Source: Guillardia theta CCMP2712 | Taxonomy: Eukaryota; Protista; Cryptophyta | Assembly (NCBI RefSeq): GCF_000315625.1 | Contig: NW_005434588.1 | Location: 62,001-126,000, forward strand | DNA: 64,000 nt | Reading direction: 5' to 3' | Shown: in pieces, positions 1 through 64,000 of the stretch | How the letters are laid out: each line of letters starts with the position of its first letter | Numbering within the stretch: position 1 is the stretch's first letter | The notes under the pieces: generated by a model | The model's input: only the letters and a program-made list of their open reading frames with translations | Told to the model about the DNA's origin: nothing | Database searches by the model: none | Position numbers and translations under genes: made by a program

Positions 1-145
1 GCGAGGAGGATCCTGGAGGTGGGTGAGAGGAACAGGGTGACAGGAGAAGGAGGGTAAGGAGAAGCAGAGGGTTCAAGGCGAGTAAGATGAAGTGGAGGGA
101 GGCAAGAGGGTGAGGGTGGTGGAAGGCAGATGACGTGGCATGTAG

Positions 146-3100
146 CTTTGCGATCCAGTCTTCCACGCTATCGACATCATGCTGCCTTCGCTCATTTCTT
201 CTGGAAAGCTTGAGGCGTACGCCATGACGCCTCCTCCCTTCTACCAGGATGGGTTAGCACTTCTTCCACCGCCCTCCTCCGCCTCCTCCTCCTCCTCCTC
301 CTCCGCCCTCCTCCTCCTCCTCCTTCTCTCCCCCCTTTCCTCCTTGATTTCTTCTGTCATGTTTTCAAGACCTCCTCCCACTACTCTCTCCTCCCTGGCT
401 CTCTTCGTCACGCTTGTCCCGCAGGTCGCTGGGCTCGGACGTTTGGAGGAAACGAGACTTCAGGGCGTCGGTTCCAGTCGCCTGGCCGGTCTGTGCAGAG
501 CAGAGTGAGGCACTGCGAGGAGAGAGCAAGTTTGACAGCAGGTTAACGGTCGGTCAGCTCCTGGTACAGGAGGATGCGCAGTACCTTGTGAGCATGCTCG
601 AGATACTTCGCAGTCCTCTGCCCCACCAGGAGAGCATCGAGAGGAGCGTGAGATCAGGAGGAGGCCTCCTTGTCCTTAGCGACACTCTGGAGCGATGGGA
701 GGAGGAGGAGCTGCAAGGGCTGGCGGGCATCAAATATTTCTTGTGCTCGGACGAGAGCTGCGAGGAGGGAAAGGAGGTGGGGGTCACCTTGGTGATGCGA
801 GCGAGGAGGGTGGAGGGGTACATGTACCAGTTCGTTCGGGTCTTCCGACGGTCCATCCTCCTCCTCGAGGATGTAGCTCAAGTGCCCTGCCTGCGTGCCA
901 AGACCTGCAGGATGAGAATGACGAGGATCACTATCAACAACAAGAGAACCTCGGCCCTCCGAGACGTGGCCATCTCCACCGACCGCCCAATGCAGGTGCC
1001 GGTATGCTTCCTCCTCCTCAACGGCAGCAGCGAGATACTGAAGGAGCAAGCCGTCATCGAGCTCTCCTCTTCTCCTCGCTCCCTCCTCTCCTCCTCAGCT
1101 CAAGGAGCAGCTACCAGCAGGCGCTTGCTCTTGGAGGGATTGGTCAGGTTCCTCTATCCCCTCGTTCGCTTCTCTTTCATTGCTCTGTGCAACGGAACGT
1201 CAGTGCAGGACGGGGCATGTGCAGCAACAGCGTCCCGCTGTGTCGAGCAAGGGGAGCTGCTTCCCGAGCTCTGCTCTTCTCCCCACCTGGACCCGCAGAA
1301 GGCAGTTGCCGTCTCAAAGTGGTCAGCTCTTTCCCAGCTGATCAGCTCAAGGCCTCCCGTTTCCTTCTCAGCTCTGCTGGATGGGAAGCACATGAACAAC
1401 CTACACGTCAGTGTCGGTGCCCACAAGGTGAAGATCCTTGTGTACGAGGGAGGAGGGGCGATGGCCGCAGGCCTGTCGTTCCTTGCCCAGCAGGTGAAGT
1501 ACGTCTGCGTCCTCGACCCTCTCCGTGTCACCTCCTGCGACTTGGAAGTCAGTGTTGAGGACGGGCTGAATCACTACATCATCGAGCTCAACGATCACGA
1601 GGAGGAGGTGCTCTACAGCAGCGCTGGCGTTGTCTCTGCGCACCCGCACGCCCCGTCCCCTCCCATCCTCCTTCCCTCCTCCGTCAGTCAGGACGTCTGC
1701 GTCCACTTCCTCAGCCCGGCACATGACGATCTACTCCAGCTCTCGCCGGCCTCGTCTTGTGTCCCCGTCCTCCTGCAGATCGAGGAGGGCTGTCTCGCCT
1801 CGCATGCCCAGCCGCAGCTGTTCCTCCTGCAGAACTCCAAGAGGATCGTCGACTTTGAACTGCAGACGGGAGGAGGAGGCTGGCAGCTTTGGTTCCCCTG
1901 CGTCGCCCTGGAGGAAGGATACAACCTGCTCGAAGTTGTCTCCTCCTCTGACTTGACTGCTGGACCCATCGTCCTCCTTGCCGACCTCTCCCTGCATGTT
2001 AAGCTGACACAAGACCTGGGAGACGAGCTCAAGTCCAGCTGGAAGATGCCAACGTCTTCCTCGTCCAGCCCTGATGTCAGCTGGATCCTGCCAGCTGGGA
2101 AATTCTCTTCGTCTCCTCCAGAAGCGATAGAAGCCTCGCTGCGAGCCCTCTTGGAGGCGCTTGACAGGCACGAGCTCGATGCGGAGGTGATCGTGGTCGG
2201 CTACGGGGAGGAGAGGATGAAACTCTCCTCGCACCCCCGCGTCAGGTTGCTGCTGGTTGACTCTCGGCAGGTTGAGGAGGTCAACAGGAAGATCAACTTG
2301 CAGAAGGAGGGAGAGGGAGAGGGAGCAGCATGCGAGGAGGACGCGACCTGGGCCGACTGGAACCCTCAGGAGGAGAGGAGCTGCGACGATTGGTCGCTTG
2401 ATTTGTGCGTGCGCGAGTTTCTTTCTTTGGACCCTCACGGTCTCCGGCAGTGGATGTATGCTTGCCGCCACGAGCTGCGCTGTTCCTCCCTCCCCACCAC
2501 TGCCTGCTGCTCCTGCCGCTCCCTCCTCGACGCCTCGTGGCCCGCCATCCCTGGTCCCTCCATCGGCGCGGAGCATCTGGCGGTGGCTCTCAACCTCGGA
2601 GCAGCGCAGGCGAGAGGGAAATTTCTCCTCTTGCTACCAGGAGCGACGTTCTTCCCTCACGAGCTGTTTGAGAGCATGAGCACCGGTGCCTTCAGCTTGC
2701 GCTCCTTCTACCACGTCCCTTCCTCCAGGGCCCGGAGCCTCCTCGCCGACTCCTCCTACTCTCGTGAACTTGGGACAGGAAGCATCTGTCAGGTCGCAGC
2801 CGAAGCCTCTCCGCGCATCTCCTTCAAGTTCGTCGCCCTCCTGGCCCCCCGTCAAGCCTTCCAAGTGGTCGGAGGTCTCATCGAGGTGGAGAGGCGGAAC
2901 CCTCTGCGCTACCTCGCCCTGGCGCTCAGCAGCTGGGGTTACAAGTCGCATCGCCTTGAGGGCTGCGACGTCTACACAGTGGAAGGCGAAGGAGGGGAAG
3001 GAGGGTACGGGGAGGATGCGGTCGAGGACTACTTCTACAAGAGGAACGAGCAACGAGTCGTGGCTGGAGATCGAGAGTTCTTACGCGAGGAATCGAACAT

Positions 3101-3206
3101 CTTCTCTCGCTTCATACTCCAGCAACACCCCCCTCCTTCCCTCTACCCTCCTGTTGATCAGAACCCTCGTCAGCCCACCAGCCGTTACATCCGGGGGATC
3201 TGTTAA
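146..3206 (+). CDS. Large protein of unknown function with a possible GT-A/GT2-like glycosyltransferase C-terminal region; probably 5'-truncated by the window edge
   Basis: Long open frame 425-3206. A GT..AG intron 253-424 joins it in phase to an upstream exon 146-252 (LCDPVFHAIDIMLPS..YQDG). The C-terminal motifs 'AEVIVVG' and 'AVALNLGAAQARGKFLLLL' resemble GT2-family segments. Confidence 0.6.
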
Positions 3207-3479
3207 CGTCGTCTGCAATAAGCTCGCGACGCCGAATCCTCTTCCTCCTCCTCTTCCTCCTCCTCTTCCTCCTCCTCTTCCTCCTCCTCTTCCTCCTCCT
3301 CTTCCTCTATCCTCGTCTTTATCACCATCAGGAGCTCTTTCATCAAGCCTTCTCTTCTCATTAGTTAAGCTTTCGAACGACCAGTAAGTGAGACTCGAGA
3401 GTCTCTGCTGCTCAGAGAGATGAATAAAGGTTTATCTTGTCGAGTATTCTACAAGGTGAGAGCAAAGCGAGCTGCTACC

Positions 3480-4447
3480 TCAAGGGCTGCCGTTGGTTGG
3501 CTCGTACTTCCATGCCCATACTCCTGGAGTGTTCTTGTTCTGAATGCTGTTGATGATAGTCTGCACGCCCTTGCTGTACACGCTGATCTTAACGGGAGCC
3601 GACATGTTCGATCTCTCGTCTCCCCCCTTCTTACGCTGCGCCAGGTCGCTGTCGACATGTCAGGTTGAGGCTCCAAGGTCTTCATGTCTACCTGCACCAA
3701 ATCTCGTCCGAACATGTCGAGTTCTTCAACGCTACAAGCTTTCCAAACCTGAATTTTGAACTCGTTTAGGAGCTGGAGGCAAGGTGATGTCTGCAGGGAA
3801 GCGAAGAGAAAGAGGATCTAGGTGGTAGATCGTAGACATTGGTACCAGGGAACGAAGGAGGAGGATCAGGAGGAGAAGGTGGAGCAGGCGGAGGAGGAGG
3901 AGGTGGTAGTGGAGGAGGAGGAGCAGGCGGAGCAGGTGGCAAGGGTGGAGCAGGTTGGGGAGGACAAGGTGGAGCGGAGCAGGAGGAGCAGGAGGAGCAG
4001 GAGGAGAAGGCGGAGCAGGTGGCAAGGGTGGAGCGGGTGGAGCAGGTTGGGGAGGAGGAGAAGGTGGAACGGGTGGAGCAGGTTGGGGAGGAGGAGAAGG
4101 TGGAACGGGTGGAGCAGGTTGGGGAGGAGGAGAAGGTGGAGCGGGTGGAGCAGGTTGGGGAGGAGGAGAAGGTGGAGCGGAGCAGGAGGAGCAGGAGGAG
4201 CAGGTGGCGCAGGAGGCGCAGGAGGAGCATGTGGCGCAGGAGGAGCAGGAGGAGCAGGTGGCAAGGGTGGAGCGGGTGGAGCAGGTTGGGGAAGAGGAGG
4301 AGGAGCAGGAGGAGAAGCAGGAGGCGCAGGAGGAGGAGGAGCGGAGCAGCAGCAGTAGGAGGAGGAGGAGGAGCGGAGCAGGGAGGCAAGCAGACGGTCA
4401 CGAGCTTACATGGCGGCGGTCTGCTATTTCTGTCTTGGCGACCCTCA
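3480..4447 (-). CDS. Small putative 3-exon gene (~97 aa), unknown function, divergent from the Roco locus
   Basis: Reconstructed exons: MRVAKTEIADRRH | TSPCLQLLNEFKIQVWKACSVEELDMFGRDLVQ | RKKGGDERSNMSAPVKISVYSKGVQTIINSIQNKNTPGVWAWKYEPTNGSP*. Splice sites are GTAAGC/CAG and GTAGAC/CAG; the first intron is filled by the G-rich repeat at 3855-4385. Confidence 0.35.
3855..4385. repeat. G-rich minisatellite (36-bp unit AGGTGGA(A/G)CGGGTGGAGCAGGTTGGGGAGGAGGAGA, ~4 copies) embedded in (GGAGCA/GGA)n
   Basis: Tandem units visible at ~4025-4180, with partial copies at ~3940 and ~4265. Confidence 0.85.
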
Positions 4448-4654
4448 TCCCCCTACCTGTCAAAATCCACAAAACGAAAAAAAACCAGCTGAGCCTCGTC
4501 GGAGTTTCAGCGAGAGTGAACGAGATAGAGTTTGACGAGTCGAGCTCAAAGACAAGTTCGAAACAAGGAGGAGGAGCAGGAGGAGCAGGAGCAGGAGAAG
4601 GAGAAGGAGAAGGAGAAGGAAGAGTGAGGGGGCTCGAGTTCAAGCAGCAGATCC

Positions 4655-7600
4655 ATGACAGGAACAGCTACTGACGTGTGCGAGGCTGAACTCGACGCCT
4701 TGTTTCAGCATGTCAACTCTGCATACTGGAAGATGCCGTCAGTTGTGACTTGGAGCAGCAGGAGAACAGACAGGACGAAGAGACTGCGAGAGGCTTGGTG
4801 GGACGAGCTTCAGTTCCATGAGGGTTGGGCGGTCACACAAGGCCGTTGCGTTGCTCTGCCGCAAGAATGGAGCATTCAGTTCAAACTCCAAGTCCCCAGC
4901 TTGAATGGTGACATCTGTCAAATCGTCAGGTACCGACCATCTGCTGTAGAAACATCAAAACTTGAACGAGGCAACAAGGTGTTTGTGCTTGAGCCATCAA
5001 CATCGCTCAAAGAAAGTTCGAGTGACGACGTTCTGTGCAAGGAAGACAGGGACAAGAAGCGAGAAGGAGTGCTGGTTGACACATGCGGCGAGTTCAGTCT
5101 AGTAAAGATCGACGAGCAGAGACAGACATGGTACAGGACTACTTGTTTGCGTCAAACTATGAGGACAGTCAGGGGACTGGTAACTGACCACGTGCCGATC
5201 GAAGTGACAAGTACTAAACAATTTGTCAAGCCTTCACAAGCACATTTCTCTGATTCTTCTCATGACGTCGGACAGAAACTCTCTGAGAATTCAAAGCTGG
5301 TAGAGGTGGAATGGTCATCAAACATCAGAGGTTATCACAGGAAAGAAGATCTGGAGGCAGTAGAGGACGTGGAGCAGGAGATCGACTCATTGATATGTAT
5401 CCATCACGGTTTCTTGGGGTGTCGATTCAAAGGAAGGTTTTATCCGGCAGTTCCAGGAGTGAACTTGAACGATCTTGCTAGGGGGAACTATGACATTCAC
5501 GTTCGCAAGATGCAAGGCATGCTTCAGTTCATCGTTGATGACGTCATAGTCGGTATCTCCTTCTACCCAGGCCCTTGCGCTATCAGCTCATTCGGAAACG
5601 TGTATCGACTGCCATGCTTGCATTGCACACAAACACACATACAAGACGTGTGCGCTTTATGTGAATGCTGTAGCAGGGTGGGGGGAAGGAGATGCGGCAA
5701 CGCAGCTGCTCGTGACTCCAGCTGGAGTTTCTGTCATGTTCGTCTTGCCAGGCAGGCCTGCAGGTTGAAGGACATCAGGGGAGCAGAGAAGCAGCTGGGC
5801 CCTCTAGAGCTAGCACATGCCATCTATCAAACGATAAGCCAAGCTCACCCTATCGCCTTAAGTGACTTACAAGCTGAGTTGCTCGAGGACAGCAGGGCTT
5901 TTGCTGGATGCCTGCTTCAGCTACTGAAGCATCAGCCGCACGTGCTCGAGATTTTGATGGAAACAGCTCCAGAGCTTTTGCAGGGGATGGACGTAAGCAA
6001 AGAGATGAACTTCTACGGTGTCAAGGGGAGCATTGGAGCTCATTTCCTGCTGGTATCTCTGCAGTGCCGTCAGAAAAGTTTTGACACGTTGTCACGTTGT
6101 TTGGTGTGTCGGGTCGATTGGAGCGAACAGGTCAAGAGCTGTCAGAGATCAGAGGAACTTGCGACGATGATGATCCGCAATGTGTTGAAGTCGACGCCAC
6201 TACTGAACGGAGAGCAAGGGGACGTGACGTCTGAGTTCGAGTCAATGGTGGAAGAAACGATCCCATCCAGCTGGAGGGAGGGAGTCGAGTACTCCTTCGA
6301 CGCTCTAGCGATATTCTCTCATGGCGAGCTCTGCCTTGTAAGACGTTCCGACGGTTCGATTCGATTCGCAAGGGTGAGCAACGTGAGAAGTTCGATGTTG
6401 AAGGATTCTTCCTCTGCCAACTCCATCAGGTACGACTTGGACGTCAGCAAGGACGGGAAAGTCTCCAGAGACAACCAGAAACCGGGGGAACACATGGCAA
6501 AGATCCTGGCAAACCGTTCAAAGAATCACGTCACAGTGAGTGATGTAATAGCGCTGCTGCAATCAAACTCAGTCAAGATGTCTTGTGATGATTCTTTCAC
6601 CCTCGTTGAACTGCTGATGGAAGTTGAAGTTGCTGCCAGTGATGCAGTCATACCGATGCTCGAGCTGCTGCACGATATCAAGCTGAGCTCACCTCTGCTT
6701 ACATGGATCGTGTGTAGACTACTGGAGGAGGAAGAGACAAGCGCCAAATTCGGGTCTCTGAATCGCATGCTTTGCTCTATCACAAAGTTGCGATTCTCCA
6801 CTAGAAGGGAAGAGATCGTACAGCAAATCTTATCCGAGGGATTTCTCAAGAGGTTCACTATCAACATGGCTGACGCTTATCCTAAGCAGAAGGAATCTTT
6901 CTACAAGGAGAGCTGTGGTGAAGTCTTGACGCACAAGCTCATTCAGTCCTGCAGGTCATACTTGTATGACGGTTCTTCTCTTCTCCTTCCCCAGGGTGTT
7001 CAGTGGATGATGTTCCGCTGCAACCTGACCCTGTCAAGCAGAGTCAGTCACGTGCTAGTCAAAATCCTCCGCCCTTCTCCTGACTCCTCCCGTCTCAAAC
7101 GAAAGTCCTCCCCGTGGTTTCACCTCGCTTGGACCCCTCCCCGCTTCCTCCCCGCCCTCTCTCCTCGCCGATGCAGACGCCGCATGTACGAGCACGGCTT
7201 CGCCTACTGCCCCAGCAAGGGCGTCAAGTACAGCAGCGGCGGCAAGACCCCCTACGCGCAGAGGAGGCTCAAGCCCGGGGACGTGATCGCATGCTCGCTG
7301 GACTGCGAGAGGCGAGAGATCCGCTACTTGGTCAACGGGGAGGACCTGGGGGTAGCGTTCGGGGAGGAGGAGGTGACGGAGGAGGCGGTGGGGGAGGGGC
7401 TGAGGTTTACGGTGACGCTGGGGCCGGGGCAGGGGGTTGAGTTCGTGAGTACGGAGGAGGAGGAGGAGGACAAGAAGAGCAAAGGTGAAAGCTTGTTGGA
7501 GGTTTTTCAGTACGAGAGATCGATGAAGTCTTGGATACGAGTACCTCGTTCCTCTCAGCTCCTGCAGTCGTTGATCTTTGCTGCCCCTCAGCTGGACTTG

Positions 7601-10600
7601 TGCTCGCCTTGTGTAATACATCAGCCTGTGGAGGACATGCTTTCCTTTTTGTCCCTCGAAGGCCTGCAGCTTCATCTGCGAGCTAGCGGGAGAAGACTTG
7701 AGTGCCGGATAGAAGGCAAGACGGCAGTGGTTGTCAACGTCATACGACTTAAGGAACTTGCAACGTACGATGAGATTGAGCTCAACAACAGGTTCCGCTT
7801 CAAAGTGATGAAGGTCAAACATGAGATGAAAGTCATCCTGAAAGATTTCTGCCAGGCTCTAGATGTACCTTTGACACTTGACTGCCAGAGCTCCCAGCTA
7901 GACCGATGGAAAGCACTAGAGGTGTTGAAGTGCTTGAATGAGATTGAGTTTCTGTTTCAAGATCAAATCTTTCATCTCGTTGACGTTATCGTCTTTCTCT
8001 TGCTACAGCAGCAGCTCACGCTGACACAGATGGAGCAGATAGTGACTGAGATGTACGAGAGCTACAAGGACAGTCAAGGTTTCATTCCATGTAAAGTTGT
8101 GTGCGACCTGATCAAGACGCAAGGCAAGAACAAGTTCACAGCCGACAAGCTGCTCGTTGAAATGCTTTCTTTATCTTATGGCTCAGATATCAGATTAGAG
8201 ATGTCCAAGTGGAAGACGTTGAGAGAAGAAATGATTCAAGCTTTTGATGTTGACATATCAAATCCGACACAAATACTTCAAAGGATGCTGCAACCCAATC
8301 TCGACCTGACGAGTACCTGTTTGCTGAAATGCGATCGAGACATGTTTGACAGCATTGGAATGAAGCTTCTTCATCATCTCGCTACCCCAAACATCATCTA
8401 CAGCTTCGATGGCGACAGGCTGTGGCATTCTGTTTCAAACGCATATCCCTGCGTTACATATCGGGCAGGAAAGCACAGGAAGAGAGGGTTTGCCTTGTAT
8501 GCTGTCAAGGTGCTCCGAGAGACATCTGACGTCGGCAGTCGATACGATCCCTGGCTCCACCTCGCCTGGACGACACCAGCATATCACCCCAACACTCACC
8601 TGAGATGCAGACGCCGCATGTACGAGCACGGCTTCGCCTACTGCCCCAGCAAGGGCGTCAAGTACAGCAGCGGCGGCAAGACCCCCTACGCGCAGAGGAG
8701 GCTCAAGCCCGGGGACGTGATCGCATGCTCGCTGGACTGCGAGAGGCGAGAGATCCGCTACTTGGTCAACGGGGAGGACCTGGGGGTAGCGTTCGGGGAG
8801 GAGGAGGTGACGGAGGAGGCGGTGGGGGAGGGGCTGAGGTTTACGGTGACGCTGGGGCCGGGACAGGGGATCGAGTTTGTAGGAGGAAAGGAAGAAGGGA
8901 GAGAGGAGGAGGCGAGTGAGGGAGAGATCTTTCATCGCGATACCAACGAGTGGAGGAGAGTCATCAGCAAGGTAGACGACCTTAAGTTGCTCCGAGTCGC
9001 TCGGTCAGTCCTGCGATCTTTACAAGGGTCCTTGGACGTCGTAGTCTTGCAGGATGATTTCCGAGCTGGAGACTTGGTGGCAGTGAGAAACGAGATTCTG
9101 GATCCCCGATACGGGATGAGACTGCAGACAAGTTTGACATCAACGATAGGGAGAGTGAAGTCAGTTATGGGAGATGAACGAGAACAGATGAAAGGTACTA
9201 GTGACGTTCAAGTCTCAATCCTTGGCAGAGACTTCAAGTTTATCGCTCGTGAGTTGTACAGAGTGGATGCTGATGCTCGTCGAACAAGAGTGGAGAAAAG
9301 ACAGATGCTAATTCAAATGATAAACAGAAGAATCTTTGAGAGGAGAGGCGACTTGACGTTCATTGCACGTGTTGTCGAAGCTTTCTCTGACGTCGTCAGA
9401 GACAAACCTGAGATGTCTTCGATCATAGAGGCATGTTCGTGCGCTCTTGGGCAATCGGTGAGCAATCTTGATCAGTTGAATGTGCTTGCTCGCTTTCCAA
9501 TGGAGTGGAAATACCTTTCGTTATTACAGACGCTCAAGGTTGTAATGCGAACCGCATGGGCTGAGGGTCAACTAGAAAACTTGAAGAAGGCTCATCTCAA
9601 TCTCAGATGTATTTTAGAGGACGCAAAGATTTCTCAGCTCAACAATGTATCGCACATGATTGAAACATGCTTGCTGCCTTGCTTGGATTTACTTCCTTGC
9701 TGCCTAACATCGATGGGATCAAAGTTCAGCATCCATACTGAAGTAATGCTCGAGCTTGTAAGAATTGTGAACGAATTGATCCAGAAACATAATCCGCAAC
9801 ATAATGTTGCGATGTCAATGGGAAACTTAAGTTCTCTTGTTAAAATTCATCACCGATATCAAGAATTTGATAGCAACAAAAAAATGATAATTGAACAAAC
9901 TTGGGCAGACATCTTGCACAGTGCTGACTTGATAGTAAAACTCAGTGGTCCTGAGATATATCAAGGTACGCGGACACATGTGTCAGAGGATCTCTACAAA
10001 GTTGCGCTACAGATTGAAGACATGGCAGTTAGATCGATGATTCTTCTTATGCTCTACAAACATTGCTCTAACTTGAAGAGCAAGATTGTTGCTGAAGCAT
10101 TCTTCACGAGTCAATCAAGCTTGACTGATAACAGTGAGAGCAAACTACTTTTGCGACACTTGGCTGAGGACAGTACAAACTACCAGCAGGCAGACTTCTC
10201 CACGTTGACAGACGCAATCAAGCTGGCGATCAGAGCTGGGGTGGAGTTAAGTTCGCCATGGCAGATGTCAGGTGATGGAGAGGAGGCATCGACGGTAAGG
10301 CTGTCAATCTTGAGACTCGTTCTTGAGCAACAAGTCCCCGTGCTGAAGCAAACAAACAAGTTGAGAAACAGATCTCAAGACAACAACCTCATCATTCAGC
10401 CTGCTCCTGTGCTCTCCTCCGGTCGACATACCTTCCTCCTCAAGCTCCTCTCCCCCCTGCCCGCCTCCTCCCCCTCCCGTCTCTCCCCGTGGCTTCACCT
10501 CGCCTGGACCCCTCCCCGCTTCCTCCCCGCCCTCTCTCCTCGCCGATGCAGACGCCGCATGTACGAGCACGGCTTCGCCTACTGCCCCAGCAAGGGCGTC

Positions 10601-13462
10601 AAGTACAGCAGCGGCGGCAAGACCCCCTACGCGCAGAGGAGGCTCAAGCCCGGGGACGTGATCGCATGCTCGCTGGACTGCGAGAGGCGAGAGATCCGCT
10701 ACTTGGTCAACGGGGAGGACCTGGGGGTAGCGTTCGGGGAGGAGGAGGTGACGGAGGAGGCGTTGGGGGAGGGGCTGAGGTTTACGGTGACGCTGGGGCC
10801 GGGGCAGGGGGTCGAGCTTGTGAAGGTGACCAGATTTGCAGGCTCGGAGGAGGAGGAGGAGGAGAAGAGGGTTGAGGACCTTTCGTGGGAATATCTTGAA
10901 ATTCGATGTCAGACGTGCAACAACCTCTGGTGGAGCGAGCAAAACCTTGTTGAAAGCATTCAGCTCCTGCTGACTCATTTGAATATCGAGAATGTCATAC
11001 TTCCTCGTCCTCACGATTCAAACGTCCAGACGCAAGACTATAATCTCAAACTACTTTGTTTGAATTCTTCTGTTTGCTTAAACACACATCAGACAAGAAG
11101 GGCAAAAGGAAGTTTGACAGACGCGAAGAGACTAAGTGAGCCCTCAGGGATGTTTGAGATTGTGAAAGTCATCTTAGAGCTGATCAGAGCTTCTTCTTGC
11201 GACTCCAGTTCCTTCCAAAGTCTGTGCGTTTCCGTTCTTGCGATGATCGAACAAGAGGCTTGTACAATGTCACATTGCTTGTCAATCTTACAAGAACTCT
11301 ATGATGTTTGCTTTGGCTACAGCACGAACACTGACAACAATGTACATTCGTTTACCTCACAAGAATTAAGTTTTGAATGTTATCAATGCTCTCAATTGTT
11401 GTTGACCAAACGATGCGTTTATTGCCAGCAATGTCATCAATGCTGCATAACAGCAACTTGCAAACAACACTCACGGAGGTTCAAATCCGACAAACATGAA
11501 ATTCTCCTGTCGGAGATGTTCAAGCTACGCACGATAAAGACAAGCAATTGCATGAACTTGAAAGCAAGCATGGTAGAATATGCTTTCAGGTCATGTTATG
11601 CTAAGCCCAATAGCATATTGAGAGACAACATCGATGTGATATGCTGCATGTTGGGGTACGGGGGTAAAGGAGGTCAAGCCATCTCTCAACTCTGTGCAGC
11701 CTTGTCAACGCATCCAGATCTGATCAATACTCGAATAGCACGAGCAGGGCAGAGAGAAGCTTCGACAACGACTCTTGCAATGCGCATCCTTGAGGCATTG
11801 TTCAGAGACAGGAGCTGCCGCTATGACCGCACAAGTCTTCTCAACCTCTCCTCAACCTCCTCCTTGACCGCCCGAACAAGTCAGACCCTCTCCTCCGGTC
11901 GACATACCTTCCTCCTCAAGCTCCTCTCCCCCCTGCCCGCCTCCTCCCCCTCCCGTCTCTCCCCGTGGCTTCACCTCGCCTGGACCCCTCCCCGCTTCCT
12001 CCCCGCCCTCTCTCCTCGCCGATGCAGACGCCGCATGTACGAGCACGGCTTCGCCTACTGCCCCAGCAAGGGCGTCAAGTACAGCAGCGGCGGCAAGACC
12101 CCCTACGCGCAGAGGAGGCTCAAGCCCGGGGACGTGATCGCATGCTCGCTGGACTGCGAGAGGCGAGAGATCCGCTACTTGGTCAACGGGGAGGACCTGG
12201 GGGTAGCGTTCGGGGAGGAGGAGGTGACGGAGGAGGCGGTGGGGGAGGGGCTGAGGTTTACGGTGACGCTGGGGCCGGGGCAGGGGGTCAAGCTTGTAAA
12301 GGCGGAGGAGGAGGAGGAGGAGAGTGAGGGTCGAGAACGAGCATGGGAGATGTTAAGCTTTTACTATGAGGGAGAATGGTGTTATCTGAGAGCCCTTGAC
12401 CTTGAACTGCTATCGTTCGCTCATGTCATAGTCAGGCTTCTTGTAAACAACTCTCAATCTCAAGGCCTTGAGGTATTGAGACTGATGGGTGAAAACTCTT
12501 CTTTCTTGCTGTACGGCTCCAACTCAAAGGAGTTTCAGATGACAGGATCGCTCATTGATACGCTCTTAGATGAAAAAGTTTTGAGTTCGACATGTCTTAG
12601 TCATACCAAAGAAGTGACGGTTGTCGAGGAGTTGATCCAAAACCTTGAGGAGGTTGTCGGACAAGGGCTGAAGCCATGGATACAACTGATCGCTCACAAA
12701 CTTGTGAGGTACTGCTCTGAAACTCTTGATCAAACATTCAAACTTCGCTTTTTATCTTGCTTGATTCCTGCTTTTGTCAAAAACGGTCTTTTGCAATCTA
12801 TTGCCCCTGAGGTTTCAAGCAACGTCAGGGAGTCAAAGTGCGATGACAACCAACCATATCCAATCAAATACATCATACGCGTACTGACAGACTACCAGCA
12901 ACTTGCCTCTTGTCGTCACAGTCCGACTGGTTTCAAGTTACTCCATGTCTTGTTCAGGTCACTGGAATCATCCTATGAGATTTTCAAGCATTCAGACGGG
13001 CTGATTGTGCAAGGGCTGCCCTATCATTCCAAATCCATTCGATGTCAATCAACTCTTGAATCAGGCCGACATACCTTCCTCCTCAAGCTCCTCGCCCCCC
13101 TGCCCGCCTCCTCCCCCTCCCGTCTCTCCCCGTGGCTTCACCTCGCTTGGACCCCTCCCCGCTTCCTCCCCGCCCTCTCTCCTCGCCGATGCAGACGCCG
13201 CATGTACGAGCACGGCTTCGCCTACTGCCCCAGCAAGGGCGTCAAGTACAGCAGCGGCGGCAAGACCCCCTACGCGCAGAGGAGGCTCAAGCCCGGGGAC
13301 GTGATCGCATGCTCGCTGGACTGCGAGAGGCGAGAGATCCGCTACTTGGTCAACGGGGAGGACCTGGGGGTAGCGTTCGGGGAGGAGGAGGTGACGGAGG
13401 AGGCGGTGGGGGAGGGGCTGAGGTTTACGGTGACGCTGGGGCCGGGGCAGGGGTCGAGTTGA
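4655..13462 (+). CDS. N-terminal part of a giant Roco protein: five B30.2/SPRY-like domains, a Mib/HERC2 (KEG-type) SH3-like repeat and Cys-rich segments
   Basis: 2935-codon uninterrupted ORF with 5x 'GFAYCPSKGVKY..LKPGDVIACSLDCERREIRYLVNGEDLGVAF' (classic SPRY C-terminal signature GDVIGCxLD..NG..LGVAF). 'FRAGDLVAVRNEILDPRYG..TIGRVKSV' lies at ~9058-9170, and Cys/His clusters at ~5615-5700 and ~11378-11500. Confidence 0.85.
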   Translation: MTGTATDVCEAELDALFQHVNSAYWKMPSVVTWSSRRTDRTKRLREAWWDELQFHEGWAVTQGRCVALPQEWSIQFKLQVPSLNGDICQIVRYRPSAVETSKLERGNKVFVLEPSTSLKESSSDDVLCKEDRDKKREGVLVDTCGEFSLVKIDEQRQTWYRTTCLRQTMRTVRGLVTDHVPIEVTSTKQFVKPSQAHFSDSSHDVGQKLSENSKLVEVEWSSNIRGYHRKEDLEAVEDVEQEIDSLICIHHGFLGCRFKGRFYPAVPGVNLNDLARGNYDIHVRKMQGMLQFIVDDVIVGISFYPGPCAISSFGNVYRLPCLHCTQTHIQDVCALCECCSRVGGRRCGNAAARDSSWSFCHVRLARQACRLKDIRGAEKQLGPLELAHAIYQTISQAHPIALSDLQAELLEDSRAFAGCLLQLLKHQPHVLEILMETAPELLQGMDVSKEMNFYGVKGSIGAHFLLVSLQCRQKSFDTLSRCLVCRVDWSEQVKSCQRSEELATMMIRNVLKSTPLLNGEQGDVTSEFESMVEETIPSSWREGVEYSFDALAIFSHGELCLVRRSDGSIRFARVSNVRSSMLKDSSSANSIRYDLDVSKDGKVSRDNQKPGEHMAKILANRSKNHVTVSDVIALLQSNSVKMSCDDSFTLVELLMEVEVAASDAVIPMLELLHDIKLSSPLLTWIVCRLLEEEETSAKFGSLNRMLCSITKLRFSTRREEIVQQILSEGFLKRFTINMADAYPKQKESFYKESCGEVLTHKLIQSCRSYLYDGSSLLLPQGVQWMMFRCNLTLSSRVSHVLVKILRPSPDSSRLKRKSSPWFHLAWTPPRFLPALSPRRCRRRMYEHGFAYCPSKGVKYSSGGKTPYAQRRLKPGDVIACSLDCERREIRYLVNGEDLGVAFGEEEVTEEAVGEGLRFTVTLGPGQGVEFVSTEEEEEDKKSKGESLLEVFQYERSMKSWIRVPRSSQLLQSLIFAAPQLDLCSPCVIHQPVEDMLSFLSLEGLQLHLRASGRRLECRIEGKTAVVVNVIRLKELATYDEIELNNRFRFKVMKVKHEMKVILKDFCQALDVPLTLDCQSSQLDRWKALEVLKCLNEIEFLFQDQIFHLVDVIVFLLLQQQLTLTQMEQIVTEMYESYKDSQGFIPCKVVCDLIKTQGKNKFTADKLLVEMLSLSYGSDIRLEMSKWKTLREEMIQAFDVDISNPTQILQRMLQPNLDLTSTCLLKCDRDMFDSIGMKLLHHLATPNIIYSFDGDRLWHSVSNAYPCVTYRAGKHRKRGFALYAVKVLRETSDVGSRYDPWLHLAWTTPAYHPNTHLRCRRRMYEHGFAYCPSKGVKYSSGGKTPYAQRRLKPGDVIACSLDCERREIRYLVNGEDLGVAFGEEEVTEEAVGEGLRFTVTLGPGQGIEFVGGKEEGREEEASEGEIFHRDTNEWRRVISKVDDLKLLRVARSVLRSLQGSLDVVVLQDDFRAGDLVAVRNEILDPRYGMRLQTSLTSTIGRVKSVMGDEREQMKGTSDVQVSILGRDFKFIARELYRVDADARRTRVEKRQMLIQMINRRIFERRGDLTFIARVVEAFSDVVRDKPEMSSIIEACSCALGQSVSNLDQLNVLARFPMEWKYLSLLQTLKVVMRTAWAEGQLENLKKAHLNLRCILEDAKISQLNNVSHMIETCLLPCLDLLPCCLTSMGSKFSIHTEVMLELVRIVNELIQKHNPQHNVAMSMGNLSSLVKIHHRYQEFDSNKKMIIEQTWADILHSADLIVKLSGPEIYQGTRTHVSEDLYKVALQIEDMAVRSMILLMLYKHCSNLKSKIVAEAFFTSQSSLTDNSESKLLLRHLAEDSTNYQQADFSTLTDAIKLAIRAGVELSSPWQMSGDGEEASTVRLSILRLVLEQQVPVLKQTNKLRNRSQDNNLIIQPAPVLSSGRHTFLLKLLSPLPASSPSRLSPWLHLAWTPPRFLPALSPRRCRRRMYEHGFAYCPSKGVKYSSGGKTPYAQRRLKPGDVIACSLDCERREIRYLVNGEDLGVAFGEEEVTEEALGEGLRFTVTLGPGQGVELVKVTRFAGSEEEEEEKRVEDLSWEYLEIRCQTCNNLWWSEQNLVESIQLLLTHLNIENVILPRPHDSNVQTQDYNLKLLCLNSSVCLNTHQTRRAKGSLTDAKRLSEPSGMFEIVKVILELIRASSCDSSSFQSLCVSVLAMIEQEACTMSHCLSILQELYDVCFGYSTNTDNNVHSFTSQELSFECYQCSQLLLTKRCVYCQQCHQCCITATCKQHSRRFKSDKHEILLSEMFKLRTIKTSNCMNLKASMVEYAFRSCYAKPNSILRDNIDVICCMLGYGGKGGQAISQLCAALSTHPDLINTRIARAGQREASTTTLAMRILEALFRDRSCRYDRTSLLNLSSTSSLTARTSQTLSSGRHTFLLKLLSPLPASSPSRLSPWLHLAWTPPRFLPALSPRRCRRRMYEHGFAYCPSKGVKYSSGGKTPYAQRRLKPGDVIACSLDCERREIRYLVNGEDLGVAFGEEEVTEEAVGEGLRFTVTLGPGQGVKLVKAEEEEEESEGRERAWEMLSFYYEGEWCYLRALDLELLSFAHVIVRLLVNNSQSQGLEVLRLMGENSSFLLYGSNSKEFQMTGSLIDTLLDEKVLSSTCLSHTKEVTVVEELIQNLEEVVGQGLKPWIQLIAHKLVRYCSETLDQTFKLRFLSCLIPAFVKNGLLQSIAPEVSSNVRESKCDDNQPYPIKYIIRVLTDYQQLASCRHSPTGFKLLHVLFRSLESSYEIFKHSDGLIVQGLPYHSKSIRCQSTLESGRHTFLLKLLAPLPASSPSRLSPWLHLAWTPPRFLPALSPRRCRRRMYEHGFAYCPSKGVKYSSGGKTPYAQRRLKPGDVIACSLDCERREIRYLVNGEDLGVAFGEEEVTEEAVGEGLRFTVTLGPGQGSS
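7109..7440 (+). repeat. SPRY cassette copy 1
   Basis: Near-identical nucleotide sequence to copies 2-5. Confidence 0.95.
8550..8875 (+). repeat. SPRY cassette copy 2 (identical core starts ~8604)
   Basis: Near-identical core with a diverged 5' part. Confidence 0.95.
10412..10821 (+). repeat. SPRY cassette copy 3
   Basis: About 410 bp shared with copy 4; private V>L SNP (GCGTTG vs GCGGTG). Confidence 0.95.
11888..12297 (+). repeat. SPRY cassette copy 4
   Basis: About 410 bp shared with copy 3. Confidence 0.95.
13067..13458 (+). repeat. SPRY cassette copy 5 (1-nt deletion at 3' end)
   Basis: Near-identical to copies 3/4; reads CAGGGGTC versus CAGGGGGTC in those copies. Confidence 0.95.
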
Positions 13463-16400
13463 GAAATTCTGGAGAAGCTTTGGAGGACGCCGGGTACGAA
13501 TGTGTTGTGATAGGATCAGAGAGCGAGAGATGGTTTGCTTGCTCTAGTCAATATGAACATGCCAAGTCACTTTTGAGTTGGCTCATGCAGCAACGTTCAC
13601 AACAATCTTCAGATGACTTGTCAAGAAACCTTAAATGTTGCGTCTCTGATTTCATGCTCGACGATCAGGTTGGACTCAGTTTCAAACAAAACTTTCAGAA
13701 GTTTTTCTTTGAACTTGAGTTTGAGGCAGCAGAAGCAACGATGATGATAGAATCAAGGAGCAGCATCTTCAAGGCTTCTGAAGTTTGTCTTCCTCTCATT
13801 CCTTCATTGTACATTCACATGTGGTATGCAAACAAGATATCCCAACTCTCTCTCGTTCGCATTCAGCTCAGCGATATTCCAGCAGAGATATCTATACTCA
13901 GACTGCAAAGCCTCGACGTGTCTGAGAATCGTCTTAATCACCTTTCTCCGTCATTGTGTTTGGTGGTCACTCTCGAGATTTTGAGGTGTAACAACAACTT
14001 CTTGTCGATTCTCCCGGACGACATCGGGCTGCTTGTCAATCTTATCAAGCTAGAAGCAGCTCAGAACGCCCTGTCCTCCCTTCCTGACTCGCTCTTCTCT
14101 CTTGCTCGCCTTGAGGACCTCGACATCAGTGGCCCACCCTTGCCGAGAGAAAGGCTGTGCAGAAACTCAACAGCTGAGCTCGAGCTGGACAGCTTCCTCG
14201 GGTTCTTCCGTGAGGTTTCTTGCTGGGAGGAGATCGTTGGACGGTCGGAGCAGGAGGAGATGTTCTACCGACATGCGCAGGAGGGAGTGGTAGCGAGGGA
14301 GAGGCTCGTTGACTTAGAGGAAGAGATGCTGCACAAGTATTGGAGGTACAAGGGACGGAGACACGAGTCGTTCTCCTTCGATCCAGCCATCCTGACCATG
14401 CGGTCGTTGAGGCGCCTGAGCATGAGGAATGTTGGCATTCAAGGTAGGCTCCTGATACCTCGCCACGTCACCACGGGGAGCCTGGAGGAGGTGGACCTTT
14501 CGTACAATCAGATCAGCGATGTGAGTTTGACCTCTCAGTCTCTGCGGGGCCTCAAGCGCTTCTGCTTGGAGGGCAACCGGCTGCTCATCCCCGAGGAGGT
14601 GAAGAAGCGCGGAGAAGCTTCAGTCTTGAACTTCTTGAGGGGAAGGGCGGAAGCGAGTCAAGAGTCCTTCAAGCTGATGCTGTTCCTGCACGGGCTGGGA
14701 GGCGTCGGAAAGACTTGCCTGCTCGCGGCGCTCAAAGGCAAAGAGTTTGACCCCGACGGCGAAATGACGGACGGCATTGAGATCTCTTCTTGGAAGGTTA
14801 GGGTGGAGGAGGAGGAGGTCCAGTACCTCAAGCAAGCCTTGACCGAGAGCCAGCAGAATCAGGTCAGCCAGAGGCTCAGTCGCAAGCGCATCGAGGACTT
14901 GATGGGGGTCGAGATCGAGTTTGTGGTGCATGACTTTGCGGGACAGGAGGTCTACTACAACTCTCATCAACTCTTCCTTCACAACCGAGCTCTCGAGCTC
15001 GTCCTCTGGGACGTCCGGCGAGGGTTTGACAACAGCGGAGTTTGCTTCTGGCTGAACAACATCAAGACCTGCGCTCCAAGAGCTGCGATCATCATCGTGG
15101 GGACTAAGACAGATGAGATGGATACGCCGCCTCTGGACCTGCACGCGCTCTCTCAAAAGTTCCCTCAGGTCAAGGCATTTCACGCTGTGAGCTCGAAGAC
15201 GATGCGAGGGGTGGAGGACCTGAGGCGCCTGCTAGTCAAGCAGGCCCTGCTGGAGGAGCACGTGGGGCAGAGCATACCTCACAAGTGGTCGATCCTGGAA
15301 GACATCATCGTGCAAGAGGCAAGGTCGAGCAAGACTGGCTACGTTCGCTTCCCGACCCTCAGAGAGTGGGCCAGGTTGAGCGCCTTCAGCTCCGACGACG
15401 CCATCGAGGACGCTGCCGATTTCCTGCATGACATCGGGACGATCGTGAGGTTCTCAGACGAGGACGCGAGGCTGACGGGGCTGGACGACGTTGTCATCAC
15501 AGACAAGCAGTGGCTGGCTGACGTCATGAGCAGCATCATCACCTCCAAGTCTAGAGTTCACGTCCTGTCGCACGCAGACCTGTCCAGCATGTGGCAGGCG
15601 TTTCCCCCTGACGTTCATAGCAACCTCATCGACCTGCTCAAGAAGTTCGACCTGCTGGTGGAGACTGACAGTCGGAGCTTCCTCGTTCCCTGCCTCCTCC
15701 CCCTTGGCGCCCCTAGAGGAGAAGACCTTGAAGCTTTCACCCTCATCCCGGGAGAGCGGCTCTCCCTGTCCTACCGCACCTTCGCGCTCTCCTTCTGCCC
15801 CTACGGCTTCTTCAACCTCCTCCAGGCTCGTCTGCGTGACTTGGACGCCAGCAGGTTCCCCTGGTGCCGCGTCGGGATGTGGCGGAACGGCATGCCCATC
15901 GCGTCGTCCTACCATTCTCGAGGAGTTGTCATACTGCACCAAGAGGAAAACAAGGTTGAATGTACTTTCTCGGGAGAAGGAAAGGACAACTTGATCAGCG
16001 TGGTATCAGAGAGTATCTTCATCCTGCTCACCGATAAGTATCAGGTCACCTACGACGTCTTCTTGCCATGCCAAGGCTGCTTGGACGTCTGCCCTCGCGC
16101 TCCTCACATGTTTTCAAGCAACGTCACTCTCAAACGAGCCATGCAGAAGCATCAGATCTTCTTGCAGTGCCACAAGGAGTTTCACAACATCCCGGTCGCT
16201 CACTACCTGGCAGCCATGCCCCATTCGTCGCGAGTTTCTCAAGAGCAGCTGAGCTCAGTGCTGGAGGGCATCGGCTTGTGGAAGGCAACACACAGGGCGC
16301 ACGTGTACTTGAGCTATGCTCGAGGGGACGAGGAAGCGTTGCGAGCAGGTCTGCGGGTCAAGGCTCTCCTCCTAGAGCAGCTCATCGACGTCTGGTTCCC

Positions 16401-18159
16401 AACCCATGACTCGCCGGATGCCGTGAGAGCCAACGAGCTGGCCTTGTCCTCTGCTACCATCGTCATCGCCCTCATCACCAAGCGGTACTGCCTCCCGCAC
16501 GGGCTCGGGCTCAAGGAAATTCAGTACGCGGTGGAAGTCAAACCCAAGCCCGTCATCCCGGTGGTGGTGGAGGACGAGAGCCCGTCGTTTCCTCTCGCCT
16601 GGATGACTAGCTCTGTCGGGCTCCACCTGTGCGGCCTGCTGTACGTCGACCTGAGGGCGCGGGACGAGGAGCAATTTTCACTCGTTGCTCGAAGAACACA
16701 AGCGCTGCTGGCTGCTTCTGGAGTCAGAGGTGGCAGGAGCAGCGAGCACTTCGACTTCATGATCAGCTACAGCTGGTCCAACTGCGACAACGGGGAGGAG
16801 GCAGGGGAGGAGGGCGATACGAGGAGGGAGTTCTGGAGCCCCCGGCGGATCAAACGAGCGCTAGAGGAGAGCGCAGGGTCAGGCAAGCAGCTGCGAGGCT
16901 GGATCGATGTGGAGCAGCTGGGCAACCGACCAAGAGAGGGGCTGTATGAGGGGATACGACGAGGGCTGACTGAGTCTCAAGTGCTGGTAGTATGCATGAG
17001 TAACGAGTATGCCATGAGCAGGAACTGCAGCATGGAGTGCAGATATGCTCTGCTGCTCAACAAACCTGTCCTGCTAGCCCTTGTAGGAAGTGATGACAAC
17101 TCTCCCTTGCCTCCTGCCTGGAAGTCAACTGAGACTGGACTGTTGACAAGCCACCTTTGGTCTGAGATTAGCAAACAGGAAGAGCTGTTCTTTGACTTCA
17201 GGAGGGTGCGGAGCAAGTCACAGTTTGATGCGATCATATCGAGTTTGAAGAGAAAGATTGAAGAGATGCAACGGAACGACCAGGAAGCAAGTGAAACGCG
17301 AGCAGGTCAAGAGACGTCACCCACGACTATCGATCTGTCAGATTCAGTGGAGGAGCAGATGAAGTTTGGGAGGAGGATGGCTATTCAGTTCTTTCGCAGT
17401 CACTCTTCCTTCGGGTCTACCTTTCCCGTCCTCTGGGTCATCCAGTGGCAGCCGAAGGCTCAAGACACCCTCACAGCCTTCGACGCGTGGGAGGACAACG
17501 ACTACTTCTTGCGCCCTGTCTCTGAGACCCCCGACGCATGGGTGCTCGTGCCTCGTGCTCGGTTCAGGATTGACGACGCGCGTCATCGCATCAAGAGCTT
17601 GTCTTCCCTGCTCTTCCTCGTGGTCCGATGCCTTGCTGTCCTCCAACAAGGCGTCCTGTGCTCTCTCAGCAAGGTTGAAGACTCCAAGGGCGAGACTTCG
17701 GCGATGAAGAAGTTCCTGCGGTACGAGGAGTTGGAGGTTTTCCTTGAGGGCAGCAGCAAGGGAATGGTCGGGAGGGCAGAAGCGATTAGAGAGTCTCTTC
17801 AGCTGATCCACAACCTCGTCAAGAGCGACGACTCGTGGAGCTCGAGCTCGTCTGAGCTCAAACTCGAGGTCTTGCCGAGCAAAGAAGTCTTCTGGAGCTT
17901 TTGGAGCAAAGACCTTGTCCGAGATACAATCGATGCAGACTGGTTGGTCGAGTGGACGAGGCGATCTAACCAACTGGAGGAGGGAGGGAGGAGGAGCAGG
18001 CCGAGGGGCGTCACTTTGGATGAGCAAGTCATGATGGCAGAGACCTCAGTCGTACCATCAGATGTCACTGATGATCAGTCGAACATCAAGAGATTGAAGC
18101 AGATTCTTTCACGACAAGAGCTCTTGCTCAGTAAGTTCCCTCAGACTAGCATCAAGTGA
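13453..18159 (+). CDS. C-terminal part of the giant Roco protein: LRR-ROC GTPase-COR-TIR-TIR (continues the upstream ORF after a 1-nt frameshift)
   Basis: LRRs (LQSLDVSENRL, LEEVDLSYNQI). ROC motifs GLGGVGKT (14692-14715), TDGIEI, DFAGQEVYY, IVGTKTD, VSSKT. COR 'QWLADVMSSII..LIDLLKKFDL'. TIR-like 'HVYLSYAR' (~16300) and 'FDFMISYSWSN..WIDVEQL..SNEYAMSRNCSME' (~16750-17040). Confidence 0.9.
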   Translation, partial: VELRNSGEALEDAGYECVVIGSESERWFACSSQYEHAKSLLSWLMQQRSQQSSDDLSRNLKCCVSDFMLDDQVGLSFKQNFQKFFFELEFEAAEATMMIESRSSIFKASEVCLPLIPSLYIHMWYANKISQLSLVRIQLSDIPAEISILRLQSLDVSENRLNHLSPSLCLVVTLEILRCNNNFLSILPDDIGLLVNLIKLEAAQNALSSLPDSLFSLARLEDLDISGPPLPRERLCRNSTAELELDSFLGFFREVSCWEEIVGRSEQEEMFYRHAQEGVVARERLVDLEEEMLHKYWRYKGRRHESFSFDPAILTMRSLRRLSMRNVGIQGRLLIPRHVTTGSLEEVDLSYNQISDVSLTSQSLRGLKRFCLEGNRLLIPEEVKKRGEASVLNFLRGRAEASQESFKLMLFLHGLGGVGKTCLLAALKGKEFDPDGEMTDGIEISSWKVRVEEEEVQYLKQALTESQQNQVSQRLSRKRIEDLMGVEIEFVVHDFAGQEVYYNSHQLFLHNRALELVLWDVRRGFDNSGVCFWLNNIKTCAPRAAIIIVGTKTDEMDTPPLDLHALSQKFPQVKAFHAVSSKTMRGVEDLRRLLVKQALLEEHVGQSIPHKWSILEDIIVQEARSSKTGYVRFPTLREWARLSAFSSDDAIEDAADFLHDIGTIVRFSDEDARLTGLDDVVITDKQWLADVMSSIITSKSRVHVLSHADLSSMWQAFPPDVHSNLIDLLKKFDLLVETDSRSFLVPCLLPLGAPRGEDLEAFTLIPGERLSLSYRTFALSFCPYGFFNLLQARLRDLDASRFPWCRVGMWRNGMPIASSYHSRGVVILHQEENKVECTFSGEGKDNLISVVSESIFILLTDKYQVTYDVFLPCQGCLDVCPRAPHMFSSNVTLKRAMQKHQIFLQCHKEFHNIPVAHYLAAMPHSSRVSQEQLSSVLEGIGLWKATHRAHVYLSYARGDEEALRAGLRVKALLLEQLIDVWFPTHDSPDAVRANELALSSATIVIALITKRYCLPHGLGLKEIQYAVEVKPKPVIPVVVEDESPSFPLAWMTSSVGLHLCGLLYVDLRARDEEQFSLVARRTQALLAASGVRGGRSSEHFDFMISYSWSNCDNGEEAGEEGDTRREFWSPRRIKRALEESAGSGKQLRGWIDVEQLGNRPREGLYEGIRRGLTESQVLVVCMSNEYAMSRNCSMECRYALLLNKPVLLALVGSDDNSPLPPAWKSTETGLLTSHLWSEISKQEELFFDFRRVRSKSQFDAIISSLKRKIEEMQRNDQEASETRAGQETSPTTIDLSDSVEEQMKFGRRMAIQFFRSHSSFGSTFPVLWVIQWQPKAQDTLTAFDAWEDNDYFLRPVSETPDAWVLVPRARFRIDDARHRIKSLSSLLFLVVRCLAVLQQGVLCSLSKVEDSKGETSAMKKFLRYEELEVFLEGSSKGMVGRAEAIRESLQLIHNLVKSDDSWSSSSSELKLEVLPSKEVFWSFWSKDLVRDTIDADWLVEWTRRSNQLEEGGRRSRPRGVTLDEQVMMAETSVVPSDVTDDQSNIKRLKQILSRQELLLSKFPQTSIK

Positions 18160-18456
18160 ATTAAAGCTAGCTAAATCAATAAAGAAAGTCTTCGAGCTCA
18201 TTGGTTTTGGGCCCGATGGAAATTGAGATGCAGTACATGGGGTGTATGCTTTTATAGTGTATAGCAGGTGCGAGGCGCTAAGATGAGAGGACGAGAGAAG
18301 GGAGAGGAAGCGAGGAGTGTTGGAGACAGAAAGAGAGTCGAGAAGAGGGGAGAGGGGAAGCGGGAAGGTTAGATGTAAGGTGAGGCTAGGTGAAAGGGGT
18401 AAAAGCAGGGACAAAGGAAAGGGAAGGTAAAGGATTGACGTCATTTCTACCTCTAG

Positions 18457-20649
18457 GATCTGTATGAAACTGGATTAAGGGAATGTTTCGAGGAGACCAA
18501 CCTAGTTGATTTCACTGTGAGTATTCCTCCCTCCATTCGATCGCTTTAGAACGATCCGACGTGGAAAATTGCTGACGTCTCCAAGGATGATTTCAAATTG
18601 AGAGTGCATGTCCATCGCGGCGATCTCAGGTTCAAACATGAGAGCTTTTACCTTCGGGAGTCCGGGCTTCATTCAAAGAGCCAATGTTAGCGACGCCTTG
18701 CCTTGACTTGTCCGATCCAACTCATTTCTCCTTTTGTTCTGCAGAGCATTCTAGAAGGTCAGGGGTACTCAGTCACTACCTTCTGCACAGAAGGTAGAGA
18801 GAGGTAGGCGTCGCTCACGGGGTATCCACCTTCCAGCAGGACGACAAGCTGTAGATCTCCTTGACAGCTTCAGCAACAACCATTCTTACAATGGCTGGCA
18901 ATTCTGCGCTTGCGAGTTCATTCCGCAGACAGCAGAAGGGCATACAGCACTGCAGGTTTACCCACCTTGCATGCAAAGATTGCGAGGACTGAGAAGACTC
19001 TGACTGCAGGTTGTTCGAGAAGTAAGGAAATCATCGCTGAGAACTTTCATTGCCATCTGGAGTTTGGTTGGAGCTGAGGTGATACCTTCCCCGATTCAAC
19101 AAATCCTTGATTGTTCATCTTATCCTCGATCGACTCTGCCTTTCCTTGTCGTGACCTGGGCAAACAGTCTGCTGCTCTACGATTAGCTTGTTTCGAACTC
19201 GGTGCCAACATGGTGACTCATCATTGTCGAGGATGAGGGACTGAAATCTTTGTCCAGGTCACTCAGTGCGAAAACTCTCTACGGGAAGTTGCTGCTCAAG
19301 TATACCGGTGAGCTAATGGACTTTGCGCGACACATTCTAGCAGTCACACCTGCGGATCTCACCTAACTTGGTCATGCTGTGCTGCTGTAGGCACGGGATG
19401 CAGAACGGACACTTGGAATGTGCAGCGTGTGGAATGCAACGACTGACAGAAGGTTCGGTGGTATTTGACGTTCAAGTGGTCACGACAGACTTCAGACGGC
19501 CTCTGGCAACATTTTCCTCTATTTCATGTGAACCAGCCAAATGTGGGCTTGCAGGTGACGATGCCTTGCTGGAATGAGTTGCGAATCCTGACAGAGCCTG
19601 TTCAGAGTTGCTGCATTTGTGATAAACGAGTTTCAAACTTTGCGGTGCATCTGCGAAACGAGCATGGGCCACCTGGTAGAGGCAAGGCCTGCTTCTGCTT
19701 TTCATTGACTGCTCTTCACTTTCGCAGGCCGAGGGGAGATGGAAGCAGAGAACAGAAAACAGATTCCGCTATACTCCTTCGCGCTTGTCGTGTGTCGGGT
19801 GTTGTCACTGTCTGCCAGCTCTCCTCTCTATATGACTATTTTCTTTTTTTCGTCTCAGCATCCCGACGGACGTTTCCTCCTAGTGCAAGAGTTCTGCAAT
19901 CAGGTCAGCACGACTCTCCGAGCGATCCCTCACGCCTCCTCAGGGTTTCTGGTTACCGGGAGGAGCCGTAGACCCCCACGAGTCGCTCTCCTCAGCAGCC
20001 ATCAGGTCGCTTCCTCATGGCACATGAGACCTGGAGGCTGAGAGTGATGGGGAGCAGGGAGACGAAGGAGGAGGCAGGCATCGACATAGAGCTGACAGGC
20101 AAGCTCGTTCTCCTTGTGAGAACGGGCCTCGTCGCTGACGGCCCTCCCAGGCATCTTGAAGATCGAGCATGCTTCAAGAGAGCAATATGTCCGCATGCGC
20201 TGGATCTTTGCTGCACGGTACATGCTTTACTCATCCTTGTCCTGTTCCACATCCTCGGCCCCCTGACCTCTTGCAGCCCCAAGGATGTCCACCAGCTGCC
20301 CAAGTCCATCCCCGACTACGAGAGCGTCGGGGCCTCGTGGGTCTCGCTGGAGGTTCAGCCGCTTGCGCTGAACGCTCTCCTAACCCGCACCCTGCGCAGG
20401 AGATTTCCCAGCTGAGGCTGCGGGGGACAGAACCGATCCAGTGGTGCAACTACTTGGCGAACGGAGGGCAGGTGAAACGAGAGAGGAGAGCAGCAGGAGG
20501 AAACAGAGCAGGAGAAGGAGGGAAGAAGGAAGTGGAAGGGGAAGGGCAGGAGGATAAGGATGAAGAGGAGAGGGACGGGAGAGGTTCCGGATGTTGAAGT
20601 GCGCTTGCAGGTGTATCCCCTTTCGTTGCTACAAGACCATGGGAAGTGA
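18457..20649 (+). CDS. Multi-exon Nudix hydrolase (NUDT18-like) with C2H2-type zinc-finger segments; 5' end uncertain
   Basis: Spliced peptides LECAACG..GLWQHFPLFH, SCCICDKRVSNFAVHLRNEH, HPDGRFLLVQEFCNQ, GFWLPGGAVDPHESLSSAAIR / ETKEEAGIDIELTG (Nudix box), PKSIPDYESVGASWV, LRGTEPIQW, VYPLSLLQDHGK*. Confidence 0.8.
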
Positions 20650-20760
20650 CAATGGAGGAATCGAGAGCAGAACATAGAATCTTTCAATCAGGAGAAAATG
20701 CATAAAGTGTACATGTCGATCAGGAAGGAATGATCAGTGGGAGGCAGCAGCTGCCGATAT

Positions 20761-22341
20761 TCACTTCTTCTTCTCTCCCAGCAGAGCAGAAGCGTCAGTA
20801 GGGACGGAGTTCTTGACATCCTGCCCCAAAGTCAGCAACTCTGCTCAGCCTTGCCCCTTCATCATACCGATGTGAAGTTGGTGAACGCAGTGTTCATAGT
20901 CTCTCCCCACTCAGCAGCATCCCACGTGACGCTCAGCTCCCCCACGTCCTGCACCCAGAACGGCAGCTCGTCGCCGCTGGCCGAGTAGAACTCTGGAAGG
21001 TACTTGAAGTACCTGAGACAAGAAAGTCAGAAGGATCGTAGACCTCCTGTCACATGTCTACCAGTATCCTCCTCCAAAAGTGACCACCATCCAGATGATA
21101 ATCAAGATCACATTTCCCGTGGGAAGCAGCAACATGCCCGAAACTGAGATGACCAGGAAAGCCATTGCCGCATAGAACCTGAATGGCAAACGATCAAAAC
21201 CTTCCCTGTCATGGTAGGAAGCATGATGACGTCACCTTGTGCAAGACCAGGCGAGGAATAGAATGAAGGTCAACACGCAGAAGGAGGCGAAAAACGATCC
21301 AAAAACAACGAGCACGAAGCAAGGGGCCGTGGGCAAGCCGATGATGTCCAGCACATCGCAGAGGGGATACAACATGCAGCCAATCCCAATGTACATGAAG
21401 AGCAACGAGAGAAACGTAAGGTACGCCCTCGGCCGCATCTGCATCGATTCCCTTTCCTCGAGCTCCGCTATGCCTGGAGACAATCTCAATGACTGTCCGT
21501 CGGGTGTGAGGCCGTCAGACCTGCACTGGAAGGCTTCATGAACCCATTGTCCCACAGACTCTTACGGAAATCTTGATCTCTGCATATCAACACAGCCTGC
21601 CGGGATGGGGTGTCAAGAGGCATGGGAGGGCATCGTTCGAGGTTGACCTTCACTTCAGAGAAGATCGCCATGATCACTCCGATGATGAACAGTGAGTTTC
21701 CCACAAGCATCCAGATCGCCACTCCCTCAGCAAAGTCTGGCAGACGGTAACGTGAGACAGCTCGACGTCTCCGCATGAACTCACCAGGATGCTCTTTCTG
21801 GTAGGTGGCCAAGTTCCCCACAGCTTTGCGCACATTGAACTGCTGCACGTTCGGTCAGGAGAGAGGAGGCAGCCATGAATCAGCTACCCCTGACTGAGAA
21901 GACGTTGAGTTCTCTCCCATCCCTGCAAGTTCCTCCCCGACAAGAATGTTTCCAGCGCTCTCAGAGCGAGAATAGATGGACAGGGACACTACAGGCGGAC
22001 GCACCCTGGCCTGCACCATAGAGCACTCAGTGACCAGGTGACGATGCTGCTGCTCAACAGTGGAGAGAGGGAGGAGGAAGAAATCGTGCGGCTGCTGAGA
22101 GGAAAGATTCTACCAAACAATCACGTCCCTCTCCCAACCTCCGTCAGCCCTCCATGGCAAACAGGAGGACATGGTGGGAAAGAGGACACATGTCTTGTAT
22201 CGTTCTCGTCCTCGTTCTTCCTCTCTCCTCTCTCTCTCTTCTCACCTCTGCGCTGCATGCGCTCATGAGCGCCAACACCGCCAACGCAGCCATGCGCGCC
22301 GATGCCATGGCGAAGAGCCACCTAGTCTCGTTTGCCCTCAT
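20761..22341 (-). CDS. Multi-pass membrane protein with signal peptide (C-terminal TM bundle loosely TMEM43-like)
   Basis: Signal-like MAALAVLALMSACSA and several hydrophobic helices (GVAIWMLVGNSLFIIGVIMAIF; LTFLSLLFMYIGIGCMLYPL; FVLVVFGSFFASFCVLTFILFLAW). Last exon DVKNSVPTDASALLGEKKK*. Confidence 0.65.
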
Positions 22342-22354
22342 ACAGGATTTAAAA

Positions 22355-22500
22355 AAGTAAAACTTTGAAACCGTGAATGGTCAAAAACATTTCTTCTGAA
22401 GTTTGAACTTCAAACTTTCAAAGTTTCAAACTTTGTGCACCCCTCTAAAGGATTCTTTGTGGTTCGATGGTGAAAGCGGGTGGCTAAGAGCGGCGGGAGG
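22355..22500. promoter_or_regulatory. Short bidirectional promoter with clustered TTTGAA/TTCAAA motifs
   Basis: About 215 bp between two divergent ATGs. TTTGAA at 22364 and 22402; TTCAAA at 22409, 22417 and 22425; GGCGGGAG at ~22492. Confidence 0.45.
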
Positions 22501-22557
22501 GAGAAGGAGCAGTTGAAGGAGGGGCTACATCTGATCTCTTGAGAGAGACTTGCTGCC

Positions 22558-30950
<8,393 letters not shown>

Positions 30951-31237
30951 CATGTCAAACAATAAAGCAGAGTCTTCCTGCTGCTGGACTGGGGAGGAGG
31001 GGAAGGGCTGCTGGTGCTGGTGCTCGCACTCAGTGTCGGACGGGGATCGGATCGGAACTGCCCGGCGGCCCGGCCCGGCTCAGTTGACTCATGGGAAGTT
31101 TGTCGCGCAAGGGAGTAGTTGGTAGGGGTCCTGTCTGCTGAATCAAGAGGGGGTGGGGGGTAGAAATAGAGGGGTTTATGCAGTCCAGAAGGAAGGAGCG
31201 GTGGGGGGTGGGTAGGGATTGTGGATATAAGGGGAAA

Positions 31238-32662
31238 ATGGCAGAAAAACGACGACTGAGTATGGGATGGTCGCGAAGAACGATCAAGAGTTTGATGCTG
31301 ACACATGTCGTCTTACCATCTTGTCTTGCTTTCACAACATCTCCAGGCCTGTCATGCCATCATAACAACAAGTTCAAGTATACAAGTTCCACTAGTCAGC
31401 GTCGCACGCCAGCAGCAAACATTGAGATGCGGACTGTTGATGAGCCGGCGCAATGGTTGAGACATCTAAGAAGTGCAGTATGCTGCAACCTCTTCCTCCT
31501 CTCCTCCTTCATCGCGGATCCTTCCTTTGCACAGCCCGGCATGGCGGTATACGTAGATAAGTTCTGCTTCGAGATCCTTGACGCTACAAACACCCTCAGG
31601 GATACGTTGCTTCCGACTTGTCTGAGCTTGCTCCTGTTAGCAAAGATGGAAAACCTGGACCAATCCTGCTGGTTCCTCTCTTACAAGCCCAGAGATTGCT
31701 TCAGGAAGTAAACGAGAAGGTACGTCGGAGGAGGATGCGAGCAAATGACATAATTCAAGATGCTCAGATCCAGACAGGCGATGTGAAGCTGCTGAAAGAG
31801 GCAGATGTTGTGCTGTCAAAGAGTCCTTTCGTTCCTGTAAAGGAGATGAAGAGGCTGTTCAACCTGTACAGGTGCTGTCACTTGAAATTTTCTCGCCCTC
31901 TCCTCTCATATGAACGCCGTTGCTCTCCACAGTGACAACATTTACATCACCGATCCTTCCCGTAAGAACATGTACCTCGATGGATCAGCTATGCTGGGCC
32001 TCGGGCCCAGCACTTTTGGGTTCGGAACCCTTTCAGTCGGTCAAGGTAGCATGTGAAAGATGCCTGTGCTCGTTGTTGACAACTCGCCTCCGGTCCTCAA
32101 CGTGCAGGAGGAGCCGTGCCTGAGAGCAAAGAGACCCTCAGTTACTTGTGTGTCTTGCTCAGTTGCGATGAGGTTGCTCACTGATGATGATCAGGTACAG
32201 GAATGAGGCGCTGGACAACCTGGATGCCCTCCAGGCAGAGCTAAAGTTCATCCTGAAGCAGGTGAAGGGTTGTTGGAGCTGTGTTGTGATCAGTTGCATG
32301 GCTGTAAGAGGACGTGAGGGGATGGAGGAGCAGGAGGAGCAGGAAGAACAGGAAGAACAGGAGGAGCAGGAGGAGCAGGAGGAGCAGGAGGAGCAGCTGA
32401 CGGCAGGAGCAGGGGGAAGCAGGGAAGACAGAGGACATGCAAGATCTGAGGACATACATGAAGGTAATGGAGACTGAAAGGAACTTTATGATGATTTTCA
32501 CTCGTCATCTGCAGAAATTGCTGGACAGTTTTGACAAGTATCTCAAGACACTACCCGAGGTGATGAGGGACAACGGAGGGGTAGTCGTTGTAGGGCTGAC
32601 CAGCAAGTTTTCTGCAGGCTGATGTGGGGCAGGCGAGCAGATATGCGGACATGAAGAAGTAG
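31238..32662 (+). CDS. Nucleus-encoded plastid-targeted (possibly thylakoid-lumen) protein of unknown function
   Basis: Signal peptide ending CLA-FTTSP (A-F motif), a Ser/Thr/Arg-rich transit peptide, then a second hydrophobic stretch ending SFA-Q. Downstream exons PILLVPLL..KEMKRLFNLYSDNIY..YRNEALDNLDALQAEL..ADMKK*. Confidence 0.7.
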
Positions 32663-32879
32663 AAGGAAAGAGAGATAAAGATATCGTGATTGGAATGATG
32701 ACGATGATGATGAAACCATGATGATGGAGATGGAGGAGGAGCTGGTGGTGGTGATGATGGTGATGGTGATGGAGATAGTGTAAAGAAATAGCGATAGCAA
32801 GAACATTGTCGCACATTTATCACATCTGCACATGATTGTAGCTCTTACATCATCCTCTGCTCCTCCATTAAGAAGGAAG

Positions 32880-32978
32880 TTGGCAAGTCAGACGTCCTTT
32901 CAAACTCCTCGTCCTCTTCCTCTTGTCGTTGCCGTTGCCAACTTCGTTCCCCTCCCCTATCACCCCCTCCGCGAGATA

Positions 32979-33022
<44 letters not shown>

Positions 33023-33598
33023 TATCAGCTCTTCTTCGTCCTCAGAAAGTCATTCCTCTGTCTCCGACAGCACCGGCTCCTCGTCCTGCAGTGGGGAAGG
33101 GATCGACGTTCTTTCGCTCCCTGCTCGATCTGTTGGTCTTTCTCAAATTCTTCTTCCTCCCTCTGGCCGGCCTCTGAGTCAGCGCCTTCTCTCCTCCTGC
33201 TCCTCGAGGTCACTTGGCAGATGCTGCTGCTCACGAACGAACCTGACGGTTGAAGCTGAAGCTCTCCGGAGGCTCCGGTGGGCAGCTGGTGGAGGGAGAG
33301 AGCTTGAGTACAGACGCCACAGGAGGAGAAAGACGAGAGGAAGGGAGGAGAGGAAAGAGAGGGGGAGGGGAGGGCAGAGTGGAGAGGGAGGGAGGGAGGG
33401 AGGGAGGGATGCGCAAGTAGACGAGGAAAAAGGCAGGGATGAAGAGAAATGCGGGGGAGAGCAGAGGGCAGAGGAAGAAGAGCGAGCAAGGAAAGTTTGC
33501 ATGTCAAACCCTGAGGTTGTTGGTGGTTGTAGAAATTGTAGTTGTGGATGAGCAGGTGATGGAGGAGGCGAAAGGTGGGGAGAAATTGGAGGAGGAGC

Positions 33599-33662
<64 letters not shown>

Positions 33663-36331
33663 TTATTCGACCTGCTGTGGTTTCTCAGGTGCTTCAGTTT
33701 GTTCTGATTTCTTGAGAAACGTTGATGAGCGTCTTGAGGTGAAGAAGGATAAGTTACCTGCTGCCATGCTATCCGTTCCTTATGCTCCTCCCACTGTCTG
33801 ACTCGTGACGTCTGCGGTTGACCGATGATTTGCCTCATCTACATCATGACCATTACTGCCTCCTCCTCCTCCTCCTCCTCCTCCTCCTCCTCCTCCTCCT
33901 CCTCCTCCTCCTCCTCCTTCTCCATTCTTTCTACTTCTCTAGCGCCTCCACATGGGTTCAAACCTGAAAAGGCAGCAATTTCTTCTTGTAGCGGTCAAGG
34001 TTGGAGTCTGACTCTTCAGTTTTCTTCTCCTCTTCCTTCTTGGGCAGCTGTTTCAGCCACCTGTTTCACGTCAGAGTACAACAGAGCTGAATGTAGTCAG
34101 GGGGAGAGATTCAATGGCGATGGTCCGCGATGAGTGAAGGGAGGGAGGAGGGAGTGAGACACTGAAGATGATGGAGGTGATGAAGGTATAGAAAAGAAGG
34201 GAAAGGGTGCAAGAGAAAGGAGGAAAGCTGAGGAGGAGCGCAGCAGGGGTGGCACGAGGAGATATGGTGGTTGAGGAGGAGTGGGAGATATCTGTAGGAG
34301 GAGAGGAGGCAAGAGGAAGAGGAGGTCAGGAGGAGGTCAGGAGGAGGTCAGGAGGTCAGGAGGAGGTCAGGAGGTCAGGAGGTCAGGAGGAGACCTTGCG
34401 GAGGCAAAGGAGGTGGGCAATCCGTGAGCTCTCATCTCAAGTGCTTCTTCATTGGAGTTGTCGACGTTGATTGCGAAGGGAGCGAGCTCTTCCATCTGTC
34501 CGAGAAATGGTGAAAGGGAGTAGGAGGAGGAGTAGGAGGAGTAGGAGGGAGAGGGAGAGGGAGAGGGAGAGGGAGTGGAAGGAAGATGGGGAGGTATGTG
34601 AGAGGAAGGAGTTGGAAGAGGAGGGCTGGTACCGTAAGAGCGTCTTGGATGGCTCTTGTTCCATTTTCTATCCTCTCTCGCTGCAGCAGTTGTTCGCGTT
34701 CCTCCTGAGCTTCCCTGCGAGGAGGGAATGATGCAGATGGAGGAGCGCAGGGAAGGGAAGGGAGGAGGTAATGTCCGTCAGGAGGGGAAAAGAGGATATG
34801 AATGGGTAGTAGATGGTACGAGCAGGAGGAAAGGAGACAGGAAGGATTAGGACGACAGTCAGCATTTCAGAGGAGGAGAGGCCTTGCTCACCGGAGATCG
34901 GCTGGAATAGGAGCCTCTTCTTCTTTGTACAGCGTCATTTCCTGGGGGAAAGTCCAAGATCCCTGTTGGGAGAAGTGAGCATGAAAAATAATGTTGGGAT
35001 TTCACGTTTTGACCTCCTGGTATTGCTCTATCAATCTCGCATCGTCTTTCTTGAGATCCCCTGCCAGTCTCATCCCATCTTCACTCTCCTCTTCATCCCA
35101 TGGCGTCTTCTCATCTTGAAATTCCAACGCTCCTTGCTGAGGAAACTTGTGAACAAACAGCACCTTTCATCATTTGTAGACTTACCACCTGCACATTTTC
35201 TATCGCTCTCATTTCATTCTCCTCCTGCCTCTTCATTTCCAATCTCATCTGCTCTCGCTCGATCAGACCGTCGACGATTCTTTGCTCTCTTTCTTGCGCC
35301 GTCTCCTCCATGAGATCGTAGGCTCTGTTCTTGGGAGGAGCAATCAGTCCTGCATGTACGTCATTGGGCGCTCCTGACCACACAGAGCTAACGTTGGAAC
35401 GCCGACATGGCAGGAGAGTCGTCAAAAGCTTGCGGATAGGTGGGACGAGGAAACAGAGCATGGTCAGGAGGCTCTTTGATTTCTTCATCATCTACATCAA
35501 TCTGCCCAAAAGCTTTCCCTGCCAGAGGAGTGGGATCGAACGCCTGCTCTTGTACATGCTCCTGTTGCTCCTCCTCTACTCTCTCCTCGGTCCTGTCAGC
35601 TACCGGACCCATCAGACGTCAGTGATACGTACAGGATCTCTACCTGCTTTTCCCTCGGCCAGCGATCTCTTGGGATGGAAGCGGTTGGAAGGAGCCGCCT
35701 CCTTCAAAATCTTGAGGTGATCGCTGTGTGACACCGGTTTTCTCCTCCTCAGCAGCTCTTTGAACTTGAACAGGTTGAGCTCCCTGACCTTCACCTCGGA
35801 AGACTCTTCTTCAGCATCGGGGTTGAGAAAGTCCTTGAGCTCTCCGTTCCTGTGGAATATCTGCTGGTTGGTGAACAAGGGGCCCTGCGCCCCTTCCACC
35901 GGCTCATTGGCTGACGACCATGAAAACACTTCAGGCGAGCTCAGCCTTTCATCCATCAACTCCTCGTACATCTGGTCTATATCGTTCTCTTCAGTATTCT
36001 CAAGCACTTCATTCATCTCGTTCAGTCTCTCAACGAACTCAGGGTCGTCTTCCGAAGCATCATCGTCGTCCAGGTCCTGACTGTTGGGTCCCACGTAGAA
36101 GGAAGAAAGGTTCTGTGCGCTTAAGTTGAAGTAGCGGGCGTAGCTCCTGTTGAAGACTGTTGCTACTTGCCACATCATCTTACGGTCTGTCATCGTCAAA
36201 GGTAAATCCACTCCGAACATCTCCTCGAAGCTTGATCGGTTCCGCCCCCGCTCCGTCCTCATCGCATCCACGCTGACAAGGAGCCCAAAGAGCGAGATGG
36301 TGGCGAGAAATTGTAAACTCTTTCTTGTCAT
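32880..36331 (-). CDS. Multi-exon acidic protein with N-terminal signal peptide, unknown function; 3' end uncertain
   Basis: MTRKSLQFLATISLFGLLVSVDA, followed by a 239-aa first ORF and spliceable D/E-rich ORFs 35388-35612 and 35111-35350. Confidence 0.55.
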
Positions 36332-36418
36332 GTCCTATCCCTCACAAGACCACCGACTCTTGACACTGCTTTCCTCTTCGTCGTTCAGAGCTCCCTTCAT
36401 CACGCCTCCTCCATTATC

Positions 36419-37933
36419 TCATTGCTCTTCTGCTGCTTCACCACCACCTCTTGATTCCTCCTCCTCCTCCTCCTCCTCCTCCTCCTCCTCCTCCTCATCT
36501 CCCTCGATGCGCCTGCTCAGTGCCATTTCAACCTCTGCCTTCAGGCCATGCGTGTTGATGAACTAATAAAACTTCTCTGCCTTTTATATTTTATTTATGC
36601 AATTCTGAGGGGAGCTTGTATTGATGACCTCAAGGTACCCTCGACATGATCTTGAAGATCTTGCCCCTGCACAGCGATGTTTCTGGGAAGTCCATTGACC
36701 AACAGGGAAACTTCCAGCCATAGACACACAGGGAACTTCCTCTAAGTTACCAGCAAACTAGTTTCATCTTTATAGCACCATGATCTCTTCCTTCCTTCGA
36801 GGAAGAGCATTCCCAAGAAGCATCGGCATTGGTCATTGCAAGTGCAGAAGTGGCATGTCAGAGCCGCAGGACATTCCAAATGATATCGACAGTTGGTTTC
36901 CGTCATGTCGCCCTCTCCATGAACATAAATTTCTCGAACCCGGATAGTGTCAAATATACTGAGGATGCATCTGTTTTTGTTTGAAAAAGAAATGAACAAC
37001 AAGCTGCATGTCATGCGGCTGTAAACTAGGACTTTCTTCCTTGAAACTGCCTTTCTCTCATGGAAGCGAGGTACTCCTTCAGATTAGCGTCAGCAAACCT
37101 CATGGAGGTACCTCCCCCTTCACCTGTTCTCCTTTCATCTTCGTGATCTGAGCTTGATCCCATCGCCACCCCACCTTGTTCGTGTCAACTTCTTTGCGGC
37201 AAGACGTCAGCTCGAAGCATCGCATGCGCTCGTCCTCTGACCTTCTCCCTTCAGGCTCAGGGCAGATGATCTACCAAAGGGTGAGTAACGCTTGCCTCTA
37301 GTTGGAGTAACTCATGCACAATTGCCTTACTTCCTTGCCGATCTTGGCTTGATATACAGCAAGTTGCTATCCCTTTCTTCCTTTCTAGGAACCCGCGCCG
37401 ACATCAAAGCCTTGGGAAGTAAGAGGAGTGAGAACAGGTACAGCAGCTGTCATGTATCCTTACCCGTGATGGGTTTGATCGCATTTCAATAGCCTGTGTA
37501 CATGAACTTGTTACAAAGAAATCTCAGAAGTTGCAGACTTGATGACAACCTTCTGCACTTTTTCAGCGACCTGATATGCCCTGCGATGCCTTTGCCTCAC
37601 ACTGTCCTTTTTCCTATCTTCATCCCTCCTAGCCAGCACGGCTCTGTCTCGTTTGGAGGGACCTTGATGCAACTACATTGCGGCTGAGTACATCACACAC
37701 AAAAGTCTTCATCGAACCTTTGTTATCCCTCCATTCCTGAAGGCTTTCATTATCCTCTTCTCCTCCTCGTCCAGAGGGAGCCACTTCTGCAGCTTCTTCA
37801 GCAAGCCCCCTCCTCGTAATCGCAGCACAAAGACAGTGTTGCATCCAGCGATAGCAGTCTGATCAGCATGAACGATGTCTACACCATTGAACGCAAGGTG
37901 AGCCATCAACAGCAGTCCAGCGATCCTTGACAT
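36419..37933 (-). CDS. Multi-exon protein with signal peptide + VLRLRGG motif and a Cys-rich segment, unknown function
   Basis: First exon MSRIAGLLLMAHLAFNGVDIVHA..FVLRLRGGG. Internal CRYHLECPAALTCHFCTCNDQCRC frame. Last exon FINTHGLKAEVEMALSRRIEGD(E)n..EEQ*. Intermediate splicing not resolved. Confidence 0.5.
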
Positions 37934-38468
37934 GCAAACCCTGTCCCTTCTCAGGATCATGGTGATCTATCGAGCAGAGGAGGGAAGAGACAGGCACAAG
38001 GAGCAATGCGTGAGGTGTCTGGATGAGTTGACTTGTCTTCTCGTCATCATCTCTCCTTCTTGTCCCGCTATCCCCCTGCCCCGCATTGCGGCCGCATCTC
38101 CCCACGACCGCAGGTCCTCATACCCACTCAGACCGCTACACATCATCACCCTCATTTCCTGTATCTCTTCGAGTTGTACCTTTCATGGCGGCGCGACGGT
38201 GCGGGATGCGGGGGATGCGACAAGGGCGGTGACAGAGATGAAGATGTGCTGAGGGAGAAGAGGTGAAGGTACCTTGATGACTTGCCCATCTCTTGGTCCT
38301 GAATCAATGGCTGAAGGATGCTTCACCGGTCCTGACCCTGTCCTGGCTACCTGTAGTGCATTGGTCTTGGTGAGTTTCATAGATTTATGTGAGACCTTCT
38401 CTCTTCGATGGAGTTGTTTTGATGATTGCTCTGATACACCTTCCCCTTTCTAGAAACTTGTGAAGACC

Positions 38469-40338
38469 ATGAAGACCATCTCTAGTGGAGGAGAGTTTCA
38501 GCAAGTCCCGTACTCTGACGGTAACTGAACTCTGTGCCTGTGGTATGTCTTGCATCTCGATTCTGACTGCTCCTGGACGCAGGGCTGGTTTACAACACGA
38601 GGACGAAGAAGACTACACATGAGGTGAAAGATGAGGACTGTTGTACCATTCCGTGTCTGATGGGCGCTGGGTCGTTTGTAGCAAGCATTCTTCAAGCTGG
38701 GAGGGAAAAGTCCTCCTGCTCCGAACATTCGACTCATGTCAGATCTCCTGCTTTGCTGTCAATCGTACCCATTGACAAGCTTTCAGATGTCATGATGTCT
38801 TTGAAGGGAACGACAAAAGAGAAGTACGGGCGCTGGGTACCCGATCGATGGAGCATGATGTTTTTGTTGTAGATAGTCATCTCTGGAGATATGACATGGT
38901 CCGACACTTTAAATGTGTTACATGAATCGTATGGAAGGGTGATGAAGAGATTCTGATGATGGCGATGATGACGATGTTGACTTTCACTTGTACAGCCGAC
39001 GGTCTTCGAATATCAGAACCAGTTCTACAAGATGGGTGGGAAAGAGTCGTTCCCGCTAGTGATCACGGCTGATCGACTTGACAGAGCGGGTAGACGACGA
39101 GGACAAGTTCCTCAAGTTTTGCATCCTGCTGGAAAACTCAGCTCTGCATGTGAGAGGATGGTGACGTCTGTGAAGGACAAGGCGAGCTGAATGCCGTTGC
39201 TTGCAGAACAAGGAGCCTTCAAGGGAAGTTTTCGTGAGGTTCTGGGACAAGAAGGTATTGACTTTACTCCTTTCACATGGTCGATGTATTGAGATTGAAT
39301 CATAACAGCCGGCGACGGTTCAATCTCCATCGGATCAGATGAAGAATGTCTGGTTGTCTTCATCTCAAACTCTGTCTCATCAGTGCTCGCAACAGTCCAT
39401 GTCTGGACCAGTTGATACTGGCGAGCCCTGGAGCTCTGGCCTCTTTTCATGCTCCGGAGGTTTTCTAGACTTGCTACAAGTGAGTTTAGATGCCGATCCT
39501 GTTGTCTCGTCTGAGATCTCATCGCCTCTCAGGCTTGTTTCTGCCCTTGTCTGCCGTACGCCGCCATCTCGGCAAGCCTCGGTCAGAGCTATCGGTGAAG
39601 TTTGTGCTTATGTGGCGAAATAGCGCCTTGAGACATGTTGACTATTCCTGTCTCTACGAACAGGTCGAGCTGTTTGTGCCGCGTGTTCGGTTCCAGTCCG
39701 ATGACCCTCTTGTTGAGACAGAAATTCCGACGAACACACCAGGTGAAATATTGCTGTCTGTTGAGTTTGTTGGATGCTGACAAGTGGTGGAGATCTCTGA
39801 AAGAAATTCTCACGACATCGTCGCCTCATGGTCTTGTTTCTCTTGTTGTCTGGTTTGGTCGCAAACGAATTGAGAGACGATGCAGCTGCTGTGAACCTTG
39901 TGCTCTCGTTCAGATGCAACGACATCTGAAGGAGAAAGGGTCGGATGACACCAACGGCAAGGAAGATGAGGTTTGTTGACATGTTGACATGTTGACACAA
40001 TCCTGCTGACTTTGTCTCAGGAGAGCGCTAGCCATGCCTGGGAGGCTCCGCTTTGTTGCGATATTCGGGATAGCCAATCGTGCATTAGATGTTTGTTCGT
40101 GTGTTGTCAGATGAGGCCTTGACAACGCACTCTTGTCTCAGGGTTGACAGCCTGCTTTTGTAGCCCTTGTGTGTTCGGTAGGGTGCGAAATATCATGTTG
40201 CAAGGTAGGGGAGAGAAGCATCTGCTGCCAAGCTGAGGAGCTTCACAGGCGATGAGAAGAAGATCAATCGAACCAGTTGTCTCCTGTACTTCTGCTGCAT
40301 GTGTTCGCCGATGCTCTATGGGATGATTGGTATGACGT

Positions 40339-40393
<55 letters not shown>

Positions 40394-40747
40394 ATACTGA
40401 TACGGATTATGCAAACTTCTCATTTCGATTTTGAATTGCTTTGGACGGCAGGAGGTGCGTCAAGGACTCAGCTTCGTCTCGATCGTTCGCTCTCGGTCTT
40501 CTCTTCGTTTTCTTCCTCCTCCTCTCCTCTGAGTAGCCGCAGGGCTCTCCTTGCTCCGATTGCCTGCTCCACACCTTCTGCTCCTCCTGTGCTCTCTATC
40601 AAGAGGTGAGAATAGATCTGTTTTCCCACCTCGTTGTCATCGTCCTCGTCCTTGTCCTCCTGCTCCTCGTCCTCGTCCTGCTCCTCGTCCTTGTCCTGCT
40701 TCTCGTCCTCGTCCTGCTCCTCGTCCTGCTCCCCCTGCTCTTCCTCG

Positions 40748-40780
<33 letters not shown>

Positions 40781-41240
40781 CCGTACTGCTCCTGCTCCTG
40801 CTCCTGCTCCTCCTGCTCCTGCTCGTCGTCCTCGTCATCCTCGTCCTCTTCCTCCTTACTGGCTGTAGGCTGTGACCGTTGGCATCTGGCCGAAGCGAGC
40901 GACTTCAAAGAAACCCAAGGGGCAGAAGAGCAGGAAGAAGGACAAAGCAGAGGAGGGCGAAGAGGAGCAGGAGCAGGAGCAGGAGGAGGTGCAGGAGAAA
41001 GGAGAGAAGAAACAAGAGGACAAAGAAGAGAAGAAGGAAGATGGAGGCGAGAAGGGGCAAGGGAAAGAAGAGCAGAAAGGAGAGGATGGAAAGGAGGAGG
41101 ACAAGGATGGAAATGTCGACCGAGACGCCGAAGGAGGAGAAGCAGGAGGGGTTGGCGACGACTCGGATCGACAGGAAGGGGAAGAAGCAAAGAAGAAGGC
41201 GGAGCAGGCGCCGATAGATCCTGATAACATCGCAGTGTGA
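38469..41240 (+). CDS. Putative intron-rich gene of unknown function with a charged K/E-rich C-terminus
   Basis: Run of short +strand exons bounded by CAG/GT (e.g. NKEPSREVFVRFWDKK; ELFVPRVRFQSDDPLVETEIP; LRFVAIFGIAN), ending in ORF 40872-41240. Confidence 0.4.
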
Positions 41241-41385
41241 TGAAGAGACGAGCAGCAAAAGACTTTCATTAGAATTGAAAAGAAATGTCAACTCTTGCGA
41301 AGTGATTCTATTTTCCAGCTTGTTCTCGAATTGAAATTTCATCGTGAGTTGATTACCATCTCGTCGCCTCCCAAGATGGTCTCAC

Positions 41386-45173
<3,788 letters not shown>

Positions 45174-45974
45174 NNNNNNNNNNNNNNNNNNNNNNNNNNN
45201 NNNNNNNNNNNNNNNNNNNNNNNNNNNNNNNNNNNNNNNNNNNNNNNNNNNNNNNNNNNNNNNNNNNNNNNNNNNNNNNNNNNNNNNNNNNNNNNNNNNN
45301 NNNNNNNNNNNNNNNNNNNNNNNNNNNNNNNNNNNNNNNNNNNNNNNNNNNNNNNNNNNNNNNNNNNNNNNNNNNNNNNNNNNNNNNNNNNNNNNNNNNN
45401 NNNNNNNNNNNNNNNNNNNNNNNNNNNNNNNNNNNNNNNNNNNNNNNNNNNNNNNNNNNNNNNNNNNNNNNNNNNNNNNNNNNNNNNNNNNNNNNNNNNN
45501 NNNNNNNNNNNNNNNNNNNNNNNNNNNNNNNNNNNNNNNNNNNNNNNNNNNNNNNNNNNNNNNNNNNNNNNNNNNNNNNNNNNNNNNNNNNNNNNNNNNN
45601 NNNNNNNNNNNNNNNNNNNNNNNNNNNNNNNNNNNNNNNNNNNNNNNNNNNNNNNNNNNNNNNNNNNNNNNNNNNNNNNNNNNNNNNNNNNNNNNNNNNN
45701 NNNNNNNNNNNNNNNNNNNNNNNNNNNNNNNNNNNNNNNNNNNNNNNNNNNNNNNNNNNNNNNNNNNNNNNNNNNNNNNNNNNNNNNNNNNNNNNNNNNN
45801 NNNNNNNNNNNNNNNNNNNNNNNNNNNNNNNNNNNNNNNNNNNNNNNNNNNNNNNNNNNNNNNNNNNNNNNNNNNNNNNNNNNNNNNNNNNNNNNNNNNN
45901 NNNNNNNNNNNNNNNNNNNNNNNNNNNNNNNNNNNNNNNNNNNNNNNNNNNNNNNNNNNNNNNNNNNNNNNNNN
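45174..45974. other. Assembly gap (other gaps at ~43905-44005 and ~48642-48871)
   Basis: Runs of N, each adjacent to simple repeats. Confidence 1.
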
Positions 45975-46106
45975 NGAGGAGAGGAGAGGAGAGGAGAGGA
46001 GAGGAGAGGAGAGGAGACGAGACGAGATGAGACGAGATGAGACGAGACGAGAAGGGAAGGGAAGGGAAGGTAATGAATTGGATGAGATGAGTTGAGATGA
46101 GTTGAG

Positions 46107-48468
46107 ATGAGGGGGTTGTATCTCCTTTGCACGCTTCTCCCGTTGCTCCCTCCAATCCAGAACTCCCTCATCCTGCAGCCTCTTCCTTCGCAGCTCATGC
46201 CAACCAGACTGAGGGGTGGGTCTGTGCACGGACGAGGCAAGGTCCAGGATATAGTTGACGGCGACTTCGACGACGGCATGTGCCCATGTGGCGATCCGAG
46301 CTGCACGAGCAGGCTGAAGCACCCGCAGACGGCAGAGGACTTGAGGAGGAAGCGGTACAACGACATCGCCACTGAGCATCTCCAGAAGCTCGCCAAGGGG
46401 GAGCCTGCCACCATGGAAGAGCTGCCGATGGACATGCAGGAGTGCCTGGTGCACGAGATCCGCCATGGCGAGCTCAAGGAGATGTTCAAGCCAGTGACGC
46501 CATGGTGGAAGGTAGCGCCCTTCGGGAACATCTCGCGAGCTGAGGGAGACAAGAGGGACGTCGCCTGCTCCAAGGGGGTGGAGGAGACGTCAGAGAGTAT
46601 CGCCTTCAACGGGAGGGAATGCGGGTCGTACAGTTGGGCGCAGGACAGGGAGAAAGTTTGTTTCTTCATGTTTGTAGACAAGCAGGTTCAGAGCAAGCAG
46701 ATTGACGTGCGAGTAGCACTGCAATCGCTACTAGTCTCCATCGACAAGGTCCCGATCCAGAGCATCCGGCTGTCGTATCCTGTGCGGTGCAGCGAGGAGG
46801 CGACTGAGGACTGTTGGGGGCTGACGACAATGATGGGGAGGAAGCTACTCAAAGTCACTCTGTACAAGAGCATGCTAGGGCTGCCGGTAGACGCGCCGGA
46901 GCGAGCGGAGGGCTTGTGGTGGAGGTCGTTTTCTACCCTGGAAGAAAAGATGCCAGAGGATAGAGTTGTAGACAAGAAGTCGAGCATGGAAGAGGTAGTC
47001 CTGCGGCACCAGAAGCCATTTCATGCTCCTCCTCCAGTCGGTGTCGAGATCGATCCAGAAGCCCTCAACTTCCAATGGTGCGAGCATTTCGACCTGCAGT
47101 TCCTCGACGTCCTGGTCGCCTACTGCTCGGTCTACAGGTGGGATGTGGGGAGAGAGGAGGAGGACGAGGAGGAGAAGGAGGAAGGGGGAAAGCAGGGTGA
47201 CTTTGTGTGCACAGGCAAGTGAATGGTAGGATGACGGAGGATCCTGTCGGAGTCAGCTCCATGCTTCAATCCTCGTCGCACTCGCTGCGGCTCCTGCGGG
47301 ATCGCAGCTTCACTTGCTACGCTCAAGTTCTCAGCTCTGCAGCCTTGGAGCTGCACCCGCTAGTCTCAGGGACAGCGCAGGAGAAGAATCTGCTGATGCT
47401 GCAGATCCTTCAGGACGTTGAGGCGATCCTGTCCAGCTACGAGGCTCCTTTCTACGCCCTCTCAGGCTGCCTTCAAGTGATGGAGAAGGCAGAGGCGATC
47501 CTCTGGGAGAAGGCGGAGGAGGGCGACAGAAAACTGATCACGTCCAAGGAGGTCGAGGAGGTAACGCTCTCTTCCACCTCCCCCCCTCCCTCCTCCTCCG
47601 ACGACGACGACGAAGAGCACGAGGATCGCATGGTAGCAGTTCATGACCCTGACAAGAGCAAGCGCATGCTCATCAGCAAGAACAGTCGTCGTGAGAGCCT
47701 GGAGCTCGCTTCTCGAGCTGACGACCTCAGCTTGGCTTGTGAGAAGGTCCAGGACATCCTCAGCTGTCTCTGGGTCGCCAACATGTCGTACAGAGATGAG
47801 GTCAGCCACGAGCTGAGATGTCTACCCCAGCTGACTTCCAGCAGATGCTGACGGAGGTGAGAAGAGCGCAGCAGGCCCACATATTCTGCTCGACCATCGA
47901 GAACTTGACGTTGGTGGACCAAATGACGGTGACGAGTGACGTGTACAAGGTGCCTGTCAGTCCCCGTTGACGAGCTGAGAAATGACAGCGTCAAACTCCC
48001 CCAGCACTTTGCCATCAGGGACTACATCATTGAGGATCAGCGACGCCTTGTCAAGCTGGCGGAAGAGAAGATGAAGGTTTGACAAGCTCTAGAGTCGCCA
48101 AGGCCCTGCTGACGTCGCCCTGCAGCAGCCTCCCGTCAAGTATTCAAGCTCCTCCAGCTGGTCAGACCCGGAGTTCTTCTATTTCGGGAGGGCAAAGGGG
48201 CAGGAGGCGGAGGAGGAGGAGGGAGAGGAGGAGGGAGGAGCTGATGAGCGTGAGGAAAATGAGGATGAGAATAGAGGAGGCAACAAGGGAGAAAAAAGCA
48301 GCAGGGGAAACAAAGGAGGAGGAGGAGGAGGAGGAGGAGGAGGAGGAGGAGGAGGAGGAGGAGGAGGAGGAGGAGGAGGAGGAGGAGGAGGAGGAGGAGG
48401 AGGAGAGACTGGGGTTGGGACGAAAGAAGACTAAGATGAAGCATTTGATCAAGATAGAGCAGGAGTAG
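46107..48468 (+). CDS. Signal peptide + RLRGG protein with a ZNHIT2-like body interrupted by a CS (p23/NudC-like) domain
   Basis: CS-like 'YSWAQDREKVCFFMFV..KQIDVRV..LSYPV..DCWGL..LKVTLYK..WWRS'. ZNHIT2-like segments 'IRHGELKEMFKPVTPWW', 'FLDVLVAYCSVYR | VNGRMTEDP' and 'ILQDVEAILS..ALS'. Confidence 0.6.
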
Positions 48469-48976
48469 GAGCTGGGTATGAAGAAGATAGGAGAGGGTAC
48501 GGGGAGGAAAGGATGGAGATTCACGATGGGAGCGAACTGAAATTCGTATGTGGCTCCTATACTGAAAGACGAGGAGTGACAGACAACAAATTTACAAAAC
48601 CTCTTTTGATATCCTTTTCCTGCTCCTGCTCCTGCTCCTACNNNNNNNNNNNNNNNNNNNNNNNNNNNNNNNNNNNNNNNNNNNNNNNNNNNNNNNNNNN
48701 NNNNNNNNNNNNNNNNNNNNNNNNNNNNNNNNNNNNNNNNNNNNNNNNNNNNNNNNNNNNNNNNNNNNNNNNNNNNNNNNNNNNNNNNNNNNNNNNNNNN
48801 NNNNNNNNNNNNNNNNNNNNNNNNNNNNNNNNNNNNNNNNNNNNNNNNNNNNNNNNNNNNNNNNNNNNNNNCCGTCTGAAAAGTCTGTGGACCCCCTCAT
48901 TCCTGCGGTCAATAGTTACTATAGGATCGGACAGAGATGGTAAGGAAGGCTTGCCAACAACTTAAGTGCGGCGCTC

Positions 48977-51367
<2,391 letters not shown>

Positions 51368-52619
51368 AACTTCTTTGCTATGTCGTCACCTCTCACCTCA
51401 TCCTCCCTCCTCTCTCCTCCCCTCCCTTCTCCTCTCCTCTTCTCTCTCCTCTCCTGATCTATTCTCTCTCCCTCCCTCTCCTCCTCCCTCTCCCACCATC
51501 TTTATCCTCGTACATCACCATCAACCTCCACACCGTATCCCTCATCCCCGCTCATATGAACATTCACCGGGGCCAGCACCGGGGCCCGCCGGGCCCGGGA
51601 CACTGAAGCACCCGTCTGACTCCTGCTTGTTTTAGAGGCGAGGCCGTGCCCTGTATACCTTTCAAGGTGTTTCCACCCAGGTTTCCACCCCCCTTTGGTT
51701 CCATACCCAGGCAATTCAAGGAAATATGACGGGTAGTGCAGAGAGAATTGGACTACCCCTACCCAGGGAAAGCCAAAAATACCTCTACCCGAGATTGGTG
51801 TGTCACCAAACCTGTAAACAGACCCCCCATTTTACCGACAAACATACCCACCCTCCCGACACGATAAAATGGCAGTCCCCAGGGGAAGAAAGAACGCAAC
51901 GTTTCGAATCACAGTGACTACCCACCCTCCTCCCGGTCGTTTTCGCCGCACCCTACCCAGAAACCAAATCAAACGGATGAATGAACCCCTGGATAACCCC
52001 AATGAAACCTGGAAAATGTCAGGGGGTGGGTCCAATGTAGGGAGGGTTTCAATCCTCGCAGGGGTAGTAATAGTAGTGGGATAATAACTTTAGTAAAAGT
52101 AAACGAGGAGATTATCTAGAGATGGGAATACTTAAAAGAATAAAATGAGGTTATAGTAGTAGGAAGGTATAGCAAGAGCTACAACTTCATAAGTGGTAAA
52201 GGGTCTTAGCATGGGGAGGCTGACCAAAACTGTTGTTATTATATTAAAGATGATTTTGAATGATACCCACTATCATAAATATCAATATTTTTCTCCGAAA
52301 ACACAAACTTTCATGAATTCAAGGTACGGGAAGTTTCTCTATATTTATATTTGAACATATTTGGATAATATTATTGTATTGACGCAATTGTCGTCCCTAC
52401 ATACAAGTTTTTTGAGATGAGATTTCTCCTAGAGATAGTACCAGATCTCAACTGGTACTGAAATTAATAACCACATAGAGAGCATTTATATAAGAGATGT
52501 GAGGCCCCCATGCGGTGACCACGAAGCGAGCAGAAGTGCTGGGAGAGGACGATCAGAGGAGAGAGAAGGAGGGAGGAGAGAGAGGGAAGGAGAAAGGGAG
52601 GGAAGAAAAAATTCCCGTG

Positions 52620-53400
52620 AAGGATACTAGAGGTCATCCTTGCCCAGGAGGACTTGAGTGAAGGACAAGGAGGAATCTTTGTTGGAGACTAGTGAGTTCG
52701 AAGTGCAAAATGATTTCAGGGGGGCGAACACGATGAGATGGTAAAGCTTGTGAAAGAACAGAAAGATATAAACTCACAGGGACATGCATTCATGCAGCTC
52801 CGAAGTGAGCTTGAAACGAGGGATGTTACAAGTAGAATGCAAGGAATGACGAGACAAGAACGTGACGGTTAGTTGACAACAATCTGAGAGACGTAGATGA
52901 ATGGACGAAGGAGGCAAGGAGCGAGAGTACACGGTTGAAACAAGAAGATCAGGATCAAAGGGATCAGAAAGTGTATCTTGAATTGGACAGGTAGAAAAAA
53001 CCGTTGCGAGCTGAACAACACGAGGGCAGATATCGAAAGAAGCGATGAGTTGTATTCTAAGAAAAGGGGCTGCCTTGCAGATTAAAGGAAAAGGGAATGT
53101 CTTCAAGGTTAGAAGAGGAGGGATGAAGTAAAAACGATGAAGCAGAATATGTCCCTTGGCTAAGGTTTCGAAAGTGAACAAGAGCTTAGTGTAGGAGGTC
53201 AACATAGCAATCGAGATCGGTAGAAGTGACCCTAAAAAATGCAATGGAGGAGTTGATGATTGAAAGACAAGATGATAGAATCGGGGGGGATGCAGAGGGG
53301 GGAAAGGAAAAAGTACACTAAACGACAAGAAAGAACCTTGAAGCTATGCATGACAAAATAGAAATGAGAGAAAAACTAAGCAAGAGAATGGGGTAGAAAT
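52620..53400 (+). pseudogene. Possible decayed coding/mobile-element relic
   Basis: Purine-rich tract with protein-like fragments (EHDEMVKLVKEQKDINSQGHAFMQLRSELETRD..) broken by stops and frameshifts, with no clear splice rescue. Confidence 0.2.
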
Positions 53401-53821
53401 GAGGTGGATTTCTTTTGTGGGAATTCAACTATAGGAGTGATTGGGTTGGTTTGATTGTCTTTCTTTTCCATAGGAGTTTATTTGATCGTATAACCTCTTT
53501 TTACAATCATCAATCTTTTATGAAATGATACGATATAAGTTTAAGATACGATGGAGATAAGTTTAAACAGTCGTGAGAAGGCACTCAACGATTGCATACT
53601 GAACCTGGTGGAATGAAAGGGGAGAGATAATCATTTTGAGATGCAAAGGATTGAGGTAGAATGCAAGGGAAGCAGGAAGTGTAGGAGAATCGATAGTTGA
53701 CAGATAGGGAGAGGAAGTGAAGACAAGACTCGGATTGCTTGTCCGATTTTCAATCTCTGCTCTATTTTTCTGATGGTCGAATTCCGCAGATAATGCAAAG
53801 GAGCTTGAAAATTTGCCAACT

Positions 53822-54797
53822 ATGATGTCCGACAAAGAGAACATTGTAACACATTCGTGGCACGAAGAAAACTGCGTTTCCCCCGATCCGTACGAAAATT
53901 ACACGAGGTAAACGGAAGGGAGAGACTGAAACATGAGTGGAAAGGGTGAGGGGGATGGGAGGGAGAAGAGATGATGAAGGGTGAAATGAAGACAAAGAGC
54001 TCAAGAGGACCCGCAGCTGATGATCTTTTCTTTTTGTTTTCTTGCTTGCAGTGAGAAGCATGCTGCTGTTCTCTCCTGGTTGGAGAAGAGCAACTCGAGG
54101 AGGGAGGAGGAACTAGAAGTTTCTTCGAGATGGATGGAGACGGAGGAGATGGAGGACTCATCCTGTGCGAGCTATACAGACAAGATGTTCATCGTGCTTC
54201 CAACCAACTTGTTGGAGGCGGAGGCAGCGCACAGGAGGACGATCGAGCAGTATGGCAAGTCACACCAGAGGGTATCGACGATCGGACATGCTGATAAGGC
54301 TGATGAGTTCGGGTACGACGGCAGACGGTGCTGTCATGATCGCGCGTATAAACTGTCTGACGCCTTCCACAGGCAGAGGAGGATTGACTACACGTGCTAC
54401 CCAGAGCTAGAGGAGGAGGAGGAGCAGGAGGGTTCCGTGATCTCGTCCTTCTACGAAGGGAAAGGAAGCAACCTGGACTTCCTCGTTGAGACTTCCATGG
54501 ACTGCGTTGCGCGAGAAAACGCAATGGCCCTGCTCAAGGTACTCCCCACCCCTCAAACCCCTCCTCCTCCTGTTTCTCTTCGCACATTCTCCCTGACCTC
54601 CTTTCCTTCCACGTTCTCCATTTCTTCCTTGCGACCGTCTCTTGGTCATGATCAACTGATCACAGCAAACACACGGAAACATACCTGAAGCCATCAGACC
54701 TGGTACATGCTTCGTCCGCAACCACATTGCCCCTGACATGTTCTTAAGGCCCCACGGCCCCACTGATCGACCTCCTTCGCTACAGCATCAACAATAG
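53822..54797 (+). CDS. Small protein with a C-terminal UBA-like (NAC/HYPK-type) motif; start uncertain
   Basis: Exons joined across GTAAAC..CAG and GTACTC..CAG give 'LDFLVETSMDCVARENAMALLK | QTHGNIPEAI'. Confidence 0.5.
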
Positions 54798-55079
54798 AGC
54801 AAATGTAAACGACGAGATTATGTCCTGTAATTTATGATTTGATCAAACTTTGATTTCCTTCTATTTATCTTGAAATTCCTCGAGGGGAAATTATCCCCCT
54901 CACTTGTAGTACGATGTTTCTGTCCAATCCTCTTCTCTCCTCCCCTCCTTGGATCCCGACTACCCTCCTCGCACCTCCCCTCTTCTGCAAGATCCCCTCC
55001 TCTATTCTCCGCTTCCTTCCTCTCTATGAGCCCGCAAAAGATCTGAAGATCGGTACACTTCAATATACAAGCTGCTCCC

Positions 55080-56026
55080 TCAGCTCCTCCTGAAATTCAT
55101 CACGGCGTATCTGAACATGGCGCCGCCGAAAGCAGCAACGATGGGGATCACAAATAGGTCATCCAGCAGCCCGATGGGACCAAAGAGCATCTGCAATAGA
55201 GCATGATCAGGCAGAACGAGCGTGCTGAGATGTGCGGGAGGGGAGGTTGCGAAGTAAGGAAAGCAGGATAGAAAGGCTGATGACGATGATCGATATATGT
55301 CACCTCTGGTAAGATATCGCAAGGCGATGCGATGTAAATAATAACGATGATGCAGAGGACTACGATGATCAGTTTGAATCCTGCCGGTAGGGACGACCAC
55401 TCCCTGACAAAAATCGCCTCAAAACATCAACACAATCAGCCAGCAAACTTCAACCTGATAGCTCGGGCCCCCCATCTCCAACTTTCTTGTATCCAACTAT
55501 CCTGCATCATGCTATTGTACTGTCTCAGCTTCTCGTCCATGTAACGATGATCGGACGGTTTGTGTCCTCTGGCTCGGAGGGAAGGACTAGGAAACACTGC
55601 AAAGACCTCTCGGCGGTCCAGTGGGCAGGTCACTTTCTTCCTCTGCTGCCCTTGTCGCTGCCACCACCTGCTCACCTGTCAACGAAGAGGAAGAGAGGAA
55701 GACACAAACGACTTTAGGAAGCAACGAGAGCAGAAGGCATGTCCGCAATGGGTCTCACACGCCCATTCGCAAAGCTCTAGGCAGATGGGACATGTTGGAT
55801 GGTGGTTGTAGTCTTGTTCTACTTGCTGCAAAGGGTGAGACATCCTCTGCCCATCAGGATCCGCAGGCTGAGCTCCATCTCTTGCTCTCTTCTTGTTGAC
55901 AATTGTCGTTCGTGATGGTACACAGCTTGCAAGAAAGCGCGACAGCAGATACAAGTTCAACACGAAATGGCCGAACATTAAGTAAACAGCCTCATTGGAG
56001 GCCCATTCGATGATGCGCTTCTGCAT
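55080..56026 (-). CDS. RNF170: RNF170-like C3HC4 RING E3 ligase with C-terminal DUF1232 TM region
   Basis: CPICLELCEWACETHCGHAFCSRC..W..CPLDR; 'LRQYN'; 'IYIASPCDIL | PE-MLFGPIGLLDDL'. Confidence 0.85.
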
Positions 56027-56889
56027 CTTCCTAGCTTATCTCGAAATTAATACATTTGCTTGCAGCATTCAACTTTGGGCAGGAAACTCCATAACAACGA
56101 TGACCAGGAATCCTTACACCTCGATGCCCGTAAAACCAAATTATGGTTGCTTGCCATTTTCACAACCTGCAGCATGTTTGATCAACATCCACAAATGTTT
56201 ATGAGTTCTTCGAAAACCTCCTTTGATAATCTCATATGACTGTCGTTTTCAAGAGGAAACTTCATCATCATTCCATACACAGCTTTTTCTCCTTATGCAA
56301 TTCTTCGGCACCTCTGCATCTCGTATCTGTGTGTATCCTATTCTTCTACCCACAGTCCTCCTCTCTCCTCTTCCTCTTCCTCTTCCTCTTCCTCTTGCAT
56401 TCACTTCTCCTCTGTCTCTCTTGCTTTCAACTCTACTTCAGCCCGTCTCTCCCTCCTCCTGCAGCGACTCATACACAGGGCATTGAGTTCCCACCCCTTT
56501 AGACCTCCGGTTGCTTCTAATCACCCTACCCTCATTATCTACTGTTTAACAAAAGCACCCCTCTTCTTCACCAGAGATTACCCTACTTTTGCATATCTTG
56601 CCTCGATGGTTCAGTAAGATTACCCCTACTTGAGTTACTACCTACCCCTGCTCAAAGGCTTGAACGGTTGATATGAAACAATTTGGGATCAATTATTCAA
56701 CATTGCCAGAAAAACTCGAATTTTAAATACAAGATTAATTCTGGTCCCCACGAAATTTGTTCAATTCCGAGCAAAAACCCTGTAACGGAACGTTGAGCAG
56801 AAATCCAGAACTAGGGAGACTGTTGAGTGAAATATTTAGTTATGTACACCACAAACTTTCTTTGTTGGCGCGCTTTTTGCTGTGGCGGA

Positions 56890-59800
56890 ATGCAGAATGA
56901 GGAAGACGAGGATAGGCGAACAGATGATAAGTGAAGTGGAAGCTTGATAGTTTTAGAGAAGAGATGAAGATGCTTTGTATTGAAGGATTTGTTTGCTTGT
57001 TCGTGAGCTAAAAAAAACAGATGCCAATCATGCGGGCTGCTCGCCCTGAAGCAAAACAGCGCATCGGTGATCGGCTGGTAAGTTTTTGGAAAATGATGGT
57101 TGTATTACTGACACCTGGAACAGTACAGTATTATACAGGAAAGGCAAGGAAAGCTTGCTGCAAAGATTGTTGGGATGCTTCTCGAGGGCTTTTCAGAACC
57201 AGATCTAGAACATCTCCTGACAAATGAGCACCAATTAAATGAGGAAAGTTGCAAGCTTATGTGATTATGGCGAACTGAATATCTCTGTATGTGCTTCTCA
57301 GGAAGTAGAGAGTGCTGTATACCTTCTTAAGATACAAGACTCAGATACCTCCGACTGGTCTAGGTTGGAATGTAATCGAGCACTGCAAGAGTTAGAATAT
57401 GCATTATACTCTGAGCCTCCACATTGCGCAAATGCAAGTTGGTCAATCGCGGACCTGGCTATGTTGTCCTCATGGTGGCATATCATTGCTTGGTCACGTC
57501 AAGGGTGTTTATGACTGGCCGACAGGAGAAATTTGATCGGAGGCAGAGCCAAAATAATCCGCCGGTTGATTGATTTGCTGGACGGAAATCCATGGGAAAG
57601 CAAGGTAAGTCTACACAACCAACAGCATTTGATGAAATAGAATTTCAGAATGCTGCCTTGTGCCTTGGAAATCTCTGCTGTGACTGCCCCATCAATCAAG
57701 TGATCATAGGAACTACGACGATTGGAACGAGGACGATATTTTCAGGGCTTGTCAGGCTTGTGCTTCATTCCAAAGATGAAACAACCAAGATATTTGCATG
57801 TTTGGCCATCAACAACCTAGCATGCAACATTGAAAATGCTCATAACATCTGCCTCTTTCCATTCGCTATCCCCGGTGCGATAAAGTCAAAATACATGATT
57901 GTCAGTGAATTCTCCGCTGGCACTTAGCTTTGGTTACAATGCTCTCCAACGCTTGCGAGGAAGGAAAGCAGTGTGGATCATTGGCTATTGCAAAGTATGT
58001 GCTTCTACATTCAACTTGTTGAAACATTTCTAATGTTTTATAGCGTTGCTGCTAATGATCAACACAATATTTTTCGGATTGGTTTGTACTTAATATTCTT
58101 TTCAGTTCTAATTTCGTCTTTATTAGGTGATCAACCTGGTTTATTTCAAGGGCTCTTACAAATCATACGGTCATCTGATTGCACAAGCTCACGCGAAACT
58201 GCCGCATGGGCTTTAGCTATTTGCATTTGCAATGATGAACTTACAAATATTCCACGTATCTGGGAATTAGGAGGCATCCACTGCCTGTGCGATGTTTTGG
58301 CTAAGCGATCAGAATCAGAAAGATTTGTTCAGTACTCAATAACCATAGTCCAGGTTAGCATTGGATTCTGACAAAGTTTCGTACATTCATGTTCGTCACA
58401 GCTTGCAACTGAAATTCTGTGGGAAGTCTTGTCAAAGAATCAAAGATACCTGCAAGTTGAAGTCATTCTCGGGAATTTGGAGTCAGATAATGCAAATTTG
58501 CAGGTGTTTGACGCCGAATTTCATTATCTGTCTGACAATTTTCTGAAAGGAGTATGGATTGCATGCCGTCATATCTCTTGCTTCTTGCGAAATCGCAGGA
58601 ATAAAACCATTCTTATTCCTGCATCCGAGGTCTTTGGCTGCATTTTCCAAAGCCATGAATGGAAAATCGAAAAGGACTGCAGCGATTGCTGCGCAACTGC
58701 TTGGCGAAAATCTCGATTTTATCAAGACTCAGAATGAGGATAAACATTTTGCAGCAAGTTTGTTGTTGGAAACATGCAGGAAGTCTATTCCTCTTGCAGA
58801 CAAGGCCTATGCTTTAGCTCAGTCCATCCGAAAACGATTCATTTCAAACGAAAAGGTTAGCACTTATGATTCCACTTGTACCACTTCAATCAGAATGAAA
58901 ATTGATCGGAACAATGTCTTGGGAAGTGCATTGAAGCAGCTTGGACAAATCAACGGAAAGAAGCTTCTTTCTCTTGGATATCAATTTGAATTTACAAATT
59001 ATGGATTCAAAGAAACTGGTTTAGACTACGGAGGCCTAAGAAGGGAGGGCCTTCGATTGATTGCTTCAGAGCTATTTGAACCTGGCAATGGATTTGTCCT
59101 TCCATGCTTCAATACTCTCGACTCAGAGACAGGTATGCTTCAGATCAATCCGTCGAAAATGCGGATGCTGGAGAGAAAGCAAGTTTATGAAATGATGGGG
59201 AAAGTTCTCGCTCTTGCGTTTGCAGAAAATATTCCCTTAGGAATCTCTATGACACCTTCATTTTGGAAGATTATACTTCTTGGGAGCATCTCTCAAGAGC
59301 ATCTCACAATTGTATGAAATGCCAAATGTTGAGCTATCTGATTGACTCTTTAGGAAGACCTCATGTACGTAGATGAACAGCTTTACAGGAGCTTAGCTAT
59401 AAGGATCCCCTCGCTAGAGGAGCAGGAAATGAGAGAAGTGCTATCCTGCATTACATTTTCGGTACCCAGTCGATCGCAGGTAACTCGATGGATGATCCCT
59501 ATGGAAAAGCCAAACATCTGAACACTTTCATCATCGAATCAGTCAGATTTCTCGTCAGATGCAATTGCTCTTTATTCGTCACATGGAGATTCCAATTTCA
59601 TCACCCCAGTCAAAGAGAGGAGAGAATACAAGGAGTCACCATTGAAACCAGGAGGCGACGAATTGCAAGTGACTCCAGGCGGATATGCAGAATATCGAAA
59701 TCTTGTGGTTCAAAAGAGATTGTTCGACGATGTTAAGCAACAGTACTTGTCACTAAAAGTCTAGTATGCCCTCACTCATACATAGGATGGATTTCCTCTG

Positions 59801-60404
59801 TCAAGCATTTCACGATATAGTTCCAGATCACCTTTTGAATTGCTTTTCTCACGGAGACTTGCAATCTTTGATGTTTGGAGTTCATGAGGTTCAGATAGAA
59901 TCGGTAACCATGTTTTTACTTTCTGCATTAGAAATCCTCTGTGCAGATGATGAAGCACGTCGAGTATGGAGAAAGCATTGCAGAAACGTCACAGATTGTG
60001 CAATGGTTTTGGACGTACGTGAGTTCGCTTTCGAATCAGAGAAGGTCAAATCGATTCACCTTGACACCGATTGAGGTTCTTAAGCAGGTTGGAACTTCTT
60101 CAGTGGATTACAGGGATTACGTGTCTCCCTATCGGAGGATTTTCTAGACTAGGGAGACGAATCAAGTTAGTCCAAGACGTTGCAGGCCCAGACAGGTATT
60201 CAGTGTGAACGAATGTGACCCTCGTGACTTCAATGCAAGGTTACCTACAGTTTCAACATGCACGTTCACATTGCATCTACCAAAGTACAGGAGGTTCGAG
60301 TACAACATTTGGAATCGAAACTCACGTTAAAACCATTCAGCTTCTCTCAGCTAAAGGAAAAGTTTGACCTGGCAACCAGCGATTACGTCTTTGGAATTGT
60401 GTAG
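56890..60404 (+). CDS. HECT E3 ubiquitin ligase with N-terminal armadillo-like repeats
   Basis: ARM-like 'NAALCLGNL', 'ACLAINNLA' and 'TAAWALA'. HECT 'IDRNNVL..ETGLDYGGLRRE', 'IVQWFW', 'LLQWITG' and 'RLPTVSTCTFTLHLPKY' (catalytic Cys); ends FGIV*. Confidence 0.9.
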
Positions 60405-60409
60405 ACAAC

Positions 60410-60780
60410 GAAGTTGAGAAAGTTCGCAGTCAAGTTACCGAGATGTAATAGAAACGTGATGAAATAAAAACGAGCTCTATTCCATTGCTCAAAACAGGAG
60501 AGATCTCAGAGCGATTCTTAGACTCTCACCACCATCGTCTAAACCAACCTGAACTCGGACGTCGATCGGCATCCTAATCCAGAGCCATCCGAGGACTGAA
60601 GTCTTCTGTCCTCTCAGCCACAACCACAAAGCGGGAAGGGGGGTGGCCTCTGGACGACCAGTTCTGTAGAGCAGCGCCGATCAGGCTCCAGGGACAAGGA
60701 GCCCGAAATTGGAGCGGATGGAAACACTCTTGGGGCAGCCTTAAGAGGGTGTCGTACCTAGCGGGAGACCGAGCTTTCGT
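60410..60780 (-). pseudogene. Degenerate partial duplicate of the 3' part of the neighbouring helicase gene
   Basis: ACCAACCTGAACTCGGACGTCGATCGG at ~60543 and ~61582. GTTCTGTAGAGCAG..GGATGGAAACACTCTT at ~60660-60730 and ~62387-62505. GAGATGTAATAGAAA at ~60440 and ~61268. Confidence 0.6.
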
Positions 60781-61377
60781 TGTTTCAGTCATCACCTTCA
60801 CGACCTGAAAGGGCGGTGTGGTCAACATGGGCTTGCGAACTCCGAGAGGTGCATGGTCAGCACATGGTACTCCATGCGTCGCTTCTTCGACCTTCATCGA
60901 GTACCTGCGGGTCCCTGGCTATGAAGTCGACTGAGTCCATCAAGGATCTCAGGCTTTCCCGTCGAATCTCGATCTGGGCGATGGCCCGTTGAGGGGGAAC
61001 CTAGCATGCAGCCTTCGGAAGAGATGAGGGGAGGAGGGAAACAAGACGGGAAGGAGGGGAGCTTTGGGAAGAAGGAAGGCCACTGCACAGTGGAGAGTAG
61101 CTGAAAGGACTGTTGGAAGCAGCCAGTGGCTCGTCTAGTACCAGCACTGTCACTGAATCCATTTCTCAGCCTTGCTTCAGTTCGCATACGGTGGTATCTC
61201 ACTAATTCAACATGCAGTTGTATAAACAACAATGATGCAGTGAAAGTTCGCCGTCCAATCAAGTAATCGAGATGTAATAGAAAGCCGCTCCAGTGGACAC
61301 ATACGTCTAAACATACATACGGGAAAAGCACAGATCTTCAAGCGATTCACAGTCTCTCATCTGAGTATGACTCACCA

Positions 61378-64000
61378 TCACCTGTACCGGGAATACTCTC
61401 CATCTGCAAACAGGTCCATGGTCAGGCTGCGCGATCATCACAGTAGCATACAGCACCTCGATCGCGGAAGCTGCGTTCACGAGGAACCCTGTCAAACTCT
61501 CTCCTGGGACCTCTGGGACTGAAGTCTCTCGGTCTCCCCCCTGCTCTCCGTCAGCACGATGACAAGAACACCATCATCAACACCAACCTGAACTCGGACG
61601 TCGATCGGGTCGCCCTCGATCGCTGAACGATGCTCCTGAGCCGCGATCATGATCGGGATTGGAGGTCAAGGAAGCTTCTTACGTCTCTCCGATGACATCG
61701 CCATGGATTCAACGATGTCGCCGACAGAAGGTAAGCTCTCAGGGATCATGAACTGAAACGTCCAGATCGTCAACCCACCCTCAAAGCACTCCAAGAGCGG
61801 TTTACCTGAACGTCGGGAAACTCAGGACTCTTGAACGATCGACCAGCCAGGTCATCGGCGTGAGTAGTGGACGAGCCCTGCGGCAAGACCTCAAGGACTG
61901 GGAGGGAGGGTCGAGAGGGACCTCTTCAGAGGAGTACTCTTCTTCACCGAGAACTTTCATAATCTCCTCCTCACTGATATCGAAGAAATACGCTGGAAAG
62001 AAAGTCAACAGGCCAGCAGCATCCGAGGCAGCTACTCACTGTCCTTCACCTTGACGATCTTCCCGACGGTCCACTGGATTTCGGGGAACGCGGCTTTCAG
62101 CATATCGATGAAGCCGCGGACTCCCCGGAACCGACTGGAGGTCTTTCTGTCCATGTTGACCTGGGGGGTTCAGATCAGTTGGCAAGGACTCGCCTCCTTG
62201 TCCAGCCAGCACCTGAAGGGTGACCATGCCGATCCTTCCTGAGAGGAGGGAGATCGCAGCGTGATCCCCGCCTTGGAAGCCAGCGAGCAAGGCCAAGGCA
62301 GCTGCGACCGTGCGATTCTCGGCCATGTTCTTGTCTCCCAACTTATCAGCGGCAACCAGAGAGAGCGGAAGAAACTTCTGAACGACGTTCTGTAGAGCAG
62401 GCGTCAGTCAGGCTGCAAGGAGAAGGAGCGCAATCGACCTCCGGCACACTCTGAAGCGAGCTGATTACGTTGCTCAGCTCCGCATCCGGGATGGAAACAC
62501 TCTTTGGGCAGCCCTGAGCGTGCAGTGAGCAGGGGAGGACGAGGGCATCGTACCTACCGGGAGGTGAAACTGAATCCCAAGTTCTTCCTCGATCTCCAGC
62601 AAGTCTCTCTCCTCGCCGCCGGAGTAGAAGACAACGCTGACTCCCTTCCTGCCAGCACGTCCTGTACGACCGGAACTGGTGTACCAAGTCAAGACAAGGG
62701 AAGAGTCGGGCTAGAGACTGACCGATGCACGAAGGTGTTGGAGTCTTCCGGAACCTGGAAGCACAGGGTATCAAGTCCTGAGAAGGGGATAGTGTGTACT
62801 TACGCAAGTCTGAATGACAAGCTCGACTTCGGGGACATCAATGCCACGGGCAGCAACATCGGTAGCCACGAGAATCAAAAACTTGCCGGACCGAAAATCT
62901 GAGCATCGGGTTGTGAAAAGGACGCAAAGACGACAACACGATGATGAGGACAAAACAGTTGAGGACGAGGAGTGTTAACTCACCCTGCAAGGTTCTCTCG
63001 CGTTGAAGCTGGCTGACGTCACCGTGGATGACTCGAGCCGTTGTCTTGAGGCTGGGATGATTGGCAAGGCGATCAACCTAGAAGACCAAAGTCACGCCCA
63101 GCAGGTGTGGGGCGGGGGGGGGGGGGGGAAGACCTCCAGCTTCGTCCTGCAGAAGACCAGGACTCTCCCTCCCTTTCCGTACTTCTTGACGACCCTTGAG
63201 ATCGCGTTTGCATGGCTGTCATAGCCGCAGGCAATCGCGATGTGCTCGATGGTGATGGAAGTCCTGGTGCTGTCATTGCCCACCATGTCGAAGAAGACGA
63301 CGTCCTTGCAGTACTTCTGCGCGAGATCTTTCACCCAGGTGGGCATCGTGGCAGACCAGAGGTTTGTCTGCTTTGATGGAGGAAGGTACTCTATGATCCT
63401 CTCCACATCATCCTGGAAACCCATCTTCAACATCTCATCGGCCTCGTCCAAGATGAAAGTTTCCACAGCGCTGACATCCAGCGTTCCGTTCACCAGGTGA
63501 TCGATCAGCCTTCCTGGCGTTCCCACCACCACATCGACGCCCTTGCGCAGCGCGCTCACTTGCATGCCGATGGAGACCCCTCCGTACACACACGTTGAAG
63601 CCACCTCGGGCTGGATCCTGGTGAACTCGCGGTCGATCTGGATGGCGAGCTCTCGGGTTGGCGCAATGACGAGGCAGGACGGCAGCCTTCCGTGCTTGCG
63701 AGTCTTATTCGCAAGGATCTTCTCGATGACGGGGAGAGCAAACGCGATGGTCTTGCCTGACCCTGTTCTCGATCGCACCACGACGTCCTTGCCATCCATC
63801 AGTGTCTGGAAGGTCTTCACCTGCACGGGGAACAAGGAGGTGATCCCGCACTCCTTCAGCTTTGCCTTCACTTTCTTCGAGAGGGGAACCTCCTCCAAGT
63901 CTGTGTTGGGGTCCGAGGAAATGTCTGCAACGCACAGTCACTCACCCGATAACATGTCGAACCATGTTGCAACCTTGCGCGACCTTGGGATCCGTCCGAT
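61378..64000 (-). CDS. DEAD-box RNA helicase, DDX21/RH7-like (5' end outside window)
   Basis: Q-motif [62 protein letters not shown] (GUCT start) and an R/D/G-rich tail. Confidence 0.93.

What the first reader, a model, noticed from the sequence alone, without database searches (positions are those of the whole stretch)
4655..18159. Giant intronless 5xSPRY-LRR-ROC-COR-TIR-TIR Roco protein: candidate algal innate-immune receptor
Seen: two abutting ORFs that fuse into ~4500 aa if one G is added, spanning 13.5 kb with no intron needed while most neighbours are broken by many short introns. Established: Roco GTPases with LRRs are proposed immune sensors in brown algae; TIR domains are immune adaptors or NADases; B30.2/SPRY domains are target-recognition modules in TRIM proteins and fish NLRs. 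Inference: a multi-SPRY sensor arm wired to a GTPase switch and tandem TIR effectors. I do not know this architecture from a described system.
Basis: partly seen in the sequence, partly recalled or inferred. Interest (0 to 1): 0.88.

Follow-up and report, generated by a model that had tools for sequence, protein, structure and literature searches.

The report
Giant SPRY-armed Roco-TIR algal gene
A single 13.5-kb intron-free gene of the cryptophyte alga Guillardia theta encodes a ~4,500-residue GTPase-switch protein with five near-identical SPRY modules and two NAD-cleaving-type TIR domains. It is a real and unusually armed variant of a known protein family, but an immune role is still only an inference.

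Summary
ORF A (4655-13462) and ORF B (13132-18159) are one gene. Two independent read-derived contig sets carry an extra G in the run at 13450-13453, so the break is an assembly error and the product is about 4,501 aa. Pfam confirms five SPRY domains, LRR, Roc, COR-A, COR-B and two TIR_2 domains. The GTPase motifs are intact and both TIRs keep the catalytic-position Glu. The organism is Guillardia theta CCMP2712; the public model GUITHDRAFT_115574 (UniProt L1IR75, 1,825 aa) is a truncated fragment of this gene. Transcript-derived proteins of Hanusia phi match both the N-terminal arm (from Met1 into SPRY1) and the LRR-Roc-COR-TIR-TIR half (47-65% identity). The five SPRY cores share exact 218-351-bp tracts, have GC3 of 0.90 and sit between unrelated spacers, which indicates gene conversion. 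The scan noted this homogenisation, the G shortage and the TIR glutamates before, on this same stretch. The LRR-Roc-COR-TIR core is not new: it is widespread in bacteria and reported in sea anemones and a red alga, and G. theta has at least ten other Roc-COR-TIR genes. The multi-SPRY arm appears new. Expression in culture is near zero. Immune function remains inferred.

The parts
4655..7114 (+). Start codon and 820-aa N-terminal unique region (sp0), no Pfam family
   Evidence: An in-frame TGA lies at 4625-4627. The region is homologous from Met1 to Hanusia phi P0015 (E 1.5e-84, 28% identity, colinear) and to P0016 (54% identity). Pfam finds nothing.
7115..7435 (+). SPRY core 1
   Evidence: Pfam SPRY, five stretches, 209.8 bits in total. 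Exact tracts of 258-317 bp are shared with the other copies. GC3 is 0.90.
7436..8551 (+). Unique spacer 1 (372 aa)
   Evidence: No similarity to the other spacers. No Pfam family. GC3 is 0.58.
8552..8869 (+). SPRY core 2 (most divergent upstream flank)
   Evidence: Best Pfam stretch is aa 1305-1411.
8870..10489 (+). Unique spacer 2 (540 aa)
   Evidence: no family and no relatives found.
10490..10810 (+). SPRY core 3
   Evidence: A 351-bp exact tract is shared with copy 4 (10412-10762 vs 11888-12238).
10811..11965 (+). Unique spacer 3 (385 aa, Cys-rich stretch)
   Evidence: no family and no relatives found.
11966..12286 (+). SPRY core 4
   Evidence: The closest solved SPRYs are RyR1 SPRY2, HERC1 and RanBP9/10.
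12287..13132 (+). Unique spacer 4 (282 aa)
13133..13453 (+). SPRY core 5
   Evidence: Word depth in independent runs is about 4x the flanks (237-255 vs 62), consistent with several genomic copies.
13450..13453 (+). G run that is one G short in this assembly (apparent frameshift)
   Evidence: read laying shows 'put in behind 13449: G' in both contigs that bridge the site (X1 and X2). Copies 1, 3 and 4 have five Gs.
13453..14631 (+). Post-SPRY linker and interrupted LRR region
   Evidence: Pfam LRR_4 at 4.2e-10 and LRR_8 at 4.3e-08. Conserved in Hanusia P0002 and P0003.
14632..15267 (+). Roc GTPase with a ~45-aa insert: P-loop GLGGVGKT 14692-14715, DFAGQE 14932-14949, GTKTDE 15100-15117, VSSKT 15187-15201
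   Evidence: Pfam Roc 67.9 bits. The motifs are invariant in the Hanusia orthologues apart from one residue each in the G1 and G4 stretches of P0003.
15277..16200 (+). COR-A (15277-15699) and COR-B (15775-16200)
   Evidence: Pfam COR-A 72 bits and COR-B 47.1 bits, both over their cut-offs.
16303..16677 (+). TIR domain 1; catalytic-position Glu codon 16516-16518 (LKEIQ)
   Evidence: Pfam TIR_2 41.2 bits. The Glu is invariant in an 8-sequence TIR alignment. A profile of that alignment matches Cat1 and AbTIR NADases, with this column on their Glu.
16744..17166 (+). TIR domain 2; catalytic-position Glu codon 17035-17037 (SMECR)
   Evidence: Pfam TIR_2 35.9 bits; ThsB_TIR weak. Alignment evidence as for TIR1.
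17302..18159 (+). Conserved 285-aa C-terminal domain of unknown fold, plus TGA stop (18157-18159)
   Evidence: 41-54% identical to the Hanusia orthologues, with many invariant residues. No Pfam or Atlas hit. The AF2 model is unusable, pLDDT 33.

Best explanation
The region is one intron-free nuclear gene of Guillardia theta CCMP2712. It encodes a cytosolic Roco-family protein of about 4,501 aa. The apparent split into two ORFs is a one-base error of the reference assembly.

Anatomy (shown):
- An 820-aa lineage-specific N-terminal region.
- Five SPRY domains of the RyR/HERC1 type, separated by four unrelated 280-540-aa spacers.
- An interrupted LRR.
- A Roc GTPase with intact G1-G5 motifs.
- COR-A and COR-B.
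- Two TIR domains that both keep the catalytic-position glutamate.
- A conserved 285-aa C-terminal domain of unknown fold.

The five SPRY cores are kept almost identical at the DNA level by intragenic gene conversion. This has also driven their third-codon GC to 0.90 (inferred from pattern).

Mechanism (inferred from family knowledge):
- The SPRY arm and the LRR bind a target or hold the protein auto-inhibited.
- Target binding changes the nucleotide state of Roc and the COR-mediated self-association.
- This brings TIR domains together so that they cleave NAD+, giving ADPR/cADPR-type products or NAD+ depletion as a stress, defence or cell-death output.

The gene is a highly derived member of the LRR-Roc-COR-TIR branch of Roco proteins. 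It is not a member of the separately expanded G. theta Roc-COR-TIR family.
For: One gene:
- Both contigs that bridge 13449 (runs X1 and X2, different years and studies) carry the extra G.
- The fused frame has no stop.
- The region homologous to the Hanusia Roco half begins about 10 aa after SPRY5, leaving no room for an intergenic region.

Real, constrained gene:
- Hanusia phi proteins match the N-terminal arm from Met1 into SPRY1 (P0015, E 1.5e-84; P0016, 54% identity).
- They also match the whole Roco-TIR-TIR-C-terminal half (P0002 59-65%, P0003 47-52%), with near-invariant GTPase motifs (one residue each differs in G1 and G4 of P0003) and an invariant TIR Glu.

Domains: Pfam scores are over cut-off for SPRY x5, LRR, Roc, COR-A, COR-B and TIR_2 x2.

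TIR catalytic position:
- The Glu is invariant in alignment A3.
- The A3 profile matches the NADase TIRs Cat1 and AbTIR (E 1e-10 to 1e-8) with that column aligned to their Glu.

Gene conversion:
- Exact tracts of 218-351 bp are shared between all copy pairs, while the spacers are unrelated.
- The block occurs only five times in the genome, all within this gene.
- GC3 is 0.90 in the blocks, 0.51-0.58 in the spacers and 0.66-0.77 in the Roco half.
- Hanusia SPRY1 is at the same position but only about 60% identical.

Family context:
- Bacterial LRR-Roc-COR-TIR_2 clusters score 0.95-0.97 by protein-language-model features.
- A TIR from another G. theta Roc-domain protein (L1IYH1; Roc, EF-hand, weak COR-A) makes cADPR and depletes NAD+ in E. 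coli (preprint 10.64898/2026.04.20.719644).
Against: - No transcript spanning the gene was seen. An RNA run of the species gave 3 reads on 6 kb (6% of the run read), and ten RNA-labelled contig sets held none of its words.
- The Hanusia Roco-half proteins start with Met just after the SPRY position. This could mean a separate gene there. However, the internal fragment P0016 also starts with Met, so the predictions appear trimmed to the first Met.
- No enzymatic, GTPase or binding data exist for this protein.
- Its TIRs show no BLAST similarity to the tested L1IYH1 TIR.
- No PADLOC family matches.
- A single-copy, well-conserved gene with identical SPRYs does not look like a diversifying immune receptor.
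- The spacers and the C-terminal domain have no recognisable fold.
Confidence: 0.6

Rival explanations
1. Same single gene, but not an immune sensor. It would be a housekeeping or signalling Roco scaffold, for example in NAD+/cADPR-Ca2+ signalling, trafficking or the cytoskeleton as for LRRK2. The SPRY arm would be a fixed multivalent docking platform, and the TIRs would be regulated messenger synthases or adaptors.
For: - The gene is single-copy in G. theta.
- It is 47-65% identical across the whole Roco half in Hanusia, and two paralogues are retained there.
- Its SPRYs are homogenised rather than diversified.
- Other G. theta multi-SPRY giants are HECT or WW proteins, i.e. ordinary interaction scaffolds.
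- Roc-COR is closest, outside cryptophytes, to a dictyostelid Roco kinase and to LRRK2-type proteins.
Against: - Near-silent expression in culture fits an inducible or guard-type gene better than a housekeeping one.
- The TIR_2 domains are closest to bacterial defence-type NADase TIRs.
- The core architecture is typical of bacterial proteins with TIR effectors.
Confidence: 0.28
2. The locus yields two products in vivo: the SPRY arm and a ~1,550-aa LRR-Roc-COR-TIR-TIR protein. This would happen by internal transcription or translation start, or because the two are separate adjacent genes in the lineage and only appear fused in G. theta.
For: Hanusia P0002 and P0003 both begin with Met within about 15 aa of where SPRY5 ends. 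No read or contig from RNA bridges the junction.
Against: - With the extra G the frame is continuous, with no stop, no spacer and no ATG at the equivalent position. The first in-frame ATG is about 45 codons downstream.
- The N-termini of P0002 and P0003 carry the same hydrophobic-...-W motif that follows every SPRY copy in G. theta.
- P0015 ends 20 aa into the repeat core, and the internal fragment P0016 also starts with Met. This is the pattern expected from assembly breaks at repeats followed by trimming to the first Met.
Confidence: 0.08
3. The frameshift is real in the organism, so the gene is a pseudogene or a recently split gene.
For: The reference assembly reads four Gs. Expression is almost nil.
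Against: Both bridging contigs, from two independent data sets, have five Gs. No other stop or frameshift occurs in 13.5 kb. The orthologues are conserved.
Confidence: 0.03
4. The identity of the SPRY blocks is an assembly artefact, i.e. collapsed or copied consensus.
For: This is a draft assembly with gaps elsewhere in the window.
Against: Each copy has unique flanks and slightly different boundaries and variants. Independent runs show about 4x depth over the block, and separate unitigs enter it from different flanks.
Confidence: 0.02

Closest known systems
Bacterial LRR-Roc-COR-TIR_2 proteins (uncharacterised; e.g. 'COR domain-containing protein' of Verrucomicrobiae, P0012; clusters in Bacteroidota, Cyanobacteriota, Acidobacteriota)
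   Same: They have the same core order, LRR, Roc, COR-A, COR-B, TIR_2. The TIR Glu is conserved.
   Different: They are 700-1,200 aa with a single TIR, and have no SPRY arm and no C-terminal domain. Identity over Roc-COR is only 21-26%. Their function is also untested.
Roco family in the strict sense (LRRK2, Dictyostelium Roco kinases, Chlorobium CtRoco)
   Same: Tandem Roc-COR with a preceding LRR. Giant N-terminal scaffolding arm, as in LRRK2. The best non-cryptophyte match is a dictyostelid Roco (29% identity, E 6e-56).
   Different: The output domain is a tandem TIR instead of a kinase. The arm is built of SPRYs and orphan spacers instead of ARM/ANK repeats.
G. theta Roc-COR-TIR_2 paralogue family (at least 10 ORFs of ~1,200-1,370 aa) and the Roc-EF-hand-TIR protein L1IYH1, whose TIR makes cADPR
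   Same: Same genome. Long intron-free ORFs combine Roc(-COR) with a C-terminal TIR. TIR enzymatic activity has been shown for L1IYH1 (preprint 10.64898/2026.04.20.719644).
   Different: Only 23-26% identity in Roc-COR, and not found at E below 1e-5 except for one locus. They have a single TIR and no Pfam SPRY or LRR in the tested ORF. The L1IYH1 TIR is not BLAST-similar to these TIRs.
Actiniarian NG1 (LRR-Roc/Ras-COR-TIR_2; PMC5094078) and Chondrus TPR-ROCO-TIR (PMC11378527)
   Same: These are eukaryotic Roco-TIR combinations that have been proposed as immune genes.
   Different: They have no SPRY arm and a single TIR. Sequence relationship was not tested here.
Plant TNLs / SARM1 (TIR NADase effectors activated by oligomerisation)
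   Same: A TIR with catalytic Glu acts as the output of a nucleotide-switch sensor. This is a 'works like' resemblance.
   Different: The switch is Roc-COR, not NB-ARC, and there are no ARM/SAM domains. This gene is not a STAND NTPase: the NB-ARC hit scores only 12.7 bits, below cut-off.
TRIM5alpha / fish NLR-B30.2; ryanodine receptor and HERC1 SPRY domains
   Same: SPRY acts as a protein-recognition module. Several SPRYs occur in a giant protein, as in RyR. The best solved matches are RyR1 SPRY2, HERC1 and RanBP9/10.
   Different: No PRY subdomain was detected, so this is not the TRIM/NLR B30.2 type. The five SPRYs are identical in sequence, unlike the three divergent SPRYs of RyR.

Membership tests
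Roco proteins | Roc GTPase domain immediately followed by a COR domain | tested here: met
   Pfam Roc 67.9 bits, COR-A 72 bits and COR-B 47.1 bits, all over their cut-offs and contiguous.
Roco proteins | Intact nucleotide-binding motifs G1, G3, G4 and G5 | tested here: met
   GLGGVGKT, DFAGQE, GTKTDE and VSSKT are present. They are invariant in two Hanusia orthologues apart from one residue each in the G1 and G4 stretches of P0003. GTP binding itself cannot be tested with these tools.
TIR-domain NADases | TIR fold | tested here: met
   TIR_2 scores 41.2 and 35.9 bits against a cut-off of 28. The profile matches solved TIRs.
TIR-domain NADases | Catalytic glutamate at the conserved position | tested here: met
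   The Glu in LKEIQ (16516-16518) and in SMECR (17035-17037) falls in the single invariant Glu column of A3. That column aligns with the Glu of the AbTIR and Cat1 entries.
TIR-domain NADases | NAD+ cleavage activity | not testable with these tools
   Activity has been shown only for an unrelated G. theta TIR, L1IYH1 (preprint). There is no sequence similarity to it.
SPRY domain | Match to the SPRY profile over the gathering score | tested here: met
   Five stretches, 209.8 bits in total. In the six-frame search each copy scores 45-52 bits.
B30.2 (PRY-SPRY) of TRIM / NLR-C receptors | PRY subdomain N-terminal to SPRY | tested here: not met
   No PRY family appears in the Pfam scans at E up to 0.01 or 1. 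The nearest solved SPRYs are RyR, HERC1 and RanBP9.
NLR / STAND immune receptors | NB-ARC or NACHT NTPase | tested here: not met
   Only P-loop-level hits below cut-off were found: NB-ARC 12.7 bits and nSTAND6 14.8 bits.
Known anti-phage defence systems (PADLOC) | Match to a PADLOC model | tested here: not met
   No family matched either half at E up to 0.01.
Lineage-expanded, diversifying immune receptor repertoire | Multiple recent paralogues or variable recognition modules | tested here: not met
   In the own-genome search, sp0 and Roc-COR find only this locus plus weak distant hits. The SPRYs are homogenised.

The most novel reading that the evidence does not exclude
The five sequence-identical SPRY modules are spaced 280-540 aa apart and kept identical by gene conversion. 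They would form a multivalent, avidity-based sensor for a repetitive surface, such as a viral capsid lattice or a polymeric host guardee. Engagement would flip the Roc-COR switch and assemble the tandem TIRs into an NADase. This would be an algal receptor combining TRIM5alpha-like lattice recognition with TNL/SARM1-like output, on a GTPase chassis inherited from bacterial-type LRR-Roc-COR-TIR proteins.
Probability: 0.12. Interest if true: 0.85.

Novelty: new variant of a known kind. Interest (0 to 1): 0.55.

Why it matters
- It corrects a public gene model from 1,825 aa to about 4,501 aa.
- It defines what appears to be the first Roco-TIR protein with a multi-SPRY arm.
- It is a concrete candidate for testing whether Roc-COR can serve as the molecular switch of a TIR-based sensor in a eukaryote outside plants and animals. 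TIR enzymatic signalling is currently being mapped across eukaryotes, including one G. theta TIR.
- The SPRY cassettes are a clean natural case of intragenic concerted evolution with a GC-biased-conversion signature inside a single reading frame. This is of interest for repeat-protein evolution and as a warning for transcriptome and genome assembly.

Tried and rejected
- AlphaFold2 on the C-terminal domain (3-sequence alignment) and on the 820-aa N-terminal region gave pLDDT 33 and 35. These models are unusable, so no fold search was run.
- An ESM-Atlas feature search of spacer 2 and of the C-terminal domain gave no usable hit.
- Word-based homologue searches with spacer 2 plus SPRY3, and with spacer 3, found nothing. 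A blank here says little.
- phmmer of the TIR pair against PDB found nothing. Only the profile search worked.
- PADLOC found nothing.
- The look-up of encoding contigs for P0001, P0002 and P0015 found nothing on record. I therefore could not inspect the Hanusia DNA upstream of P0002.
- A metagenome scan with alignment A2 found no relative.
- A sixth, degenerate SPRY-like region in aa ~180-320 of the N-terminal region looks plausible by eye and aligns in register. hhalign gives probability 0.5% and E 0.11, so it is not claimed.
- Loose ends and a 296-nt 'joint' at 17976-18312 looked like a dispersed repeat. The own-genome search finds only this locus, and the cause is GA-rich low-complexity words.
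- I considered the SPRY block as a mobile cassette or introner-like element and rejected it. It has only five copies, all in this gene, it encodes nearly the whole Pfam SPRY domain, and SPRY1 is at the same position in Hanusia.
- I considered the tested TIR L1IYH1 as a close paralogue and rejected it. It is a Roc-EF-hand-TIR protein at C63 with no BLAST similarity to these TIRs.
- No robust Roc-COR phylogeny was built because there were too few sequences. Only pairwise scores are reported.
Full report
**1. Observation**

The + strand carries ORF A (4655-13462, 2,935 aa) and ORF B (13132-18159, 1,675 aa). Frame A ends ...TLGPGQGSS*. Frame B reads VELRNSGEALEDAGYE... from nt 13453.

I laid one RNA run and three contig sets on 12701-18700. 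The only contigs that bridge the site carry a G inserted behind 13449. One is a 5,393-nt contig of X1 (2021, depth 62). The other is a 1,880-nt contig of X2 (2011, another study; even coverage over coding and downstream sequence, so it is DNA). Copies 1, 3 and 4 of the same repeat have five Gs at this place.

The window's four-G run is therefore an assembly error. The true frame is continuous: 2,933 + 1,568 = 4,501 aa. An in-frame TGA lies 27 nt upstream of ATG 4655.

**2. Organism and public annotation**

The assembly has 87,145,349 bp in 669 contigs. The C-terminal half is 100% identical to GUITHDRAFT_115574 / XP_005825290.1 / UniProt L1IR75 of Guillardia theta CCMP2712.

That 1,825-aa model starts inside SPRY4 and skips the frameshift with an invented intron. 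An exhaustive HMMER search with the first 820 aa returned no G. theta protein. The N-terminal arm therefore seems to be unannotated.

**3. Domains**

Pfam gives the following:
- SPRY x5, 209.8 bits in total
- LRR_4 and LRR_8
- Roc, 67.9 bits
- COR-A, 72 bits
- COR-B, 47.1 bits
- TIR_2 twice, 41.2 and 35.9 bits

The Roc motifs GLGGVGKT, DFAGQE, GTKTDE and VSSKT are intact.

Both TIRs have a Glu in the one invariant Glu column of an eight-sequence TIR alignment. A profile of that alignment matches the NADase TIRs Cat1 and AbTIR at E 1e-10 to 1e-8, with that column on their Glu.

Three parts have no family: the 820-aa N-terminal region, the four spacers and the last 285 aa.

The nearest solved SPRYs are RyR1 SPRY2, HERC1 and RanBP9/10. 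No PRY was found. No NB-ARC or NACHT hit reaches its cut-off. No PADLOC model matches.

**4. Conservation and gene structure**

Transcript-derived proteins of Hanusia phi cover both ends of the gene.
- P0015 (870 aa) aligns from Met1 through the N-terminal region and stops 20 aa into the SPRY1 core (E 1.5e-84; 28% identity).
- P0016 is 54% identical to aa 628-756.
- P0002 (1,547 aa; 59-65% identity) and P0003 (1,550 aa; 47-52% identity) cover LRR-Roc-COR-TIR-TIR and the C-terminal domain colinearly. They start just after the SPRY position.

Three things follow. ATG 4655 is the true start. Neither end needs introns. Both halves are expressed and under constraint in the sister species.

The Hanusia contigs end or begin at the SPRY block. 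This is the pattern expected if a repeated block breaks short-read assembly there too (inference). The Met at the start of P0002 and P0003 is weak evidence for a separate gene, because the obviously internal fragment P0016 also starts with Met.

**5. The SPRY cassettes**

- All ten copy pairs share exact tracts of 218-351 bp.
- The core is identical except for two substitutions and the assembly indel.
- The spacers are mutually unrelated.
- The block occurs only five times in the genome, all in this gene.
- Independent runs show about 4x depth over it.
- GC3 is 0.90 in the blocks, 0.51-0.58 in the spacers and 0.66-0.77 in the Roco half. It is 0.46-0.82 in five other long G. theta ORFs.
- Hanusia has SPRY1 at the same position, but it is only about 60% identical.

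Together this indicates ongoing intragenic gene conversion with GC bias. It does not indicate recent insertion or a mobile cassette.

Other multi-SPRY giants of G. theta show no such identical repeats. These are a 3,218-aa SPRY-HECT ORF and a WW + SPRY x4 ORF.

**6. Family context**

G. theta has at least ten further ORFs of about 1,200-1,370 aa with COR-A followed by TIR_2. It also has an LRR-Roc-COR-kinase ORF.

This gene is not one of that family. Its Roc-COR finds none of them at E below 1e-5 except a 37% match over 84 aa. In pairwise tests it is closer to a dictyostelid Roco (29%, E 6e-56), to metagenomic LRR-Roc-COR(-TIR) proteins and to fish LRRK2.

LRR-Roc-COR-TIR_2 is widespread in bacteria, with many clusters of 50-106 members. 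The combination is described in sea anemones as NG1 (PMC5094078). A TPR-ROCO-TIR is noted in Chondrus (PMC11378527).

A 2026 preprint shows that the TIR of G. theta L1IYH1 makes cADPR and depletes NAD+ in E. coli. I located that gene at C63. It is a Roc-EF-hand-(weak COR-A)-TIR protein, and its TIR is not BLAST-similar to the TIRs here. L1IR75 is not in that paper's tables. I found no paper that combines SPRY with Roc-COR.

**7. Expression**

An RNA-seq run of the species gave 3 reads on 6 kb, with about 6% of the run read. Ten RNA-labelled contig sets hold essentially none of the gene's words. The gene is nearly silent in culture. No transcript bridging the junction was seen.

**8. Interpretation**

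Shown:
- One intact, conserved, intron-free gene.
- The domain order.
- An intact GTPase and intact TIR catalytic positions.
- Homogenised SPRYs.

Inferred:
- The SPRY/LRR arm senses or docks a partner.
- Roc-COR acts as the switch.
- The TIRs are the NAD+-cleaving output.
- The role is in defence or stress.

An immune role is plausible, given the defence-type TIRs, the silent expression and the bacterial-type core. It is not demonstrated. The single-copy, conserved, non-diversified nature of the gene equally fits a dedicated signalling scaffold.

**9. Verdict**

The finding is real and the architecture call is right. The core is a known kind. The five-SPRY arm, its concerted evolution, the tandem TIR and the corrected 4,501-aa model are new. 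I rate it a new variant of a known kind, of moderate interest.

Noticed in passing
window:4000-4650: A purine-rich (GA) region with 9-bp periodic degenerate repeats lies directly upstream of the start codon. It gives long spurious ORFs on both strands. It may be promoter or 5'UTR low-complexity sequence.
   Followed up: no
window:414-3206 (+): A 930-aa open frame with no Pfam family lies just upstream of the giant gene. It may be another intron-poor orphan gene.
   Followed up: partly
window:6239-6394 (aa 529-580 of the protein): A ~50-aa motif (W.EG.EY.F....F..GE.CLV.RSDGS.RF..V) is conserved in Hanusia. It is also found at G000:C3:763059-763385 and twice in ~289-aa metagenomic proteins (P0017-P0019). 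It looks like an undescribed small beta-rich domain.
   Followed up: partly
window:5200-5620 (aa ~180-320): A possible sixth, degenerate SPRY-like segment. It aligns in register with the SPRY cassettes, but hhalign is not significant (E 0.11).
   Followed up: yes
L002 (G000:C23:173625-180920, - strand): A 2,432-aa intron-free ORF with LRR-Roc-COR-A-protein kinase, i.e. an LRRK-like Roco kinase in G. theta.
   Followed up: partly
L004/L006 (G000:C73:235555-245211, - strand) and L005:3849-7397: Two other multi-SPRY giants. One is a 3,218-aa open frame with about five SPRYs, Laminin_G_3 and the start of a HECT domain. The other is a 1,182-aa WW + 4xSPRY ORF. Neither has identical internal repeats.
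   Followed up: partly
L023:1024-5175 (G000:C63): The gene of L1IYH1, whose TIR was shown to make cADPR, is a Roc, EF-hand pair, weak COR-A, TIR protein in a 1,383-aa open frame. A 78%-identical paralogue lies at C33:44214.
   Followed up: partly
window:43906-44005, 45174-45975, 48642-48871: Assembly gaps (runs of N). The window around 44-46 kb also has very low GC (0.31).
   Followed up: no
window:13300-16300 (run X6): A 2023 run labelled freshwater metagenome holds 38% of the sampled words of this marine alga's gene. This suggests a near-identical cryptophyte or a contaminant in that sample.
   Followed up: no

What the first reader, a model, noticed from the sequence alone, without database searches (positions are those of the whole stretch)
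7109..13458. Five SPRY cassettes nearly identical at DNA level inside unrelated spacers: active homogenisation or a mobile coding cassette
Seen: 270-410 bp copies match even at synonymous sites, while the 0.8-1.5 kb spacers show no obvious similarity. All copies end at nearly the same 3' point, but their 5' limits differ (10412/11888, 13067, 7109, 8604). SNPs are patchwork: copy 5 shares GCTTGG with copy 1 but TGGCTT with copies 3/4. The N-terminal SPRY strands and the acidic-linker+Trp flanks are present but diverged in each copy, and the cassettes are visibly more GC-rich than the spacers. Inference: old domain duplicates repeatedly overwritten by polar gene-conversion tracts, giving a constant core with variable N-terminal strands. 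The direct repeats could also recombine in frame to delete or duplicate whole modules, a receptor-diversifying mechanism.
Basis: partly seen in the sequence, partly recalled or inferred. Interest (0 to 1): 0.9.

Follow-up and report, generated by a model that had tools for sequence, protein, structure and literature searches.

The report
Five SPRY cores homogenised by conversion
Inside one giant receptor-like gene of the alga Guillardia theta, the central part of five old SPRY domain copies is kept letter-for-letter identical by copying between the copies (gene conversion); this is a clean new example of a known process, not a mobile element or a new mechanism.

Summary
The window is Guillardia theta CCMP2712 nuclear DNA. 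One intronless 8.8-kb ORF carries five SPRY domains separated by 0.8-1.5 kb of mutually unrelated coding spacer.

- **Repeat:** a 259-bp core is identical in all five copies, apart from two private SNPs and one G-run length difference. Identity extends 5' to staggered points (tracts of 319, 383 and 402 bp), then falls to 25-57%. The flanks still encode the remaining SPRY strands.
- **Not mobile, not an artefact:** the cassette occurs nowhere else in the 87-Mb genome. Contig break-points in three sequencing runs reproduce the junctions.
- **Cross-species test:** Hanusia phi transcripts orthologous to spacer+SPRY-1 and spacer+SPRY-2 keep copy-specific residues where the G. theta copies are identical.
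- **Reading:** intragenic gene conversion of old duplicates. GC3 is 0.89-0.92 in tracts, 0.44-0.58 in spacers and 0.70-0.77 in the ROCO half, which suggests GC-biased conversion (inferred).
- **Diversifying role:** unsupported, because most of the domain is homogenised.
- **Frameshift:** an independent run has the missing G in copy 5, so the gene probably continues into LRR-Roc-COR-TIR-TIR (about 4,500 aa).

An unchecked note of this scan (s1-434855) reports something similar elsewhere in this genome.

The parts
4655..13462 (+). ORF1, 2,935 aa, intronless: N-terminal region followed by five [spacer + SPRY] modules. It ends 'GPGQGSS*' because copy 5 has a G-run one base shorter than copies 1, 3 and 4.
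   Evidence: the N-terminus aligns with the Hanusia phi P0002 N-terminus
7007..7462 (+). SPRY domain 1 (approximate extent). Its N-terminal strands (about 7007-7118) are copy-specific, 50-52% identical to c3-c5 in DNA.
7119..7437 (+). Conversion tract of copy 1 (319 bp). 0 mismatches to c5 over 313 bp; 1-2 mismatches to c3/c4.
8447..8896 (+). SPRY domain 2 (approximate extent). Its N-terminal strands (about 8447-8603) are copy-specific and orthologous to Hanusia P0003 (26/50 aa, against 17/50 to its own paralogues).
8604..8862 (+). Conversion tract of copy 2, which is also the 259-bp core shared by all five copies. Private G>A at 8863 and G>A at 8870 just beyond.
10412..10813 (+). Conversion tract of copy 3 (402 bp, 1 mismatch to c4: private G>T at A1 column 528). 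The whole SPRY domain is about 10388-10837.
11888..12289 (+). Conversion tract of copy 4 (402 bp).
13067..13449 (+). Conversion tract of copy 5 (383 bp, 2-3 mismatches to c3/c4, none to c1 from 13137).
13438..13453 (+). G-run cluster GGGGCCGGGGCAGGGG at the 3' edge of copy 5. The last run has 4 G, against 5 in c1, c3 and c4. An independent run (X1) has a contig with one more G here, joined to copy 5's own 3' flank.
13450..18159 (+). Continuation frame (-1 relative to ORF1): 'GVELRNSGE...' acidic linker + Trp as after the other copies, then LRR, Roc, COR-A, COR-B, two TIR domains and a C-terminal region.

Best explanation
The five SPRY domains are ancient internal duplicates within one giant ROCO-type gene of Guillardia theta. 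The gene reads N-terminal region, 5 x [unique spacer + SPRY], then very probably LRR-Roc-COR-TIR-TIR.

Repeated non-reciprocal copying between the copies (intragenic ectopic gene conversion, i.e. concerted evolution) has overwritten the central and C-terminal beta-strands of every copy with one sequence. At least four events with different 5' end-points are needed:
- 402 bp between c3 and c4
- 383 bp into or from c5
- 319 bp for c1
- 259 bp for c2

The first strands, the last strand, the acidic linker and the spacers stay copy-specific.

GC3 is near saturation only inside the tracts. This is most simply the footprint of long-running GC-biased repair of conversion heteroduplexes (gBGC).

What is shown: the tract anatomy, uniqueness in the genome, independent support for the assembly, the age of the modules, and species-specific homogenisation at protein level.

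What is inferred: gBGC as the cause of the GC3 rise, whether the process is still running, and the functional consequence. That consequence would be five equivalent SPRY binding units on a variable scaffold, i.e. multivalency rather than diversity.
For: - **Step-like identity profile:** 1.00 in the core, 0.25-0.57 on the 5' side, 0.57-0.74 on the 3' side, with nested 5' boundaries.
- **Partial-domain tracts:** Pfam finds 5 SPRY domains. The AF2 model (pLDDT 82) matches RyR SPRY2, DDX1 and RanBP10 SPRY over about 150 columns. The all-copy core covers only model residues 60-149, so strands before and after it are encoded by the diverged flanks.
- **Unique to this gene:** cassette DNA and protein hit only these five places in the 87-Mb genome.
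- **Spacers unrelated:** blastp E > 2.
- **Modules predate the Guillardia/Hanusia split:** Hanusia phi transcripts are P0002 (N-terminal region + start of SPRY-1, 30% identity over 850 aa) and P0003 (spacer 1 + start of SPRY-2, 41%).
- **Incongruent similarity across species:** outside the core, Gt c2 is closer to Hp P0003 (26/50) than to its own paralogues (17/50). Inside the core, the Gt paralogues are 17/17, Gt-Hp pairs are 11-14/17 and Hp paralogues are 10-14/17.
- **Hanusia contigs break at one residue:** all three stop at '...SKG[V/L]', as expected where a repeat starts.
- **Independent runs reproduce the assembly:** X1 (2021), X2 (2011) and X6 (2023) show the c1 and c3/c4 flanks as loose ends at 13067, 13126 and 13453. 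X1 and X2 also break at the c2 boundary (13188) and give an unbranched core contig at about 3x flank depth.
- **GC3:** tracts 0.89-0.92 (sliding windows up to 0.97), diverged 5' SPRY parts of c1/c2 0.63-0.66, spacers 0.44-0.58, ROCO half 0.70-0.77.
Against: - No nucleotide sequence of the Hanusia cores could be obtained, so the cross-species test rests on 17 in-core residues plus the contig break-points.
- gBGC has not been demonstrated for the G. theta nuclear genome. The one survey that includes G. theta analysed only 3 chromosomes at 26% GC (its nucleomorph, by my knowledge) and found no significant signal. I could not polarise substitutions.
- k-mer depth of the core is about 3x the flanks, not 5x. 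GC bias is plausible but unproven.
- No RNA evidence for the gene in G. theta. About 13 probable-RNA assemblies of the species label hold almost none of its words, and the one raw RNA run gave 0 reads from the 6% sampled.
- The shared sharp 3' edge is not explained by homology loss alone.
Confidence: 0.8

Rival explanations
1. A directed or adaptive recombination device. Conversion would be initiated at a fixed site at the 3' edge (the G-run cluster), and/or the in-frame direct repeats would be used to delete, duplicate or reorder whole modules. This would vary the architecture of an immune-type receptor between clones, as happens with fungal NLR repeats.
For: - Common 3' edge within 10 nt in all copies, exactly at GGGGCCGGGGCAGGGGG.
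- 7 of the 9 canonical minus-strand G4 motifs of the 64-kb window lie in the cassettes.
- All copies are in frame.
- Hanusia has two spacer-1-like fragments and G. theta has one.
- The ROCO-TIR architecture resembles that of immune receptors.
Against: - No recombinant junction or copy-number variant was seen, though 31-mer contigs cannot span a 259-bp repeat.
- The G4 motifs may simply follow from the C-rich Pro/Ser-coding sequence.
- The cassette folds no better than shuffled sequence (z = -0.99).
- The two Hanusia fragments may belong to two genes.
Confidence: 0.08
2. A mobile coding cassette (a transposable or homing element carrying a SPRY piece) inserted five times.
For: Sharp 3' boundary and strong GC contrast with the surroundings.
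Against: - Four different 5' ends.
- No copy anywhere else in 87 Mb.
- The cassette is only part of a domain, and each local flank supplies the rest in diverged form.
- A1 shows no shared terminal repeats or duplicated target sites.
- Hanusia has the SPRY domains at the same positions.
Confidence: 0.03
3. An assembly artefact: similar but non-identical copies collapsed to one consensus, or a mis-joined repeat.
For: Repeats are a classic source of collapse. Core k-mer depth is about 3x rather than 5x.
Against: - Each copy sits in its own unique, open reading frame-preserving flanks.
- Contigs of three runs from three studies (2011, 2021, 2023) reproduce the boundaries and the column-269 T/C variant, and give an unbranched 256-bp core.
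- The tracts (259-402 bp) are short enough to be spanned by single long capillary reads (my estimate; the sequencing method was not verified here).
Confidence: 0.03
4. No exchange at all: extreme purifying selection on the nucleotide sequence itself (an embedded RNA or DNA element) has frozen all five copies since duplication.
For: None specific. Synonymous sites are invariant.
Against: - Hanusia orthologues differ from G. theta and from each other inside the core.
- No exceptional secondary structure.
- The nested tract lengths and near-saturated GC3 are not expected under plain constraint.
Confidence: 0.02
5. Very recent duplication of whole modules, followed by ultra-fast divergence of the spacers.
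For: c3 and c4 remain 85-91% alike for about 60 nt beyond the 3' edge.
Against: - The spacers share no detectable similarity, while 70 four-fold sites per copy are unchanged.
- Modules 1 and 2 already existed, with their own spacers, before the Guillardia/Hanusia split.
Confidence: 0.01

Closest known systems
Fungal NLR (NACHT/NB-ARC) WD, ANK and TPR repeats with 'high internal conservation' (Podospora nwd/het-e/het-d; PMC1805685, PMC4986451, PMC12222747)
   Same: The sensor repeats of a large NTPase-type, cell-death-linked receptor are kept nearly identical at DNA level by concerted evolution within the gene.
   Different: In fungi the repeats are short and strictly tandem. They exchange between genes as well, show repeat-number polymorphism, and show positive selection at ligand-contact positions. 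Here the units are parts of about 150-aa SPRY domains dispersed among 0.8-1.5 kb unrelated spacers in a single gene. No copy-number polymorphism or positive selection has been shown.
Brown-algal ROCO genes with shuffled LRR exons (Ectocarpus; PMC3341825, PMC11378527)
   Same: Algal LRR-Roc-COR candidate immune receptors whose repeated sensor units recombine.
   Different: In brown algae each LRR is a separate exon, and shuffling and alternative splicing create diversity. Here the gene is intronless, the recombining unit is a SPRY core, and the outcome is uniformity.
Intragenic homogenisation of spidroin repeats (Argiope AcSp1, MaSp; PMC3933166, PMC3563967, PMC9779670)
   Same: About 200-aa coding repeats inside one very long exon are kept almost identical, including at synonymous sites (as I recall these papers; one search returned only titles and abstract openings).
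   Different: The spidroin repeats are tandem arrays of whole repeats without unrelated spacers.
Ryanodine-receptor SPRY2 and other SPRY-only domains (4p9j, 4xw3, 5jia)
   Same: Same fold (Foldseek E about 4e-9; phmmer E 2e-4). By my own knowledge, RyR likewise has several SPRY domains scattered through a giant helical scaffold.
   Different: RyR SPRY1-3 are diverged from one another (own knowledge). There is no Roc-COR or TIR context.
GC-biased gene conversion (survey in PMC5635611)
   Same: GC enrichment confined to the DNA that undergoes conversion.
   Different: gBGC is usually inferred from allelic, meiotic recombination landscapes. Here it would act on ectopic intragenic tracts. It was not detected for G. 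theta in that survey, which analysed only 3 chromosomes at 26% GC.

Membership tests
SPRY domain (PF00622) | Match to the family profile above the curated cut-off | tested here: met
   E 1.2e-62, 209.8 bits against a cut-off of 26.3, five stretches
SPRY domain (PF00622) | Complete beta-sandwich fold | tested here: met
   AF2 model with pLDDT 82 and pTM 0.79. Foldseek best hits are RyR1/2 SPRY2, DDX1, RanBP9/10, Ash2L and HERC1 SPRY, with 138-170 aligned columns
ROCO proteins | Roc GTPase immediately followed by COR | tested here: met
   Roc, COR-A and COR-B all score above their cut-offs in the frame that continues from copy 5, preceded by LRR and followed by 2 TIR. Continuity with the SPRY part depends on one G, which is present in run X1
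Concerted evolution by gene conversion | Paralogues within a species more alike than orthologues between species, in the converted segment only | tested here: met
   Protein level, 17 in-core residues: Gt paralogues 17/17, Gt-Hp pairs 11-14/17, Hp paralogues 10-14/17. Outside the core the orthologue wins (26/50 against 17/50). A DNA-level test was not possible.
Concerted evolution by gene conversion | Discrete tracts with abrupt boundaries inside older, diverged homology | tested here: met
   Identity 1.00 against 0.25-0.57 (5') and 0.57-0.74 (3'); four nested 5' boundaries
Concerted evolution by gene conversion | Mosaic distribution of variants (phylogenetic incompatibility) | tested here: inconclusive
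   Only 4 variable sites inside the tracts. c5 matches c3/c4 upstream and c1 at column 269, but all four haplotypes are not present
GC-biased gene conversion | GC at silent sites raised specifically in converted DNA | tested here: met
   GC3 0.89-0.92 in tracts, 0.63-0.66 in the unconverted SPRY parts of c1/c2, 0.44-0.58 in spacers, 0.70-0.77 in the ROCO half
GC-biased gene conversion | Excess of AT>GC over GC>AT fixed changes, polarised with an outgroup | not testable with these tools
   No outgroup nucleotide sequence. Hanusia fragments are protein only and stop at the core
Mobile element / homing cassette | Fixed ends, and copies at unrelated sites | tested here: not met
   Staggered 5' ends; only five hits in the genome, all in this ORF
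Fungal-NLR-type high-internal-conservation repeats | Tandem array of whole repeat units | tested here: not met
   Units are 1.2-1.9 kb apart with unrelated spacers
Fungal-NLR-type high-internal-conservation repeats | Repeat-number polymorphism and positive selection at binding positions | not testable with these tools
   Needs several isolates or long reads. Only contigs of what appears to be one strain were available

The most novel reading that the evidence does not exclude
The cassettes would be the working parts of a built-in recombination device in an algal immune-type receptor. Conversion would start at the G-run cluster that marks the common 3' edge. The in-frame 259-402-bp direct repeats would let clones delete, duplicate or reorder whole sensor modules. 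This would be a dispersed-repeat counterpart of the fungal NLR repeat system, in a ROCO-TIR protein.
Probability: 0.08. Interest if true: 0.75.

Novelty: new member of a known kind. Interest (0 to 1): 0.4.

Why it matters
- **Clear natural example of sub-domain gene conversion.** The same protein domain, in one reading frame, is split into a homogenised part and copy-specific parts. Silent-site GC goes from about 0.5 to about 0.9 at the tract borders.
- **A handle on GC-biased conversion in cryptophytes.** The only survey I found that covers G. theta analysed 3 chromosomes at 26% GC and found no signal.
- **A correction to the public annotation.** The public gene model covers only the last third of the gene and invents introns. 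The real product is probably a protein of about 4,500 aa: 5xSPRY-LRR-Roc-COR-TIR-TIR.
- **A functional hint.** The receptor would carry five equivalent SPRY units rather than five different ones.

Tried and rejected
- **Hairpin or cruciform between the C-rich 5' half and the G-rich 3' half.** The DNA fold gives -96 kcal/mol against -91.7 +/- 4.4 for shuffles (z = -0.99), so nothing special.
- **Synonymous C-to-G switch as a sign of a central break site.** The switch is real: four-fold sites are C39/G2 on the left and C5/G24 on the right, p = 9e-12. But a weaker form of the same neighbour-dependence occurs in the ROCO half and in an unrelated ORF (rho 0.22-0.24, p about 1e-5). It needs no special mechanism, and I leave it as unexplained detail.
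- **Canonical plus-strand G4 at the 3' edge.** A strict-loop search found none. The canonical motifs are on the minus strand in the 5' half.
- **Recovering the Hanusia core.** A word-indexed search with the 85-aa core found nothing of 47-149 aa. A search with spacer 3 + SPRY-4 start found nothing. An exact look-up of P0003 found no contig, and P0006 has no DNA on file.
- **RNA support in G. theta.** The raw RNA run gave 0 reads from a 6% sample, so it is no test. About 13 probable-RNA assemblies hold almost none of the gene's words.
- **Naming the spacers.** Atlas feature hits all score below 0.8 (Cul7; ConA-like/armadillo solenoid), so they are leads only.
- **Literature.** No paper on G. theta SPRY cassettes turned up.
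Full report
**Where we are.** The only database relative of the big ORF is a partial gene model, GUITHDRAFT_115574 of Guillardia theta CCMP2712. The window is contig 86 of an 87.1-Mb, 669-contig assembly, which fits the cryptophyte nuclear genome as I know it from Curtis et al. 2012. That paper is not in the searchable library.

**The observation.**
- A single ORF (4655-13462, 2,935 aa) spans the whole finding. It carries five Pfam SPRY matches (E 1.2e-62).
- The repeat finder returns one five-copy direct family, in register at 7037, 8471, 10412, 11888 and 13055. All spacings are multiples of three.
- In alignment A1, a 259-bp block (c2 8604-8862) is identical in all five copies except a private G>T in c3.
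- Identity extends further 5' in a nested way: c1 from 7119 (319 bp), c5 from 13067 (383 bp), c3 and c4 from 10412/11888 (402 bp, one mismatch).
- Beyond the tracts identity falls at once, to 0.25-0.57 on the 5' side and 0.57-0.74 on the 3' side.
- The 3' ends of the identical block lie within ten columns of each other, at the G-run cluster GGGGCCGGGGCAGGGGG.
- The four spacers, the N-terminal region and the stretch after copy 5 show no mutual similarity. blastp gives E > 2, and blastn finds only GAG-rich linker matches.
- GC is 0.62-0.70 in the cassettes and 0.35-0.50 between them.

The 'patchwork' of SNPs rests on only four variable sites and is weak on its own.

**Is the assembly right?** I laid contigs of three DNA runs from three studies (2011, 2021, 2023) on copy 5 alone.
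- Their 31-mer contigs break exactly where the assembly says other copies diverge: 13067 (c3/c4 upstream sequence as a loose end), 13126 (c1 upstream), 13188 (the c2 boundary, in X1 and X2) and 13453 (c1 downstream).
- All three runs carry the column-269 T/C variant.
- X1 and X2 give an unbranched core contig.
- Core depth is 2.2-3.4 times the flank depth. That is multi-copy and not more than five, but lower than the expected five. GC bias is a plausible cause, which I could not prove.
- Short contigs cannot exclude rare variants or structural isoforms.

**What the cassettes are part of.**
- An AlphaFold model of module 3, built on a small alignment, has pLDDT 82. It superposes on RyR SPRY2, DDX1, RanBP9/10, Ash2L and HERC1 SPRY domains over about 150 columns. 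phmmer also finds RyR1 SPRY2.
- The fold spans model residues 8-157. The all-copy core covers only residues 60-149.
- The first two or three strands and the last strand are therefore encoded by the diverged flanks, which align between copies at protein level.
- After every copy comes an acidic linker and a Trp-containing segment.

Each cassette is therefore the middle of an old, complete SPRY domain and not a self-contained insert.

**Donors and mobility.** Cassette DNA and cassette protein each hit only these five places in the genome. With staggered 5' ends and no shared terminal features, a mobile-element origin is rejected.

**Comparative test.** An exhaustive phmmer search with residues 1-1200 found only 28 hits in 1.84 billion representatives. 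The best are transcriptome proteins of Hanusia phi, a cryptophyte (by my knowledge the sister genus of Guillardia):
- P0002: N-terminal region plus the start of SPRY-1, 30% identity over 850 aa.
- P0003: spacer 1 plus the start of SPRY-2, 41% identity.
- P0004: an N-terminal piece.
- P0011: a second spacer-1-like fragment.

The module architecture therefore predates the split of the two genera, and the gene is transcribed in Hanusia.

- Outside the G. theta core, copy 2 is closer to its orthologue P0003 (26/50, including a shared one-residue deletion) than to its own paralogues (17/50).
- Inside the core, the G. theta paralogues are 17/17, Guillardia-Hanusia pairs are 11-14/17, and the Hanusia paralogues are 10-14/17.
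- This switch from orthology to within-species identity is the signature of concerted evolution.
- All three Hanusia contigs stop at the same residue, '...SKG[V/L]'. I read this as the assembler meeting a repeat, so Hanusia probably has its own homogenised core starting a little further 3'. That is an inference, and I could not obtain the Hanusia core itself.

**GC content.**
- GC3 is 0.89-0.92 over the tracts, and up to 0.97 in 40-codon windows.
- It is 0.63-0.66 in the unconverted SPRY parts of c1 and c2, 0.44-0.58 in the spacers and N-terminal region, and 0.70-0.77 in the LRR-Roc-COR-TIR half.
- A single recent copying event cannot create about 40 extra GC-ending codons.
- Either the sequence was GC-rich before it spread, or long-running exchange with GC-biased mismatch repair enriched it. 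With no GC-rich donor in the genome, I favour the second. This stays an inference.
- The only survey I found that includes G. theta analysed 3 chromosomes at 26% GC (its nucleomorph, by my knowledge) and saw no significant signal.

**Details that remain unexplained.**
- Third positions switch from C-ending to G-ending at about 10631 (four-fold sites C39/G2 against C5/G24, p = 9e-12). A milder neighbour-dependence of the same kind exists elsewhere in the gene and in a neighbouring ORF. It may be a general context effect, amplified where GC3 is near saturation.
- The C-rich and G-rich halves do not form an unusually stable hairpin (z = -0.99).
- Seven of the nine canonical minus-strand G4 motifs of the window lie in the cassettes. 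This may simply follow from the Pro/Ser-rich coding sequence.
- The common 3' edge may reflect an initiation or termination site, selection on the last strand, or the indel-rich acidic linker acting as a barrier. I cannot tell which.

**The frameshift.**
- Copy 5 has four G where c1, c3 and c4 have five. This ends ORF1 with 'GPGQGSS*'.
- The -1 frame continues 'GVELRNSGE...' and runs 4.7 kb through LRR, Roc, COR-A, COR-B and two TIR domains.
- In run X1, a 5.4-kb contig at single-copy depth joins the cassette end to copy 5's own flank with one extra G. Only 20 nt lie on its left side, so this is good but not final evidence.
- The gene is then a single reading frame of about 4,500 codons. The public model P0001 starts inside copy 4 and jumps the frameshift with invented introns.

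**Function.**
- The domain order (sensor-like repeats, LRR, Roc-COR switch, TIR output) resembles candidate immune receptors. Examples are brown-algal ROCOs (PMC3341825, PMC11378527) and fungal NLRs, whose repeats also evolve in concert (PMC1805685, PMC4986451).
- In those systems the exchange creates diversity in tandem repeats. Here it makes five dispersed domains alike.
- My best guess, which is inference only, is a multivalent array of equivalent SPRY binding units held on rapidly evolving spacers. The spacers are only 30-41% identical between sister genera.
- No expression was detected for G. theta in public RNA assemblies, and the raw RNA run was not informative.

**Verdict.** The mechanism is intragenic gene conversion of old duplicates (confidence about 0.8). 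The GC-biased component is likely but unproven. The mobile-cassette and artefact readings are rejected, and the diversifying role is unsupported. This is a new and instructive member of a known kind. A similar, unchecked note exists for another contig of this genome (s1-434855).

Noticed in passing
window 13438-13453 (and ORF2 frame 13450-18159): The one-base G shortage that splits the gene is absent from an independent 2021 DNA run. A single-copy-depth contig carries an extra G behind 13449 and runs on into copy 5's own flank. The break is therefore probably a reference error or a culture-specific mutation, and the gene has about 4,500 codons.
   Followed up: partly
window 12035-18159; protein P0001: The public model GUITHDRAFT_115574 (1,825 aa) starts at the Met inside SPRY copy 4, skips part of spacer 4 and jumps the frameshift with invented introns. 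The first two-thirds of the gene (about 7.4 kb of open frame) have no matching model among the proteins that my length-limited search could see (1,614-5,136 aa).
   Followed up: partly
window 10412-10813 (same in the other copies): Silent sites switch from C-ending to G-ending codons in the middle of the cassette (Gly is GGC four times, then GGG nine times). A weaker neighbour-dependent effect of the same sign occurs in other coding DNA of the window.
   Followed up: partly
window 7134-7157, 10460-10532, 11936-12008, 13103-13175 (minus strand): Seven of the nine canonical minus-strand G-quadruplex motifs in the 64-kb window fall in the C-rich 5' halves of the cassettes.
   Followed up: no
Hanusia phi proteins P0003 and P0011 against window 7625-8659: Hanusia has two different spacer-1-like fragments (41% and 29% identical to the single G. 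theta spacer 1), each ending in a SPRY start. This means either a second gene or an extra module in Hanusia.
   Followed up: partly
window 12400-14400: Four freshwater or lake metagenome runs (X7-X10) hold 5-25% of the sampled 31-mers of this stretch, which is odd for what I know as a marine alga.
   Followed up: no
window 6300-6480 and 9080-9290 (ORF1 residues about 550-610 and about 1480-1545): A short motif of the type 'F..GE.CLV.RSDGS.RF..V' in the N-terminal region matches a repeated small domain in metagenomic protein P0014. Spacer 2 has a similar 'F..GDLVAV' stretch and a weak Cul7/CPH-like Atlas hit (score 0.75). The spacers may hide small SH3-like domains.
   Followed up: no
window 3216-3334, 3836-4400, 25844-26105, 43570-43800, 48260-48440: Long trinucleotide (GAG/GGA/TCC/TCG) coding-type microsatellites are very frequent in this window. 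Assembly gaps (runs of N) lie at 43906-44005, 45174-45975 and 48642-48871.
   Followed up: no
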